Shown: piece by piece, positions 1 to 64,000 of the stretch
Layout of the letters: every line of letters starts with the position of its first letter
Numbering within the stretch: the stretch's first letter is position 1
Source: a virus
Lineage: Duplodnaviria; Heunggongvirae; Uroviricota; Caudoviricetes
Virus record (IMG/VR): IMGVR_UViG_3300029305_011445
DNA: 64,000 nucleotides
Strand: one strand, 5' to 3'
Made by a program: the position numbers and the translations under genes
Notes under the pieces: model-generated
What the model saw: only the letters and a program-made list of their open reading frames with translations
What the model was told of the DNA's origin: nothing
Database searches by the model: none

Positions 1-123
1 TCATCTGCCAGTTTAATCATAGCTGTCGGGAAATATGTAGTTGCTGCTAAATCAGGATTCGATCCAGCGCACCCAGATAATAAGCACGTACATGCTGTAA
101 TAATCACAAATAATTTTTTCATT
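1..123 (-). CDS. lipoprotein, 5' part only (gene runs off window start)
   Basis: ATG at 123-121 on minus strand preceded by AAAGGAG; translation MKKLFVIITACTCLLSGCAG has a lipobox; consensus promoter motif at 156-167. Confidence 0.55.
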
Positions 124-155
124 GTTTTATTCTCCTTTTAAATTTGTTTTGTAAA

Positions 156-167
156 ATAAATATGGTA
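156..167 (-). promoter_or_regulatory. consensus promoter motif (ACCATATTTATT in gene orientation)
   Basis: exact copy ~30 nt upstream of lipoprotein start 123. Confidence 0.6.
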
Positions 168-170
168 TGT

Positions 171-593
171 CTAATTTGTGTTTAATAAATCATCGTACCA
201 ATCGATTATGGTGTCTTTTAAATCTCGGATTGAAGCATTTACATTCCAAATAACAACTCCATAAAACTTTTCTTTTGGAATCTCACCAAACGTTCTGCTA
301 TCTAAACTATTGTCCATATTATCTCCGATCACATACAATCCGTTTTCTGATGATAAATCTTCGTAATATCGTTTTACAATTAATTCGCACTCAATATCAA
401 GTTCTCCGGCTTTAATAATAACAATATCCTGATCTTCTGGCTTCGCTTTTATATCAACAATAAGATAATCACCATCATAAAGCGTTGGATACATAGATTC
501 TCCAACAACTTGAGTAATGCCCATGTGATTCGTTGAAATCACAAGAAGTGTAACGATTATAGTATTTATAAGTCTTTTAACACGTTTAAACAT
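171..593 (-). CDS. signal peptidase I (S26 family)
   Basis: N-terminal TM then GESMYPTL (catalytic Ser), VKRY (catalytic Lys), GDNxxNSLDSR box. Confidence 0.85.
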   Translation of the reverse strand: MFKRVKRLINTIIVTLLVISTNHMGITQVVGESMYPTLYDGDYLIVDIKAKPEDQDIVIIKAGELDIECELIVKRYYEDLSSENGLYVIGDNMDNSLDSRTFGEIPKEKFYGVVIWNVNASIRDLKDTIIDWYDDLLNTN

Positions 594-645
594 TTGTATA
601 CCTCTTTACATTTATTTTATGACTTAAAAACTTTGATTCGAAATA

Positions 646-897
646 TTACTGCTGCATAAGTTTTTTGGTGACGTATTCTAACGGAGCAGCATGATCCGGT
701 TCCTTCATTAACCGCACCCGTAATATCTGCAGCTGAGATCTATTTGAAATATCCGCTAATCGTTCATAAGTAAGAGACGATTGATTGGATTTAATTCGTT
801 GATAAAGATCTTCCCATTCTTTATCTGAAAACATTTGTGCCTGAATCATATATCCTCCTAAAGTTAAAACAAAAACACTATGTTTTATTAGGTCCAA
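646..897 (-). CDS. hypothetical protein
   Basis: 83 aa ORF, 6 nt from upstream gene, likely operon 904..1491>646..897>171..593. Confidence 0.5.
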   Translation of the reverse strand: MDLIKHSVFVLTLGGYMIQAQMFSDKEWEDLYQRIKSNQSSLTYERLADISNRSQLQILRVRLMKEPDHAAPLEYVTKKLMQQ

Positions 898-903
898 AAT
901 CGT

Positions 904-1491
904 TTAAAACGATGGTAAAAATTGTGTACCTGGGTTAATAGTTATGTTTTTATTAAAGGTTGCTTTGGAAAGCTCTGTTTGGTTGTCTTTAAACACATCA
1001 AATAATGCCGTCAATACTTCAATCGAATATGCTGATCGTTTCATTAAATCTAATCCGGAATCAATATTAAATTCACACGAGATTTTATCTGTATTTTTAC
1101 TATTTGTTAATCGTAGTTTCATAATCCCATCCCAGTGTTCTTCTACTCTTAGATAAAAGATGACATCCTTTGGTTCATAATGTATTCTGTAACTGGTAAC
1201 CCTTTGAGTCGAAATTAATTCATCGAACGAAAACAACAACCAATCACAATCTGCTTCGTACCCGGGCATCCATCGGTCTCTGTCGCCATGAACGCAGGAT
1301 AATACATATTTAATCAAATCATAATCAATCGATTCTTCTGCTTCGGAACGATTTATCGGTCGGTAATAAACCAATCGGTTATCAACGTAAAATTCAACCA
1401 TTGATGTTCCACCGTGTGGTCCTAGCCGGATCATGACATTGCGGTCTTCGTGCTTATATATATAATCTGTTGAAACTATTATGGTGTTCAT
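904..1491 (-). CDS. hypothetical protein
   Basis: ORF track start 1503 lies only 6 nt from promoter motif; second ATG (1491) has GGAGG RBS so start moved to MNTIIVS. Confidence 0.55.
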   Translation of the reverse strand: MNTIIVSTDYIYKHEDRNVMIRLGPHGGTSMVEFYVDNRLVYYRPINRSEAEESIDYDLIKYVLSCVHGDRDRWMPGYEADCDWLLFSFDELISTQRVTSYRIHYEPKDVIFYLRVEEHWDGIMKLRLTNSKNTDKISCEFNIDSGLDLMKRSAYSIEVLTALFDVFKDNQTELSKATFNKNITINPGTQFLPSF

Positions 1492-1509
1492 ATCTACCTC
1501 CATATACTG

Positions 1510-1521
1510 AATAAATATGGT
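1510..1521 (-). promoter_or_regulatory. consensus promoter motif
   Basis: exact copy 18 nt upstream of ATG 1491; limits TSS to within ~9 nt of motif. Confidence 0.6.
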
Positions 1522-1580
1522 TTAACTTCCCGCAAAACAAAAGAAACGCTTAAATAAAAATAAGAGGCCGTACAAGCCTC

Positions 1581-1958
1581 TTATTCTACACTAGTTTTGT
1601 CTTCAAGAATGTATATATCACCATCTTTTTCGCGGATATAATACTTTTCTTGCAATTCTTCTATTGAAACTGATTCATCTACGACGCAACGATATATGTA
1701 TCGTCCTGTTGGTGTTTGTTTTTCAAGTGAATTAAAAAACATTGGAATAAATGTAAACGAAAACCAACCGATTACTATCAAAACAATAGGGATGAAACGT
1801 TCATCATCAAGAGTTACCAAACAAACAAATACACCAAGTGCAAACGTAACAATTGCTGGTAAGAAAAAGTTTGTAAGAAAATAATTCTGATTCATATTTG
1901 TGCTCATGATTTCAATTTTTTCTAATATTGTAACGCCATCTATCATCTTATTTAACAT
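1581..1958 (-). CDS. small integral membrane protein
   Basis: two predicted TM helices; start trimmed to internal Met to avoid overlap with upstream LRR gene; hairpin terminator 1562-1582 follows. Confidence 0.45.
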   Translation of the reverse strand: MLNKMIDGVTILEKIEIMSTNMNQNYFLTNFFLPAIVTFALGVFVCLVTLDDERFIPIVLIVIGWFSFTFIPMFFNSLEKQTPTGRYIYRCVVDESVSIEELQEKYYIREKDGDIYILEDKTSVE

Positions 1959-1965
1959 CCTTAAT

Positions 1966-2862
1966 TTATTTGTTTTCGGAGTAATTGCAAATAACTTTTG
2001 TACTGTCATCATGAACAAGTTCTATACCTGCAATGAGATTGTTCCATTGTTCTTCTGTGCCTTTAAAATATATGGTTAATTCTACATTTCGGTCATCATC
2101 TGATGTCCAAAAAGAACATTCTCCAATATTTTCTAAAGATGCTGGTAAAATCAATGTTTTTAAGTTTTTGCAGTTTGAAAAAGCGTATTCGCCAATTTCT
2201 GTAACGCCATCAGGTACTGTAATATCCTCTATAGCAGTGCCACCTAAAGCCCAATCACCTATTTTTGTTACGTTTACAGGAATCGTAACATTTTTTAAAT
2301 TTTTACAATGACCTAAAAGACTTTTCGATATTTCTGTTATATTTTCAGGTAATTTGATAGATGTTAAATTTTCGCAACTAGCAAATACGTTTACGCCAAA
2401 TTCAGTTACACTATTTGGAATAATAACTTCTTCCAATTCATAACATTTCCAAAAAGTGTCTGATTCAATTTTTGTAACACCATCTGGGATTTCAATACGT
2501 TTTAAAGATGATTGACTAAATGCAAAACCACCAATTTCTGTTACAGAATTTGGAATTTCAATATATGAAATACCATTCCAATTGTTTAACTGTCGAACAA
2601 ATGTTGCCGTTTCAGGGATTTTCAGTGTCAAATTAGTCCCATATTGTTCTGAATCTTCTAAAAATGCATTCCATTCATCAGGATGAATATAATCAGTGCC
2701 TAAATTGAATCCATATTTTTCGGCAAACGCATTGTATCCAATTACAAGCTCTCCAGACTCATTAAATAAACCATACTTTTCTACTTCTTCTTTGCCGCAT
2801 CCTGTAAATAAGGTAAGTATTGTTACAAACAATAATCCGAAACTTACAATTTTCTTTTTCAT
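1966..2862 (-). CDS. leucine-rich-repeat (BspA-type) lipoprotein
   Basis: signal peptide with LFTGCGKEE lipobox; repeated IPxxVTxIGxxAF units typical of BspA-like LRR surface proteins. Confidence 0.75.
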   Translation of the reverse strand: MKKKIVSFGLLFVTILTLFTGCGKEEVEKYGLFNESGELVIGYNAFAEKYGFNLGTDYIHPDEWNAFLEDSEQYGTNLTLKIPETATFVRQLNNWNGISYIEIPNSVTEIGGFAFSQSSLKRIEIPDGVTKIESDTFWKCYELEEVIIPNSVTEFGVNVFASCENLTSIKLPENITEISKSLLGHCKNLKNVTIPVNVTKIGDWALGGTAIEDITVPDGVTEIGEYAFSNCKNLKTLILPASLENIGECSFWTSDDDRNVELTIYFKGTEEQWNNLIAGIELVHDDSTKVICNYSENK

Positions 2863-2910
2863 CTATATTCCTCGCTTCATATTATTTTAGAACAAATTTA
2901 CTTGTTTCAT

Positions 2911-2922
2911 CATAAATATGGT
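2911..2922 (-). promoter_or_regulatory. consensus promoter motif
   Basis: ACCATATTTATG upstream of 1966..2862; TTGTAA 9 nt further upstream. Confidence 0.6.
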
Positions 2923-2938
2923 TGGAATTGTTTACAAA

Positions 2939-2974
2939 GCAAAAAAAAACACCGGAAGCAATTAACCTCCGGTG
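2939..2974 (-). terminator. rho-independent terminator (CACCGGAAGCAATTAACCTCCGGTG + T-run on minus strand)
   Basis: GC-rich hairpin with A9 on plus strand, placed after the stop of 2989..4275 and before the next promoter motif. Confidence 0.7.
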
Positions 2975-2988
2975 CGAATATTTATGTT

Positions 2989-4275
2989 TTACTGATTTGA
3001 TACGATTAATACATACATTACTTCATCATCATCTTCGTCGACTTCTAGTGAAAGATAATTTGAATTTTTAAATGCTTCACTAAATTCTTGATAATTAGAT
3101 TCTGTATCGTATTCTTTGTTTGCATACCCATCACTTAAAAAATAGATACATGAATCATATGATGTCCAAATTCTATCATCAACAGAAACTGTATTTGTGC
3201 ATGAATATAAGTCACCAAGCATTGCTTTTGCCTCAGCAATTGTTAATTCATCCTCATTAAATTTGAAATTGCCATCAGCTGCAACAATATCAATTGCTTC
3301 ATCTTCATCGTATGCAAATGGGATACAAATTGCAGTCAATGTACAATCGTAAATCGGAATCACATCATCTGTTCTATTTTCAATAGTAACTTCAATTTCT
3401 TCTGAATCTTTACAAGTTCTACTGAATACATCGATTTTAAAATTCAAAGATTCACCCGGTTCTGCGGTCAAACTATCAATATATCCTTCATCAGCAACAA
3501 ATATATTATCAGCATTTAAAAGTTTGCTAATTTTATCTTTGCCTACAGTATATACGACACCGTCTAACTTAAATTCCATATAATTGTAACCAGAGAATGG
3601 TTCGTCATAGTCTAAATCGTTTACTTTTATACCAAGTTCATCTCTGTAACTAAAATCAATGTTTTTGAACATTCTGTAATCAGATGCAAGAAAAGCACTA
3701 ACCATATTATTTTCAAAATTCGCACTAAAGTTCACATAAGATTTGTCGTCATATTTATTACTGACATCTTCCATAAGTGCAACAAATTTATCTTTGTTTT
3801 CTTGATTTGTCGCTTCCATACCATTGATTTTAACATTCATTGCTGTCATTGCCTTATGACCACCTGTTAATTGCATATTAACAATGATACAATCCTTCAT
3901 TGGTGTAAACACATTTTTTTCTGGAGTCATTAAATCAAATGAAGCATAAGCATCATCGATTCCTGCTATTTTGCGATCACCAGATCCTGTATTGTAACCA
4001 ACTAAATTAGAATCACTTAAATATAAGTTACGATCTTTTTCATCTTCAAATACATCGACAATTTCACCTAATGTTGTTTCACCTAAAACAACTGTTTTAC
4101 CCATAAATTCTACAGTAAACAATGGATCCAGTTTTTCAACCTTTTCTTCCTGTTTTACAACACTATTGTTACTGTCGATACCATTTGAATCAGTTACATT
4201 TGATTCAGAACCGCACGCTGCAAATAAACTTGTTGTCATAATTAATGACAACAACAAACATAATTTCTTTTTCAT
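2989..4275 (-). CDS. lipoprotein, unknown function
   Basis: MKKKLCLLLSLIMTTSLFAACGSE lipobox; own promoter motif (4325-4336) and terminator (2939-2974). Confidence 0.7.
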   Translation of the reverse strand: MKKKLCLLLSLIMTTSLFAACGSESNVTDSNGIDSNNSVVKQEEKVEKLDPLFTVEFMGKTVVLGETTLGEIVDVFEDEKDRNLYLSDSNLVGYNTGSGDRKIAGIDDAYASFDLMTPEKNVFTPMKDCIIVNMQLTGGHKAMTAMNVKINGMEATNQENKDKFVALMEDVSNKYDDKSYVNFSANFENNMVSAFLASDYRMFKNIDFSYRDELGIKVNDLDYDEPFSGYNYMEFKLDGVVYTVGKDKISKLLNADNIFVADEGYIDSLTAEPGESLNFKIDVFSRTCKDSEEIEVTIENRTDDVIPIYDCTLTAICIPFAYDEDEAIDIVAADGNFKFNEDELTIAEAKAMLGDLYSCTNTVSVDDRIWTSYDSCIYFLSDGYANKEYDTESNYQEFSEAFKNSNYLSLEVDEDDDEVMYVLIVSNQ

Positions 4276-4324
4276 TTATTTTCCTCGTTTCATATAATTT
4301 TGGAATCAAATTATTTGATTCACT

Positions 4325-4336
4325 AATAAATATGGA
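4325..4336 (-). promoter_or_regulatory. consensus promoter motif
   Basis: TCCATATTTATT upstream of 2989..4275. Confidence 0.55.
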
Positions 4337-4348
4337 TATAGTATTATG

Positions 4349-4384
4349 CAAAACAAAAACACCGGAAGCAATTAGCTCACGGTG
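4349..4384 (-). terminator. rho-independent terminator, near-identical hairpin family member
   Basis: CACCGGAAGCAATTAGCTCACGGTG + A-run; differs at only a few positions from the hairpins at 2950 and 8748. Confidence 0.65.
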
Positions 4385-4554
4385 TAATTGTTTAATATAT
4401 TAATCTATATCGTTCCTAACATTATAAGCGAATGATTTTTTCTTCATTTAAATGTATCTTCTTCTGTTAATACTTTTAAAACAGAATGTTTCTTTTTGAC
4501 CGCTTTGTTTGAAAATCCCACTTTCCATTTATATTAATATATAATATATTTTAC

Positions 4555-5064
4555 TTAAATTTCTGTTATTTTTGATCTCAAAATTTCTTCTAACTCATAT
4601 TTTCTTTGGCTAAAAATCATACTTGGATTTTTGTTACCTTCTAAATAAACTACATAACAAATATCCCCTACCTTGATTTCTTTAGATTTTTTCCTATCTA
4701 CCCAAGCTCCTGAATTTTCTCCAAATATGATTTGCGTGTCATTTGATGTATCTTCATTACTAACAACTTGTTTATCAATACATTTTCTTTCCAAAATATA
4801 AAATTGACCTTTTTTCACTTTATTTATATCGGCATAAGTTTCTAACAATTTCTTTACACCTAGAAAATATCCAAAAGGAATGAGAATCGGCACACCCACA
4901 AATAAAAGCAATATTAATAATTTCTTAAGACTGTCAGCAAAGGTTAAGCCTACCCCAAATATAAATAGACCTGCTATACAAAACCCAATGTAACAAGGAA
5001 TTTGTTTATAATATTTTCCCTCTTCTAATAATTTATCTGTTGTAATTAATATTCTTTTTTGCAT
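4555..5064 (-). CDS. membrane protein, unknown function
   Basis: 169 aa ORF with 2 TM helices; 44 nt after upstream gene (operon). Confidence 0.5.
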   Translation of the reverse strand: MQKRILITTDKLLEEGKYYKQIPCYIGFCIAGLFIFGVGLTFADSLKKLLILLLFVGVPILIPFGYFLGVKKLLETYADINKVKKGQFYILERKCIDKQVVSNEDTSNDTQIIFGENSGAWVDRKKSKEIKVGDICYVVYLEGNKNPSMIFSQRKYELEEILRSKITEI

Positions 5065-5108
5065 TTTTTACTCCTATATTATTTTTAAATTAAACTCTTT
5101 TACATACA

Positions 5109-5963
5109 TTATTCAATTTCTTCTAAGGCAACATGATATCTATCAAAATTTTTACCTTGATAGTATACTTTTACTGTTTCACCTTTATAAGAACGTTCTG
5201 GTTCTCCCCAAAAACCTCTTGATGCAAAAATATGAATAATTCCATCTGGTGCTACATATTTGCATAATACAATATAACCCATAAATGTACGATTTTTATT
5301 ATCTGTTGGAATACCATAATCGTATGCTAATTTTTTGTTTATTTTTAAAAAGACAGGTTTAATTATACTATTAACTTTTATACGTCCAACTAATTCAACT
5401 CCACATGTTATAGCTTCAATATATTGATTACTTGCTATAAGTGTCTCTGCCTGCTTTTCGCTATCATATTTGAATTTATGTAAAACAGCATCGTGTGGTA
5501 AAATTGAATTCGTATCAACATAATAATTTTTAGGATTTTTTAAATCTACATATACTTTTAATTGTTTTGTAGATATTAATGCAGATGGATTATATAAAAG
5601 CGAATGACTCTTAAATAAATATTCTTTTCCTGTTTCATCTATATATTTACATATAATAAAATATGGATTCATAGATATTCTATCAATTTGTACTTTTTGA
5701 TATACATTTATATCAACATCTATAATTTCTGCATATACATATTTATTTGCTGTAATAAGTGATTCTTTTTTATTCTTTTTTATAGAATGAATCATTTTAC
5801 ATACAGCTCCTGCTATTAAAAATGTACTTATAACACCACAAAAAATAATACTAAATAACCACATATTTGGATTTATTAACCAGATAAGTAATCCCATTAC
5901 ATTTCCAAATAATCCTATTAATAAAAATAAATTACCCAAACTGTTTAATATACTTTTTTTCAT
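5109..5963 (-). CDS. membrane protein, unknown function
   Basis: 284 aa, two N-terminal TM helices. Confidence 0.5.
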   Translation of the reverse strand: MKKSILNSLGNLFLLIGLFGNVMGLLIWLINPNMWLFSIIFCGVISTFLIAGAVCKMIHSIKKNKKESLITANKYVYAEIIDVDINVYQKVQIDRISMNPYFIICKYIDETGKEYLFKSHSLLYNPSALISTKQLKVYVDLKNPKNYYVDTNSILPHDAVLHKFKYDSEKQAETLIASNQYIEAITCGVELVGRIKVNSIIKPVFLKINKKLAYDYGIPTDNKNRTFMGYIVLCKYVAPDGIIHIFASRGFWGEPERSYKGETVKVYYQGKNFDRYHVALEEIE

Positions 5964-6037
5964 AAAATAATCCTTTCTTTTGCATATTTATTAATACAAT
6001 TTTTTCGATTATTTATAATGCTATTCTTTATTTTGGT

Positions 6038-6478
6038 TTATTTTAATAAACCTTGTTTTTTAAAAACAAAAATGAATATAAATATTCCTATAAAAATAAA
6101 AACAGAAGATACTGTAGTTGCAGCTACACTAATTAATTTCCAGTCTTTATTCTCTGTCATAATTGTAGGATCTTCAGGGTCTACCCAAATAATTATCGTT
6201 GTTCCTTCTTCAATTGGATCTGACTCGTGGCTATAAATTGTTCTTTCATATTCTTTTCCGTTTACTTGATATTTTATTTCTTGATTGTAATAAGTGCGTG
6301 TAACGTTATCACTATCACTTTTTGTATATTCTCTATTTCCAGTTACAACTGCTTTAACTTCTAATGTACAATTTTCACTATTACTTTTTGCTGTTGGTAT
6401 AACAACGAATATTGTTAAACATAATAATACTAATCCTATTATTAGGAATAAAATACCAAAACTGATACCTTTTTTCAT
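6038..6478 (-). CDS. DUF3592-like small membrane protein
   Basis: N- and C-terminal TM helices flanking a soluble beta-rich core; has a truncated paralog at 7290-7680. Confidence 0.6.
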   Translation of the reverse strand: MKKGISFGILFLIIGLVLLCLTIFVVIPTAKSNSENCTLEVKAVVTGNREYTKSDSDNVTRTYYNQEIKYQVNGKEYERTIYSHESDPIEEGTTIIIWVDPEDPTIMTENKDWKLISVAATTVSSVFIFIGIFIFIFVFKKQGLLK

Positions 6479-6490
6479 AAGAGCACTCCT

Positions 6491-7144
6491 TTACTGTTCA
6501 CTTCTAACTGTTAAGATCATCGCATCTACGATTTCTTTAATCGCATCAATCTGTTCTTGTGGCTGTTCTCTGTCTTTAACTGCACCGATAATCGCACATG
6601 GCATTCCTTCATATACAAAAGAATAACCTTTTACATAAGATGTGTAGTGTTTAGCTGTTCCACAATCCATTGTACCTTCAAACGAATATACCTTGATTCC
6701 ATTAATTTCTAAATACTCTTCTGTAAGTTCGCCCATCTCATTAATCGTATCATAACCATCCATATTTCTTATAAATCTTTCAAATACGATATCAAATGCT
6801 TCTTTTTCATCTGCCGCACTGGCTACTTGAATACATGAAAAAGTAGCATATTTTACTTCATCTTCATACCATATCTGTGTAAATCCTGACTCGATTGGAT
6901 GCATACCTGGCGCATTTACATAAATGTCCCAGCCTGGCACTTTATATGTATTCGGCAACAATGAATCCTCTTCTTTTTCGCTTTCTACTACTTCTATCTC
7001 TTGCTTTTCACTAACTTCATCTTTATTATTTTCTTCTTCCTGCTGATTCACCTCCGGTGTGTCTGCTGCCTCTGTGTTTCCACCACATGCACATGTAAAA
7101 ATTAGTGTAACTAACATTAATAAGCTAACAATTCTTTTCTTCAT
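6491..7144 (-). CDS. lipoprotein, acidic, unknown function
   Basis: MKKRIVSLLMLVTLIFTCACGG lipobox; 12 nt upstream of 6038..6478 (operon). Confidence 0.7.
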   Translation of the reverse strand: MKKRIVSLLMLVTLIFTCACGGNTEAADTPEVNQQEEENNKDEVSEKQEIEVVESEKEEDSLLPNTYKVPGWDIYVNAPGMHPIESGFTQIWYEDEVKYATFSCIQVASAADEKEAFDIVFERFIRNMDGYDTINEMGELTEEYLEINGIKVYSFEGTMDCGTAKHYTSYVKGYSFVYEGMPCAIIGAVKDREQPQEQIDAIKEIVDAMILTVRSEQ

Positions 7145-7289
7145 TTAAGTCTCTCCTCGTCTATCGATTATTTATTTTTGATAAACCAGTTCGCCAAACT
7201 CCTGAGCTTTAGCTCAGTGAGTTAAGCGAACTTATACTCCTAACGGAGTATTTAATCAATCACACACCGAAGGTTTACCTTCGGGTGTT

Positions 7290-7680
7290 CTTGATTTTGT
7301 TCCGGTTATACATATAACTATACCACAGACAATAAAGGCAAATGACACGTCCAACGCTGCGCCTGATACCATCTTCCAGTCTTTATTTTGAGTCATAACC
7401 GTTGGATCATTTGGATCTATCCATATTATTATTTCTGACCCTCTTCAATAGCGTCTGATTCCTTACTATGAATTGTTTTTTCATACTCTTTACCGCCTAC
7501 TTCGTATTTAATTTCTGGATTATAATAGGTTCTGGTCACATCATCGCTGTCGCTTTTTGTATATTCTCTGTTCCCGGTCACAATTGCCGTAATTTCCACT
7601 GTACAGTTTTCACTGTTGTTTTTTGAAATTGGAATGACAACCAACACTGTTAAACTTAATAGTGCGATTCCTATTGCCAA
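7290..7680 (-). pseudogene. frameshifted or truncated paralog of 6038..6478
   Basis: 83-aa ORF 7429..7680 is ~75% identical to residues 1-83 of 6038..6478 and then terminates; the homologous C-terminal part continues in another frame down to ~7290. Confidence 0.5.
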
Positions 7681-7753
7681 AAATAAAATGGCAAATTTAC
7701 TATTTTTTTTTCATTAAATAGTCAATCATTTCTGTTCTCCTAAAAAAACAAAA

Positions 7754-8602
7754 TCAATTATAAAATGGAAGCCAATATATGATAGTTCCCATTATAGCAA
7801 CTACAAAAAAGGCTACTATCATTATTTTTTGTCCCATTTTAGTATGTTTCTCATACCTCTCCCATTGCTCAAGACCTAATATATCTTTTAATTCAAATTT
7901 TGGAAGAAATTCAAACTGAGTATTTACCGAGGAAGGCACTTTCTTTTTTACCATCTCGATAAACTCTTTGTCATACAGTTCATTTTCCTCTTTTAAAAGA
8001 GATTTTCCCGGCCACGGGTCTATATTTTCTCCCTTACTTAAGTAGTTAATGCAATCTACTATTTTTGATACACAAGCAAGCATTGTGATTGGAATATCTT
8101 TCTCATCTTTTATGTACAATGTTGCCATAAGATTCTCTTCCATTGTATCGGAATCCCATCTTTTTATTATCGCTATAAGATTTCCATCGTTATCGTATAG
8201 GCAAAAGGCATCGTTCATCCCAAAGAGCATATAGGATTTTTCATTATAATCTATTACATTTAATCCAATATTCTTATTTAATCCACGCTCTTCGCATTGT
8301 AAGGCATCCCAGTGATTAGTCATAACGCGTGTGCCGTTTTCATACACTCCAAATCCTATAGCCCATTCTCTTTTTGAAGAATAAGGGTATTTAAAGTTTA
8401 ATTCCTTTCTTTTAATGAGGATTGGTCTGTTTTTAAAACAATAGTTTTTATTGTTATATATCATCTGCGTATGAAAGCATTGTCCATTGGCAGCAATTGC
8501 AATTACATCCCCTGTCGTTTCGGATATGAACCACCATTTATTTAGCTGCTCTTTAAATAAGTTCTCTTGATATAATTTCAGAATCATAATCTTTTTCTCC
8601 AA
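7754..8602 (-). CDS. hypothetical protein with C-terminal TM helix
   Basis: 282 aa; own promoter motif at 8714-8725. Confidence 0.55.
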   Translation of the reverse strand: MEKKIMILKLYQENLFKEQLNKWWFISETTGDVIAIAANGQCFHTQMIYNNKNYCFKNRPILIKRKELNFKYPYSSKREWAIGFGVYENGTRVMTNHWDALQCEERGLNKNIGLNVIDYNEKSYMLFGMNDAFCLYDNDGNLIAIIKRWDSDTMEENLMATLYIKDEKDIPITMLACVSKIVDCINYLSKGENIDPWPGKSLLKEENELYDKEFIEMVKKKVPSSVNTQFEFLPKFELKDILGLEQWERYEKHTKMGQKIMIVAFFVVAIMGTIIYWLPFYN

Positions 8603-8713
8603 TTCTACAATTACGATAAACCTTACGGCATTTTACTTACAGCTCAAAATACTAATCTCATTTTATCTATTTCTCTCGTTTCATATTATTTTAGAGAAAA
8701 TTTGTTTGTTTAA

Positions 8714-8725
8714 CATAAATATGGT
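8714..8725 (-). promoter_or_regulatory. consensus promoter motif
   Basis: ACCATATTTATG upstream of 7754..8602. Confidence 0.55.
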
Positions 8726-8740
8726 TACATATTATACAAA

Positions 8741-8772
8741 GCAAAAACACCGGGAACGATAAGTCTCCGGTG
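8741..8772 (-). terminator. rho-independent terminator, same hairpin family
   Basis: CACCGGGAACGATAAGTCTCCGGTG + A-run, ~140 nt after the stop of 8910..10175. Confidence 0.65.
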
Positions 8773-8909
8773 CTATTTTCTTACTGCTTATTAGTTCTTG
8801 CTGCGAAAATTTAAAGTCACAATATTCACATATTTATACGATTACAAAAATGGGTCACAAATTAATTCGCCATCACAATTTAGATACTTAAAACCAACAG
8901 CTGACACTA

Positions 8910-10175
8910 TTATCTCTTTGCCTTCCCACAATTGCTACAAAATCTACCTTCATTTTCTGCACCACATTCACAGGTCCATTTAGCTATTGGTGCCGGCTTA
9001 CCACATTCGCTACAATATTTACCTGTATTTGTCGCACCGCATTCACATGACCAAAAGTTCTTTGGTGCTGGCATTGGTTTGCCGCATTCGCTACAGAATT
9101 TACCCGTATTTACATTACCACATTCACATGTCCAACCGTTAGTCGTAGGTGTAGGATTTGTCACAATAGTGTTCTGTGCCGAATTCTGTTCTGCCGGTGT
9201 CATTAGACCGCTTAAACTTCCAAGTGTGCCATTCATAGCATTCATGCCCATACCAACGCCCATGAATCCAGCCATTGCACCACCTTCATTTGATCCGGCG
9301 GCTTTGATACCTTCTGTAATGTTTCTTACAGCCATGCCACGTAATACATTCGGATCGGTACCCATCATAGCACCTTCGTTACGCATATTGATAAGTTTCT
9401 GTGACTCTTCATCGTAAGAAATACTACCGATACCAACGGCCTGAATCTCCATGCCACGCATCTTTGTCCAATCTTCATCCAAGATATTGGCCATGTATTT
9501 ACCAAGTTCTAATGCTTTTGATGACACATGAGAAACTCTTGTCCCATCTGCTGACATCTGATTAATTGCAGACTGTAATGCTTGTAAGAACTCATTGATA
9601 TATTGTTCATTAATTTCTTCGATTTCAACTTTATTTGCGTTTCTTGGAATCACTTCTGCATAAAACTGTAACGGATTCGTAATCTTAATTGAATACGAAC
9701 CATGTGTTCTTAGAAATAGCTCTGCATTATAGAAACTGTCAAAGTAGTTAATCGGATTTCTTGTACCGAATTTGATACCTTTAATTTCCTGCAAATTGAT
9801 ATAGAAAACCTTCTGCATTCTAGGTGTTTCTCCACCAAATTTAATACGATTAAATGCATCTTTTAATGAATCACCAAACTGACCATTAAATAATGATGGC
9901 GTTGATGAATTATCAACCTTGTAATATCCCGGTTCAGCTGTATAGTCAACAATTTTACCACCATCAACAAGCAACATCATTTGATTATCGTAAACATGAA
10001 TCATTGAACCATTTGAAACTGTTACGTCAGTTCCTTTTGTATTTTGTCCTTTTCGAACCAAAACACCATTTGTGAATACGGTTCTTTCACCCATATCGTT
10101 TGGTTCAATTACCTCTAACCAGGTATCGGCAAACGAATCGCCTACTGCGCTTTTAATTGCCTGAATAAGTCCCAT
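8910..10175 (-). CDS. SPFH/band-7 domain protein with four C-terminal zinc-ribbon repeats (YdjI-like)
   Basis: N-terminal SPFH-like domain; C-terminus has four repeats of W(T/S)CECG..N.GK(F/Y)CSECGKP. Confidence 0.7.
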   Translation of the reverse strand: MGLIQAIKSAVGDSFADTWLEVIEPNDMGERTVFTNGVLVRKGQNTKGTDVTVSNGSMIHVYDNQMMLLVDGGKIVDYTAEPGYYKVDNSSTPSLFNGQFGDSLKDAFNRIKFGGETPRMQKVFYINLQEIKGIKFGTRNPINYFDSFYNAELFLRTHGSYSIKITNPLQFYAEVIPRNANKVEIEEINEQYINEFLQALQSAINQMSADGTRVSHVSSKALELGKYMANILDEDWTKMRGMEIQAVGIGSISYDEESQKLINMRNEGAMMGTDPNVLRGMAVRNITEGIKAAGSNEGGAMAGFMGVGMGMNAMNGTLGSLSGLMTPAEQNSAQNTIVTNPTPTTNGWTCECGNVNTGKFCSECGKPMPAPKNFWSCECGATNTGKYCSECGKPAPIAKWTCECGAENEGRFCSNCGKAKR

Positions 10176-10229
10176 TTTATAGTCTCCTTATCTATTTTAT
10201 TTTTATTAAAACAGAATTTTGTTTCAAAA

Positions 10230-10241
10230 ATAAATATGGTG
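10230..10241 (-). promoter_or_regulatory. consensus promoter motif
   Basis: exact copy upstream of 8910..10175. Confidence 0.6.
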
Positions 10242-10307
10242 ATTATTTTTACAAAACAAAAATACTGTAAAAAAGACTTGCAGTCGTGCAAGTCTTTCTG
10301 TTTTGTT

Positions 10308-10718
10308 TTAATAATTAGATTCTGTTTCAGATGCAACAACCGGTTCATATGGAATAAGTTCAAATAATACTTCTGCATCAATTCCATTGATATGAATCAC
10401 TCCTGGCTTTAAATCGTATACAGTATCATTGACTACTGCTACAACTTTTTTGATACTTTTCCATTTGTTTAACAGTCTAATAACATCATATGGATTAGGA
10501 TTCTTTGAAATGCCGCATCCGGAATTACGTACCGGAAATTTATTGCTGCCAGTTACAAGGCACAAACAATTCGGGACTTCTTTTGACATCGTTACATAAG
10601 CTACGGTTCGGTATCGAATACTTTCATTATTTGTAACCTGCATATCGTAACAAATATGACTGTCGCTCCAATCAATGTTTAAAAACTCTTCTCTTGTCAT
10701 AGTTATGACTCCTTTCAT
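10308..10718 (-). CDS. hypothetical protein
   Basis: 136 aa ORF with own promoter motif (10738-10749) and upstream hairpin. Confidence 0.5.
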   Translation of the reverse strand: MKGVITMTREEFLNIDWSDSHICYDMQVTNNESIRYRTVAYVTMSKEVPNCLCLVTGSNKFPVRNSGCGISKNPNPYDVIRLLNKWKSIKKVVAVVNDTVYDLKPGVIHINGIDAEVLFELIPYEPVVASETESNY

Positions 10719-10737
10719 ATATATATTGTTTATGTAT

Positions 10738-10749
10738 AATAAATATGGT
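10738..10749 (-). promoter_or_regulatory. consensus promoter motif
   Basis: exact copy upstream of 10308..10718. Confidence 0.6.
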
Positions 10750-10840
10750 ATCCAACAAATAAAAAAGACTCACAACCATCGTTGCAAGTCTTTTTCTGCT
10801 TTCTCTGTTTCATTAAGTTTGTTCACAGCCACTTAATAAA

Positions 10841-12070
10841 TTAAGCAATTTCTACCAAATATCTGGCAGTTAACTGTTCTTCTTTGTAAACGATAATCTC
10901 ATCGTTACGAAGCATTGTACCTGCATGTGCATGCAAACAAGTAGCTCCTGGACAGGTACTCTGCAGTCTATTCCAATCGAAATTGTAATACTTTGGATCA
11001 AAAGAATACACGTCATAAGGTGTCCCATATGCACATTCATGAAGAATCATGAATCCGCTGTTTGCAGTACCCCTGGTCCAATATGACCCCTGTACCGAAG
11101 TATATCCGATAGATTTTCTTGCACGTGGGGCAAAATAAATACCATATCCAAACATTTTACCAGTGATAACAGCATTTGTTGGACGAAGTACTAAACCTGT
11201 TTTTAAAATATTCCAAACATTCTCGTTCCGGGTTCCATGCCAGAGTAATTTAATATCATTATCTGCCATACCATGGTCTGCAACAAATTTCTGGAACCGC
11301 TCTTCCTGTTTCTTATTAACAATGCGCCAAGCATTTTTGTAACGAGATTCATCTTCACCAAGTTCTTTCTTGATACGTTTGATATCCGCATCAGTAACTG
11401 GTGCGATTTCAATACCGAATGCTTCTAAAATAGTGTAATTATGCTCGTACTCATTTTCATCGATATCGGCTTCTTTGCTAACAATAACAACTTGACCGCG
11501 AAGTGTATCGAGCAATGACTGTTCCTTAGCAATAATATTGTTAAAATTTTCGTTGTCTGAAACAAGATGGTCTCGTACGTTACCCATTCGCCTCGGAATT
11601 ACTGCGTACAATTGCAATAACAAATCATTAAATTCTTTAACAGAGTCTACTTTTAATAAAGATTCGATTAACACCTGAGCCTCATCAATCATAGCCTGCG
11701 TTACCTGATTTGCCTGGACTTTGTAATTTGCAGCAATCACCTTTTTCGCATATGCCTGCAAACGTTCTACAATTTCAGCGATTGCTTTGTCATTAATTGG
11801 TAAATACTCATGATCTTTCTGTTTCACATCAGCAACAACATCAGCAATCAGCTCCGATTTATCTACGTAACCCTTCTTTACTTTGCTACGATAGATACTG
11901 TCCCATTCTCTGATTGGTTTTGTAATTGTGGTACAAGTAGAATCGATTCTGCCGTACTTGATTTCAATCACATCACCTTTCGGAGTCATGTCATAATACT
12001 TATTGTTGTTTTCTGCTGTCACCATTACAAGGTGTACCGGACGTAATTCACGTTCCATTTCTCTTCCCAT
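10841..12070 (-). CDS. poly(ADP-ribose) polymerase homolog (WGR + PARP regulatory + PARP catalytic domain)
   Basis: KLLWHGTRNENVWNILKTGL...GKMFGYGIYFA...DEIIVYK aligns residue-for-residue with the PARP1 active site (LLWHGSR...GKGIYFA...YNEYIVY), so the H-Y-E triad is intact; N-terminal YGRI WGR-like region. Confidence 0.85.
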   Translation of the reverse strand: MGREMERELRPVHLVMVTAENNNKYYDMTPKGDVIEIKYGRIDSTCTTITKPIREWDSIYRSKVKKGYVDKSELIADVVADVKQKDHEYLPINDKAIAEIVERLQAYAKKVIAANYKVQANQVTQAMIDEAQVLIESLLKVDSVKEFNDLLLQLYAVIPRRMGNVRDHLVSDNENFNNIIAKEQSLLDTLRGQVVIVSKEADIDENEYEHNYTILEAFGIEIAPVTDADIKRIKKELGEDESRYKNAWRIVNKKQEERFQKFVADHGMADNDIKLLWHGTRNENVWNILKTGLVLRPTNAVITGKMFGYGIYFAPRARKSIGYTSVQGSYWTRGTANSGFMILHECAYGTPYDVYSFDPKYYNFDWNRLQSTCPGATCLHAHAGTMLRNDEIIVYKEEQLTARYLVEIA

Positions 12071-12106
12071 AGTTTATCTGCTCCTTTCATGGGTTTTGTT
12101 TTGCAG

Positions 12107-12118
12107 AATAAATATGGT
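12107..12118 (-). promoter_or_regulatory. consensus promoter motif
   Basis: exact copy upstream of PARP gene. Confidence 0.6.
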
Positions 12119-12178
12119 ATGAGAGTATTTGAAACAATAAAAAGCCCGGACCATTTCTGATCCGGACCGTCTTTCATT

Positions 12179-13573
12179 TTACGTTGCTTTATTCATTGCA
12201 TTTAACTTCATTGCAACATCATAATAATTGTGATCTTTTTGATTTGCATAAAAATCTAAGATTGCATCAGGAACTTGTCGATCCTGTAAAAATTGAAGAA
12301 TCATATCTTTGATTTCTGACTCTTGTTTGGTTGGATCGAATATGTATGGGATGCGAAGGATGGGAATGCCGTTGTCTTTACAATATTTATTTTTTATACT
12401 GTCTCTATTAACAACTTTTTCAAATGAATATGTTCCAAAATGACGTCTATTTACAAAATGTTGTTCTCCATCATATTCAATAATCAACCTGTCATTTGGT
12501 AAATAAAAGTCAAACGACAAACGTTTTCGATTATTATGTACCACATTAATTGTATACTCAAATTGAAAATCAATATTATTATCTAATAAAAAATTATAGA
12601 TAAACCTTTCGGATTTTGGTGCATTCATATATGGATGTTTTGTTCCTTCAAGTGCTCTATGAGCGACTGTTGTTTCCCACTCTAATATTAAAACTCTATT
12701 TTCAGGATCGGTATATTGAATTCGCCACCATACTTTTTGATTGCTAGACACTGTTACATCTTTTGGTTTTAAATCTCCATTTTTTGTAAGGTGCCACTCT
12801 TTTGCTAAATCAGGTCGAAGCGTCGCTAAATCATTAAAGCCAACCCATACAGCTTGTCCCGTTAAATATGGACAATTTCTATTAAGAATCGTCCTATTCC
12901 CAATCTTAGACTCCCATTCAAAATCAAAATGTTTACCAGTAATTGGATCATCATATGGTAGGTACCACCACACTTTTTGATTCGAACCACATGTTACATC
13001 GCTTGGTTTTAAATTCTCATTCTTTGTAGGGTGCCATTCCATTGCTAAATCAGGACGAAGTGTTGCTAAATCATTAAAGCCAGTCCATACTTCTTTACCT
13101 GAAAGATATGGGCAGCCATTCCCTCGACTTCTATGATTTATTGCAACTTTCCATTCAAAATCAAAGTGCTTACCAGTAATTGGGTCATCATATGGTAAAT
13201 ACCACCATACTTTTTGATTGCTAGACACTGTTACATTTTCAGGTTTTAAATCTCCATTTTTTGTTGGATGCCATTCCATTGCTAAATCAGGGCGAAGTGT
13301 CGCTAAATCATTAAAACCTTTCCACACGGCTTTACCTAAAAGGTATGGACAGCCACTCCCTCGACTTCTATGATTTATTACAGCTTTCCATTCAAAGTCA
13401 AAATGTTTACCGGTAATTGGGTCATCATATGGTAAATACCACCATATCTTTCTACCACTACCCTCTGTTACATCTTCTGGTCTCAAATCACCATTCTTTG
13501 TTGGATGCCACTCTTTTGCCAGTTCTGGATGTGTTTCAGCCAGACTCAACTTTTGGTTCTTTTGCTTTGTCAT
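12179..13573 (-). CDS. zinc-ribbon-repeat protein fused to PD-(D/E)xK nuclease-like domain
   Basis: 3.5 tandem ~78-aa repeats (EWHPTKNGDL...KVWWYLPYDDPITGKHFDFEW...GCPYL.GK.VW.GFNDLATLRPDLA); C-terminal FDFYLPNDRLIIEYDGEQH resembles a PD-(D/E)xK/DUF559-type core. Confidence 0.65.
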   Translation of the reverse strand: MTKQKNQKLSLAETHPELAKEWHPTKNGDLRPEDVTEGSGRKIWWYLPYDDPITGKHFDFEWKAVINHRSRGSGCPYLLGKAVWKGFNDLATLRPDLAMEWHPTKNGDLKPENVTVSSNQKVWWYLPYDDPITGKHFDFEWKVAINHRSRGNGCPYLSGKEVWTGFNDLATLRPDLAMEWHPTKNENLKPSDVTCGSNQKVWWYLPYDDPITGKHFDFEWESKIGNRTILNRNCPYLTGQAVWVGFNDLATLRPDLAKEWHLTKNGDLKPKDVTVSSNQKVWWRIQYTDPENRVLILEWETTVAHRALEGTKHPYMNAPKSERFIYNFLLDNNIDFQFEYTINVVHNNRKRLSFDFYLPNDRLIIEYDGEQHFVNRRHFGTYSFEKVVNRDSIKNKYCKDNGIPILRIPYIFDPTKQESEIKDMILQFLQDRQVPDAILDFYANQKDHNYYDVAMKLNAMNKAT

Positions 13574-13625
13574 TATATATTTCCACCATATCGTATTTAT
13601 CTTGTTTCATTTCTTTTTGTGACAA

Positions 13626-13637
13626 TATAAATATGGT
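13626..13637 (-). promoter_or_regulatory. consensus promoter motif
   Basis: ACCATATTTATA upstream of 12179..13573. Confidence 0.55.
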
Positions 13638-13694
13638 GAAAGAAATCGCAAAACAAAAAAACACGCATCAAACGATACGTGTTTCTTCTTTGTT

Positions 13695-14147
13695 TTAATA
13701 ATGATGTTCCAATTCTCTGTGACTAATGTAGTTGCCATTCAAATCAAAGACATACTCATACTTGGTCCATGATAAATCTTCAGAACCATAAAATGTGGCT
13801 CTAACAATCTTTTTGTCACCTTCTACTTTTACAGAAGTCTCATCAACATCGGTACAATTTAACAAGAAATCAAGAGTGCTCATGCAATTTTGCTGCCACT
13901 TTGCTTTTGAAACAGGTTTTGTTGTTTCCTGCAACTTTTTGATCGCAAGTCTCATCGCCGCATGCCATCTTGTAGCATCATATTCATCTTCCGAATATGT
14001 TTTGCCAGGTGTAGGTGCTACAATGTAATTTTGCGGCAACCAACCTCTTTTGATACCTTCTAAGGTTGTAACAATATCTTCGTTTGACATATTTTCTAAT
14101 GCATCAAGATCTGCTGCATCATATTCTCTTACGGTGTACTCTCTCAT
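13695..14147 (-). CDS. hypothetical protein
   Basis: 150 aa ORF, 12 nt after 14160..14597 (operon). Confidence 0.5.
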   Translation of the reverse strand: MREYTVREYDAADLDALENMSNEDIVTTLEGIKRGWLPQNYIVAPTPGKTYSEDEYDATRWHAAMRLAIKKLQETTKPVSKAKWQQNCMSTLDFLLNCTDVDETSVKVEGDKKIVRATFYGSEDLSWTKYEYVFDLNGNYISHRELEHHY

Positions 14148-14159
14148 TTTGTGTCCCTT

Positions 14160-14597
14160 CTAGCGATTTGCTTTTGCCATAAACTCGTTTAACTCATCTC
14201 TTGTTGCCATTCTCCATGCTTTTACAATATAATGCTGAAATGGCATTCCTACGTTAAATGGTTCGTTAACAAAGTCAATTGCTTCAACATCGTTTGTTAA
14301 CAATACTTTGACCAACACATTTACTGGTGGCAATTCATCTGTAACAGATATCCATGTGTCTGTTTTTTCTGCTTCATTTGGATTGTAAGTTTTTGGCATT
14401 TTGCACCATGCTACTACTCTGTCACCATAATAAGCCCATTCATTGTTTGTGAGTCTATCAATTCCTGTTTCATATTCACCATCCATATTAATGAATGTTA
14501 CCCAGATTTCATCTGACATTAATAAATTGGTATCAACTAATTGCTGCTCCGGGAGTACTCCTGTTGTTACTGGAATCCAGTTTGTTATTGTAATCAT
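14160..14597 (-). CDS. hypothetical protein
   Basis: 145 aa ORF with promoter motif 14673-14684. Confidence 0.5.
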   Translation of the reverse strand: MITITNWIPVTTGVLPEQQLVDTNLLMSDEIWVTFINMDGEYETGIDRLTNNEWAYYGDRVVAWCKMPKTYNPNEAEKTDTWISVTDELPPVNVLVKVLLTNDVEAIDFVNEPFNVGMPFQHYIVKAWRMATRDELNEFMAKANR

Positions 14598-14672
14598 TTT
14601 ATTTCTCCTTTTGAATTAATAGATGTACCTTATTGAACATTAGTAGTTCAATAAGCATGTATTTTGATACGA

Positions 14673-14684
14673 AATAAATATGGG
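14673..14684 (-). promoter_or_regulatory. consensus promoter motif
   Basis: CCCATATTTATT upstream of 14160..14597. Confidence 0.55.
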
Positions 14685-14735
14685 ACGTGAGGAATAAAAA
14701 AATGAGCCACATCACTGTGACTCATTTCTTTTGTG

Positions 14736-16937
14736 TTAATTTTCTCTACTTGCGTAAAATGCTCGACGCAATGTGCAAATGTCATCAAGTTCAAGCTGAC
14801 CACTTGTTTCGTTACGATCTTTCATCCATGCGTAAAATTCCTGTGCAAGCGGAATGTCTAATGACACAGATTTCCCGATACAACCATTTTTGAATACCTG
14901 CTCTGATACTTTTCGCATCTGTTTCCAGAAGTTATAGTAATGAAGCTTTACTTTCACCATAAACCCTGTCGCATCTTCTAATACAAATCCTTCAATCTTT
15001 CGACCGTTAAGTTCATAATCCGGATGCATTACTTCTTTGTACCATTTACGGAACTCTGTCCAACTATTGATTTCAATGGCTTTTTCTTTTGGTGTTAACC
15101 CGAAACGATGTGCTACTGCCACCATATCGTTGTATTCATATTTCTTGAATTCCATCTCATTTGATACGATATCAAGTAAGATAAGCTTGCTTTCTGGATA
15201 TTCAATGATATGCGGATCATGTTCCATATCAACGCATTCAAAAACAAATGTTACATCATTTTCTTTGATGAATGATTTCATTGCTTCAAGTGTATCTGCA
15301 GCAACAGTTTTATGTAACATCTCTCTTACCCATCCGGCATAATCGCCTTCAACTGTTGATTTACTTGCAATAAGTAAGTTGTCACCATATTCATCGTAAC
15401 TAACCATGCCTAAGAATCCATTTTCTTTTACGTAACCAATTAATGGATACTGTAAATTCTTTTCTAACGAACTGAATAATGTTTCAGGACGTTCGTTAAC
15501 ATTAAAGAATTTTTCAAACGAGCGCATGCATACCTTGTTTCTAAAAGTGTCAATGAACAAACCTCTTGCTTTACAAGTCTGTTCGTTCCAAACTTTACCG
15601 TAAAATGCTTTTGATGTAAAATTGAATGATGAAATATTGCCAAACTGTTTCTCCTGTACATATGGATTATTACGTAACATAGTGACAAGTTCTTCAATTG
15701 TTTCAGGAACTTTATCTGTCACAATCTTTTCCTGTTTTGGTTCCACTTTTTTGAATACAGTATTTTTTGTTTCAAATGTATGAATACCATCAGAATCAAC
15801 CTGTACACATCTTAAATTGCCACCAAATTCAACTTCATTTTCCAGGTTGTACATACGTTCATTTGCCTGTACTGGAACACCAGTGATATTTCTATGTCCA
15901 TGAATCTGAGTGACAATACATGGGGCTGTTTCTAAGAATGTTTTCGCCACCTTGTCATAATCACTGTAGCGGCCAACACCATGGATCATCTGATCTGTTG
16001 AAATAAGTGTTAAGTTATCCGGTAATGTGCCCAAACCAGCATGTGTTACAAGGAAATATTTGTTTCCATAATGGTAATATGCACACTGTGCAAGTTTGCG
16101 ATAAAACTGTCTCAAGGTCTTTTTGCTAACACCTGCTTCAAGAAGCTGTGGTTTTGTGTTATTTTCAAACTCTTTTGATTTTGCTTCTTTATCATGTGCA
16201 AACAAATTGAGCCATCTTTCATGATTGCCTTCCAACAATAACACATTTTTACGATCCATGATTGTAAACAAGAATTCTAACACTGCTGCATTTTCAATGC
16301 CGCGATCAATGTAATCGCCAGTAAAAATGTAATATTCATCATCCTTGATGCCACCATTTGCGGCTAAATATTCCTGCAGCACAGAATGACATCCATGTAC
16401 ATCTCCAATATGATGAATCTTTTTGTAATGAGACAAATCAATTGGTTTCATCCAAATCGTATCAAGTTCATCCGGTGCAATGACTTTGATACCGGATGGT
16501 ACCTTTTCCGTTTTGAATCGTTCATACATTCTGTCGATTGCATAGTCTGGTACACGTTTTAACTCTTCTCTGAATACATTTCTACGTTTCACTTCTTCAA
16601 TTGGAAGCGTAGTAAAGTCGACAAGATAAATTCTGTAACGATAATCCTGACACAACTGTTTATATCGTGTTAATTCGGATGTTTTAGAATTTGTTGCATC
16701 AATTACTGTAAATGCACCTTTTTTCATACGGAATTCCAGCATTGAAAAAAGTGTTTCCCATGCAATATCAGAAACTCCCTGATCAATACCCATTGTGCCA
16801 TCGAGTTGCATCATTGGACTATTATACATAAGTCTCAATGTATCAGCACATAATGTATATGGTTCTAATCCATGTTCTTTGATCCAAGTGCTCTTGCCAC
16901 ATCCAGGTGCGCCTCGTAAAATTAATAATGTTCTCAT
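14736..16937 (-). CDS. Pnkp-like polynucleotide kinase-phosphatase-ligase (RNA/DNA end-healing and sealing)
   Basis: N-terminal P-loop GAPGCGKST kinase; central calcineurin-like phosphoesterase motifs GDVHG, GDYIDRG, GNHE; C-terminal adenylyltransferase-like domain with KENG (KxDG-like) motif, as in Clostridium thermocellum Pnkp. Confidence 0.8.
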   Translation of the reverse strand: MRTLLILRGAPGCGKSTWIKEHGLEPYTLCADTLRLMYNSPMMQLDGTMGIDQGVSDIAWETLFSMLEFRMKKGAFTVIDATNSKTSELTRYKQLCQDYRYRIYLVDFTTLPIEEVKRRNVFREELKRVPDYAIDRMYERFKTEKVPSGIKVIAPDELDTIWMKPIDLSHYKKIHHIGDVHGCHSVLQEYLAANGGIKDDEYYIFTGDYIDRGIENAAVLEFLFTIMDRKNVLLLEGNHERWLNLFAHDKEAKSKEFENNTKPQLLEAGVSKKTLRQFYRKLAQCAYYHYGNKYFLVTHAGLGTLPDNLTLISTDQMIHGVGRYSDYDKVAKTFLETAPCIVTQIHGHRNITGVPVQANERMYNLENEVEFGGNLRCVQVDSDGIHTFETKNTVFKKVEPKQEKIVTDKVPETIEELVTMLRNNPYVQEKQFGNISSFNFTSKAFYGKVWNEQTCKARGLFIDTFRNKVCMRSFEKFFNVNERPETLFSSLEKNLQYPLIGYVKENGFLGMVSYDEYGDNLLIASKSTVEGDYAGWVREMLHKTVAADTLEAMKSFIKENDVTFVFECVDMEHDPHIIEYPESKLILLDIVSNEMEFKKYEYNDMVAVAHRFGLTPKEKAIEINSWTEFRKWYKEVMHPDYELNGRKIEGFVLEDATGFMVKVKLHYYNFWKQMRKVSEQVFKNGCIGKSVSLDIPLAQEFYAWMKDRNETSGQLELDDICTLRRAFYASREN

Positions 16938-16978
16938 AATTGTTCTCTCCTTTTTTTTATAATCATTTTTCGATACAG

Positions 16979-16990
16979 AATAAATATGGG
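16979..16990 (-). promoter_or_regulatory. consensus promoter motif
   Basis: CCCATATTTATT upstream of Pnkp gene. Confidence 0.55.
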
Positions 16991-17062
16991 ATGTAAATAT
17001 AGAAACAAAAAAGCTTACACAAATTGCGCAAGCTTTTGGTGTTAAAATTCCGATTTCAAAGG

Positions 17063-17236
17063 CTATTCTTCTTCCTCTTCTAAGATTCTATCTGCATCTC
17101 TATCCAAATCTAAAACCTCATTTGCAACTAAATTTGCAGTAGTTCTATCACAATGAGCAATCATCATAATATGGTTTTCCATAACCGTCATAATATTATT
17201 ATGTGCTGCCTTAAATTCTTCCTTTGTTAATCTCAT
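17063..17236 (-). CDS. 57-aa acidic micro-protein
   Basis: ATG 17236 with GGAGG RBS, promoter motif 17320-17331 upstream; hand translation MRLTKEEFKAAHNNIMTVMENHIMMIAHCDRTTANLVANEVLDLDRDADRILEEEEE; below the 60-aa ORF-track cutoff. Confidence 0.4.
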   Translation of the reverse strand: MRLTKEEFKAAHNNIMTVMENHIMMIAHCDRTTANLVANEVLDLDRDADRILEEEEE

Positions 17237-17319
17237 TTTCTATTCCTCCATTTCTTGATAAAATCCTGATTCAAAGGATTCTTGCTTATCTCCTTTTGAA
17301 TCATATTAATAGTTTCAAT

Positions 17320-17331
17320 AATAAATATGGC
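17320..17331 (-). promoter_or_regulatory. consensus promoter motif
   Basis: GCCATATTTATT upstream of micro-ORF 17063..17236. Confidence 0.5.
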
Positions 17332-17388
17332 ACACGTATTTATAAAAATAAAAAGAGCCACCGTATCAAACAGTGACTCTAGTTCCTT

Positions 17389-18024
17389 TTATGCAGCAAA
17401 GCAAGGCTCTTTTAACCAATCCATATTGATTCCATCAGTACTTGGTACAAGAAGTTCGGCTCCTTTTCCAGCTGCAACCATTTTTGTCATGAGACGGCCT
17501 GGAACCGATTCAGCGCACATTGGATCGCGACTAATTGCGTATTTGCAGAAAGTGAGTAATTCTTCATCGTTCAATTTGAGTTCCTTTAATATAGTGCTCA
17601 TATTTGATCTGTTAGAAAAATAATAAGTTTTTCCTTTTCTGTTGTAACCATCATTGAACTGTTCATTAAAAAGATATACAGCAGTCTGTAAATTTGGAAT
17701 GATAACACCGTCTTCAATTAATAATTTTGTACGATAACAATATGTATCATTTTTCATAAGACCCATAACAACCTTCTTGTCGGTTAAATCCGGTTCAAAT
17801 GATTTACCGGCATCTTCCCAACCATAAATCATTTTCATTGCTTCTTTGAAATTGTCAGCACGACCGGCGTTCATATATCTTGTTTCGATATAAGCATAGC
17901 TACCAGATGGTTTGATAATGGTGTATTTCTGACCGGATGGTGTTGTAATTTTCCAAACGGTCCGGGTTCCACCATCATAACATCCATAGTATCTTGTTGA
18001 TTCGCATTGATAATTTTTTCTCAT
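17389..18024 (-). CDS. hypothetical protein
   Basis: 211 aa ORF with own promoter (18065-18076) and terminator hairpin. Confidence 0.55.
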   Translation of the reverse strand: MRKNYQCESTRYYGCYDGGTRTVWKITTPSGQKYTIIKPSGSYAYIETRYMNAGRADNFKEAMKMIYGWEDAGKSFEPDLTDKKVVMGLMKNDTYCYRTKLLIEDGVIIPNLQTAVYLFNEQFNDGYNRKGKTYYFSNRSNMSTILKELKLNDEELLTFCKYAISRDPMCAESVPGRLMTKMVAAGKGAELLVPSTDGINMDWLKEPCFAA

Positions 18025-18064
18025 AGTTCTTCGTCTCCTTTTCTTTGAATATATTTATTGTATC

Positions 18065-18076
18065 AATAAATATGGG
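18065..18076 (-). promoter_or_regulatory. consensus promoter motif
   Basis: CCCATATTTATT upstream of 17389..18024. Confidence 0.55.
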
Positions 18077-18153
18077 ATACAATATTTGAACAAAAAAAAG
18101 AGCCAATACATAAATGTATCAGCTCAGTTTTAAATTACAATTTAGCTTACTAA

Positions 18154-18405
18154 TCATTTAAGCCAAACTGGTTTGCTAAACCTATCAGTATATGTAATTT
18201 CTGTTACTTCTTCTGAATCAATATCATATGCATCATCCCAATATTTAAGTAAATCTTCTTCCTTTGGTAAATAGCATACAATAGTTACATACTCAACCCC
18301 ATAGGTTGTGCACCACCAAGGCATTTGAATATCTGCCATGTCTATTAATGGTCTATAGTCATCTACGGATTTTGTTTTAAATCTGTATCGCATTAAATTT
18401 CCCAT
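18154..18405 (-). CDS. hypothetical protein
   Basis: 83 aa; third gene of a tight three-gene operon. Confidence 0.45.
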   Translation of the reverse strand: MGNLMRYRFKTKSVDDYRPLIDMADIQMPWWCTTYGVEYVTIVCYLPKEEDLLKYWDDAYDIDSEEVTEITYTDRFSKPVWLK

Positions 18406-18419
18406 ATTACTACCTCTTT

Positions 18420-18827
18420 CTAAACTAGATCGTTATTTTGTTCATAAAAGAATACCCACAACGGAAATCCGCTGCTTACGTTACATTCTTTTTGAATCGC
18501 AGTTAACTTAACATTTGTTCCAAGATATAATGATAAAAACCGTTCGATATCTTCAGGTTTTCTGCTATCGAAATACTGTCCAGTATCACCAAAAACTTCC
18601 TGGCAACAAGAATTGAATTTCTTATAGTCCCACTGATACAATCGATCAGAATAAACAGCTGAGTGCTTGTCTTTCTGGTACTCATTTAAATATGTGACAA
18701 ATGGGTCGAAGCTGTATGGATAGTTAAAAGGTGTCTTCTTTACACGGCGTCCATGGATGTCAGTGAAATTTGGAACAATTTCGCCATCGTTTAAGCAATA
18801 TCGAATGTTATTTGTGTTATCATTCAT
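18420..18827 (-). CDS. hypothetical protein
   Basis: 135 aa; middle gene of operon. Confidence 0.5.
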   Translation of the reverse strand: MNDNTNNIRYCLNDGEIVPNFTDIHGRRVKKTPFNYPYSFDPFVTYLNEYQKDKHSAVYSDRLYQWDYKKFNSCCQEVFGDTGQYFDSRKPEDIERFLSLYLGTNVKLTAIQKECNVSSGFPLWVFFYEQNNDLV

Positions 18828-18851
18828 AGTTATTTTCTCCTTTCAATAAAA

Positions 18852-19070
18852 TTACGCAACCATAAATAATTGCCACAATTTTGGATGTTGCTCAATATTT
18901 TCTGCCAAACATTTTGCAATAACTGCATTTGCATTAGCCCCACTTCCGGTATCCATTACATAACCATGTTCCGAAATTAAAACGGATTTCATAAATTTTG
19001 CAAAATCTTCATCAGACATGTAACCTTTGTTACAAGCGTCGTTTAATAATTCTTTTGTTTCTTTGTTCAT
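18852..19070 (-). CDS. hypothetical small protein
   Basis: 72 aa; promoter motif 19111-19122. Confidence 0.45.
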   Translation of the reverse strand: MNKETKELLNDACNKGYMSDEDFAKFMKSVLISEHGYVMDTGSGANANAVIAKCLAENIEQHPKLWQLFMVA

Positions 19071-19110
19071 ATTTGTTTGTCTCCTTTTTCTTGAATATAT
19101 TTATTGATAC

Positions 19111-19122
19111 AATAAATATGGT
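19111..19122 (-). promoter_or_regulatory. consensus promoter motif
   Basis: exact copy upstream of 18852..19070 operon. Confidence 0.6.
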
Positions 19123-19175
19123 TTGTAATATAAAAAAAAGAGATCAAACCATAATTGGTTTAACCTCTTGTTGCT

Positions 19176-19661
19176 CTACACTTCTTGTTCACAGTATCTT
19201 TTAAATCGATTTGTACATTTATCATCTGGCTCATTGTTACAAGACCCATACAGTTCTTTACATTTCTCGCACGTAAGAACTTCTGATAATAATATGATAG
19301 AACAATCTCCATGTTCCATTAATTCTTCAAATTCAGATATGAATTCGTAAAAAGTAACAGCGTCCATTTCTTGTATTTGATCACAAATTGATTGTTTCAT
19401 TTTATCTAAATTGTTCATTAGAATGTTCTCCTTTATTAAATTAGATTCATTTGATATGTATTCTTTGTGTAAATTATCCGCAAACTCTTTGTCGCAAAAT
19501 ATTTCTCCCATTTTAATTACATGAGCAATATTTCTGGGCATTGTTCCGGTCTCCCATTTTGAAATCGTGTTTTCTGAAACACCAATTAATTCTGCAAGTT
19601 GTTTTTGCGTCAGACTGAGTTGTTTTCGTTTTTGCTTAATACTACTATTAAATTCATTCAT
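19176..19661 (-). CDS. XRE-family HTH transcriptional regulator with Cys-rich C-terminus
   Basis: LSLTQKQLAELIGVSENTISKWETG helix-turn-helix; GGAGG RBS; upstream motif is a G-to-A variant (CCATAAATATGAA, 19678-19690). Confidence 0.75.
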   Translation of the reverse strand: MNEFNSSIKQKRKQLSLTQKQLAELIGVSENTISKWETGTMPRNIAHVIKMGEIFCDKEFADNLHKEYISNESNLIKENILMNNLDKMKQSICDQIQEMDAVTFYEFISEFEELMEHGDCSIILLSEVLTCEKCKELYGSCNNEPDDKCTNRFKRYCEQEV

Positions 19662-19803
19662 TTGTTCTTTATTGCCTCCATAAATATGAAACAGTTTTCT
19701 TTAGTTATGGGTTTAATTATATCACAATCAATATATTATTCCAAATATAAAAACCACCAGAAATTCTGATGGCTTTTAATTTTGCATATTCGCTTTGTAA
19801 TTT

Positions 19804-21162
19804 TTACAATGTCATTCGTTTTGCGGCTTCCACACATAAAGCACTTCTCTGCGCCTCTTCTTCTTCGAACGTAATCTGTGCACAAAGTTTTGAGCCCTTC
19901 ATCTTTTCTGCAGCAAATACTAATCCATTGTTTCGTTTGTCTAAGTATCTGGCATCAATCTGATTCGGATCACCCAGTAACACCACTTTTGTTCCTTCTC
20001 CCGCTCTTGTTACAATTTCAAGTGCCTGATGTACTGTCATATTCTGTGCTTCGTCGACAATCAAATATGTGTTTGGCAATGAACGTCCGCGAAGATATCC
20101 TACTGCCGCAATATTTACAATGCCCTTACCCATAACGTATTCAATCTGTTCTGCGGCAAGATCTAAGTCGCGTTCTTTGCCTGCAAAAATAGTTTTCATA
20201 TTATCCATAAATGGAGCAATGAGTGGATCCATTTTTTCTTCTAATGTTCCAGGTAAGAAACCTAAATCATTGTCAGAAATTGTATTGGTACGAGTAATCA
20301 TGACACTTTCGTATTTCTGATCTTTGTTTCGTTTCTTATTATCCATTGATGCATAAGTCTGTTCTAAGGCGCATGCAATTGCAAGTAAAGTTTTACCGGT
20401 ACCAGCCGGACCTTTACAAATAACAAGTGGAATTTCATCAGCCGGAGCTAAAAGTGCATGCATCAGCATTTTCTGTGGTGCATTTCTGCCTTCGATTCCA
20501 TATGCTGTTAACTCTTTATCATTAAGACGATATAACATTCCACTCTTGTGAACACATAATGCAGAAACATTACCATTCTTTAAAATTACATATTCATTTT
20601 CTTCTAATTCAATATCTTCTGGAACCGGATATTCTGTTGCTCCATAAATATCAAACATTGGGTCTGGCCACTCAATGAAGCATCTTCCTGTATATGCTTC
20701 ATCATCTTCGATCATTTCATTTTTGTAACTCTGTACTGTTACACCACATGCTGATGCATTGATTCTCATCGAAATGTCATTTGTAACAAGAATTACCGGC
20801 ATTGGGTACTTGTCACTCTTTTCCATACCAAGGACTGCAGCGATGATTCGATTATCTGCCACAGATAATGAATATCCATAAGGCAAGCAGTCTTCAATAC
20901 AATTTGTTTCAAGAAAAAGTGTTCCACCATTATGAAGATCAACGCCATCGATAAGGTTACCTTCCTGTCGCAAGGCATCTAAGATTCGAATACTCTCTCT
21001 GGCATTGAATCCAGCTTCACCTTTGTCGTTTTTGTGAGTATCTAGTTCCTGCAATGTTGTACCTGTGATAACTACATAGTTATCCGCAAATCCATAGATT
21101 GCATTTGGACTTGTCATTAAAATGTTTGTGTCGAGAACGTAAGTTTTCTTTGAGTTTTCCAA
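19804..21162 (-). CDS. PhoH2-type protein (N-terminal PIN nuclease domain + PhoH-like P-loop ATPase)
   Basis: YVLDTNILM PIN start; GPAGTGKT Walker A; DEAQN Walker B-like. Confidence 0.85.
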   Translation of the reverse strand: MENSKKTYVLDTNILMTSPNAIYGFADNYVVITGTTLQELDTHKNDKGEAGFNARESIRILDALRQEGNLIDGVDLHNGGTLFLETNCIEDCLPYGYSLSVADNRIIAAVLGMEKSDKYPMPVILVTNDISMRINASACGVTVQSYKNEMIEDDEAYTGRCFIEWPDPMFDIYGATEYPVPEDIELEENEYVILKNGNVSALCVHKSGMLYRLNDKELTAYGIEGRNAPQKMLMHALLAPADEIPLVICKGPAGTGKTLLAIACALEQTYASMDNKKRNKDQKYESVMITRTNTISDNDLGFLPGTLEEKMDPLIAPFMDNMKTIFAGKERDLDLAAEQIEYVMGKGIVNIAAVGYLRGRSLPNTYLIVDEAQNMTVHQALEIVTRAGEGTKVVLLGDPNQIDARYLDKRNNGLVFAAEKMKGSKLCAQITFEEEEAQRSALCVEAAKRMTL

Positions 21163-21237
21163 TTGAAAATGCCTCCTGCAATATAATAATATATTTTATT
21201 AGGCTCAAAACTTCTTTTATCGAAGTCTATCGCATGA

Positions 21238-21249
21238 AATAAATATGGT
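21238..21249 (-). promoter_or_regulatory. consensus promoter motif
   Basis: exact copy upstream of PIN-PhoH gene. Confidence 0.6.
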
Positions 21250-21305
21250 TTTCGCTTGTTGCAAAGCAGAAAAAAAACAGCCACTTTGCAGTGACTGTTT
21301 ATTAA

Positions 21306-21914
21306 TTACTCGTTACTATTTTCAGAATTGCATTCTTTCCAGACTGTATAAGCTTTTTTCTTATTCAGCCAATGATAAGCCATTTTTCTCGCTTTTGAAG
21401 AGCCATACTGTTTCGAAAAATAAGATTCTTCATATGCCATATTTTCTAACATAACCGTAACAAATGATTTTGTTTTGGAATCCATTGCAACCCCGGCGTC
21501 ACGTTTTTTATACCACCATTGCAATTCACCGTCTAAAGTAAAACTTTTCCCACTATATACTTGTCCGGCAGCAAGATAATCACACACTAATTCCAATGCG
21601 TATTTGAATGGCATCTGCAAATGTACTGTTCCTTTGTCAAACGAGTCCTGCCAATATTCGTAATGGTGCTTATTACGGCCTTTATGATGTAGCCAAGCCA
21701 TAGATATTCCATTATTTGCTTCTTTACACGCGTCAATTGGAGAGCGAGTGCCTTGATAATATTTTACTGATTCAAAAAACTCCGTTGGTGAATATTTGGA
21801 TAAGTCATGTACAATTCCCTGCCAATAAAGACCGGCTCTTATGCAGTTTTTGAATACAGCAATCTTATGTTTTGTAATAGTAACAAAATGTTTCCATATA
21901 TTTTTTATTTTCAT
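21306..21914 (-). CDS. hypothetical protein (possible HD-like metal-dependent hydrolase)
   Basis: 202 aa; GIVHDLSKY resembles an HD motif but is weak; no consensus motif upstream, only the UvrD-like gene's terminator hairpin. Confidence 0.45.
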   Translation of the reverse strand: MKIKNIWKHFVTITKHKIAVFKNCIRAGLYWQGIVHDLSKYSPTEFFESVKYYQGTRSPIDACKEANNGISMAWLHHKGRNKHHYEYWQDSFDKGTVHLQMPFKYALELVCDYLAAGQVYSGKSFTLDGELQWWYKKRDAGVAMDSKTKSFVTVMLENMAYEESYFSKQYGSSKARKMAYHWLNKKKAYTVWKECNSENSNE

Positions 21915-21969
21915 GGTTTTCTCCTTTTAAACAAACCCCAGAAACATATGTTACTGGGGCTCGTTTTTC

Positions 21970-24171
21970 TTATAAATCTAATGTTAACTGTTTTGCGTTT
22001 TTGGTTAACGAATCATATTGTTTCTTTTCTGCATCTGTAAGAGGTCTACTCTTCCCTGATGCTTTGGATGATTTTGTCGTTTTTCCACCACCTTTGTATG
22101 ACGGTGAATATGGACTTCGTTTTGTCATTCCTAATCCAGTAACAGTTGATCCGGAAGCCACAGATGCATCAAGTTCTGCCATGCGTTTTGCTTTCGCTTC
22201 TGCACGTTTATTTCTTGCACTTTCATTTTTGGCGGCACGGCGTTCTAATTCACGCTGTGCTTTTGCCTGTTTCATTGCAAGAATTTCAGCCTCGAACTCT
22301 TTTTCTTTGTCGGTTACTTTGTATAAATCATGTAAAAACTGATTGTATGTTTCACCGGCAAACTCATCCGAATATGCTACGTACTCGCTAACAACATGTA
22401 ACAGTTCTTTAGCTCTCGTCATAGATACGAATAAAAGACGTCGTCTTTCTTCTACTTCCATCACATTACGAGCTTTGTGAAGTACACGACTGTCGTAATC
22501 AGAGATACTATTGATTACAACTGGCCATTCAAGACCCTTAGATGAATGAGCAGTAATCAGTGTCACACCTTCATATCGCTGATCCATCTTTGCTTCCGTA
22601 TCCTTGCCAAATCGTTTAAAATTCTGAATAAATTCGATCTCTTTTGCAAGAGCAGATTTGTTCGGATCATCCGGATCAATCTTTGTATCTTCATCGTAAA
22701 CCATATCTAACCATTTCTGATATAATTCATCGTCTCCGATATTAATTGCTTCCAGATATTCGTGCCACTTACGTAACTGGTTCTCAGGTGTCATAAGTTC
22801 AAAGCTACTGAAGCTGCGACGTAATTCATCGATTTCAGCTGAAATCTCATCATCAGTCAACTCTTCGTAAATTTTGCCATCGTATTTTGGTACGAGATAT
22901 TCAAAATAACTCTGAGTTGCGTCCGGATCAAAGAACGCGTCACAAAGTTTCATTGCACCACGGACACGGCTATTTTCGATCAATTTAACCGGAGCCATAA
23001 TTACCCATGGAATATTAGCTTTTGATAACGCTGCAGAATACTTACCAAGATCTTTTTTGCCAAAAGTGATTACCGCAATATCGCGGTATTCATATTTGCC
23101 AGACTCGATAAGTTCTTTGATAATTTCAACAGAATGTTCGATTTTTTCAGATTCTGTCTCAAATCCTTTGATAACTGTTTTTCCACCTTTGCCTTTTGCA
23201 GCAATAAGAGGCTTGTCGATTCTGTTTACATTGAGTGCAACAAGTTTATTTGCCTGTTCAATGATTTCTTCGTAAGAACGATAATTCTGTGACATTAATA
23301 ATTTAGTTACAGGCTTGCCGATTTTTTCCTCGAAGTGAATCATATTATCAGGATTTGCGTTACGGAATCCATAAATTGACTGATTATCGTCACCGATTAC
23401 CATAATGGATTCGATAGATCCACCGTTGTCAGTCATACATGCTACCAAACGTTTTACAAATTCCATATTCATATCGTTGGAATCCTGGAACTCATCGATT
23501 ACCACATGTTTGATTTTCAAACTGTTTAAGTAATCTGGGTTTAAATCTAAAAGTTTAAGACCCATTGGCTCCTGATCAGCAAATGTAATCAAGCCTTCAC
23601 TGTTTAAAATCTTATTGTATGTATCATACAAATCAATGAAACAAGAAATAGACTGATCTGACATTTTACTATAAATACCAGCATCTTGGCATAACTCTTT
23701 TACTTTTTCGGCAGCACCGACCTCTGTGACATCAAGATTGGCGGATTTGATTAAATCAAATACTTTCAAAGCAATTGTTAATGCGCCCTGTGCTCCTTTT
23801 GCACCGGCGTTCATTTCAACAGGAATTGCATAATTCAAACCGTCTACTTTATTTTCACCGGTAACAAGTGGCAATACTTTTGCCGCAACACGAGTTGGAT
23901 TCGTATCAATTACAGTTGGAACATTCAAAAATCCCAACTGGTCATGAAATTTCTTAATTAAATCCATATCAAACGCATTAAATGTCATAGTTGGAATTTT
24001 TTCTGGATCTACATGAAATCCTTTTGTTGCAAATGCACCTGCTAATCTTTCGCGCATTTCCCTTGCTGCAGCATCCGTAAATGTTACTAATAAAATGTGG
24101 CTTAAAATGCTTTCCAGCCAGCTTTCTTTTTGCGCCTGAGTTGCGGTGCGTTTCTTAGTTTCTTTCGCCAT
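21970..24171 (-). CDS. UvrD/PcrA-like SF1 helicase homolog lacking Q-motif and Walker A
   Basis: motifs Ia (VTFTDAAAREM), II (VIDEFQDSN), IV (QNYRS), V (VTLITAHSSKGLEWPVV), VI (LLFVSMTRAKELLHV) present but protein starts ~35 aa downstream of where GxxGxGKT would be; lysine-rich C-terminal tail. Confidence 0.75.
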   Translation of the reverse strand: MAKETKKRTATQAQKESWLESILSHILLVTFTDAAAREMRERLAGAFATKGFHVDPEKIPTMTFNAFDMDLIKKFHDQLGFLNVPTVIDTNPTRVAAKVLPLVTGENKVDGLNYAIPVEMNAGAKGAQGALTIALKVFDLIKSANLDVTEVGAAEKVKELCQDAGIYSKMSDQSISCFIDLYDTYNKILNSEGLITFADQEPMGLKLLDLNPDYLNSLKIKHVVIDEFQDSNDMNMEFVKRLVACMTDNGGSIESIMVIGDDNQSIYGFRNANPDNMIHFEEKIGKPVTKLLMSQNYRSYEEIIEQANKLVALNVNRIDKPLIAAKGKGGKTVIKGFETESEKIEHSVEIIKELIESGKYEYRDIAVITFGKKDLGKYSAALSKANIPWVIMAPVKLIENSRVRGAMKLCDAFFDPDATQSYFEYLVPKYDGKIYEELTDDEISAEIDELRRSFSSFELMTPENQLRKWHEYLEAINIGDDELYQKWLDMVYDEDTKIDPDDPNKSALAKEIEFIQNFKRFGKDTEAKMDQRYEGVTLITAHSSKGLEWPVVINSISDYDSRVLHKARNVMEVEERRRLLFVSMTRAKELLHVVSEYVAYSDEFAGETYNQFLHDLYKVTDKEKEFEAEILAMKQAKAQRELERRAAKNESARNKRAEAKAKRMAELDASVASGSTVTGLGMTKRSPYSPSYKGGGKTTKSSKASGKSRPLTDAEKKQYDSLTKNAKQLTLDL

Positions 24172-24209
24172 AGTGTATATCCTCCTTTTAATTGTTTTTA
24201 CTATTGCTA

Positions 24210-24221
24210 AATAAATATGGT
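24210..24221 (-). promoter_or_regulatory. consensus promoter motif
   Basis: exact copy upstream of UvrD-like gene. Confidence 0.6.
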
Positions 24222-24278
24222 ATATGAAAGATAAAAAATAAAAGGCCGAAACGTTTTCGTAACGACCTTTGGTTAAAG

Positions 24279-26033
24279 CTAAATCTTAAATTTGTTTACT
24301 TCTGTGCTTAATTTTGCAGCAATATTACTACAATTATCAGCTTCTATATTAATATCTGAAACAGAAGTTGTTAAATCAACGGTATGCGAAGCAACATTAC
24401 TGATACCGTTTGCAGTTTCTTCGATAGCAACACTGATTGCTTCGCTATTCTCTTTTAAGCCCTGCATATGAACATTGAGATTTTTGCATTCTTCTGCAAA
24501 AGTATTCATAATACTACTTAAGTGTTTAGCATCACGTTGATAATTTTCACTGGTTGTTAATAACTTATCATATCCAATCATAGCAACAGATTCCATAAAT
24601 GTTAACATTTCCTCTGCCTTTTGAGCCAATTCTGTAACTGTTTGAATAACATCTTCGCTTACGGTTTGGATTTCGGTCGCAGTTTCTGCTGAATGAGTTG
24701 CTAATTTTCCGATTTCACTTGCTACAACTGCAAATCCGCGACCAGCTTCTCCGGCTCTTGCTGCTTCTATTGATGCGTTTAATGATAACAAATTTGTCTG
24801 AGTGGTAATCTCTAAAATATTTTCAGTCATTGTCTTGATATCTTCAACTCGTTTGGACCGTTCAATCATTTCACTTACAGCAACACGCATTGCTTCAGCT
24901 TGTGTTTTCGCATCAATCTGCTCTTTTGTCGCCGTTTCATTAATAGTGTTTGCATTATTAGCGATTTTCAAGGTATTACTTTCTTCAATGCCTGCAGCTT
25001 CCGCAACCTGTTCTACTGATGTAACCACATCTTTAATAGCAGTATCCATCTGCGTCAAGGAAGCACTGATTTCTTCAATTGCAGCACCCATTTGTTCCAT
25101 TGTTGCAGAGACATCTGTGACTCTTGTTTCTGCATCTTTTAATTGTCCCGAAACCGTGTTTGACGATGTATGAAGCTCTGTTGAATTGTCATTAATATTT
25201 ATCATAATTCCGCGAATATAGACTAAAAATTTATTTACGTTATCAGCAATTAATTCTAATTCATCTCCGGTAGCTACATTAATTGTTTGAGTTAAGTCGC
25301 CTTCGTTACTTGCTAATTCGTGTAACTTTTCATTTACTCTCTTCATATTTTTAATGATTCTGTTTACAATTAAATAAACAATGATTGTGGCAACAATAAC
25401 ACCGAGTCCGGATACAGTAATTAATTCGATTACAACAGATTGTATATTATCCTTAATATATGTAGCGTCATAATCACATCCTAAGATGCCAAGTTGATTA
25501 CCTTCGCTATCATAAACTGGAACATAAGATGTGATATAAGCTTTATCACCATCCAATGTAAATTCTGATTCAGATAAGGCTGTTCCATTAAATACAGATA
25601 CCAAATATTCGTAATCTACTTCAAATAATTCTCCGATTTGTGCACGTTCTTCTGAATCTTCATCACTATCGACTCCATAGAATACATCTGTACCATTGGT
25701 ATAAAGAGTATATAAATAAGCGACGTTATATGTATTTTTAATTCTAGTAAGATCTTCCAATACGTCTTTATATTCTTTCGTTTCTTCAGCACCTTTATTT
25801 AATTTACTAAGAGAATCAGTATTAATTGATTTAGAAGCAAATTCAGCAACAATCATAGCTTCTTCACCACCAAGTGTTAAAAAGCCTTCGCTGATTTTAT
25901 AAAATGACTGTAATGTTAACATGGAACATAAAATAATAATGATAATGTTGATTGGTATAAGAATCTGCCATCTGATACTTAATTTTCTGCTCCCGTTATT
26001 CATTCGATGAAAAATACTTTTCTTTTTATTCAT
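24279..26033 (-). CDS. methyl-accepting chemotaxis protein with periplasmic sensor
   Basis: two TM helices around a sensor domain, then HAMP and signalling domain with [31 protein letters not shown]. Confidence 0.85.
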
Positions 26034-26086
26034 ATGATCCTCCTATACAAATTGTTAGACCTGATAGATATCAGGTCATAACAATA

Positions 26087-27865
26087 TCAATCCAATTTAA
26101 ATTTACGAACTTCATTTGTAAGTTCATCTGCAATCGCCTTATTATCCAATGCTGTTTTTTGAATTTCTGATACATCTGCATTTATCGCAGTTGTTGTATT
26201 TGCGATGCTGTTAACACCAGTTGTACTTTCTTCAATTGCAATATTGATCGCATTCATGTTTTCTAAGATCTTATGAATTGCCTGCTCAATATAATCCGTA
26301 GAATTGCAAAAAGCTTCCATCTGACGTCCCATTGTTTCAACATCTGTTTTATATGCAATACCTGTGTCTTTTAATTCATCGTATCCTTTCATTGCAACTT
26401 CATCTAAAAATGTAAGCATTCTTTCAGTTTGTTCGGCTAAAAGTTCTACAGCTGCAATTACTTCGTCGCTAACTTTTTTAATTTCATTCGCTGCATCCGC
26501 AGAAGTGTTTGCGAGTTTTCCAATTTCTGTTGCAACAACAGCAAATCCGCGACCGGATTGTCCGGCACGCGCGGCTTCGATACTTGCATTTAATGCTAAA
26601 AGATTTGTTTGGCTTGCAATTTCCAAAATATTCTCTGTTAATTTTGAAATTTGTGTTACAGCGTTGGAGCGTTCAAGACTTTCCTTGACATCAATTGTTA
26701 ATTGATCTGAAAGTTCTTTTGCTTTCGTAATATTTTCATCAACCTGTGACTCAATATTTGAAGCCTTTTTAACCGTTGCACGTGCGTCCATTTCACTCTG
26801 TTTTGCATATTTGGCAACATCGCCGGTTGTATCTGATACCTGTTTAATTAACGAACTAATTTCCACAATTGATGCACTCGTTTCTTCCATTGCAGCACTC
26901 ATCTGTTCCATTGTAGAAGAAACATCTGCGATTTCACTTTCTGAATCTGTAACCTTTTCTGTGATTGCAACTACAGAATCAGATAATTTAAGAGAATCAT
27001 CGCGAATACTAACCATAATAGCTCTAATATATGACAACAATGTGTTTACGTTTCCTGCAATTAATTCTAATTCATCGCCCGAATGAATATCTAAAGATTG
27101 TGTTAAGTCTCCGTTGTTGTTAGCAAGTTCACATATTTTTTCATTTACTTGGCGAATATTTTTAATGATGCCTTTTACGATTAAGCAAATAATTAATGAA
27201 TCAAATAGCAATGTTACAACTAGCACAAGAACCAATCTCGAAATCATTTGATATCTTATAGTCAAAATATTAGATGCGTCATAATCAATACATAATACTG
27301 CAGTTACATTTTCATCTGCATCAATAATTGGCTGATATACGGATAACAAATGTACATCATCTCCAAGATTTTTAATTACGGGGCTATTTGCTACAGTTCC
27401 GGAAAACGCTTTATTGATTAAATCAGAATCAACTAAATTCGTAGCAGCAGTTCCTACTTGTTTCGATGAATCAATATCGCTATTTAATCCATAAACAATT
27501 GAACCATTATTCGTTTTGTGTAAAGTATAAAACTGTTTCAAGTGTCCCTGTTCTAATAACATTTGTAGCGTTGTATTTATTGAAATAGCGTTTTCTTCAC
27601 TTAACAAGTTTTCATAATTAAGAGCTTCTGCGTCAATCAAATCTGACGCAATGGCCGCTATAGATTTTGCATTTTCAATTGCTAGATCACGATATTTATC
27701 GTTATAACCTTTTACGCTACTGTAACCAACTACAAAACAACCTGATATTACAACTAAAATAACAGGAACGAGTATTTTAAGTTGCAACGAAAATCGTCTT
27801 ACCTTTTGTTTTTCTTTTTTATCCCTCATTTTCTTTCTCTCCACTAAAAATTTTACTAAATTCAC
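26087..27865 (-). CDS. methyl-accepting chemotaxis protein (paralog)
   Basis: same architecture; [32 protein letters not shown]; start overlaps stop of upstream small ORF (ATGA). Confidence 0.85.
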
Positions 27866-28044
27866 TCACCTAATTCATATGTTACTTGTAACTGCACTTT
27901 ATTTTTAACAGCATTTTCGATTAACAGATTTAATATATCGCTTTTACTTAATCCGGTATCTTCATGCCATTTTTCTAACATTTTCATATTATCCGGCGTA
28001 AAACCAACACAGGTCTTAATAGATGCGTTTTGTTTTTTTCGCAT
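27862..28044 (-). CDS. small protein cotranscribed with sigma factor (possible RHH-like regulator)
   Basis: ATG 28044 with AGGAG RBS 14 nt after the sigma stop; 60 aa; [15 protein letters not shown] helix. Confidence 0.45.
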
Positions 28045-28058
28045 GCGTGTTCTCCTTT

Positions 28059-29102
28059 CTATAAAAACTGTTTCAATTCGGTATAAGCTTTTCCGGTTCG
28101 GCAAAACTTAATAAAACGAGCTTCTACTTGACGAACACGTTCCCTTGTGAGACCATGATAATCGCCAATTGCTTCGAGAGTCTGAATTGTACGGCCATGT
28201 AATCCGAATCTTTTATACAAGATGTCTCTATTTCGGTTAACATTTGCAGGATTGGTTCGCCCACGCTCAAGAAATCTCTCAATCAATTCATCAAATTTTT
28301 CTGCCAGTTCTTTGTTTTCAGCAACAGCACTAATATCAAAATTTTCATCTGCAATGAAATCAATCATTTCAGATGATTCATCAATATCAGTAGATATAGC
28401 GCGGTTTAACGAATCTGTGTTTGCATTAAAATACGCACTGATAATATTGTTATACTGAAAGTCATTACATCCGAGTTTTTCTACCACATATTCTTTCGGT
28501 GGTAGAACATTAGAATTTGTTTCATCTTGAAACTCTTTAACGACTCTTGCGTAACGATAGACTTGTTCACTCATATGAACAGGAATTCGGATAATTGTAT
28601 CACCATCCATAATCGCTCTTGTAATGGACTGGCGAATCCAATGATAAGCATAGGTTGCAAATTTGAACCCCTTATCCGGGTCGAAACGATCAATGGCTTT
28701 CAAAAGTCCAAAGTTTCCTTCCATAATAATGTCCAATTCTGTAAGAGTTTTAGTATGTTTCATATATTTTTTTGCAACATAAACAACAAGTTTTAAGTTG
28801 TGTAAAAAAATCTTTTCTCTTGCTTCTGTGTCGCCTTCTTTTGCTTTTCGTGCCAAGTCACAAACTTCTTCATTTGATAACAACTGGTATTTTGCGATTT
28901 CTTTTAAATAACCAGCCATGTGATCAGATAAGTAGTGAGACTGGAATTCAACGCTTTCTTCAACCTTTTTAGAAGAAAGTGATTCGATTTCTGATAATTC
29001 GTCATTGTTATTAGTTGCATTATATTCATATAAAGATTCGGTTTCAAAATTTCCCTGATCCAAATCCTCGTGCTCTAAAACAAATTCATTCGTTAATGTC
29101 AT
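28059..29102 (-). CDS. RNA polymerase sigma-70 family factor with ~100-aa acidic N-terminal extension
   Basis: region 2 DIIMEGNFGLLKAIDRFDPDKGFKFATYAYHWIRQSITRAI; region 4 LTRERVRQVEARFIKF; exact promoter motif 29146-29157 ~45 nt upstream. Confidence 0.85.
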   Translation of the reverse strand: MTLTNEFVLEHEDLDQGNFETESLYEYNATNNNDELSEIESLSSKKVEESVEFQSHYLSDHMAGYLKEIAKYQLLSNEEVCDLARKAKEGDTEAREKIFLHNLKLVVYVAKKYMKHTKTLTELDIIMEGNFGLLKAIDRFDPDKGFKFATYAYHWIRQSITRAIMDGDTIIRIPVHMSEQVYRYARVVKEFQDETNSNVLPPKEYVVEKLGCNDFQYNNIISAYFNANTDSLNRAISTDIDESSEMIDFIADENFDISAVAENKELAEKFDELIERFLERGRTNPANVNRNRDILYKRFGLHGRTIQTLEAIGDYHGLTRERVRQVEARFIKFCRTGKAYTELKQFL

Positions 29103-29145
29103 AAATTCCTCCTATTGCGAAATATTTTATTTCGCGCCTTCCTGT

Positions 29146-29157
29146 TATAAATATGGT
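29146..29157 (-). promoter_or_regulatory. consensus promoter motif
   Basis: ACCATATTTATA ~45 nt upstream of the sigma-factor gene. Confidence 0.6.
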
Positions 29158-29282
29158 TATGAGTTTTGCAAACTAATCCGCAAAATTAATTGTTAAATTA
29201 TATCCGTTTTATATAACGCTCATATCCAAAATATATTAGGTTCAAAAATGCGCTAAACGAAGGTAAAATTTAATTTTATCAA

Positions 29283-29300
29283 CTTGGAAGTACTTCCAAG
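29283..29300. promoter_or_regulatory. perfect 18-bp palindrome CTTGGAAGTACTTCCAAG plus three GTACAAAA repeats (29302-29372) in the sigma/parA divergent region
   Basis: seen directly; ~160 nt upstream of parA, in a 300-bp ORF-free region. Confidence 0.6.
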
Positions 29301-29462
29301 CGTACAAAAACAGTTAAAACGTACAAAAGGAAGTGCTTCGCATAGAACAAAACAAGGAGAAATGTACAAAAAGAAATATATTTAAAATATTCTTATTGCA
29401 TATAACTGAAATATCGCTTATAATTTTCACTGTTAAAAAACTTTTGCGGGGAGAAAAAAGAA

Positions 29463-30332
29463 ATGATTATTACAACAAATACATCAAAGGGTGGCGAAAC
29501 AAAAACAAGCAGTACTGTCACGTTCGGTTCAATATTAGCTGTTGCCGGATATAAAGTGTTACTTGTTGATTCTGATCCGCAGCAAAATTTAACATATTTA
29601 TGTGCGACAGAAGATACAAATGTGAACCCTCCAATTGTTATTTATGATTTACTATTGCGAAGTTCAGTTGATGATAGTGAGCTAAAAGATGCAATTGTGA
29701 CAACAAAAATAAAAAACATGGATATGATTCCAGCAAATGATAGTTTGTATTTAGCACCATATCATTTATACGACAAAGTAGTTCACGAAGGCGAGACACA
29801 AAGTATATTAAATTTACGAAACAACTTAATGCGCATTCAAGAAATATTCGAATATGATTACATACTTATTGACACTCCACCTACGAAATCATATGCAGTT
29901 AATGCAACACTTGCTGCAGCAGATTATGTTGTTACCGGTATTTCACCGGATAATTTATCGTGGCAGGGTTTATCTGCGATGATACAAGCAGTTGATGACA
30001 ATAATGTTACTTATGCAAGAGATACGCAAGTTGCAGGTGTATTTTTAACAAGAGTCAACCCTCGTACAAATCGATACCGAGAAATGAGTGCTGGTTACAA
30101 ACAACTCTTAGGAGATATTTTCTTAAATAGTTTTGTTCGTACAAATGAAGAAATGGGTAAAGCGAACTCTTATATGGTTCCTATTGTATTGTTTAATAAA
30201 CGATGCGAAGTGATCGAGGACTATATTAATGTAATGATTGAATTAGGATTGCTTGACACAAATGATTGGCATTATCTCGAATTGCGGAAGTATTTAAGAA
30301 GCAACAATAGGCAGAAAGAAAGCGAGGATTAA
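29463..30332 (+). CDS. parA: ParA/MinD-family partition ATPase
   Basis: deviant Walker A-like SKGGETKTSS near N-terminus, LLVDSDPQ, ParA-like size (289 aa), immediately followed by parB. Confidence 0.75.
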   Translation: MIITTNTSKGGETKTSSTVTFGSILAVAGYKVLLVDSDPQQNLTYLCATEDTNVNPPIVIYDLLLRSSVDDSELKDAIVTTKIKNMDMIPANDSLYLAPYHLYDKVVHEGETQSILNLRNNLMRIQEIFEYDYILIDTPPTKSYAVNATLAAADYVVTGISPDNLSWQGLSAMIQAVDDNNVTYARDTQVAGVFLTRVNPRTNRYREMSAGYKQLLGDIFLNSFVRTNEEMGKANSYMVPIVLFNKRCEVIEDYINVMIELGLLDTNDWHYLELRKYLRSNNRQKESED

Positions 30333-30335
30333 TAT

Positions 30336-31433
30336 ATGGCAGCAAACAGACAACCTATGATGCCGGGAATGACAAGTATCGGACAAATTGGAACAAGAGG
30401 TACCGGGTTAGGACAAATTCAGGCACAGAAAGCATCTGGTATCAATTATATTCCATACGATAATATTATCCCAAATAAGAAAAATAAACGATATGACCAA
30501 ATTGACATTGAATCGTTAAGTTATTCTATTGAAGATAGAGATTTGCTTCATAATTTAGTTGTTACGCCTTCCGAAACAAGTGGTATGTATGATTTAATAA
30601 GTGGTGAGCGAAGATGGCGCGCAATTGGACTGCTTAGAGATAGAAATCCAAAACGTTTTGAAGAATTATTTCCAGGTGGACTCATCCCATGTAAAGTTCA
30701 AGTACTCGATAATGTGGATGATGAAATTTCTTTGATAGTTGCAAACACTGAAGTTCGAAATATTAGTGTTAAAGATAAATTAAATGATGTAAGGCGGTTG
30801 GCAGAATTATACGCAATCAAATATGAAAATGAACCAAAGACAAATGTTTCTGAAATGATTGCAAAGCAATTAGCAATGTCAGAACGTCAGATTCGTAAAT
30901 ATATGAGTCTTGACAAACTAGTTCCAGAATTAATGCAAGCATTTGATGATGATATTTTAAATATCGAAGCAGCAAGTAAAATTGCTCTTCTAGGAGAGAC
31001 AGAACAATTGTATCTTGTTGATATATTAAACGAAACAGAAAAAATTACTGAAGATGATATTGTTGCTGCAAAGGCGTTACAGGTTCAAAAAGAGACTGCG
31101 TTAAAAGAAATCGATACAAAGCAGGAAGAAATTGCAGCATTAGAAGAAATGAAATCCATCGCAAAAACTACAGATGAAACTGAGTTCATTAATACTAGAA
31201 TTGAAGAACGTTTAAAAGCAATTGATGATACGAAGCAAAAATTATCTGATAGACAAATGCGAAAGCTTCGAAAAGTTGCGAAGGCTGGTAAAATTGTAGA
31301 TCAAACAACAGAAGCGATTGATAAACTCCAAAATATGATTGAACCAATCAAATCTGATACGACAATTATTCTTCGTCTTGAGATGCTACAAATGAAATTG
31401 AACCGATTGATTGAACAAGTAAAAAAAGAATAA
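30336..31433 (+). CDS. parB: ParB-family partition protein
   Basis: ParB/Srx N-domain GERRWRAIGLL; coiled-coil C-terminus; 3 nt after parA. Confidence 0.8.
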   Translation: MAANRQPMMPGMTSIGQIGTRGTGLGQIQAQKASGINYIPYDNIIPNKKNKRYDQIDIESLSYSIEDRDLLHNLVVTPSETSGMYDLISGERRWRAIGLLRDRNPKRFEELFPGGLIPCKVQVLDNVDDEISLIVANTEVRNISVKDKLNDVRRLAELYAIKYENEPKTNVSEMIAKQLAMSERQIRKYMSLDKLVPELMQAFDDDILNIEAASKIALLGETEQLYLVDILNETEKITEDDIVAAKALQVQKETALKEIDTKQEEIAALEEMKSIAKTTDETEFINTRIEERLKAIDDTKQKLSDRQMRKLRKVAKAGKIVDQTTEAIDKLQNMIEPIKSDTTIILRLEMLQMKLNRLIEQVKKE

Positions 31434-31449
31434 TACAAATAAAGAAAAT

Positions 31450-31469
31450 GGAGCAGGATATCCTGCTCC
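31450..31469. terminator. bidirectional terminator between parB and SPFH gene
   Basis: GGAGCAGGATATCCTGCTCC perfect hairpin between convergent genes. Confidence 0.7.
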
Positions 31470-31475
31470 ATTCTT

Positions 31476-32510
31476 TTAACGGTTCTTAAATTTCTGTTCC
31501 AATCTTTCTTTTGCTTCATTAACTGTCTGAGAAATATTAGAAAGATTTTTTGTAACATTACTGCGCTCCGGTTCGTCACAACACTCATCACTATGAGTTT
31601 CGTCCACTTTCGATTTCGGAGTTGTGTCAATATCTTTTGTGATATTCAACACTTCACCAATGTATGAAAGGTTTGATGCGCTTTCTGTCAAATTTGTAGG
31701 AATAATAAGTTTTGTAGCGCGACCATCTCCCAATGCTTTTAATGCATCAAGCTGTCTCAATTGCATTACAGCCTGGTTTACAGGAACTGAAGTTAATTTA
31801 CTCAAGCCTTCTGCTTCGGCTTCGTATTTGAGACGAATACTCTCTGCCTCACCAGTTGCTCTTGCGATAGCGGCGTCACGTTCTGCTTCTGCCTTGAGAA
31901 TCATTGCTTGCTTATCGCCTTCTGCACGCATTATAGATGCCTGTTTATGAGCTTCTGCTTCAAGCAATGTCTGTCGTTTTTCACGTTCTGCACGCATCTG
32001 TTTTTCCATGGATTCTTGAATATCTTTTGGTGGAATAATATTTTTCAATTCTACACGATTAACTTTGATACCCCATTTATCTGTTGCTTCGTCCAAGATT
32101 TGACGCATTTTTACATTAATAACGTCTCTGGATGTTAAAGTTTCGTCTAATTCTAATTCGCCGATAAGGTTTCGTAATGTAGTGGCAGTAAGTGTTGCTA
32201 ATGCTTCGATCGGATTATTAACACCGTATGTGTAAAGCTTTGGATCAAAAACATTGTAATATACAACAGTATCAATCTGCATTGTAACATTGTCTTTTGT
32301 GATTACCGGCTGTGGCGGGAAATCGCCTAACTGTTCTTTTAACGAGACACGCTTAGCTACTCGATTAAGAACAGGGATCATAAAATGTAAACCATTGTTC
32401 CAGGTTGCTTGATATGATCCTAAAAATTCAATTACATAAGCATTTGCTTGCGGTACAATTTTAATGCAACTACATACAAGCAAAATCAAAAGAATAACAA
32501 CATAACCCAT
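31476..32510 (-). CDS. SPFH/band-7 (stomatin/HflC-like) membrane protein
   Basis: N-terminal TM, SPFH core, EAEA-rich coiled coil; variant promoter motif 32578-32592. Confidence 0.8.
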   Translation of the reverse strand: MGYVVILLILLVCSCIKIVPQANAYVIEFLGSYQATWNNGLHFMIPVLNRVAKRVSLKEQLGDFPPQPVITKDNVTMQIDTVVYYNVFDPKLYTYGVNNPIEALATLTATTLRNLIGELELDETLTSRDVINVKMRQILDEATDKWGIKVNRVELKNIIPPKDIQESMEKQMRAEREKRQTLLEAEAHKQASIMRAEGDKQAMILKAEAERDAAIARATGEAESIRLKYEAEAEGLSKLTSVPVNQAVMQLRQLDALKALGDGRATKLIIPTNLTESASNLSYIGEVLNITKDIDTTPKSKVDETHSDECCDEPERSNVTKNLSNISQTVNEAKERLEQKFKNR

Positions 32511-32655
32511 TTGGTTACCTCCTTATTTTGTAATAAATTTTATAATGTCAAACTTTAACAAAACGAAGTTTGATCTCGTATTAAATATGGATTTGATATT
32601 AACAAAGTAAAATCATTTACATATTGAATCAGCAGATTTATCAAGTGTGATGCAT

Positions 32656-32667
32656 ACCATATTTATT
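32656..32667 (+). promoter_or_regulatory. consensus promoter motif
   Basis: exact copy upstream of 32705..33817; divergent from the SPFH gene's variant motif. Confidence 0.6.
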
Positions 32668-32704
32668 TTTGTAATTAAAATTGAATACAAAAGGAGAATA
32701 AAAC

Positions 32705-33817
32705 ATGGATCAGAAAGTTAACAAATGCGTTGGTAAAGGAAATGGTGAAAATCATAGCAATTGGGAACGAAAATTTAAATCATTACCATTGATTGTAGAT
32801 TATGAAGAATTCGTTAAATTCGGTCGCAAAATCGCAAATGATGATATGAACTCATGGGATCTACGTGCTGTTTGTGTTGCAATGCTTACGGCGCAAATAG
32901 ATAACCGTGAAGATGTGATAGAGAAATGCCTGGATCGTTTAATGACCGATTCACAAACGCGTAGCGCAATTACAAATTGTATAAACCGTAATTACACGCG
33001 TTATGGAATTGATGAATTACGTAAAATATACGATTCGATTTCTTATGACGATGTGCATTGTGCTATTGAAGCTGCAACTAGAAACATTTGGAAATATCAA
33101 ATGAAGCCAGAACCGTTATTACGTTGGTGTGATGGAACAATTCCATATCAACAGGGTAGATTTGTAAATACGTTTTTAAGTTGTAGACTTAAAGACGCGT
33201 ACAAACAATATACTCTAAGTATTGCGAAAGAGTTTTATCCAACATTATCTTACGGCTCGTTAAAACTTTATATCAAAATTAGAAAAGAGTCAAAGTACAT
33301 GATAACATTATCAACAGAGACAACGTCTTCTTTAGATACGTTTTGTTTAAATCATGACATCAAGGCAACTTGGGGACAAATAGTAGCTATGCAAAAGAGT
33401 TTTGGTTACGAAACGGAAGAAGATAAAGTTGCGATTGCTCGCCATGAACAAGCCGTTTGGAATGCGACGCATAGGAGTGAAATATTGTTTTGGAAACAAA
33501 CAGATGCAAATAATATTACGGAAGACGAACTTGAAGATACATTGTTATTGATCCGTGATAAAATGCAGTATGACGATGCAGAAATTGCATGTCTTAGAAA
33601 CTGGGTTAATACAGCTCGGTATGAAGGTCGTGCGATATCGAGTTTTGCATGTATGCCGGTTACATTTGATAAAAGGTATCGAATCCGAAAATCGGATAGT
33701 GACATCGTTATTAGTAAACGTGTTCGAAAAGATATTATTAATGTATTAGGTTCAGATTTAAACAGAGTGACCAAAACGTTATCTAAAAATCTCGGTGGAA
33801 AAATCATTATACCGTAA
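32705..33817 (+). CDS. hypothetical protein
   Basis: 370 aa; exact promoter motif 32656-32667; AAGGAG RBS. Confidence 0.55.
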   Translation: MDQKVNKCVGKGNGENHSNWERKFKSLPLIVDYEEFVKFGRKIANDDMNSWDLRAVCVAMLTAQIDNREDVIEKCLDRLMTDSQTRSAITNCINRNYTRYGIDELRKIYDSISYDDVHCAIEAATRNIWKYQMKPEPLLRWCDGTIPYQQGRFVNTFLSCRLKDAYKQYTLSIAKEFYPTLSYGSLKLYIKIRKESKYMITLSTETTSSLDTFCLNHDIKATWGQIVAMQKSFGYETEEDKVAIARHEQAVWNATHRSEILFWKQTDANNITEDELEDTLLLIRDKMQYDDAEIACLRNWVNTARYEGRAISSFACMPVTFDKRYRIRKSDSDIVISKRVRKDIINVLGSDLNRVTKTLSKNLGGKIIIP

Positions 33818-33854
33818 ACAAAAAACGGACCAGAATAACTCTGATCCGTTTTTT

Positions 33855-34286
33855 TTATGCTTCGTAAAATTCATATTCGCGATATAATTCTGGTCTGGAA
33901 TCATATTCTCTATGGTTCTCAGTTGTTGCGACCAAGGTGTCAATGATTGCAAGAAATTCGTCTTTAGATTCAATATCCATTGTGTCATTATTGACTGTTT
34001 CGAAATTACCCGGGTCGTCAGCGACAGGAATGTAACGATATGATTTGATTTTCCCGTCTACAATGGATAATGAGATAGGAGAAACAAGTAATGTAAATGT
34101 TTTTACCCCATTACTCATTCGGTCCCATATACATAAATATTTCTTTGCATGATCAATAACATCCTCATCGAAATTATGATTGATAATATCTGTTGCTGCA
34201 TCAAATAATAAGTCAACAACCTTTTTATATGATTCACGAAGACGTTCTGTTTCTGTTTCTAAAATCGTATACTTCATTTTACCCAT
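33855..34286 (-). CDS. hypothetical protein
   Basis: 143 aa; no consensus motif upstream. Confidence 0.45.
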   Translation of the reverse strand: MGKMKYTILETETERLRESYKKVVDLLFDAATDIINHNFDEDVIDHAKKYLCIWDRMSNGVKTFTLLVSPISLSIVDGKIKSYRYIPVADDPGNFETVNNDTMDIESKDEFLAIIDTLVATTENHREYDSRPELYREYEFYEA

Positions 34287-34383
34287 ACAGTCTATCCTTT
34301 CTTTACATCAATAATCATTTTATCTTTTATTAGGACCAAAATTATCGGAAGCGAAGATTATGGTGCAAATATAAAATAATTAT

Positions 34384-36462
34384 TTAATGTTCTGGATCGA
34401 AGCTTTCTGATATAGGAACATCTGGCTCCAAAGGATTCTTTTCTTGCGATTTTAAAAAGTCATCATATGCATCTTTAGCACAGATGTACATGTATCTTTC
34501 CTCATCCGGTAGCGATTCATAATAATCATTTGCTAAAAGATGATATTCTTCATTCCCTAGTAACTCTATAAACTTCGGAGAAATTTTATATTGTTCTAAT
34601 TTATCAATGGAGTCTTGTACATTTCTTGTTTCCAGGTTTTTCTTTACAAGAATTAATCGTTCTCTGGATGTTAAATCTGGATATTCTTCTTTTATCTTTT
34701 CTGTTTCGTATCTAAAAAGTTCATTCTCTAAATGTTTGTTGCCGTACTCACTCAACTCTTTTGCAAACTTATGATTCACGATCAATTCGTTACCAAAAGT
34801 TTTATAGTAAAATTCACGATATAAGCTTTCAACGTGTTTATATTCTTTTTCAGTTACCAATCCTTCACATTCCTGAATAAATTCTTCAAGCGTAAATACG
34901 GCTGATCCCGTATTTGTTGGATACGGTTCATCTTTTCTGTTTGTAGGTAAGTTGTCTATAAACTTTACACCGTATAAGGAACCACCAATATGGTTTGCAT
35001 CTTTTACAGCAACAGAATCTTCAAGTAGCAGTTCTGGATGTTTATCAAAAAATTTACGTGCATCTCCAGTTGCTGCTTCGATAATGATTCCGCGACCATA
35101 AAGAACATCTAATTCATGAAAGATAGAGCGTTTCATTTGACTATAATCCCAAGAACCATCACGATTTTGTTTTAAACGATAATCGCAGCTACAAGAACTG
35201 TCTGCAACATAAAACGACATTCCTGCATCGATTAAATCTTCACCAATAGTTGAAAGCTTTGAGGCAAAATCAAGCGGATTCTTCGCTGAAACAATAATAC
35301 AATGTCCGGATGGGGATTTTTCAAAGCTTTGTGATTTGTGCATGTAGCCACCGATGGTGTATTGTTCTGATTCCGGAAGTGGAACCTCGTTAAATACAAT
35401 ATTTCCATTTTCTAATCTGCTCCGACGTTCACTTGTAATATGTTTAATTGAAGATGCTTGGATTCCCTGCATATATTTATGGCAAAATGCTTCATATCGA
35501 ACGCGTGCAATATCGCGCTCCGTAATAATTATTTCATCAGGTTGAACCCAAACAATAAATGACTTTGGTTGCATTAAATGAATCCCAGCTTTATAAAAAT
35601 CGTTACGGAATTTCACGAGATTGCGAAGTTGTTTTTCATTCCAACATTCATTGTGGTTAACAATATTTGTGCCTGATTTCTGAAACTCTAAAGGTACAAT
35701 ATTATTATCCTGAAGAATTGATAATTCGCCAATAAAAAGTGCATAGACGTAATTCATTACTTTCTTTTCATCTTCAGGCGTTAGTAATTTATGTAACGCT
35801 GGTTTAATAATTTCATCACAGGTTCTTTGATATCTGTCGTACGAAAAATTTAATTCTCCAAACGGTGCAAAACATGCAATCAACGCTGCAATTTTTTCAT
35901 ATGGATTGGACCGACTATTAATAAAATCAATACGTTCTTGCCAACCTTTCATTTCTTTGTCACTAATCTGGTTTCTCATCCAAGGAAATGTAAGAGCAAT
36001 TCGTTCTAAATAATCTGGATGAAATGGCCAATATGTAAGAGAGAAACATTCAAGGAGATCTTTAATCTTAAAAGGTTTATAACCAGCTAGATTATCAATA
36101 AAGGCTTCGTTTCGGAAATTCATAGTCATCATGTCATCTTTAGGAGAACGACAATAATCTTCAGAAAACTCAAGGCGAGCGTAAGATAATGGATGCATCC
36201 AATATTTTTCACCTTTGTAATAATTTGTTAGATGTTCTGTTTTCGCAAAATTAAAGAAGTCCTTATACATCTGATCCACTTGTTTGAAACGATGCCGGTC
36301 ATCTTCTGGAATAAATAATTCACCAGCTGGTCGCATATCTCTGCGTAATAATTTATATGCGCCATATTCTGTGAGCTCAAGGCTTGTCTCTTTTTTCTTT
36401 TCGCTTGCTTCATCTGGTTTTGTACCGAGTGCGTTTTTTATTGATTGAAATATTCCAGCCAT
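34384..36462 (-). CDS. large hypothetical protein (692 aa)
   Basis: long ORF; upstream has only a terminator hairpin, no consensus motif. Confidence 0.6.
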   Translation of the reverse strand: MAGIFQSIKNALGTKPDEASEKKKETSLELTEYGAYKLLRRDMRPAGELFIPEDDRHRFKQVDQMYKDFFNFAKTEHLTNYYKGEKYWMHPLSYARLEFSEDYCRSPKDDMMTMNFRNEAFIDNLAGYKPFKIKDLLECFSLTYWPFHPDYLERIALTFPWMRNQISDKEMKGWQERIDFINSRSNPYEKIAALIACFAPFGELNFSYDRYQRTCDEIIKPALHKLLTPEDEKKVMNYVYALFIGELSILQDNNIVPLEFQKSGTNIVNHNECWNEKQLRNLVKFRNDFYKAGIHLMQPKSFIVWVQPDEIIITERDIARVRYEAFCHKYMQGIQASSIKHITSERRSRLENGNIVFNEVPLPESEQYTIGGYMHKSQSFEKSPSGHCIIVSAKNPLDFASKLSTIGEDLIDAGMSFYVADSSCSCDYRLKQNRDGSWDYSQMKRSIFHELDVLYGRGIIIEAATGDARKFFDKHPELLLEDSVAVKDANHIGGSLYGVKFIDNLPTNRKDEPYPTNTGSAVFTLEEFIQECEGLVTEKEYKHVESLYREFYYKTFGNELIVNHKFAKELSEYGNKHLENELFRYETEKIKEEYPDLTSRERLILVKKNLETRNVQDSIDKLEQYKISPKFIELLGNEEYHLLANDYYESLPDEERYMYICAKDAYDDFLKSQEKNPLEPDVPISESFDPEH

Positions 36463-36577
36463 AACATCTCCTTTATGCTTGTAAAATATTATACGTTAAA
36501 AGAATATCACAGGTTTTTGTTTTTTACAAGAAACGGAGCAGAGTGTTATTAACTCTGCTCGTCTCTATATTCTTAGA

Positions 36578-38455
36578 TTAAACAAGATCCGAATCACTAA
36601 AATCAAAGCCACGATCATTTTCAATAAAATCATCCATTGCATCTTCAATTGATTCAATCGTAATATCAGTTATTTCAGAAATTCCTCGTGCGGCTTCAAA
36701 TTCTTCCTCAAATTGTCTATCGTGTTCTTCTTCTAGCTCGGCGCCAGCTTCTGTTCTGGCGATGATTGGATCCGCGCCTTCTGGAACAATTGATGTACGT
36801 GGAGCGTCAAATACATCACGATCTTCAACTTTTGTTTTATTAATTTCAATATCATTTTTCTTTTGTTGAACCGCAACCTGAATAGCAGCAATATCGATAC
36901 GGGTATCTTTGATTGCATTTGGAACAATATTGAACATTGTTGGTTCTGCAAGTTTGTAATAAGTTTCTGCCTTACTTTGTTCATTTTGGATATTTTTCAT
37001 CCATATTTCAGTCTCATCTTTTTCTTTTAAGTCAAAAGTACGCTGAATTACATCTACTGTTCCAGGAATTCTTATTTCGCAAGAACGGTTTGATGTTTTC
37101 TCCGGATCGATATCATCAATATCCGGTTCGTCAATACGAACCATATCATTGCGCTCTAACTCAAAAGCTTCTTCCATGGCACCAACACATTCGTTAAAAT
37201 ACTGTTCCCTTAATGCGAATGATTTAAAATCTTGATATTCCACAGCTTCAACAAAAGTTTTAATATTTGCATATTTTGCAATAAGCATTTCGTCGTTTTT
37301 ATCAAGGTTAAGATATCCACTTTCTTCTTCACGAGCTTTATCTAATAATTCCTTGTAATCTTCCGACTCTAATTCTAAAATACCACATTCTTTTTCGATA
37401 GCGATTTCTGTTAATTTTCTGTATAAATCATAGCGCATTCCCATACAGCTATATTCGCGTCCGGAGATGGCCTTGTAATCACCAAGATTTTCCATCAGTT
37501 TTACAAATTCATCATACTGAGCCGCATCTTTAAGGTTATATGATTTAACAGCCATTTTATCAAGAATAGGTTCGCCCTTTTCGTCTAATTCGAAATAACG
37601 ATGATTGACAATAGAATTTCCGGTAAAAATAATTGCGTTTTTAAAGTTCTCAGACTGCGTTGTTGTTCCAACATTGTAAATTGCCAGTTGTTCGTAGCGT
37701 TCTCCATTTGATGCTTTGTAAATTGCCTGCTGCAACATTTCACGGGATTCGCTTCGTTCGTTAAAATAATCCGCAACCGAAGGATGACTTCGGAACAAAA
37801 TATAACGCTCCTTTAGTTTATCGAATTCACTTTTTTCAGAAAGATCTGTGCTAATCGCAAGTTCTGCTGGGATTGCAACACTAAACATGTTTGTTTCTTC
37901 GCTTAATGTCATGATACTCTTAATTTGCATTTCGTTGGCAATATCCTGATAAACCTTTGCATCAGTAAAGCTTTGGAATCGCATTTCAATCATATTGCAA
38001 TTTTTAAACTCTTTATTCGCTTCATCAATAGTTGGTGGTTGAGCTTCTTTGTATCTTTCGATAGTATCAGAAATAATTTCTTGAATTTTGTCACGATCAC
38101 CTTTTACAAGAATGACTTTTTCTCCATTTTCATCTAAAACAAATTCGCCGAACGCATCCTTCTGATATACGTTGTCCTTAAACTGAATTGTTGTAAGGTT
38201 TCTTTCACCGAAATTTTCAGCATTACCAAATTGAAATACGATGTTTTCTTCGTTTAATCTTGCAGCAATTTTACTTATTGCGTCTGTTGGAACATCTATT
38301 TGACCAATAGAACCACCTTTGTTGAAATACTCACCCAGTGGGCTATTTAATCCACCAAGTTTTAAAATAACAGCATTCGCAATACTAACAAATAATTGTG
38401 TGCCGGTTGTTACTGCATGTACGCCAAAATTTAATCCGAGTTGTTCACCTGCCAT
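36578..38455 (-). CDS. large hypothetical protein (625 aa), acidic C-terminus
   Basis: long ORF with promoter motif 38510-38521. Confidence 0.6.
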   Translation of the reverse strand: MAGEQLGLNFGVHAVTTGTQLFVSIANAVILKLGGLNSPLGEYFNKGGSIGQIDVPTDAISKIAARLNEENIVFQFGNAENFGERNLTTIQFKDNVYQKDAFGEFVLDENGEKVILVKGDRDKIQEIISDTIERYKEAQPPTIDEANKEFKNCNMIEMRFQSFTDAKVYQDIANEMQIKSIMTLSEETNMFSVAIPAELAISTDLSEKSEFDKLKERYILFRSHPSVADYFNERSESREMLQQAIYKASNGERYEQLAIYNVGTTTQSENFKNAIIFTGNSIVNHRYFELDEKGEPILDKMAVKSYNLKDAAQYDEFVKLMENLGDYKAISGREYSCMGMRYDLYRKLTEIAIEKECGILELESEDYKELLDKAREEESGYLNLDKNDEMLIAKYANIKTFVEAVEYQDFKSFALREQYFNECVGAMEEAFELERNDMVRIDEPDIDDIDPEKTSNRSCEIRIPGTVDVIQRTFDLKEKDETEIWMKNIQNEQSKAETYYKLAEPTMFNIVPNAIKDTRIDIAAIQVAVQQKKNDIEINKTKVEDRDVFDAPRTSIVPEGADPIIARTEAGAELEEEHDRQFEEEFEAARGISEITDITIESIEDAMDDFIENDRGFDFSDSDLV

Positions 38456-38509
38456 AAATTTTCCCTCGCTTTCGTTTTCGTTTATATTTTTAATTCTTTA
38501 TATCCTGAA

Positions 38510-38521
38510 AATAAATATGGC
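38510..38521 (-). promoter_or_regulatory. consensus promoter motif
   Basis: GCCATATTTATT upstream of 36578..38455; TTGTAA 8 nt further upstream. Confidence 0.55.
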
Positions 38522-38663
38522 ATGCGGATTTACAAAATAAATCCGCATACTATCACCCTCAACAAGTTGAGCGATATGGCATACAAGATTACAAAACAAA
38601 TTTCACATATAGTTAAAACAAAAACAAAAAGAACCCACCGTCCGGTGAGTTCTTTGTTTCATG

Positions 38664-40319
38664 TTATACATTTTCGGCTCCTGCTGGTCGAATATCAATA
38701 ACCTGAATCTGAATCTGTGTATTACCGTTATAAACGTTTAATGAAATCTTGCCTAAAACATCTACTGTATCAGGAGTTCCCATTTCACGATAACTTTCAG
38801 CACCGCCAAACCAAACAAGTGGTGCATCGTTATTCATAAGTTTAATATGCTCTTTGGTTTCACCCATTGTAAACACATTTGTTACTGGCACATGATTGAA
38901 TCGAACCAATAACTCTGGATTACCTTGACCATATGGCTGATAACGGTTAATCTCTTTTGTCAAAGCTTTGATATCTGACAAAGTTCCATCGATATCGTAT
39001 TCAATCGAATCAATAACTTCCGGAACAGGAGCAGTAGCGTTAACTGCTGCAATAAATTCATCCAGTTTATCGCGCCGGAGTGTAATACCACAAGCACCAG
39101 CATGTCCACCGTAAGTGTCGATAAGATCAGCATGCTGATTTAAGATTTCAAGGATGTTTGTGCTTAAAACAGAACGTCCGGAACCTTTAACCAATTCATC
39201 CGAGCCGGTTTTTGGAGCAAGTACAATACTTGGTCGATTGTACTTTTCTGTTAATTTACCGGATACAAGCCCGGCGATGCCAGAAGTACAATATTCATCA
39301 AGAATAACCAGAAAATGATCGTTTTCGTGACCAATCATAAGATGAGATGCTCGCTCAACAGCTTCTTTTTCTTGCTGCTTACGTTCTTTATTCCGTTCAA
39401 TTGCAAGTTTACACTGCTCAATAAGCTCCGGAGATTCTTCTGTTGCGGATAAAAGATTCATGATAAATCTAGGCCCGTCATCGTAAAGTCGACCGGATGC
39501 ATTAATGATTGGCGCAAGACCAAATGCGATACCGATAGAAGAGATGTATTCCATTTTCATTTCAGACATCAATGTCTTTAATCCAACAGTACCAAATCCT
39601 TTTTCCATCGCATCGATACCTTCTTTAACGATAAGTCTATTATCGCCTGTCAAAGATACTACATCGCCAATTGTGCCAATAGCTGCGAAACATGCCATCT
39701 TTTTACGAAGAATCCATTTGTATTTTGGACTCATCCATGGGCATTTATCTAACAACATATTTGCAAATCGAAATGTAATACCAGCTCCGCACAAATCATC
39801 AAAATCACCACCGGTTACATGTGGATCCACAATAACATTTGCATCAGGTAAAATCCATTCACCAGTAATTTCGTCTTTCGGCGGAGTGTGATGATCTAAA
39901 ATAATCACATCCATTCCGAGTTCACGAGCTCTTGCAACAGGCTCGACTGCAGCGATACCATTGTCCTGCAAAACCAAAAGTTTCACACCTTTTCCATGAT
40001 ACCATTCGATGTGATTAGTTTTTACTCCGAACCCATCAGTAAATCGTTTCGGTGGATAAATGATACAGTTGTTAATGTGTAATGCTGGAATAAAAATTTT
40101 ATCTTGGCCTAACGAATTAACTCCATCGCAGTCATAATCACCATGCATTGCAATTATGTTACCGTTTTTTGCGTGGTACAGGAAAAGATCTGTTGCTTCA
40201 TCCAATCCTGGATACTGGTATTTGTGTTCATCGAAACGTAATGTTGCGGCATCAATACCAGTATTAAATTGTACGATACGCCCAATATCTGTTTCGTTTG
40301 TTTTCTTGATCCATTTCAT
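38664..40319 (-). CDS. DHH/DHHA1-family phosphoesterase (RecJ-like exonuclease or NrnA-like)
   Basis: HGDYDCDGVNS (DxD), ILDHHTP (DHH), YGGHAGACG (GGGH of DHHA1). Confidence 0.75.
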   Translation of the reverse strand: MKWIKKTNETDIGRIVQFNTGIDAATLRFDEHKYQYPGLDEATDLFLYHAKNGNIIAMHGDYDCDGVNSLGQDKIFIPALHINNCIIYPPKRFTDGFGVKTNHIEWYHGKGVKLLVLQDNGIAAVEPVARARELGMDVIILDHHTPPKDEITGEWILPDANVIVDPHVTGGDFDDLCGAGITFRFANMLLDKCPWMSPKYKWILRKKMACFAAIGTIGDVVSLTGDNRLIVKEGIDAMEKGFGTVGLKTLMSEMKMEYISSIGIAFGLAPIINASGRLYDDGPRFIMNLLSATEESPELIEQCKLAIERNKERKQQEKEAVERASHLMIGHENDHFLVILDEYCTSGIAGLVSGKLTEKYNRPSIVLAPKTGSDELVKGSGRSVLSTNILEILNQHADLIDTYGGHAGACGITLRRDKLDEFIAAVNATAPVPEVIDSIEYDIDGTLSDIKALTKEINRYQPYGQGNPELLVRFNHVPVTNVFTMGETKEHIKLMNNDAPLVWFGGAESYREMGTPDTVDVLGKISLNVYNGNTQIQIQVIDIRPAGAENV

Positions 40320-40371
40320 AATTTCACTCTCCCTTCTTTGTTCTCGTTTGTGATAGGATCACTGTTACGAA

Positions 40372-40383
40372 AATAAATATGGT
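40372..40383 (-). promoter_or_regulatory. consensus promoter motif
   Basis: exact copy upstream of DHH gene. Confidence 0.6.
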
Positions 40384-40384
40384 A

Positions 40385-40960
40385 TGTGGCACATTATCAC
40401 AATATAACATGTCATTTGTATGGTTTAAACATAACAATGAATTAAACATACATCATATGTACGGCCTTATCTGTAACAATAATATATTTATATAAAAATA
40501 TATTTATATAAATAATATATTGTATCAGAATTAATACTGTAATCAAAATAATATTGTAACAAATAATAATTGTAACAATAATAATACTGAATCAATAATA
40601 TTGTTTAACTATAGTTACAATGTATCTAGTATTACATAGTAAACAGGATTTATTATAATCTCGTAACAGTAATAATACCGAACCAATAATATTGTTTAAC
40701 TATAGTTACAATGTATCTAGTGTTACATAGTAAACAGGATTCATTATAATCTCGTAACATTAGTAATACTGAATCAATACAACACTGTAACAATAATAAT
40801 ACTGAACCAATAATACTGTTACGTAACTATAGTTACAATGTATCTAGTGTTACATAGTAAACAGGATTCATTATAATCTCGTAACAACAATAATACTGTT
40901 ACAGAATAATACTGAATCAGATATTATTTGTTACAAGATAAGGTCCATTTTTGGGTGCGG
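40385..40960. repeat. complex tandem-repeat region: three ~115-125-bp direct repeats plus >=10 TGTAACA/TTGTTACA heptads
   Basis: units starting ~40587, ~40676, ~40800 share ...aatattgtttaactatagttacaatgtatctagtgttacatagtaaacaggattcattataatctcgtaaca; each contains 12-bp palindrome TAACTATAGTTA. Confidence 0.8.
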
Positions 40961-41031
40961 CGAAGTAAATTTTTCAAATTCGGCAATTTGTACAAAAAAA
41001 AAAAGAGACTCAATCGAGTCTCCCTTATAAA

Positions 41032-41136
41032 TTATTTTTCTTCATCATCTTTTACAGTAATGATGATCTGCTGTGGTAATAAGCCTAAAAGCGGGCTCAC
41101 TTCTTCCCCAACAGTTCTTTTGATTTCAATCTGCAT
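41032..41136 (-). CDS. 34-aa micro-protein
   Basis: track ORF trimmed to ATG 41136 (AAGGAG RBS) because promoter motif 41169-41180 lies inside the longer ORF; MQIEIKRTVGEEVSPLLGLLPQQIIITVKDDEEK; hairpin terminator after stop. Confidence 0.4.
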   Translation of the reverse strand: MQIEIKRTVGEEVSPLLGLLPQQIIITVKDDEEK

Positions 41137-41168
41137 ACTTTTGTCTCCTTTTCGTATTTTCTTGATGT

Positions 41169-41180
41169 AATAAATATGGC
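41169..41180 (-). promoter_or_regulatory. consensus promoter motif
   Basis: GCCATATTTATT upstream of micro-ORF 41032..41136. Confidence 0.5.
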
Positions 41181-41221
41181 ACATGAATATTACAAAACAA
41201 ATTACTTTGCAAGATGATAAA

Positions 41222-41233
41222 ACCATATTTAAA
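41222..41233 (+). promoter_or_regulatory. consensus promoter motif
   Basis: ACCATATTTAAA upstream of 41270. Confidence 0.55.
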
Positions 41234-41269
41234 ATACAGTTTTCATAAATCGAAAAACAGGAGGATAAA

Positions 41270-42781
41270 TTGATGAAAAAGAATTATGGCAGAATTATTA
41301 CTGCTGCATTAATGGTGTTGACATTAAGCGTATTTACTGGATGTGGTTCTTTTTGGTCGTTAGACTTTTTAAGCAAAGTACCAACGGCAGAGGAATTATT
41401 AGATCAGTCTTATGAAGTAACGCAGGACACCTATCTTGACGCAGATATGAAGATGGACATCAAAGCACTTATGGATATGAGTGGATTGATGGGTGAGTCA
41501 TCTGGATCGAGTGCAACAATGGAAATGGCAATCTGTTTAGATGCTAATATTGTCAGTGACAATACGACTCAGCACATGAAGGGTGACATGGACGTTAATG
41601 TTTTTGGAATGAATATGCAAATTCCGGTAGAAACATATACCGCTATCCATGATGATACCGCTACAGTTTTTGATTATAGCGCTGATTATGAAATATGGAC
41701 AATGGATGAAACGAGCATTGAAGATTCGTCATTTATTGATTTAATGAGTATTATTAAAGGATTACCGGCTGAGATGTTTGAATCTTATGAGCTAAAAGAG
41801 CTTGAAGATAAAGATGCAGATTACATCATTACAGGTGTAATTGATATGGCGAGTCTTATGAATTTATTAGGATCTGATACAGAGTCATTACTTGGTACTA
41901 CTGAATTAACAACAGATGCATTCGACGTTAGTAAGCTGGTAATGAATGCAACAATCGTTTTTGATAAAGAAACTTTAATGCCTGTTTCGTATGCGTTTTA
42001 TATCGATCCAGAATCTGTAACAGTAGAAGACGCTGGTGTTGAAAAATTTGATATTGAAATTGTTATCAATGATGTAAATGAAACTGGAAAAGTTATAATA
42101 CCAGACGATGTGATTGATGCAGCAATTGGTAATTCAATAGATTACGAATCAGAATCAGAACCGGATATCATAATTGAAACCGGAGATGGTGTTGTTTTAG
42201 TCGAACCTGAATCAGAAGATGTTAATCCGGAAATTGTTTTGGATCAGGATGTTGATGGAATCGATAACTGGACTACATATGAATTCAATGTAAATGGAAC
42301 AACAATGCTGCTTCCTTGTACGTATGCAGAATTTAAAAATGCAACAGGATGGGCGATGAAACCTGCAGATGAAAAATCATATTTAGAAGGTGGTTATTAT
42401 ACATCTGTTAATCTTTACAACGAAGCTGAGGATTTAATGTGTTATATCAGTATTGCAAATCCTACAGATGGTGATCTTTGTTACGCAGATGCAACAGTGA
42501 TGAAAATTAATCAATCATCATATAATGTTGAGCAGGGTTCACATGTAATTACATTCCCGTATAATTTAAAAGTTGGTATGGAAATTACTCCTGATATGCT
42601 CAAGACGTTAATTGGTGAACCATCTGATACATATGAATATCTTGACAATCCAGATTATCAATCGTATACATATACTTGGAACGAGCATGAAAGATATATC
42701 AATGATAGTTTTGAAGTCAATATTGTAAATAATGTTATTGAAGAAATTGAATTAAGTGCTGAAAGTTATGCATTCCAGTAA
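41270..42781 (+). CDS. acidic lipoprotein, unknown function
   Basis: MMKKNYGRIITAALMVLTLSVFTGCGS lipobox; promoter motif 41222-41233; terminator 42789-42816. Confidence 0.7.
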   Translation: MMKKNYGRIITAALMVLTLSVFTGCGSFWSLDFLSKVPTAEELLDQSYEVTQDTYLDADMKMDIKALMDMSGLMGESSGSSATMEMAICLDANIVSDNTTQHMKGDMDVNVFGMNMQIPVETYTAIHDDTATVFDYSADYEIWTMDETSIEDSSFIDLMSIIKGLPAEMFESYELKELEDKDADYIITGVIDMASLMNLLGSDTESLLGTTELTTDAFDVSKLVMNATIVFDKETLMPVSYAFYIDPESVTVEDAGVEKFDIEIVINDVNETGKVIIPDDVIDAAIGNSIDYESESEPDIIIETGDGVVLVEPESEDVNPEIVLDQDVDGIDNWTTYEFNVNGTTMLLPCTYAEFKNATGWAMKPADEKSYLEGGYYTSVNLYNEAEDLMCYISIANPTDGDLCYADATVMKINQSSYNVEQGSHVITFPYNLKVGMEITPDMLKTLIGEPSDTYEYLDNPDYQSYTYTWNEHERYINDSFEVNIVNNVIEEIELSAESYAFQ

Positions 42782-42788
42782 GATTTGA

Positions 42789-42816
42789 CACGGAGTTTTA
42801 TAGCTCCGTGTTTTTC
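42789..42816 (+). terminator. rho-independent terminator
   Basis: CACGGAGTTTTATAGCTCCGTG + T-run. Confidence 0.75.
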
Positions 42817-42832
42817 TTTGTGTAAACATTTA

Positions 42833-42844
42833 ACCATATTTAAT
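42833..42844 (+). promoter_or_regulatory. consensus promoter motif
   Basis: ACCATATTTAAT upstream of 42873; TTGTGTAAACA just upstream. Confidence 0.55.
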
Positions 42845-42872
42845 TTATAAAATATAAACAGGAGGTTTCGTT

Positions 42873-43601
42873 ATGGAATATAACAGAGCACAAATCAAAC
42901 ATGTAGCGAAAGAAGCTGCAAAAGGCAATCGTTGGCGTTGGTGGAAAATGTTAATATTTGGATCTTTAATTGCATCGGGTATTTCGGTTATTGGAAATAT
43001 AGTTTCTGCAATTCTTGCCGGACTTGGTGATTTTGGTGCATTAATGGGAAGTGTTATTGCACTCGCAGTATCTATTGTATCTGCTGCAGCAACAATGATT
43101 GCAACATTTACCGTAATCAAATTAACATTGAATATTTATGATGGTAAACCAAAGGAATTTGATCCGGTATTATTTGGTTCTTTAGATGGTACACCGCTTC
43201 CAGATGACACGAAATACGACGCATCATATTGGAAAGATGTTATTTTTATTAATTTTGTAATGACTGCAGGAATATTTTTAGGTACGATTTTATTTGTTAT
43301 TCCTGGTATCTATTTCATGTTCTGCTATTGTATGTCATTATATGTAAAAGCTGATCATCCAGAATATGACTGGAAAGAGTGTATGAAAGCATCGAAAGAA
43401 ATGATGATTGGACAAAAATGGAAATATATTATTTTTGTGTTATCATTTATTTTATGGGAATATGCTGTTGCATTTACCTTTGGTATCGCTGGTATCTGGG
43501 TAGCACCGTATATGGCAATTGCTTCCGCTGGTTTTTATCGATATGTTAGCAATACGGCTATCAAGCCGATTGAATCAAATACTTCACAGCCAGAAGTTTA
43601 A
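42873..43601 (+). CDS. integral membrane protein (DUF975-like)
   Basis: 5-6 TM helices; promoter motif 42833-42844. Confidence 0.55.
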   Translation: MEYNRAQIKHVAKEAAKGNRWRWWKMLIFGSLIASGISVIGNIVSAILAGLGDFGALMGSVIALAVSIVSAAATMIATFTVIKLTLNIYDGKPKEFDPVLFGSLDGTPLPDDTKYDASYWKDVIFINFVMTAGIFLGTILFVIPGIYFMFCYCMSLYVKADHPEYDWKECMKASKEMMIGQKWKYIIFVLSFILWEYAVAFTFGIAGIWVAPYMAIASAGFYRYVSNTAIKPIESNTSQPEV

Positions 43602-43664
43602 TAGTAAAAAATATATTCCAAAGCGAGTCTGTCATGGGCTCGCTTTTAGTTTGTAAAAAATATT

Positions 43665-43676
43665 TCCATATTTATT
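43665..43676 (+). promoter_or_regulatory. consensus promoter motif
   Basis: TCCATATTTATT upstream of the 43700/MCP operon. Confidence 0.55.
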
Positions 43677-43699
43677 TCAAATAATCAAAGAAAGGAGCT

Positions 43700-44008
43700 A
43701 TGTACGTGGGCCGATGGATTACGTTAAAACTTACAAATAATTGGTACATTAAAACAAATGGTATTGAATTTAAGTTGCAACAAAAAATCATGAAAGAAAA
43801 TGAACATGGAGAGATGGTTGAAAAGCGTAGCAAATCAAAATATTTTGGGACACTCAGTGATTGTATCGAGTGTGCTGCAAGATTAATTGCATGCGAAAAT
43901 GCTGAATCAGACACGCTTGAATTAAAAGAGTATATCAAGCTTGTAGATCAAACGTTTGAAACATTAAAAGCATTAGTTGTTTCTCTGGAAAAACATGATG
44001 AAAAATAA
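43700..44008 (+). CDS. hypothetical protein
   Basis: 102 aa, AAAGGAG RBS, promoter motif 43665-43676; 20 nt before the MCP gene. Confidence 0.5.
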
Positions 44009-44028
44009 TTAAAAAGGTGGGTTTAAAA

Positions 44029-45639
44029 ATGAGGGAAAAGAAAAGCAGAAAATCGTTATTGTCTTCGTTTAAGACACAATTACTGGCAATGAGTATTTTA
44101 CCAATGTTATTTTCGTTATTGGTTGTTCTTATTGTAGCAATTACTGGGATGAGAAATCTTGCACAAACTATGATGTATGACAAATTTGAATGTACATCAA
44201 TTTTAGTGCAAAACTCCTCTCAGGATACAATTGATGCGGAAATGAAGGCGATTGCAGAAGAACAGGATATGATACTTTCATTCTTGAAGCAGGGAAAGAT
44301 TGTTTATTCAACCAATCTGGAATTAATTGGATCTGCTTCCGATATTACCGAAACAGAACATTCATTAGTAAGACATACAGTTAATAACATTGAATATTTA
44401 TCAGCAACTTTTGAAATGCGGGATGGATCGACATTACTTGTTAGTGAAGAACGTAATACTTATTTAAATTTATTATCTCCGTATCAAGTGAAAATGTTTT
44501 GGACCGGCGTTGCGATGTTAATCAGTGCGATCATAATTATCTTCGTATTAAGCACTCGTATTGCAAAAATACTTGGGGCTGTAAGAGATATCGTTCATGA
44601 GGTTGGTAGGGGTAATCTTAATAATGATTATGATGAGAAATTATTATCTCGAAAAGATGAAATTGGTTCTATTTATCGAAATACAAAAAGCATGGATGAA
44701 ATGTTTATGGACGTTGTGTCAAAAATGCGATCAACGATTAATGGATTAAATGATTCTGCAGAAACTATTAAAGTATCTGTAGATACTTGTCTTGAAAATA
44801 CGAACGGAATAGAATCAGCTGTTGAAGAAGTTGCGCAAGGTGCCTCACAACAAGCAAATGAGTGTACAACCGGAACAGGTGCTACTGCAGAAATTAATCA
44901 GTTTATAGATGGTGTTGTTATCGAATCAAATGGGCTTAAAGCGGTTTCTGATAACATGTTCAGATTGAAAGATGTATCTCTTGAATCATTAAATCAACTG
45001 GTTGAGCATAATGAGGACAACACAATTGCAATAAAAGATATTGCGAAACAGATTGCAGAAACGAATGAATCGATCACAAATGTAATTGAAATCATTCAAA
45101 AGATTGAACAAATTAGTAGCCAAACAAATTTACTTTCGTTAAACGCGTCTATTGAAGCAGCAAGAGCTGGAGAAGCAGGACGTGGTTTTGCGGTTGTAGC
45201 GAGTGAAATTGGGAAACTTGCGGAACAAACATCAGCGTTGACAAAAGAAATTACAGATCATGTTGCAATTCTTAATTTAAATTCGGAAAATTCATTGCAG
45301 ATGATGTCCGGAGTTAGTGAGAGCGCTATCGCACAGTCGAAATTAATTACGTTGACCAAAGATGGTTTCTCTGAATTAGATCAAAATATCAATCAATCTG
45401 TTTCTAGCATTAATGCCATCGCTAAAGCAATGGATGAGTTATCTACTCAGTCTGCAAATTTAGTTGATACATTATCAAGTTTATCTGCAATCTCTGAGGA
45501 AAATGCAGCATCCGCAGAAGAGTGCTCTGCATCTGTTGTATCTCTTAATGGCACCATGGAAGATTTGAAGCAAAAGGTTAATGTGCTCGAAGGGAATAAA
45601 AATGCATTAATTAAACTTGTGGAATTTTTCCATGTTTAA
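44029..45639 (+). CDS. methyl-accepting chemotaxis protein
   Basis: start moved to ATG 44029 (AAAGGTGG RBS); TM helix, [35 protein letters not shown]. Confidence 0.85.
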
Positions 45640-45739
45640 TAATTGATCGGAGACGCGGACAATATCCGCGTCTTCTTCGTTTCGTGATTACATGGTCCTA
45701 ATAAGTGTAAAACAAGTTCTTAATAGGAGGTGATAAAAT

Positions 45740-45967
45740 GTGAAAGAATTAAATGTAGGTGATAAAATTGTAATTATAAAAGCCGATGGTGGCGCATTAT
45801 CATATTATCCAGTAGGAACAATCGGAACAATTGTTAAAATTCGAGACAAGGCAAACAAAACTCCATTATCGTTAAATTATTTAGTCCGTATTGGAAAAGT
45901 GGAGCTCTGGTATAAAGAGTCTGCAATTGCGTTGTTAGAAGAAAAACAGTCAAGTATTGCATTATAA
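45740..45967 (+). CDS. hypothetical small protein
   Basis: 75 aa, GTG start 9 nt after AGGAGG; no consensus motif upstream. Confidence 0.4.
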   Translation: MKELNVGDKIVIIKADGGALSYYPVGTIGTIVKIRDKANKTPLSLNYLVRIGKVELWYKESAIALLEEKQSSIAL

Positions 45968-46031
45968 AGGTACTAGAAAACAAAAGAGAAACATAGTATA
46001 ATGCAAATAAGATATAAGAAAGGAACGGAAT

Positions 46032-46868
46032 ATGAAAACAATTTTACTTACAGTAGACGACCTGGTTTCGTTAAAATTATCGAACCCGGGTGCTGTTATT
46101 CGTTTGTATTACAAAAAGAATGAAACAATCCCTGTTTCAGAAGTTGCACTGTTACATAATATGGATGTGCAATTCATCGAAATTGATTCATTCACAGATT
46201 TGGTTTTTGATATTGGGATGGTTGTAGGAGAACAGAAGACGAAAGGCGAGGAAATTGAATTGTTCTATGGCCCGAACATTAATATTCCAGAACAGTTTGT
46301 GAAGTCATTAGGTATTAAAAAACTTGGCAGTATGAAGCAAAGCTCTGCAACTAAACTCAAGAAAGATACTGAGAAAAAACCAGTATCGAGAAAGAAATCG
46401 CAGCAGAAAGAAACTATTTCAAATATTGAAAATGTAAAAAACGGTACTAAGAAAGAATCTGTTAAATTAGAGCCGGAGATGACCGAGGTTCCTAAAAAAC
46501 GAGGACGAAAAAAGGGAGACGCTCAAAAAACAGAATCAAAAGAGACTGTAGTGACGGTTGAAGAAACTAAAGTTATAGCTTCGAAACCAGAAGAAACTAT
46601 TAAAAAACAAGTTGCTGTAACTGGTGATACATCAATGTTTTTAAAACAGATGAGTGTGCGTGGCTCAGATTTGGTTGATGAATCTGTTAGTGATGATGAA
46701 TTACTACAATCATTGATTCAGATCTTTAAGGATGCAAGAGCTTTAAATCCAAAAGATTTGGTTCAGATGTTATTTGATCGATTTTCTGAAAACGATGCAG
46801 AAATTATTTACAAATGGGTTAAACCGAATGCAAAACGATTGCACGCATTGGCTCAAGAAATTGAATAA
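46032..46868 (+). CDS. hypothetical protein with lysine-rich middle region
   Basis: 278 aa; upstream has a sigma-A-like TATAAT (catagTATAATgc) but no consensus motif. Confidence 0.55.
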   Translation: MKTILLTVDDLVSLKLSNPGAVIRLYYKKNETIPVSEVALLHNMDVQFIEIDSFTDLVFDIGMVVGEQKTKGEEIELFYGPNINIPEQFVKSLGIKKLGSMKQSSATKLKKDTEKKPVSRKKSQQKETISNIENVKNGTKKESVKLEPEMTEVPKKRGRKKGDAQKTESKETVVTVEETKVIASKPEETIKKQVAVTGDTSMFLKQMSVRGSDLVDESVSDDELLQSLIQIFKDARALNPKDLVQMLFDRFSENDAEIIYKWVKPNAKRLHALAQEIE

Positions 46869-46883
46869 AATAGAAATAAAACA

Positions 46884-46920
46884 GAAACGAAGCAGTTCTA
46901 TTCCGCTTCGTTTCTTTTGT
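46884..46920 (+). terminator. rho-independent terminator
   Basis: GAAACGAAGCAGTTCTATTCCGCTTCGTTTC + TTTTGTTTTG; same stem family as 48253-48285. Confidence 0.75.
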
Positions 46921-46984
46921 TTTGGCCCTAATCGATTATAAAGAATGTAAGTTTTTAAAATATCTTTTAAAGGAGTACGATTAA

Positions 46985-47944
46985 ATGAGCAAAATTCTTT
47001 TATACACAGTACAGGATGCAAAATTGACAGAGGTTGCTATTAAAGATTCGAAAATTCTTGATAGTATCTCAGATAAACACGGGTTAACTGAATATTTGGG
47101 ATACAGACCAATTTTTTGTACGAAATTAGATGAAACATCAATATCCGAATCTTGGTTTCGTGTTTGGGCGACATCACCTCGTTATCCGGAAATTATACAT
47201 ATTTTTGAGGTGGACGAATCGGAATGTATTCCTCTCAATGTAATTGAATGGTCAAATCATTGTTTATCCAAAAAACAATCTGTAGCAGAGCATTCAAATT
47301 CAATCTTTTGTGCGAATAACCCTAGCTCTACAGAATATTTAATTAAGAAGTTACCTGATGAAAAATTATCGATTCCGGTAAGTGCATTATATACGGATAC
47401 AGATTGTGCAAAGATGCTTTGTGACGCATTTAACATTCCATCAGATGATATTTGTAACACAATTGCTGAAATGCAAACCGAGTGGCATAAAATGATGGAC
47501 TCAGGAAGACTTGGCTCAACATCTAAAACAGTAACAATGCTTGATTTGGTTTATGGATCTCTTTGTTTTACAGGATTAGTTCCATTCTTATGGCATGTTG
47601 CAACTTCTGTTTATACAAATAACACGGCTCCTTTGCCAATTTGGACATTAGAATATGCTACGGATATTTTATCTGAATCACAATTTGCTCGTGCCCAGGA
47701 ATTATTAGTTAAATGGGATAAAGGAATTGAAAATGGTGATACATTTTCGACAGATGAATTTTTCGAGATGAGGCGATGTTTTATTGCCGCATTAGACCAG
47801 TTGGCTATGGATAAAATGAACCAGATTCCAGCGGAATTAAAACTTAATCGAAATGATAAATGTTTTTGCGGATCCGGGAAGAAGCTGAAACAGTGTCATG
47901 GTCGACAGATGACAATGGACGATACAATTAAATCATTTTTATAA
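46985..47944 (+). CDS. hypothetical protein with C-terminal SEC-C zinc motif
   Basis: C-terminal CFCGSGKKLKQCHG. Confidence 0.55.
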   Translation: MSKILLYTVQDAKLTEVAIKDSKILDSISDKHGLTEYLGYRPIFCTKLDETSISESWFRVWATSPRYPEIIHIFEVDESECIPLNVIEWSNHCLSKKQSVAEHSNSIFCANNPSSTEYLIKKLPDEKLSIPVSALYTDTDCAKMLCDAFNIPSDDICNTIAEMQTEWHKMMDSGRLGSTSKTVTMLDLVYGSLCFTGLVPFLWHVATSVYTNNTAPLPIWTLEYATDILSESQFARAQELLVKWDKGIENGDTFSTDEFFEMRRCFIAALDQLAMDKMNQIPAELKLNRNDKCFCGSGKKLKQCHGRQMTMDDTIKSFL

Positions 47945-48004
47945 ACAGAAGCCTGCAGTTTTATCTGCAGGTTTTTATTTACCTATGATAGTACATAATG
48001 GCAT

Positions 48005-48016
48005 ACCATATTTATT
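48005..48016 (+). promoter_or_regulatory. consensus promoter motif
   Basis: exact copy upstream of 48052. Confidence 0.6.
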
Positions 48017-48051
48017 TTTGCAAATATTAATAAAACAAAGGAGACGCCATT

Positions 48052-48246
48052 ATGGCTAAGACAAGAGAAATTGCGTGCATTCATTATGTGTGTGAAGGTA
48101 ATTGTGATCTTGGAAAGGATGGCACTTTTAGAAAGCATTGTCAGATTTGTAAAACATACAAAAAGAAACCAGGTGGCAAGCCGGCACGTACAGATAATCG
48201 CAGACAAAAAACAGAACGTATCCAGAGAAAAGAACGATATGAGTAA
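48052..48246 (+). CDS. small basic zinc-ribbon protein
   Basis: 64 aa, CIHYVCEGNC...CQIC plus Arg/Lys-rich tail; promoter motif 48005-48016; terminator 48253-48285. Confidence 0.45.
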   Translation: MAKTREIACIHYVCEGNCDLGKDGTFRKHCQICKTYKKKPGGKPARTDNRRQKTERIQRKERYE

Positions 48247-48252
48247 AACATA

Positions 48253-48285
48253 GAGACGGAGCAGTAATGCTTCGTTTCTTTTTGT
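48253..48285 (+). terminator. rho-independent terminator
   Basis: GAGACGGAGCAGTAATGCTTCGTTTC (two G-U wobbles) + TTTTTGTTTT. Confidence 0.65.
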
Positions 48286-48309
48286 TTTGAACCTAATAAT
48301 TAGTGTGAG

Positions 48310-48897
48310 GTGAAAATTATGAAACAAATAACAGATCATTTGGGAAATAAATACAAAACACAAACAGAAATGTGTAAAAAATACGGCATTAGTTCTGCGA
48401 CATATACGAGTCGAATTAAGAAGGGTTGGAGTAAAAAGAAAGCATTAACGACACCTACTGGCAAAAAGAGTAATAAATCGAATATTACGAAAGGGAAATC
48501 AGGGAGCGCACAGGCTAAAGTAAAGGATATCCAGACTTCGTTTAAACCGTTAACTAATCGTCCGGCACAAGAATATATGCGATACTTGGATTTTATGAAT
48601 CAGCGATTACTTGTATTAAAATCTATGACTTTAAAACAATGTACAAATAAAGTTGATAAAGAGATTGCGGATGAAGCGTATAATGCGGTAATTTTACGAA
48701 ACAAACAAATTATGAAACAACTGAATACGTTATGGTTTGTTGCGAGTGATGATTATTTTTCCGGAAATACAGGAACGATGGCAACAACAACCTTTAATTC
48801 AATAGAATCTCAGTTCAAAAATATAGAGAACCAGAAGGGGCTATTTTACACAGTATATGTTTGGTTTGTTGGTAAATTTAACATAAAGAGAAAATAG
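48310..48897 (+). CDS. hypothetical protein, possible HTH
   Basis: 195 aa; KYGISSATYTSRIKKGWS resembles a small HTH; no consensus motif upstream. Confidence 0.5.
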   Translation: MKIMKQITDHLGNKYKTQTEMCKKYGISSATYTSRIKKGWSKKKALTTPTGKKSNKSNITKGKSGSAQAKVKDIQTSFKPLTNRPAQEYMRYLDFMNQRLLVLKSMTLKQCTNKVDKEIADEAYNAVILRNKQIMKQLNTLWFVASDDYFSGNTGTMATTTFNSIESQFKNIENQKGLFYTVYVWFVGKFNIKRK

Positions 48898-48948
48898 TTT
48901 TGGTTTGCAAAAAACAAATTCATATTTATATTGTTAGGAGGAATGATT

Positions 48949-49137
48949 ATGTTTGGATCAAATAGTAAACAGCAGTGTGGATTTTCCACATGCTTAAATC
49001 AAAATTGTGGTATTTTGTTTTGTAGCAAAAATATAAAACGTAATAAGAATCGAGATAAGCGATTTGGGTTTTATGAAAATACAAAACACTGTTTAAAGTC
49101 AAAATTGAAAGGTGTGTTGACCGGTCATGGAAAATAA
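48949..49137 (+). CDS. small Cys-containing protein
   Basis: start ATG 48949 (AGGAGG +8); variant motif TCATATTTATA at 48917-48931. Confidence 0.35.
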   Translation: MFGSNSKQQCGFSTCLNQNCGILFCSKNIKRNKNRDKRFGFYENTKHCLKSKLKGVLTGHGK

Positions 49138-49816
49138 TGTAATAGTGCAAAATATTGAAACAGAGTTACCTTTGGTTACAGGCCGAACAATGTTAGGCCT
49201 TCTTATGGTTCAGGGCGAATTACAAGCTGGATATGATCGGTACAAAGATGAAGAAGTAGAAGAAGTGTTGATGCGCGTAAAAGAATATTCGCAATGGGCA
49301 TATGATCAAGGTCTTATTTCTGAACAAAATAAGATGTTATCTGTGCATCAAGCAGAATGTATCAAACAGATCAATGCATTGCAATCCACGCATTCATTCG
49401 GAGATATTTTAGGTCCGTTACAAAGTTTTATGTATGAAGATGGAGCAAATGTAAATAGGGTCCTTTCGCGTCAAGAGTGGTCGGCATTTCATTCTTGTGT
49501 ATGTGACATTTTAATTAACATGACAAGCCCGAACCGAAAAGAGCGTTTTAACGAACTAATTTGTGACGTAAGAAGTAGTATCGTATTATATTGTTTCAAT
49601 ATATGGCTGGAACAAAATATTGATGAATGTAAAGATCTTCGATACGGTGAGCAATTACGAAAATGGGTAAGTAGTAAAATGGGGATTAAAGTTCGAGATA
49701 TTATGGATGAGGCGGTGGCGAAAGCGATAGCTCATAAAGATATAAAATATATTTTGTTTGCAGGAGATGTTTTGCCAGATATTGTTCGAAATAAGAATAA
49801 TGATTACGTAGAATAA
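49127..49816 (+). CDS. hypothetical protein
   Basis: 229 aa, overlaps previous ORF by 11 nt. Confidence 0.5.
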   Translation: MENNVIVQNIETELPLVTGRTMLGLLMVQGELQAGYDRYKDEEVEEVLMRVKEYSQWAYDQGLISEQNKMLSVHQAECIKQINALQSTHSFGDILGPLQSFMYEDGANVNRVLSRQEWSAFHSCVCDILINMTSPNRKERFNELICDVRSSIVLYCFNIWLEQNIDECKDLRYGEQLRKWVSSKMGIKVRDIMDEAVAKAIAHKDIKYILFAGDVLPDIVRNKNNDYVE

Positions 49817-49825
49817 TATTTGATT

Positions 49826-49874
49826 AAGGTATATACTTTATAAGGTATATACCTTTTATAAAGTATATATAGTG
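49826..49874. repeat. left inverted-repeat arm bounding the ori-like module
   Basis: AAGGTATATACCTTttatAAAGTATATATAGTG (49842-49874) is the reverse complement of 51211-51244 (CACTATATATACTTcgtgcgAGGTATATACCTT) apart from the 4-6 nt spacer; AAGGTATATACCTT is itself palindromic. Confidence 0.75.
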
Positions 49875-50002
49875 AAACTGTACTCTTTCGGGTCGGATGG
49901 TTTTTCTGCCTTTTATTCCGACACGTAAGATTGTCTTTTAATAATTTTGGTTTCGAAGTTTTAAGTGTCAGTACTAACTGGCACTTTTTCTTTACCCGTT
50001 AT

Positions 50003-50071
50003 CTCTGGTTTCGGAACATCTCTGGTTTCGGAGTACTTCTGGTTTCGGGGTATCTCTGGTTTCGGGGTATA
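50003..50071. repeat. 4x tandem 17-18-nt repeat (a)TCTCTGGTTTCGGrgTA
   Basis: tctggtttcgg at ~50003, 50020, 50038, 50055. Confidence 0.8.
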
Positions 50072-50242
50072 TCTTATCTCAACATTCCTTATCCCTAATA
50101 TACCTTTCTTCAAATGTATCACTATGCCATATCTTTGTTTCAAACAATTTTGGGACAGTAAATTCTCGCATCAAGAAATGTTCGAAGCAGTAGTATTGCA
50201 GCGCACTTGTTTCGAGACTTTTTCGGTTTCATATATCATTTC

Positions 50243-50890
50243 TACATCACTTAACTGAGGCAGTTATGTTGATATCAGTACTACTTTATTCTTTAATACA
50301 CCATGTAGCTGATGTAATTTGAAACCAGAATTGTTATAGATGCATCATCTAGTTGGGGTGGTTATTTTTGTTTCGCGGATGTTTACGAAGCCAAATACCT
50401 CATGTTAGTGATGTAGTTCTGAAACTAAGGTTATATTAGATACATCATCTAGCTGGGGTAGTTATAATTATTGATACAGAATATTTCGGATCAAATATAT
50501 CATCTAAGTGGGGTAGTTTTGGAGCCGGAACATCCATAGATACATCATCTAACTGGGGTAGTGGAGTATTGATTCTATAATTTTTCTGATATAAATACAT
50601 CATGTAGCTGAGGCATTTCTGGTTTCGTATTATCTTCTCTACCTCGTCTTATTGGTGTGATTGGCTATTAAATACATCATCTAGCTGATGTAGTTGTCAT
50701 GAGATAATGATAAATTTAGCACCATGATATATCACGTAGCTGAGGTAGTTTGAAACCAGAATTATTATAGATACCTCATCTAACTGGGGTAGTTATATTT
50801 CGGTACAGAGGAAATTTTTAATAAATACATCACGTAGATGAAGTAGTACGTACCAAAATAATAGGTACCTCATTTTGCCGGGTTAATTAT
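50243..50890. repeat. iteron-like array: ~13 degenerate copies of a ~24-bp element (consensus aTACATCAtcTAgCTGgGGTAGTt) at 43-77-bp spacing
   Basis: copies at ~50243, 50296, 50339, 50395, 50440, 50494, 50539, 50593, 50670, 50727, 50772, 50823, 50866; two subtypes (..TAGCTGATGTAGTT with CATCA/TGATG inverted arms, and ..TAaCTGGGGTAGTT); longer unit TGAAACCAGAATTrTTATAGATrC repeated at ~50320 and ~50750. Confidence 0.8.
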
Positions 50891-51210
50891 CACTCGAAAC
50901 CAGCATTCCCAGTTTCAGATATATTTGCTAGAAGAATTGATTGTATAGTGCATGTGGTGTTGTTCGCTAGAAGAGTTATATCGAAACAAGAGGTGTTGCA
51001 AAAAAAAAAAAAGAATTATGTGTGCAGGTAAGATTTTGAGAAAAGGAAAAGTGAGAAAGGGATGTTATTTTAAAACCAGATAGATTAGTTTGAAAGATGG
51101 CGGTGCAAAATACGGTGCACCTAAAAAAAACAAAAAAAAAGACGAATCCGCTTCGGAAATCGGTGCAGGAAAAGCGCACCGAAAAGAACCCGAAACGAAA
51201 GGTACATGTT

Positions 51211-51263
51211 TCACTATATATACTTCGTGCGAGGTATATACCTTGTAAAGTATATACCTTATT
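51211..51263. repeat. right inverted-repeat arm bounding the ori-like module, immediately upstream of the relaxase promoter
   Basis: see left arm; followed by a second AAAGTATATACCTT copy and then promoter motif 51280-51291. Confidence 0.75.
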
Positions 51264-51279
51264 TTTCGATAAATCACAT

Positions 51280-51291
51280 ACCATATTTATT
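51280..51291 (+). promoter_or_regulatory. consensus promoter motif
   Basis: exact copy upstream of relaxase gene. Confidence 0.6.
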
Positions 51292-51328
51292 CCCGGAACA
51301 AAAATTAATAGAAAGGTTGGTGCAGAAA

Positions 51329-52630
51329 ATGAGAGCACATGAACATACTGGAACAAGAAATAATACAACAAACTTTACTGCAAAACCTGTAAAACTTGCG
51401 CATCGAAATCAAATAAAGGGTATGACAATCCATAATGGTCGACTTGAAGCTGAAACAGGGAAGGATCTTCGTGAAAATGTAGATGAAAAAAGAACTCATT
51501 TAAACGACGTTTTGATTGGTGACAAAACAATGGATCTGTATTACGAAACTATTAAACGAATTTCCGGGAAAGATATATCAAAAGAAGATGTTGAAGATTT
51601 AGAATTTGAAAATATCAAATTTGCAAATGGAAGAAAAGTTCGAAAAGATGCAAATGTGCTGGAATGCCAATCCCAGTATCCAGGAAAAATGGTACACGCA
51701 AAACTTGATGAATACGGAAAGGTTCAGATTTTACCAGAAGGAACTGAATTTTCAGATGCTGATATCGATAAAGGCGGAGACGATGTTTTTTCGTATCCAG
51801 CAGATATGGAAGAATTTAATCGTTGGAAAGAGTTAACAATGAATTATATGGCGGAACGATTTGGTGGCAGAGAAAATATCATTCAAGCGGTATGTCATAT
51901 GGATGAAAGTATTCCCCACATCCATGCATATATCGTTCCGATGTATCACGACGTCAAGAGTAATACAGATAAACTTTCTTTGAAACATTATCTATCCGGG
52001 CCAAGATGCTTTGATGAATTACAAACCGAGTATGCAGCGTATATGAGTGAATTAGGTTATCGCCGCGGAACAAAAAGTTCTCCGGTTAAAGTAACCCCTC
52101 AGACAGCCACTCAGTTTCGAAACAGTGCTGCACGCGTACTATCTACAGTTCCAGACTCCCCTACTGCGGCAAGACAATTTGTAAACGAATTAAGTGACCA
52201 AGAATTATACGAAGAACTAAGAGGAGCTGGCGTGCAATTATATATTGCAAAAGATAAAGTCAAGAAAACAGAAACAGCATTGGCAAGCAGCAATCGTATT
52301 ATTACAAAACAATCTGATACAATCAAGAAAAAAGATGAAGAAATTAAACATCTCAAAGAACAGATTGAAGAACAAAAAAGAGAACTTGCAAAAGCACAAC
52401 TTCAAGCTCAACGTAGATTATGCGAAAAACAAGGGCTTCAAAAATGTGATGACAAAGAAGCTGTTGATGTGTATTTGCAATTTCAGGAACAATTAGTTGA
52501 AGATGGATTAGAGGTATTAAAGCTCGCCGGTCTCGACATCAATTTAAACGGTATTGATGATCGTGTCGAAAATTACATTGATAAAGACAATAATGGTATC
52601 GATGATAGACTAGAAGATAATAATAATTAA
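51329..52630 (+). CDS. MobV/Pre-family relaxase (plasmid recombination/mobilization enzyme)
   Basis: start moved to MRAHEH (ATG 51329, AAAGGTTGG RBS); motif III HMDESIPHIHAYIVP (HxDExxPHxH); N-terminal LAHRNQ (HxxR-like); C-terminal coiled coil. Confidence 0.8.
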   Translation: MRAHEHTGTRNNTTNFTAKPVKLAHRNQIKGMTIHNGRLEAETGKDLRENVDEKRTHLNDVLIGDKTMDLYYETIKRISGKDISKEDVEDLEFENIKFANGRKVRKDANVLECQSQYPGKMVHAKLDEYGKVQILPEGTEFSDADIDKGGDDVFSYPADMEEFNRWKELTMNYMAERFGGRENIIQAVCHMDESIPHIHAYIVPMYHDVKSNTDKLSLKHYLSGPRCFDELQTEYAAYMSELGYRRGTKSSPVKVTPQTATQFRNSAARVLSTVPDSPTAARQFVNELSDQELYEELRGAGVQLYIAKDKVKKTETALASSNRIITKQSDTIKKKDEEIKHLKEQIEEQKRELAKAQLQAQRRLCEKQGLQKCDDKEAVDVYLQFQEQLVEDGLEVLKLAGLDINLNGIDDRVENYIDKDNNGIDDRLEDNNN

Positions 52631-52637
52631 ACAAAAG

Positions 52638-52667
52638 GAAACCGCTACGGAATTCTCTGTAGCGGTT
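52638..52667. terminator. bidirectional terminator between relaxase gene and sigma/small-ORF operon
   Basis: AAACCGCTACGGAATTCTCTGTAGCGGTTT. Confidence 0.7.
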
Positions 52668-52854
52668 TATCTTTTGAAGAATAAGAGAATCCATACCGAA
52701 CTGGATCCAGACGTTCTGTCTTGCGGGTTTCTTTTGAAAACGGATAATCAAATGCAGAACACCATTCTCGTGTAGAAACAACACGGTTTGTTTTTATACA
52801 TTTTAAAAGCCCTGATGATTTGTTACAAAAACGACACATTATACAACTATCCAT
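52645..52854 (-). CDS. small Cys-rich protein overlapping 3' end of sigma gene (candidate anti-sigma or partner)
   Basis: ATG 52854 overlaps sigma stop (ATGGATAGTTGTATAA coupling); CIMCRFCNKSSGLLKC; the bidirectional terminator hairpin 52638-52667 is placed after this ORF, not directly after the sigma gene. Confidence 0.4.
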   Translation of the reverse strand: MDSCIMCRFCNKSSGLLKCIKTNRVVSTREWCSAFDYPFSKETRKTERLDPVRYGFSYSSKDKPLQRIP

Positions 52855-53597
52855 TGATTAACCTCCTTACTCTGTTTCATCTTGTTTAAAGCTTTTCTGT
52901 GAATCTGAGAAATTCTGGATTCGGTTACATTAAGAACCAGCGCAATTTCCGCAATTGTCATATCTTCGTAATAAATCATTCGAATCACGTCGCGTTCTCG
53001 GTCCGTAAGTTTGCTCATTGCTAAATCCAGTATGCGATGTAAATCTTCTTGTAGCGCATTTAATTCACAAACATTAAATGAATCATGACCCAGTATATCA
53101 AATGAATACTCATCACCATCTGGTGAGAATAAAATTGCATCCAAAGATGATGCCTCTTCTAAAGTAGCTAATTGTTCCAAATTCGTAAATTCTTTACTTG
53201 AAAGTTTACTAACAGATAACAACTGTTGACGAGTATAATTAGGACCGTATGTATCTTGTGCTATAATACAAAATTGTTTGAATCGCTTTTGTTGATCCCT
53301 GGTACTACGTTTAATCTGATCAAAAGTTCTTAAGTTATCAACAATAGACCCTTTGATCCTATGAGATGCATAAGTTTCAAATTTAACATCCAAAGACGGG
53401 TTGTATTTTTCAATCGCGTCAAGAAGACCTAAAATACCGAAGCTTTCATAATCCGACTGTTCTAAAAGATACGAAGCCGTTTTTGCATATAATTGTGCAG
53501 CCAAAAGCTTTACTAGACCGGCATATTCTTTTATCAATAATTCCCGATACCGGGGTTCTCCGGTCTCTTTATATAATTCAAGATTCGTTTTATCCAT
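52839..53597 (-). CDS. FliA/WhiG (sigma-28) family sigma factor
   Basis: 252 aa; region 2 ILGLLDAIEKYNPSLDVKFETYASHRIKGSIVDNLR; region 4 MTIAEIALVLNVTESRISQIHRKAL; variant motif AATAAATATGTT at 53625-53640. Confidence 0.8.
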   Translation of the reverse strand: MDKTNLELYKETGEPRYRELLIKEYAGLVKLLAAQLYAKTASYLLEQSDYESFGILGLLDAIEKYNPSLDVKFETYASHRIKGSIVDNLRTFDQIKRSTRDQQKRFKQFCIIAQDTYGPNYTRQQLLSVSKLSSKEFTNLEQLATLEEASSLDAILFSPDGDEYSFDILGHDSFNVCELNALQEDLHRILDLAMSKLTDRERDVIRMIYYEDMTIAEIALVLNVTESRISQIHRKALNKMKQSKEVNQWIVV

Positions 53598-53676
53598 TTC
53601 CTAAAACTCCTTATAAATTCATTTGTAATAAATATGTTTGAAATTCATACAAAGTAATTCCTTTGTAACGATAGCA

Positions 53677-53688
53677 ACCATATTTATT
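53677..53688 (+). promoter_or_regulatory. consensus promoter motif
   Basis: exact copy upstream of RecU-like gene. Confidence 0.6.
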
Positions 53689-53722
53689 AATGAAGACAAT
53701 ATTTAAAACGGGAGTATTCGAA

Positions 53723-54214
53723 TTGAAAAATACAGGAAAAATATTTGAAGATGATTTTAAAGCATCTGTTCCAAGAGACGTTTACTACTTACGATTACAT
53801 GATTCGTCCATTGGGTTTGATATTGCACATAGCACGCAGCGGTTTTCGTTAAAATCACCGTACGATGCAGTGCTTTGTAAAAATGGAAAAATGTATGCAC
53901 TTGAATTGAAAAGCCACAAAGGTAAAAGCATGTCATTTGGTGATAAAAAGGATAAAGTAATCAAAATGAGACAGGTCGAAAACTTATTAGCAGCAAAAGA
54001 AGTGGGCGGTGCTGTAGCGGGACTCATATTAAACTTTAGTGATTACGAAGAAACATATTTTATTGATGCTAGAAAGTTTTATGATTTTACACAAACCTGT
54101 GGTAAGAAAAGTATCAATCTTGATAATGTGAGAGAGTTCGGTATTAAAATTCCATGCGAAAAGAAAAAGACTCATTATCGATATGATTTAAATCCAATCT
54201 TAAAGAATAGTTAA
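53723..54214 (+). CDS. PD-(D/E)xK nuclease, RecU/Holliday-junction-resolvase-like
   Basis: DAVLCKNGKMYALELKSHKG (D...E-L-K core); track start ATG 53690 is only 1 nt after promoter motif 53677-53688, so in-frame TTG 53723 with GGGAG RBS preferred. Confidence 0.5.
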   Translation: MKNTGKIFEDDFKASVPRDVYYLRLHDSSIGFDIAHSTQRFSLKSPYDAVLCKNGKMYALELKSHKGKSMSFGDKKDKVIKMRQVENLLAAKEVGGAVAGLILNFSDYEETYFIDARKFYDFTQTCGKKSINLDNVREFGIKIPCEKKKTHYRYDLNPILKNS

Positions 54215-54235
54215 AAAATCAATATAGGTCTATAT

Positions 54236-54247
54236 ACCATATTTATT
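54236..54247 (+). promoter_or_regulatory. consensus promoter motif
   Basis: exact copy upstream of micro-ORF 54282. Confidence 0.55.
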
Positions 54248-54281
54248 TTCGTAAACAACTGATTCGAAAGGAGATAGTGTT

Positions 54282-54425
54282 ATGAATAATATAACGTTAG
54301 TGGATCATCCGGAACAATATGGTATTGTAGACGAAGAATATGAATTAACTGTTTTAGCGCAACAGAAATTACATCGAAAACGAAAAAATTGTGAAACAGA
54401 ATCAGAAGAGGCTTACAGTTTGTAA
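54282..54425 (+). CDS. 47-aa micro-protein
   Basis: AAAGGAG RBS, ATG 54282, MNNITLVDHPEQYGIVDEEYELTVLAQQKLHRKRKNCETESEEAYSL; promoter motif 54236-54247; hairpin GCTTACAGTTTGTAAGC + T-run right after stop. Confidence 0.45.
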   Translation: MNNITLVDHPEQYGIVDEEYELTVLAQQKLHRKRKNCETESEEAYSL

Positions 54426-54456
54426 GCTTCTTTTTTTTAGTTTGCCAGGCTTACAT

Positions 54457-54468
54457 ACCATATTTATG
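54457..54468 (+). promoter_or_regulatory. consensus promoter motif
   Basis: ACCATATTTATG upstream of SleB-like gene. Confidence 0.6.
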
Positions 54469-54502
54469 AAGCCAAATTATTGTGTAAGAAAGGAGATACA
54501 TA

Positions 54503-55189
54503 ATGAAATTAATAAAAAGAGCAGCAATTGATGCATTATTTGTGTTTGTATTAATGAACAGTACAATTCCGGATTCAGCAGCAAATGGATTCAATTTAGA
54601 CTTGTTAACGCAACATAAGAACGGAACAGTTTCAGAAGCAACAGATTTGGATTTAGACTTACATCCAGTCAAGTTTAGCACTGTTAAAAGATCTTTTGAG
54701 TCAGATTCAGTTGCGAGCATAACAAAGAAAATGCCACTATATGTAGCATCTGGTGAAGAAACTCTTTTAACAAATGATTCAGATTCCAAAACAATAACCC
54801 AAGATGTCATAGAACCTAAAAATCGTTGGAACATCGAATTAACAGAAGACGAGATTGAGTTACTCGCAAAAATCTTATGGCTTGAAGCACGTGGAGAACC
54901 AGAAGATGGTCAACGTGCGGTTGTTGAAGTTATATTCAATCGTATTGTATCAGATAAATTTCCAGACACATTATATGATGTATTAAGTCAAGATGATCCG
55001 GTTCAATTTTGTTCATGGAAAAATCGAGATAATGCAACGCCTACCGAAAAGGAATATGAATCAATCAATACTGTACTAAACGGAGAATCAGAATTGCTAA
55101 AAGAAAACACAGTATTTTTTGCAACATCTCCGCATAATAAAAATATTGATATTCAAATTGGTGGACATTATTTTTGTTACAAAGAGTAA
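54503..55189 (+). CDS. SleB/CwlJ-type cell-wall hydrolase with signal peptide
   Basis: LAKILWLEARGEPEDGQRAVVEVIFNRI...YDVLSQ...QFCSW hydrolase_2 signature; promoter motif 54457-54468. Confidence 0.8.
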   Translation: MKLIKRAAIDALFVFVLMNSTIPDSAANGFNLDLLTQHKNGTVSEATDLDLDLHPVKFSTVKRSFESDSVASITKKMPLYVASGEETLLTNDSDSKTITQDVIEPKNRWNIELTEDEIELLAKILWLEARGEPEDGQRAVVEVIFNRIVSDKFPDTLYDVLSQDDPVQFCSWKNRDNATPTEKEYESINTVLNGESELLKENTVFFATSPHNKNIDIQIGGHYFCYKE

Positions 55190-55275
55190 CAACATGAAAA
55201 CACACTGAGATTTTTCTCAGTGTGTTTTTTATAAGGACAAATTTTATAAGAGCGAACGAATTAGTATATTCATAT

Positions 55276-55287
55276 ACCATATTTATT
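55276..55287 (+). promoter_or_regulatory. consensus promoter motif
   Basis: exact copy upstream of 55326. Confidence 0.6.
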
Positions 55288-55325
55288 CTTGTATCAAATA
55301 AATTTATAAGAAAGGAGAATAGCCT

Positions 55326-55511
55326 ATGGAAAGTATTAAACAATTAATTTACGGTGTCATCGCTTTAATGTTAGGTTTATCATTTGCAAGATGGGGCGTT
55401 GCTTTAGCACATCCTGTAGCAGCAATGATTTATATTAGCATTGCAATGGTATCATTGTTTGTTGCGGCGATGTGGTTTACATTTGTTGTAACAGATGAAC
55501 TTTTTAAATAA
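55326..55511 (+). CDS. small membrane protein (2 TM)
   Basis: 61 aa hydrophobic; AAAGGAG RBS; promoter motif 55276-55287; terminator before and after. Confidence 0.5.
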   Translation: MESIKQLIYGVIALMLGLSFARWGVALAHPVAAMIYISIAMVSLFVAAMWFTFVVTDELFK

Positions 55512-55519
55512 TAATTACA

Positions 55520-55553
55520 ACACCGGATGATTTTTCGTTCGGTGTTTTTTTGT
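55520..55553 (+). terminator. rho-independent terminator
   Basis: ACACCGGATGATTTTTCGTTCGGTGT + T7. Confidence 0.75.
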
Positions 55554-55576
55554 TAATTATTTTGCAACAATAACAT

Positions 55577-55588
55577 ACCATATTTATT
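55577..55588 (+). promoter_or_regulatory. consensus promoter motif
   Basis: exact copy ~150 nt upstream of 55740. Confidence 0.55.
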
Positions 55589-55739
55589 CTGTCACAAAAT
55601 ACAAGAATGGAGTCAGACATACAACAAGTTCCAGATGCGGACAGTAGCGAGCGAAGCAAGCCGTGAAAAGGATCCGGAACGCACTACCATTCACCAAATA
55701 ATCCGACCGAAACAAGGCGGAAATTAGGAGGAAAAGAAT

Positions 55740-56936
55740 ATGGCAAAGAAAACACAGAGTATCGCAACAATGGTAGCAGGTCAGAAAAGAACTGGTCGTG
55801 AGATTATTGGTCTCATTGCGGAAAACAAAGTTGACGCAAATAAGAAATATGTGTTAACAGCGTATGATGCAGAGGAAGGTGAACTCACCTTCACAGAACA
55901 GTTACCAGACGACGCGCCAGAAGGTACAGTTGCTAACGTAGTTAAGATTACTGAGGCAAATGCAGCAGTAATGCGTTATGTAGTAAACCCTAACGAGAAA
56001 CCGGTTCCAGAGGCTTCTGTTATCAATAAAGATGGCGAGAAGTATTTAAAGATCGGTGAACGTGAAGTATACCTTGGTACTATTGAAGCGGAAAAGGTTG
56101 TTGCCGGTTACACAGGAGAAATTATTCTTGGTGTAAAGAGTGACGAAGAAGGTCAGATCGGATTACTTCGTTATGACGTACAGTTTGACAAATTTGACTC
56201 GGCTCCATTTGCAACAATTTCAGCAGATGCGAAAGTTGTTGTGGTTGCTGAAAATACTTACATTATCAATAATGTAATCAAAGATGTTGAACAGATTGAT
56301 GCAAATGGCAATAAGATTGTCGATGAGAACGGTGACGTTGTAACAAAACCACATTTAGTTGCTGCAGAGTTATTGCAGTATACTGGTAATGGACATTTAA
56401 TCTCCAGACTCTCAGATTATGAAGAATATTATGATGAGGATGAAGATGAATATTACAATGAGGCCGTATCAGCACTCAATGTTCCAATTGAAAGCGTACG
56501 TCTTGTTGAGCAGGGCGAACGTAAAGATCTTGCAATTGTTACAACAAAAGAAGTTGATGACGATGGCTATCTTGTAACCGCAGCGAATGCAACAATCATC
56601 TTATTCAGATTAAGTGATTATGCAAGAGTTGGATCCTTTGAAGTTACGGATGCAGAAGCTAAGGTTTATCTTGGTGGATCATTCCGCAAGGCTCCGGTTG
56701 TAACTGTAAAAGATTCCGGTCAGATTTTGATCCGTGACAACTACGGTTTACATGTGGTGAAAACTGCGGCTGTTGTAACTGCAATGGAAGGTTACAACTA
56801 TTTCTGTGGAACAGAAGTGAAAAAAGATGATGACGAGAATGAAGTTGTCATCTACACATACGCAAACAAAGATTCAGCAGTGAAGTCATTCAAGATGACA
56901 AAATCTGATAGAGGTATTTTGTTTGAAATGATGTAA
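55740..56936 (+). CDS. acidic hypothetical protein (398 aa)
   Basis: AGGAGG RBS; promoter motif 55577-55588 is ~150 nt upstream (long leader). Confidence 0.6.
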   Translation: MAKKTQSIATMVAGQKRTGREIIGLIAENKVDANKKYVLTAYDAEEGELTFTEQLPDDAPEGTVANVVKITEANAAVMRYVVNPNEKPVPEASVINKDGEKYLKIGEREVYLGTIEAEKVVAGYTGEIILGVKSDEEGQIGLLRYDVQFDKFDSAPFATISADAKVVVVAENTYIINNVIKDVEQIDANGNKIVDENGDVVTKPHLVAAELLQYTGNGHLISRLSDYEEYYDEDEDEYYNEAVSALNVPIESVRLVEQGERKDLAIVTTKEVDDDGYLVTAANATIILFRLSDYARVGSFEVTDAEAKVYLGGSFRKAPVVTVKDSGQILIRDNYGLHVVKTAAVVTAMEGYNYFCGTEVKKDDDENEVVIYTYANKDSAVKSFKMTKSDRGILFEMM

Positions 56937-56996
56937 TTCATAATTCAAAGAACACTCAGCCTTTGGGCTGGGTGTTTTTTGTTTGCATTTTTAAGC

Positions 56997-57008
56997 ACCA
57001 TATTTATT
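56997..57008 (+). promoter_or_regulatory. consensus promoter motif
   Basis: exact copy upstream of HTH ORF 57033. Confidence 0.6.
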
Positions 57009-57032
57009 CATAAATGTATATAAAGATGGAGA

Positions 57033-57344
57033 TATGAAATAAAAAACAACACAATCGATACACGACAAACCGGGTTCAATATTTTCTCGAAGCGAGAAAA
57101 TCTCGGACTCAGTCGTAGTAAACTTGCAGAATTATTAAATGTATCTGTGGTGATGGTGTATAAATGGGAATCTGGAGAAAAAATGCCTGGTGTTAGTACA
57201 TTTTTAATGATGTCACATTTATTTAAAACGCCCTTGGATCAAATAATTATCGCTGACAAAATTAAAATGCAAGATTATTACACAAGAGTCAAAGAATTTG
57301 AAGCAGAAATAAACGAACCAGAAGAAGATTTTGAACTAGAATAA
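57033..57344 (+). CDS. XRE-family HTH regulator interrupted by an in-frame TAA at codon 3 (possible pseudogene or non-canonical start)
   Basis: ATG AAA TAA then in-frame ...IFSKRENLGLSRSKLAELLNVSVVMVYKWESGEKMPGVSTF (complete HTH) with no canonical start between the stop and the HTH; promoter motif 56997-57008 and AAAGATGGAG RBS point at the ATG 57033. Confidence 0.4.
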   Translation, partial: YEIKNNTIDTRQTGFNIFSKRENLGLSRSKLAELLNVSVVMVYKWESGEKMPGVSTFLMMSHLFKTPLDQIIIADKIKMQDYYTRVKEFEAEINEPEEDFELE

Positions 57345-57358
57345 GGACTAGATAGATA

Positions 57359-57811
57359 ATGAGTTGGATAGAAGAGCTTAAAAAGAGAGCAGAAGCAACT
57401 TTGGGACGTCCCCACGAACAAAAAGAAAGCAATAATAACATACTATCAATGAATAAGCAACAATCGCAACAATTATCATTTGACGAAATAAATAAAATTG
57501 TAAAAGAGTTATTTGTTTCAAGATATAAGATTCCAAAAGATTATGAAGTGGAAGTATTTGGCGGTAAAATAATGTTGTGCGGAAACAACGAGATACAAAC
57601 ACTTGGTGTGTTCACATACACGAACCCGGAATGTATTTTTATTGAAGAAAATATAATGAAGAGATATTTGGGAATCAAAAGGGATGATTATCAGGTAATA
57701 TGTGAATCAGATATATCAGTTCAAGATGAATGTTTGATGGATATAAAACCGTTAGAATCATACATAGATACAGAATATGATGAATTAGATATTGATATTG
57801 AACTGGATTAG
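57359..57811 (+). CDS. hypothetical acidic protein
   Basis: 150 aa, 14 nt after the HTH ORF (operon); terminator 57838-57877 follows. Confidence 0.55.
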   Translation: MSWIEELKKRAEATLGRPHEQKESNNNILSMNKQQSQQLSFDEINKIVKELFVSRYKIPKDYEVEVFGGKIMLCGNNEIQTLGVFTYTNPECIFIEENIMKRYLGIKRDDYQVICESDISVQDECLMDIKPLESYIDTEYDELDIDIELD

Positions 57812-57914
57812 CATCTTAAATTCACAAAATGCAAAGAAAAAATACCCAATTTTAATTAATTGGGTATTTTTTTTTAACAAAGTGTTGACATTTGTATTCA
57901 TATTGTATACCATG

Positions 57915-58112
57915 TATGTGAACGGGATATATAGTATATATCCAAAGAACACTTCGAAGATATTAAATTTACATATGCTATTTGTGACGGCATTGATGTC
58001 ACAACGGTTATCTGTTACAACCGTAATGTTAAACAGCGTTGGTTTATAATTTAAATCATCGAAAATATAAGAAATTTTACCTACTAAGTCAATTTGCTTA
58101 GTAGGTTTTTTT
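57915..58112 (+). ncRNA. candidate small RNA between two terminators
   Basis: perfect TTGACA (57885-57890) then TGtATACCATgtatg; ~190 nt; ends at strong hairpin CCTACTAAGTCAATTTGCTTAGTAGG + T7 (58080-58112); only an RBS-less overlapping ORF. Confidence 0.3.
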
Positions 58113-58137
58113 ATTGCTCATTTTTATAATTCCACAT

Positions 58138-58149
58138 GCCATATTTATT
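58138..58149 (+). promoter_or_regulatory. consensus promoter motif
   Basis: GCCATATTTATT upstream of 58192. Confidence 0.55.
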
Positions 58150-58191
58150 TTGATTCAAAATCGATTTCAAAAGAAAAGGAGAAAAATAAGT

Positions 58192-58941
58192 ATGAAACAG
58201 AATTATATTGATATCGAATTTATTAAAAAATGGGTAAACATTAGTGAAGAAGAACTTATGAGGCGTCTTGTGAAAGATGCAGTTGCTTTGCAGAAAGAAG
58301 CTGAAGAAAACAAAGCAGCATTAGAAACACAGGAACGACTTAATGATCCAAAATATCCTGGTATCGTTCTTAAGTTCTGGAGACAGGTTCCATATTTGCG
58401 TCAGTATTTTACCGATGATGAGATTGTTGTAGTTGCTGCAAAACATCTTAGCATCAGAGATTTGACGCAGGAGCATTTTGTTCGCGGTTTTAGATGCAAA
58501 GAAGATATTGAGCATATCGAAAAACATGCGAATATGGAATTTTTACGTCATGAACGTAGACACAGATTTGAAGAATACAAAAGCGGTTGGAAACGTGAAG
58601 TCGAAGACGAAGCCGATGTATTCTTAATGGCAAGTCAGTATCAGAGTTGTCACGATGGTAATCCGGTACGAGAATTATTAGAATCAAAGCTTCCGTATCT
58701 GAAGAAATACACAACAGAAGTGCATTCTTTAAACAAAAATAATGATTGGATCTATATTAAATTAAATGACCACTCATTGTATTGTCCTGTATCAGCATTA
58801 TTTGCAAAAGATGCTGATAAGATTGTCTCGACGCATCTTAATTATTGGCATGGTTATGGCAGTGGCAAATATGATAAACGTGAACAGGCATTTATCGAAT
58901 CGGATACTGTAAAAGAGTTTTTAGCGGATGTAAAAGGATAA
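58192..58941 (+). CDS. hypothetical protein
   Basis: start moved to ATG 58192 (AAAGGAG RBS) downstream of promoter motif 58138-58149. Confidence 0.6.
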   Translation: MKQNYIDIEFIKKWVNISEEELMRRLVKDAVALQKEAEENKAALETQERLNDPKYPGIVLKFWRQVPYLRQYFTDDEIVVVAAKHLSIRDLTQEHFVRGFRCKEDIEHIEKHANMEFLRHERRHRFEEYKSGWKREVEDEADVFLMASQYQSCHDGNPVRELLESKLPYLKKYTTEVHSLNKNNDWIYIKLNDHSLYCPVSALFAKDADKIVSTHLNYWHGYGSGKYDKREQAFIESDTVKEFLADVKG

Positions 58942-58958
58942 ACCATAACAAGAAGAAG

Positions 58959-58991
58959 AGTCGGTACATTTATTGTACCGACTTTTTTTTA
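58959..58991 (+). terminator. rho-independent terminator
   Basis: AGTCGGTACATTTATTGTACCGACT + T8. Confidence 0.75.
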
Positions 58992-59000
58992 TTGCAACAA

Positions 59001-59012
59001 ACCATATTTATT
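59001..59012 (+). promoter_or_regulatory. consensus promoter motif
   Basis: exact copy upstream of 59050. Confidence 0.6.
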
Positions 59013-59049
59013 TTGAAACGATATATTAATTAACGAAAGGAGAAATACA

Positions 59050-59361
59050 ATGATCCAATGGAAACAATTAACAGTAGATTGGTCCACTTTCCCGATGCAA
59101 AGTGATATAACATCATTTGATCGTAAAGGAGAAGTTTATGTAACACTTACAAACGAATCATTTAAACATGATGATAAGTTATATCGTGTTTGTATTGTTG
59201 ATCACAGACGTTCCAAAACAAAAGAGTTCATTCGATGGAGTGAATCATTACATACGCTTCCATCAGAATATGGTCCATATGTTTACGCACGTGGCAGAAA
59301 AGTGTATGTTGGTGCATTATTGAAAAACGTAAGAGAAGGAGAACCAAACTATGAAAATTAA
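59050..59361 (+). CDS. hypothetical protein
   Basis: 103 aa; AAAGGAG RBS; promoter motif 59001-59012. Confidence 0.55.
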   Translation: MIQWKQLTVDWSTFPMQSDITSFDRKGEVYVTLTNESFKHDDKLYRVCIVDHRRSKTKEFIRWSESLHTLPSEYGPYVYARGRKVYVGALLKNVREGEPNYEN

Positions 59362-60262
59362 TGAACTTAACGGCTTATATGTAGCCTATTCATTATGGAG
59401 AGATTATCGTATCTTAATTTGCGCAAATGAAGAATTAGAAGCAAAAGCTGCTGCAGAAAGTTATGGTAACGACGTTTGTATCGAAGATTTTGTTGTTTCA
59501 ACACTTGATGAGGCATTAGAAGGTGTTGGTGGCGACATTAATAAGTTACGATTTGATTGTGACTACGTTGTTGTTCCAAGCGAAGATGATATCTTTAATG
59601 CTTTTGTTGAATCCACCGCATCATTAGTAAATGCTTCAAAGCTTACTGCCTCATCAAAATTTGTAATTTCTTTTGACGGTAGTTGCTATTTAGCAATCGT
59701 ATATGATTCTGATGCAGACAATCATGAAGAAGTAATATTGATGCGTGGTGACCATGATAATGTTGAAAAAGTTTGTAATACATTAGAAGAACGATTTGGC
59801 ATTTGTGATGACCCATTTTTTACATTCCGTCTCGAAGGTTCTATTCGATTCAACAAAACAATTCCGAAAGAACATTGTGCTCTTAGTATTGGTGGATTTG
59901 AGATGACAATGGCCGGCAAATCGGTACAGTTTGATTTCGAAGAATGGAAAGCAAATATCGATGAAGATGAGCCGAATTTGCTTCATTTTGAATGTAAAAA
60001 TCCAGATGAAGATACATTCGAGGATATTGCCTGTATCAACAAATTTATGTTATCAAAAGTGGAAGCAATCACAGAATTTTATGTAGAATCTACAGAACTT
60101 GATGAGAACAATCATGAACTTGGCGAACAGACTTTGTTACCAATTAACATTGAATCACTTAAATTTGTGTTACCATATGAAGATTTCAAATCAATTTCTG
60201 TATCAAAAGAAGTTGTAACAAAATTTGTTGAGTCAGAATGGAAGGATAATACCGATGAGTAA
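59351..60262 (+). CDS. hypothetical acidic protein
   Basis: 303 aa, overlaps upstream gene by 11 nt (operon). Confidence 0.55.
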   Translation: MKINELNGLYVAYSLWRDYRILICANEELEAKAAAESYGNDVCIEDFVVSTLDEALEGVGGDINKLRFDCDYVVVPSEDDIFNAFVESTASLVNASKLTASSKFVISFDGSCYLAIVYDSDADNHEEVILMRGDHDNVEKVCNTLEERFGICDDPFFTFRLEGSIRFNKTIPKEHCALSIGGFEMTMAGKSVQFDFEEWKANIDEDEPNLLHFECKNPDEDTFEDIACINKFMLSKVEAITEFYVESTELDENNHELGEQTLLPINIESLKFVLPYEDFKSISVSKEVVTKFVESEWKDNTDE

Positions 60263-60821
60263 AACATACCCGGAAAAATGTATAACATGTTCATATTTTG
60301 AACATTTTGCTTCATGTTACGCATGTTCCACATGCAAAGTGCTACAAAATTCTATTGTTAACGATATTAATGAAAGTGAATCAATATTGTTACAATTGAC
60401 ACCTGAATCGATTATAACAATGGAAGTACATGGCAAAACAAAAACATATCGTCCTATTAAAGATACCGATGATAGTTGGGACATGGATGTTGTAGGTGAA
60501 GAAAATGCGTCGTATGGACTTAGTTGCAAAAGCTTGAAAGAGCTAAAATATTTGCTACTTGCTGATTACGCAACAGAGATTATTACGAAAGTGACATCGT
60601 CTCATGTTATTAAGATTAAGTCAATGAAAGTAAAATGCATTGAGAATCAACATAACAATACCAACTTTACCGAAGGTAAAGAATACGAAGCGTCTACAGA
60701 AGGTATTCGTTGTGACTGGGGCGGTATGTGGACCAAATTTAAAGATTGGAACAAACCTAAAAGTTTCAATGTTGGTGACGTATTCGAATTTGCTATGTGT
60801 AAGTTCGAGGTTATCGCGTAA
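60255..60821 (+). CDS. hypothetical protein with Cys-rich N-terminus
   Basis: ATGA overlap with upstream stop; CITCSYFEHFASCYACSTC. Confidence 0.5.
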   Translation: MSKTYPEKCITCSYFEHFASCYACSTCKVLQNSIVNDINESESILLQLTPESIITMEVHGKTKTYRPIKDTDDSWDMDVVGEENASYGLSCKSLKELKYLLLADYATEIITKVTSSHVIKIKSMKVKCIENQHNNTNFTEGKEYEASTEGIRCDWGGMWTKFKDWNKPKSFNVGDVFEFAMCKFEVIA

Positions 60822-60872
60822 AGCAAAAGAAAAGAGTCGGTACATAATTATTGTATCAACTCTTTTCTTTGT

Positions 60873-61082
60873 TTATTTCATTAACTCATTTCGATTGTCA
60901 CTCGTAACAACAATCATTCCATTTTCTACTCTACCAGTGATTCGCCAGCCGCAATGTCTACACGTTCTTTCAAACGTATTATCTTCAACAATAAATTTGC
61001 TGCCATTGCCTACTGTATCATCACCGCAAACAGGACATATTGCTACAGTTTCTGTTATTTTTCCAATTGAACTCATATCCAT
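60873..61082 (-). CDS. small zinc-ribbon protein
   Basis: start trimmed to ATG 61082 (AAGGAG RBS) because promoter motif 61132-61143 lies within the longer track ORF; CPVCGDD...CRHCGW. Confidence 0.5.
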   Translation of the reverse strand: MDMSSIGKITETVAICPVCGDDTVGNGSKFIVEDNTFERTCRHCGWRITGRVENGMIVVTSDNRNELMK

Positions 61083-61131
61083 AATATTTATCTCCTTTTG
61101 ATTTGATTTAAGGTGTTTTTTTTCGTTGCAA

Positions 61132-61143
61132 TATAAATATGGT
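61132..61143 (-). promoter_or_regulatory. consensus promoter motif
   Basis: ACCATATTTATA upstream of 60873..61082. Confidence 0.55.
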
Positions 61144-61210
61144 ATATAAGGTTTAAAAAATAAGTAAAACATAGAAATGGGGCCAAAATTATTTGTTTGC
61201 CAAATGTTTA

Positions 61211-61222
61211 ACCATATTTATT
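61211..61222 (+). promoter_or_regulatory. consensus promoter motif
   Basis: exact copy upstream of 61255. Confidence 0.6.
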
Positions 61223-61254
61223 TGTAGAGATAAAATGAAAATATGGAGGCAATT

Positions 61255-62115
61255 ATGAATTTATTTGAAGGATTAGAGATGTTTGGTCTCAAAACAGAAG
61301 GGTCCAGTTTATTTGAAGACGATAAGAAAACTGAAACAAACGCAGACGGATCAAAAACAGCTGTTGAGAAAATTCCAACAGAGGATGAGTTTTTAATTGA
61401 AAAGAAAATAAAATGTCCTATTTGTGACAAAGAATTTAAGACACGTGCAATCAAGAATGGTAAATTAAGACGATTAGAATCAGATCCGGATCTTCGTCCA
61501 AGGTACCAGTATATTGATTCCATTAAATATGATATCTATTCATGTCCGCATTGTGGTTATACGGCAATGCCACGGTATTTTGACCATTTATCTTCGGTAC
61601 AAGCAAAACTGATTAAAGAAAAACTTTGCGCCAATTTCAAGGCAACAGAAGAAACTGTGCCGGAAACATATGATTACGATTATGCAATTGACCGATATAA
61701 GTTGGCATTATATGGCGCTGTTGCAAAGATGGGTAAGGCGAGTGAAAAGGCATATAACTGTTTAAAACTTGCATGGCTGTATCGTGGCAAAGCTGAAAGT
61801 TTAGATAAAACTGCTGCAGATTATGAAGCAACATTAAAAGCATGCAAAGACCAGGAAGAAATGTTTTATGGTCAAGCATATGAAGGTTTCATGAAAGCGG
61901 TATCAGCCGAAATGTTCCCAATGTGTGGTATGGATCAGAATACCATGGATTATTTATTAGCATACATGGCAGCACATTTTAAGCGATATGATGTTGCATC
62001 AAAGTGTATTGCAAACATTTTACAGTCATCATCAGCACAAAGTAAGACCAAAGAGCGTGCCAGAGATTTAAAGGAACAGATTGTAGCTGAGATTAAAAAG
62101 AGTAAGGAGCAATAA
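61255..62115 (+). CDS. zinc-ribbon plus helical-repeat protein (DUF2225-like)
   Basis: start at ATG 61255 (GGAGG RBS); CPICDKEF...CPHCGY; promoter motif 61211-61222. Confidence 0.55.
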   Translation: MNLFEGLEMFGLKTEGSSLFEDDKKTETNADGSKTAVEKIPTEDEFLIEKKIKCPICDKEFKTRAIKNGKLRRLESDPDLRPRYQYIDSIKYDIYSCPHCGYTAMPRYFDHLSSVQAKLIKEKLCANFKATEETVPETYDYDYAIDRYKLALYGAVAKMGKASEKAYNCLKLAWLYRGKAESLDKTAADYEATLKACKDQEEMFYGQAYEGFMKAVSAEMFPMCGMDQNTMDYLLAYMAAHFKRYDVASKCIANILQSSSAQSKTKERARDLKEQIVAEIKKSKEQ

Positions 62116-62117
62116 CA

Positions 62118-62588
62118 ATGGCAAAGAAATTTAGATACATTATGTGTGGCATGTTTTGTGGAACAGATGGTGAACAGTATGAGATTAACTTGCCGTCACA
62201 TTTGATGCATGATACAGAAGCAAAAGCAATGGTTGATGGAAATTTTGGTTATCGATTTGTATGGTTCGCCGGATCAAACGAACCCGAAATTATTGTCTAT
62301 GAAAGAGAGAATTTTGAAGTCATTGAAGATGGTGGCGGAAAACATTTGAAGCAGTGGGTTGAGGGAAATGTTGTTAAGATATATACTTTTGATGAGTTTA
62401 AAGCTGTAGGCGGATATATTCGTATGTTAAAACCGGAGCTTAAAGGATGTGGGTACATTGATGCTGAAACAGATTTTCTTGATACAAATAAAACGTTTCT
62501 GGATGTATTTTTAAATATGCAGAAGCAGAAATTGTATTATATTGATCATTTAGCATATTCGATTGAAACAATTGAAGATGAATTTTAA
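62118..62588 (+). CDS. hypothetical protein
   Basis: 156 aa, 3 nt after upstream gene; terminator 62604-62640. Confidence 0.55.
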   Translation: MAKKFRYIMCGMFCGTDGEQYEINLPSHLMHDTEAKAMVDGNFGYRFVWFAGSNEPEIIVYERENFEVIEDGGGKHLKQWVEGNVVKIYTFDEFKAVGGYIRMLKPELKGCGYIDAETDFLDTNKTFLDVFLNMQKQKLYYIDHLAYSIETIEDEF

Positions 62589-62800
62589 ATAATGCAAATA
62601 AAAAGAACCGGTGCGAGAGTGTACCGGTTCTTTGTTGTTTTGTTACGATTTGATTTATGGATATTGTATGTATCCTTTTTATAATGCTTATATCGCTTAT
62701 GTGTAACATTAGCGTTTTGATACATAATAATTGTTGCAGACATTCCACAATTCATAATTCGTGTTTCACCAATTCGTTCTTTTACTTTGTTTTTACCCAT
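62585..62800 (-). CDS. possible small basic protein (doubtful)
   Basis: 71 aa ORF preceded by variant motif AATTAAATATGGAC (62843-62858) but its 3' third runs through the terminator hairpin of the convergent gene. Confidence 0.25.
   Translation of the reverse strand: MGKNKVKERIGETRIMNCGMSATIIMYQNANVTHKRYKHYKKDTYNIHKSNRNKTTKNRYTLAPVLFICII
62604..62640 (+). terminator. rho-independent terminator
   Basis: AGAACCGGTGCGAGAGTGTACCGGTTCT + TTGTTGTTTTG. Confidence 0.7.
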
Positions 62801-62945
62801 TAGCTTAAATATTATCCTTATTCGATTACTTTTATTTGTTTCAAATTAAATATGGACATATGAAGGACAAAGCAATAGATTAAGATATCTGCTTTTATAG
62901 AATTACACAATAATAAAGGAGCCAAGGATTTCTTGGCTCCTAAAT

Positions 62946-63605
62946 TTACACTGCTTCAAATTCTTTCAATGAAGCTTTAAAACATTCCATTACTTTGGGA
63001 TTAAACACACCACAATTACCATTTAAAATCATTGAAACGGCTTTTTCACGTTCCACTGCACCACGATAGATCTTTTGGTTTACTAAAGCATCGTAAACAT
63101 CTGCAATGCCAACAATATGCGCCCAGATTGGAATCTTTTCTCCAATCAATCCTTCTGGGTATCCTTTTCCATCCCAGCGTTCATGATGATATTTACAAAT
63201 ATCAAAGCAATAACGATAGAATTCGTCTTCATATTGAACGAATCGGTCTAAAATTTCACAACCATACAAAGTATGTCTTTTAACTTCTGCAAATTCATCA
63301 CTAGTTAATTTTCCAGGTTTCATCAAAATCTCATCTGGTATCACAATTTTACCGATATCATGCAACGCTGATGCAGTAGTAATAAGTTTACAATCTGCCT
63401 CTGTAATGCCATATTCCGGATACAAATTCATAACCTTACGAATCATGATATTCGTATAAGCTTGAATTCTCTTTACATGTTCGCCAGATTCCAAATCACG
63501 GAATTCGCAAATAGAACTAAGGATAGCTACTAAAAAACTAATCGTATTATCTAGTTGTTCTTCCTGTGTAATGTCTGATATAACCGTGGCGCTCTGAAAC
63601 TTCAT
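62946..63605 (-). CDS. HD-GYP domain phosphodiesterase
   Basis: start trimmed to MKFQS (63605); LHDIGK, HHERWDGKGYP, DVYDAL. Confidence 0.8.
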   Translation of the reverse strand: MKFQSATVISDITQEEQLDNTISFLVAILSSICEFRDLESGEHVKRIQAYTNIMIRKVMNLYPEYGITEADCKLITTASALHDIGKIVIPDEILMKPGKLTSDEFAEVKRHTLYGCEILDRFVQYEDEFYRYCFDICKYHHERWDGKGYPEGLIGEKIPIWAHIVGIADVYDALVNQKIYRGAVEREKAVSMILNGNCGVFNPKVMECFKASLKEFEAV

Positions 63606-63811
63606 AATGTACGTTCCTTTTCCTTCTGATACATAAATAAAACTATAAACAGTCCAATAATAATGCAAATAGGCATCATCATATTAATGAGCAATGCCCA
63701 TGTCTCTGATAAAAACAGATCTAAAACGATAGCGATAATCTTACCTGATAAACCACCTGCAATAATTGCTAATACAATCCATTTAATCCAACGTTTTTCT
63801 ATACTATCCAT
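63602..63811 (-). CDS. small membrane protein (2 TM) translationally coupled to HD-GYP gene
   Basis: 69 aa hydrophobic; stop overlaps HD-GYP start by 4 nt. Confidence 0.5.
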   Translation of the reverse strand: MDSIEKRWIKWIVLAIIAGGLSGKIIAIVLDLFLSETWALLINMMMPICIIIGLFIVLFMYQKEKERTL

Positions 63812-63813
63812 TT

Positions 63814-64000
63814 TTATTCTCCTTTATCGATATCCTTTTTCATTTCCGGATCCGGAGTTCCTTCCTGGCTTGTATGAGTTGATTCCAAAACATCATCACG
63901 ATAATCTCGTAAATATTCCATTGAATAAGGAGTGAGATTCATAGTTTGAGCTTTGTACGTAAATGGTTGTCCACATTCATCGCATGCAGCAGTTAAATCA
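63814..64000 (-). CDS. 3' end of a gene running off the window end (zinc-ribbon-containing C-terminus)
   Basis: open frame from window end to TAA at 63814-63816: ...LTAACDECGQPFTYKAQTMNLTPYSMEYLRDYRDDVLESTHTSQEGTPDPEMKKDIDKGE. Confidence 0.4.
   Translation of the reverse strand, partial: DLTAACDECGQPFTYKAQTMNLTPYSMEYLRDYRDDVLESTHTSQEGTPDPEMKKDIDKGE

What the first reader, a model, noticed from the sequence alone, without database searches (positions are those of the whole stretch)
50003..50890. Iteron array (~13 x 24 bp) plus 4 x 17-nt tandem repeat: candidate replication origin
About 13 degenerate copies of aTACATCAtcTAgCTGgGGTAGTt are spaced 43-77 bp apart in two sequence subtypes, one of which forms CATCA...TGATG inverted arms. 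A 4x tandem of TCTCTGGTTTCGGrgTA lies immediately upstream at 50003-50071, and A12 and A8CA9 homopolymer tracts follow at ~51000 and ~51123. A ~25-nt unit TGAAACCAGAATTrTTATAGATrC occurs twice. Iterons with AT tracts and no ORF are typical of a theta or rolling-circle origin with Rep-binding sites. No rep gene is obvious adjacent, but 49127..49816 and 48310..48897 just upstream are unassigned.
Basis: seen in the sequence. Interest (0 to 1): 0.7.

Follow-up and report, generated by a model that had tools for sequence, protein, structure and literature searches.

The report
Repeat array beside a plasmid transfer gene
The repeats are real, but they are best read as protein-binding sites belonging to a DNA-transfer (relaxase/oriT) module on a large uncultivated plasmid-like element, and a more convincing replication origin lies about 10 kb away.

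Summary
Twelve clear copies and one degenerate copy of a 23-26-nt imperfect palindrome (TACATCA-N6-TGrkGTA) lie at 50242-50890. They all point the same way and occur nowhere else in the 64 kb. A 4.4 x 17-nt tandem lies at 50000-50074.

The next gene (51329-52630) is a MOBV/Mob_Pre relaxase. The 1.5-kb gap is bracketed by 80-nt inverted arms, and the left arm resembles the pMV158 oriT (ACTTTAT...ATAAAGTATA[TA]TAGTG). Comparable palindrome arrays of 8-32 sites precede this relaxase subfamily in 24 further fetched loci from four Mob clades, although the other neighbouring genes differ. Generic MOBV loci lack such arrays.

The array has no AT-rich unwinding segment, no DnaA boxes, no adjacent rep gene and no GC-skew inflection. 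All but the rep gene are better matched at 40360-40950, next to recJ.

Best reading, at moderate confidence: a multi-site platform for a dimeric protein, probably the relaxase itself, within an extended oriT/relaxosome region. An iteron origin or copy-control locus and a sopC-like centromere remain live rivals. This is a new variant of a known kind.

The parts
49825..49904 (+). Left arm of the 80-nt inverted repeat; candidate MOBV-type oriT on the mob-coding strand. It has a 14-bp perfect stem (49830-49843 / 49856-49869) around GGTATATACC, followed by ATAAAGTATATATAGTG (49858-49874) and GAAACTGTACTCTTTCG.
   Evidence: pairs I1 and I9; folds as single-stranded DNA at -11 kcal/mol, z = -3.85, 0 of 200 shuffles as stable; pMV158 oriT is GCACACACTTTATGAATATAAAGTATAGTGTG/TTATACTTTAC, coding strand; exact match unique in the window; aligns with the left arm of L008.
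49963..49995 (+). Terminator-like hairpin plus T run. It probably ends transcription of the upstream operon before the repeats begin.
   Evidence: 10-pair stem, then TTTCTTT.
50000..50074 (+). Motif 2: a 4.4 x 17-nt tandem, TATCTCTGGTTTCGGrG.
   Evidence: (families D5, D6).
50236..50893 (+). Motif 1 array: 12 clear copies plus 1 degenerate copy of aATACATCAtcTAgcTGrgGTAGT. Starts at 50242, 50296, 50340, 50395, 50440, 50495, 50540, 50595, 50672, 50727, 50771, 50825 and (degenerate) 50865. All copies are in one orientation, alternately 44-45 and 54-55 nt apart.
50320..50329 (-). Inverse copy of the motif 2 core (TCTGGTTTCA), lying between an A-type and a B-type motif 1 site. Further inverse copies are at 50751-50760, 50895-50904 and 50982-50991. 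Direct copies are at 49946-49955 and 50618-50627.
50894..51181 (+). Purine- and A-rich unique spacer holding A13 (51000-51012), A8CA9 (51123-51140) and several CGGTGCA words. No ORF here looks credible.
   Evidence: Purine-rich spacers of about 300-650 nt also sit between array and mob in L008 and L013.
51182..51261 (-). Right arm: a degenerate inverted copy of the left arm. The oriT-like motif is on the minus strand and the stem is reduced.
   Evidence: pair I1; ACGAAGTATATATAGTG, 2 mismatches, minus strand.
51329..52630 (+). mob: a 433-aa MOBV (Mob_Pre) relaxase with the HNGR and HMDESIPHIH motifs. The model shows a relaxase domain, an 83-residue helix and a C-terminal DxNxNGIDDR twin motif.
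   Evidence: (gene callers report 433 aa).

Best explanation
The 1.5-kb gap is the cis-acting half of a relaxase (mobilisation) module on a large plasmid-like element of at least 136 kb. It contains a pMV158-type oriT hairpin and nick region on the mob-coding strand (left arm). Next comes an ordered array of about 13 imperfectly palindromic 20-24-bp sites interleaved with a second short motif. Then follow a purine-rich spacer, a degenerate inverted copy of the oriT arm, and the MOBV relaxase gene.

The array works as double-stranded DNA, as a row of binding sites for a dimeric protein. The most economical candidate is the Mob relaxase itself. Its model shows a long coiled-coil stalk, and its homologue MobM is a dimer that footprints a palindrome of the same build (AGTATA-N6-TATACT, IR2) on linear duplex DNA.

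Many bound dimers next to nic would hold the relaxase in cis at oriT as an extended relaxosome or 'landing pad', and would probably also damp mob expression.

Shown: the repeats; the relaxase identity; the oriT-like sequence; and the family-wide linkage of array and mob.

Inferred: which protein binds, and what the binding achieves.
For: 1. The relaxase identity is solid: Pfam Mob_Pre, the HxxR and HxDExxPHxH motifs, a profile hit to MobM (PDB 4LVI, E = 1.9e-11) and a fold match with TM 0.71.

2. The left arm matches the pMV158 oriT. The IR1 arms ACTTTAT/ATAAAGT are identical, and ATA[TA]TAGTG follows, on the coding strand as in pMV158.

3. Linkage holds in four divergent Mob clades, each with its own variant of the same palindrome family:
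- Window: TACATCA-N6-TGrkGTA, 13 sites.
- L008 (Mob 30% identical): AGTATCA-N6-TGATAyT, at least 10 sites.
- L013, L095, L014 and 17 human-gut contigs: GGTATyA-N8/9-TrATACy, 14-32 sites.
- L098: ATACCA-N6-TGGTAT, 8 sites.
- L009 has a single perfect GTATCACCTAGGTGATAC.

4. Only Mob is shared by all four loci that were compared with the window by BLASTP. RecJ is shared by two of them. Gene tables for L095 and L098 also show different neighbours. L013 and L014 have Mobs 78% identical and the same motif, but unrelated flanks.

5. The arrays are specific to this subfamily. The commonest 8-mer in the 2.5 kb upstream occurs 6-16 times in 23 of 24 subfamily loci, against 2-5 times in 43 generic MOBV loci.

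6. The arms show no consistent covariation or G.T strand bias (L013: 30 G.T, 6 A.C; L014: 6 G.T, 12 A.C). At position 6 in L014 the four pair combinations (C.A 6, C.G 4, T.A 2, T.G 2) show no sign of co-variation. This fits protein recognition better than a hairpin.

7. The Mob model has an 83-residue helix after the relaxase domain. MobM footprints IR2 on duplex DNA and is proposed to self-regulate there (PMC5863519), and full-length MobM is a dimer (abstract of PMC3105389).

8. The array sits on the leading side of the nick region in the window and L008, but on the trailing side in clade B. That is compatible with a duplex binding platform beside nic.
Against: - No binding data exist. The binder could be encoded elsewhere on the element; only 64 of at least 136 kb were seen.
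- The window's commonest site, the B type, is markedly asymmetric (TACATCA versus TACCCCA), which is odd for a symmetric dimer.
- Characterised MOBV oriTs are about 40 bp and need no such array.
- L009, whose Mob is closer to the window's (37%) than several array-bearing relatives, has only one site, so the array is not needed for relaxase function as such.
- A second motif (the 17-mer) implies a second factor that this explanation does not name.
- The functional nick site has not been mapped. Which arm is active is inferred from similarity to pMV158.
Confidence: 0.45

Rival explanations
1. Iteron-type vegetative origin or copy-control locus. The repeats would bind an initiator that melts nearby DNA or handcuffs plasmid copies. 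In the variant that fits best here, the HUH relaxase doubles as the replication initiator, as relaxases do for some integrative conjugative elements (from my own knowledge, not checked here).
For: The array is a multi-copy, one-orientation set of sites in ORF-free DNA with A tracts nearby. HUH origins typically pair a nick hairpin with binding repeats (established knowledge of the pMV158 RepB nic and bind loci). Array copy number varies from 14 to 29 among near-identical clade-B relatives, as incompatibility or copy-control arrays often do. L009, which sits among defence-type genes on a contig of a binned genome assembly, has only a single site.
Against: No Rep-family gene was found next to the array in any locus whose gene table was read; the 17 human-gut loci were not annotated. 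There is no AT-rich unwinding element: minimum 80-nt GC is 23.8% and mean GC is 34.7%, the same as the window as a whole. DnaA boxes are not enriched and none lies in the gap. GC skew does not change sign here. The 40360-40950 region has the AT-rich core (GC 8.75%), symmetric repeats, the strand switch and the skew minimum, and a counterpart next to recJ in L008. Site spacings of 36-55 bp are wider than the roughly 22-bp spacing of classical iterons.
Confidence: 0.2
2. Centromere-like partition site. The array of dimer-binding palindromes would nucleate a segregation complex, like sopC of F (12 x 43 bp, each unit with a short inverted repeat) or the EBNA1 family of repeats. The binder would be the element's ParB (30336-31433) or another adaptor protein.
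For: The build closely parallels sopC: 8-32 palindromes, one per 32-55-bp unit, expanded as tandem super-units (the sopC description is established knowledge). The element encodes ParA and ParB, and no obvious repeat array lies beside them. Large low-copy elements need a centromere. The integrated-looking relative L009 lacks the array.
Against: parAB lies 19 kb away in the window. No ParB_N gene lies within 4-10 kb of Mob in L008, L013, L014 or L095. In L098 the ParB gene is followed directly by its own, different 4 x 23-nt repeats. The array travels with mob across unrelated backbones, which is not expected of a par site.
Confidence: 0.17
3. Single-strand function. After nicking, the array enters the recipient early as single-stranded DNA and folds into a row of hairpins. 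These would act as priming sites or single-strand promoters (sso-, ssi- or Frpo-like), or as relaxase-recognition hairpins for termination.
For: In the window and in L008 both inverted oriT-like arms point into the array, so whichever strand is nicked the array would lead. Each site can form a 6-7-bp stem with a 6-nt loop. The loops share a TAG or TAAG core across clades.
Against: The stems are poorly maintained in the window: A.G at position 5 in 7 of the 13 array copies tabulated. There is no consistent covariation, and the G.T bias runs in opposite directions in L013 and L014. In clade B the array lies 5' of the oriT-like sequence and would be transferred last. No Rfam family matches.
Confidence: 0.08
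4. Functionless tandem-repeat expansion, with slippage or unequal crossing-over acting on a short palindrome such as an operator.
For: Perfect 102-nt repeats in L008, and variable copy number among close relatives, show recent expansion and contraction.
Against: An array is retained in 25 of the 26 loci that have enough upstream sequence. This spans Mob proteins as little as 30% identical. The motif is conserved while the spacers diverge, and in clade B the array always ends about 650 nt from mob.
Confidence: 0.05

Closest known systems
pMV158 oriT / MobM (MOBV1 relaxase module)
   Same: The relaxase fold and catalytic motifs match. An oriT-like hairpin with ACTTTAT/ATAAAGT arms is followed by ATA..TAGTG on the coding strand upstream of mob. 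MobM is a dimer and footprints a 7-N6-7-type palindrome (IR2) on duplex DNA.
   Different: The pMV158 oriT is about 43 bp with three overlapping inverted repeats and no array. Here a 650-bp array of 13 sites, a second motif and an inverted second arm separate the oriT-like hairpin from mob by 1.45 kb. The protein is at most about 29% identical to annotated MobV proteins and sits on an element of at least 136 kb rather than a small rolling-circle plasmid.
F plasmid sopC and other centromere arrays (also the EBNA1 family of repeats)
   Same: Tandem units of tens of bp, each carrying one short inverted repeat for a dimeric DNA-binding protein. Copy number is variable and higher than seems necessary.
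   Different: There are no adjacent partition genes. The array is linked to a relaxase gene instead. Sites are degenerate and of two subtypes, with a second interleaved motif.
Iteron origins and inc arrays (P1 oriR/incA, F oriS/incC, the bind locus of pMV158 RepB)
   Same: Directly oriented repeats in non-coding DNA, proposed to bind an initiator. Pairing of a nick hairpin with binding repeats is typical of HUH enzymes.
   Different: No Rep gene, no AT-rich unwinding element, no DnaA boxes, wider and alternating spacing, and palindromic sites.
CRISPR array
   Same: Interspaced repeats of about 24 nt.
   Different: The repeats are degenerate (62-86% identical), spacing is irregular (40-77 nt), spacers are partly repeated as super-units, and there are no cas genes. 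Not a CRISPR array.

Membership tests
Iteron-containing theta replication origin | Several directly oriented copies of an initiator-binding repeat | tested here: met
   12-13 copies in one orientation; 12 matches against 0.03 expected.
Iteron-containing theta replication origin | Cognate rep gene adjacent to, or overlapping, the iterons | tested here: not met
   No Rep family among the flanking ORFs of the window. The upstream ORFs have no homologue in the stretches fetched around four related loci. The only conserved neighbour is a relaxase.
Iteron-containing theta replication origin | Adjacent AT-rich DNA-unwinding element | tested here: not met
   The lowest 80-nt GC in 49817-51328 is 23.8% and the mean is 34.7%. 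The window's extreme (8.75%) is at 40474-40553.
Iteron-containing theta replication origin | DnaA boxes or a GC-skew inflection at the site | tested here: not met
   No TTATCCACA-like site lies in the gap and there is no enrichment in the window. Skew stays positive from 41 to 63 kb and its minimum is at 40-41 kb. Skew is confounded by gene orientation.
Iteron-containing theta replication origin | Supports autonomous replication | not testable with these tools
   Needs cloning, or read-coverage data.
MOBV (pMV158-type) oriT | MOBV relaxase gene next to the site | tested here: met
   Mob_Pre 1.1e-16; 4LVI profile hit 1.9e-11; fold TM 0.71.
MOBV (pMV158-type) oriT | Inverted repeat followed by the conserved nick-region sequence on the mob-coding strand | tested here: met
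   49830-49874 reads ACTTTAT..ATAAAGTATA TA TAGTG, against ACTTTATGAATATAAAGTATAGTGTG in pMV158. The hairpin has z = -3.85. The loop is longer (12 nt against 4) and the site lies 1.45 kb from mob rather than about 100 nt.
MOBV (pMV158-type) oriT | Site-specific nicking by the cognate relaxase, and mobilisation | not testable with these tools
   Requires biochemistry and mating assays.
ParB/SopB-type centromere (sopC-like) | Array of short inverted repeats, one per tandem unit | tested here: met
ParB/SopB-type centromere (sopC-like) | Located beside the parAB operon and bound by its ParB | tested here: not met
   parAB is at 29463-31433, 19 kb away. No ParB lies near the arrays of L008, L013, L014 or L095. 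The ParB of L098 has its own adjacent repeats. Binding itself cannot be tested here.
CRISPR array | Near-identical repeats, regular spacing, unique spacers, cas genes | tested here: not met
   Copies are 62-86% identical, spacing is 40-77 nt, spacers are partly repeated, and no cas domains were found in the ORFs scanned.
Known structured RNA (Rfam) | Match to a curated covariance model | tested here: not met
   No hit at gathering score in the window. In the region itself the only hits are weak (best 23.6 bits against a 100-bit cutoff).

The most novel reading that the evidence does not exclude
In this family of 136-181-kb gut elements, a MOBV HUH relaxase has been recruited as an iteron-binding maintenance protein. 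On this reading the palindrome array plus mob would be the element's replication-control or segregation device. The coiled-coil stalk and the Ca-binding-like C-terminal motif would serve as a tether, and the two inward-facing nick-like arms would allow initiation on either strand. That would make it a relaxase-based replicon or centromere of a kind not described before.
Probability: 0.15. Interest if true: 0.8.

Novelty: new variant of a known kind. Interest (0 to 1): 0.55.

Why it matters
Characterised MOBV oriTs are tiny (about 40 bp) and act without accessory arrays. Here a whole subfamily of relaxase genes carries 0.3-1.5 kb of ordered palindromic sites as a fixed companion. These genes sit on large elements from herbivore-associated and human-gut metagenomes, elements that are absent from the plasmid, phage and IMG/VR collections searched.

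If the relaxase binds these sites, that points to a way for large low-copy elements to keep a scarce, consumable relaxase at their own oriT. That would bear on cis-acting preference, autoregulation and perhaps tethering.

If another protein binds, the array marks where maintenance and transfer functions are coupled.

Either way it gives a concrete 24-bp probe and a short list of proteins with which to start biochemistry on an uncultivated element family. It also moves the likely vegetative origin of this element to about 40.5 kb.

Tried and rejected
1. DNA similarity searches of the region, of a 24-kb flank, and of a clade-B locus against PLSDB and INPHARED found nothing.
2. The motif and two proteins were searched against IMG/VR with no relatives found.
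3. The genome-contig scan used only the generic HMDExxPHxH pattern and returned distant MOBV loci. These were reused as a control set.
4. The first metagenome scan, with clade-A patterns, found nothing.
5. RNA reading: no Rfam family or tRNA, and the arm pairs do not covary. Rejected as the main explanation.
6. Invertible-segment reading of the 80-nt arms: all ten overlapping contigs show the same orientation. The array has the same orientation relative to mob in the window and L008, and there is no recombinase gene nearby. Not supported.
7. Upstream ORFs as binders: 48310-48897 has an N-terminal HTH-like region (PHROG hits) and 49127-49816 has no hits. Neither has a homologue in the four related loci compared.
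8. No credible small accessory (RHH-type) ORF lies in the gap. L009 has a 131-aa protein with what looks to me like an RHH C-terminus, but it has no homologue in the window.
9. Phage reading of the element: no structural PHROG hits in 20 ORFs.
10. One contig look-up failed because the gene start differed from the recorded call.
11. Literature searches found no description of this family or of relaxase-linked arrays.
Full report
**1. The observation**

The sequence between the stop of the 229-aa ORF (49816) and the start of the next gene (51329) has no credible ORF.

- The repeat finder reports a 12-member family at 50236-50893, and a second family adds the copy at 50393.
- A degenerate 23-nt pattern matches at 11 distinct sites, all inside 50242-50847. 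One site matches on both strands, giving 12 matches against 0.03 expected.
- A position-weight scan of both strands of the whole window finds no other copy. Array copies score 28-42 bits, the degenerate 13th copy scores 13.7, and the best hit elsewhere scores 5.1.
- All copies point the same way. The consensus is TAGATACATCATCTAGCTGGGGTAGT.
- There are two subtypes. One is a near-palindromic A type (TACATCA-N6-TGATGTA). The other is an asymmetric B type (TACATCA-N6-TGGGGTA).
- A and B sites lie 44-45 nt apart and pairs recur every ~100 nt, so spacing alternates 44-45 / 54-55.
- The 17-nt tandem (4.4 copies, 50000-50074) is confirmed. Its core TCTGGTTTCG recurs within the array in both orientations.
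- The A tracts are A13 at 51000-51012 and A8CA9 at 51123-51140.

**2.

*An adjacent relaxase gene.* The gene immediately downstream (51329-52630, 433 aa) is a MOBV relaxase.
- Pfam Mob_Pre scores 1.1e-16.
- It carries HNGR and HMDESIPHIH motifs.
- A family profile hits the MobM relaxase domain, PDB 4LVI, at 1.9e-11.
- An AlphaFold model (mean pLDDT 77) matches 4LVI with TM 0.71. After the relaxase domain the model continues into an 83-residue helix.

*Inverted arms that resemble an oriT.* The gap is bracketed by an 80-nt inverted repeat, 49825-49904 and 51182-51261, 79% complementary.
- The left arm on the plus strand (the mob-coding strand) reads TATATACTTTATAA-GGTATATACCTT-TTATAAAGTATATA-TAGTGAAACTGTACTCTTTCG.
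- The pMV158 origin of transfer is GCACACACTTTATGAATATAAAGTATAGTGTG/TTATACTTTAC. It is nicked on the coding strand after GTGTG (PMC5863519).
- The IR1 arms ACTTTAT/ATAAAGT are identical in the two sequences, and ATA(TA)TAGTG follows.
- The window hairpin is far more stable than shuffles (z = -3.85).
Its only other match, with 2 mismatches, is the right arm on the opposite strand.
- A terminator-like hairpin at 49963-49995 separates the left arm from the repeats.

**3. Source and nature of the element**

- The window matches a 135,915-bp JGI metagenome contig with one mismatch over the 20,690 bases compared. The same relaxase also occurs on a contig of 157,780 bp.
- The 64 kb carry ParA/ParB, two sigma-70 factors, three chemoreceptor (MCP) genes, RecJ, a UvrD-like helicase, RecU, PhoH-PIN, a Pnkp/RNA-ligase-like protein and a PARP-like protein.
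- There are no phage structural hits, tRNAs or housekeeping genes.
- Nothing similar is present in PLSDB, INPHARED or IMG/VR.
- I treat it as a large plasmid-like element of a low-GC Firmicute. That host assignment is an inference from gene content.

**4. Comparative evidence: the key result**

Homologues of the relaxase were traced to their contigs. A long non-coding stretch full of palindromes precedes the gene in every case that has enough upstream sequence, apart from L009.

| Locus or group | Mob relation | Site | Number of sites |
|---|---|---|---|
| L008 (148.7-kb contig) | 30% identical to window | AGTATCA-N6-TGATAyT | at least 10 |
| L013, L095, L014, and 17 human-gut contigs up to 181 kb | clade B | GGTATyA-N8/9-TrATACy | 14-32 |
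| L098 | more distant clade | ATACCA-N6-TGGTAT | 8 |
| L009 (contig of a binned genome assembly, among defence genes) | 37% identical to window | GTATCACCTAGGTGATAC | 1 |

Further details:
- L008 has a 17/18-nt unit laid out as in the window: a tandem run in one orientation on the left, then inverse copies interleaved with the palindromes.
- In clade B the array always ends ~650 nt before mob.
- L097 and L096 are cut too close to mob to judge. L097 begins inside GTATCA-rich sequence.
- Among the four loci compared with the window by BLASTP, only Mob is shared by all, and RecJ by two.
- L013 and L014 have Mobs 78% identical and the same site, but unrelated flanks.
- As a control I scored the 2.5 kb upstream of 43 generic MOBV genes fetched. 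Their commonest 8-mer occurs 2-5 times, against 6-16 times in 23 of 24 subfamily loci.

The array is therefore a specific, conserved companion of this relaxase subfamily. Array, oriT-like sequence and mob move together as a module.

**5. Duplex protein site or hairpin?**

Across 32 (L013), 14 (L014), 10 (L008) and 13 (window) sites, four or five of the seven arm positions are nearly invariant.
- The variable positions do not covary. In L014, position 6 shows C.A 6, C.G 4, T.A 2 and T.G 2.
- The excess of G.T over A.C in L013 (30:6) is reversed in L014 (6:12).
- In the window, position 5 is an A.G mismatch in 7 of the 13 array copies.

This pattern fits recognition of duplex half-sites by a dimeric protein. 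It does not fit a base-paired RNA or single-stranded DNA stem. No Rfam family matches.

**6. Which protein binds?**

No other copy of the motif marks any promoter in the window. The only gene that always accompanies the array is mob.
- Full-length MobM is a dimer (abstract of PMC3105389).
- On linear duplex DNA, MobM footprints IR2, AAGTATA-GTGTGT-TATACTT. That is a 7-N6-7 palindrome of the same build and similar outer bases (AGTAT...ATACT) as the L008 and L009 sites. The authors propose that it regulates itself there (PMC5863519).
- The model's long helix is consistent with a coiled-coil dimer.

On this basis I propose the relaxase as the binder. This step is inference, not demonstration.

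**7. Is the array the replication origin?**

The array region has average base composition: GC 34.7%, lowest 80-nt window 23.8%. It has no DnaA-box-like sites, no adjacent Rep gene, and GC skew stays positive across it.

A second repeat-rich non-coding region lies at 40360-40950, between recJ and the first plus-strand gene.
- It contains the most AT-rich 80 nt of the window (40474-40553, GC 8.75%), a long AT palindrome, three GTAACTATAGTTAC palindromes and 91/127-nt super-repeats.
- It coincides with the strand switch and the cumulative-skew minimum.
- L008 has a similar region beside its recJ.

That region is the better candidate for the vegetative origin, although skew is confounded with gene orientation. 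The array could still be a copy-control locus or a relaxase-driven origin, which is why I keep that rival at 0.2.

**8. Is the array a centromere?**

Its build closely resembles sopC. Three points count against that reading.
- parAB is 19 kb away.
- No ParB gene lies near the arrays of four other loci.
- In L098 the ParB gene is followed by its own, different repeats.

I keep this rival at 0.17.

**9. Geometry**

- In the window and in L008 the array is flanked by inverted arms whose oriT-like strands point inward.
- In clade B a single oriT-like sequence lies between the array and mob and points toward mob.
- The array is thus always beside the presumed nick, but on either side of it. That suits a duplex binding platform. 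It argues against a function tied to entering the recipient first.
- All ten overlapping contigs from other samples show the same orientation of the segment, so there is no sign of inversion.
- Several assemblies break inside the region (at 49888, 50766 twice, 51023 and 51222), as expected for repeats.
- L003 leaves the window sequence at 50833, inside a site. This may be an assembly chimera.

**10. Verdict**

It is best filed as an unusually elaborate oriT/relaxase control region: a new variant of a known kind. It recurs across a family of large, unclassified elements from herbivore-associated and human-gut samples. Its exact role, and the identity of the binding protein, remain inferences that simple biochemistry could settle.

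Noticed in passing
window 40360-40950: A second non-coding repeat region lies between recJ (minus strand) and the first plus-strand gene. It holds the most AT-rich 80 nt of the window (40474-40553, GC 8.75%), a long AT palindrome, GTAACTATAGTTAC three times and 91/127-nt super-repeats. It sits at the strand switch and the cumulative GC-skew minimum. A similar region lies beside recJ in L008 (4290-5450). It is a better candidate for the vegetative origin.
   Followed up: partly
L003 6672-6833 (junction at window 50833): A contig from another sample follows the window exactly up to 50833, inside a motif 1 copy (…AATACATCAC|), and then continues into unrelated sequence. This is either an assembly chimera or a real alternative junction at a site.
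   Followed up: partly
window 52480-52630 (Mob residues ~385-433): The relaxase ends with a twin DINLNGIDDR / DKDNNGIDDR motif after an 83-residue helix. The motif resembles Ca-binding DxDxDG loops and is conserved in much of the subfamily, which is unusual for a relaxase. The Ca-binding resemblance is from memory, not tested.
   Followed up: no
L008 7858-7898 and 9885-9925; L008 7720-7800: The related 148.7-kb element also has ~45-nt inverted arms flanking its array. Its left flank carries five CGTACACTTT-type repeats that resemble the oriT-like sequences of L009 and L013.
   Followed up: partly
L100-L116 (17 human-gut metagenome contigs, up to 181 kb): Clade-B relatives of the relaxase occur on large human-gut contigs. 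Their arrays hold 14-29 sites, a number that varies among near-identical relaxases. A 13-kb sample of one locus has no match in PLSDB or INPHARED.
   Followed up: partly
L098 1745-2156: Four copies of a 23-nt repeat (ATTTAATATGGTTTTAAAAAAAT) lie directly downstream of a ParB_N gene. This is a likely centromere, and it is distinct from the palindromes upstream of mob in the same contig.
   Followed up: no
L009 8813-8830 and 9038-9433: A single perfect palindrome, GTATCACCTAGGTGATAC, lies ~210 nt upstream of a 131-aa ORF that precedes mob. The C-terminus of that ORF looks to me like a ribbon-helix-helix domain. This may be an operator and accessory-protein version of the module.
   Followed up: no
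window 14736-16937, 10841-12070, 19804-21162, 24279-27865, 44017-45639: The cargo is unusual for a plasmid-like element: a Pnkp/T4-RNA-ligase-like fusion, a PARP-like protein, PhoH-PIN and three methyl-accepting chemotaxis proteins. No phage structural hits were found.
   Followed up: no
window 51097-51342 and 50445-50603; L008 7972-8358: Gene callers placed small ORFs (81, 52 and 128 aa) inside the repeat regions. The L008 ORF translates the 18-nt tandem as VTENTT repeats, so these calls are almost certainly spurious.
   Followed up: yes
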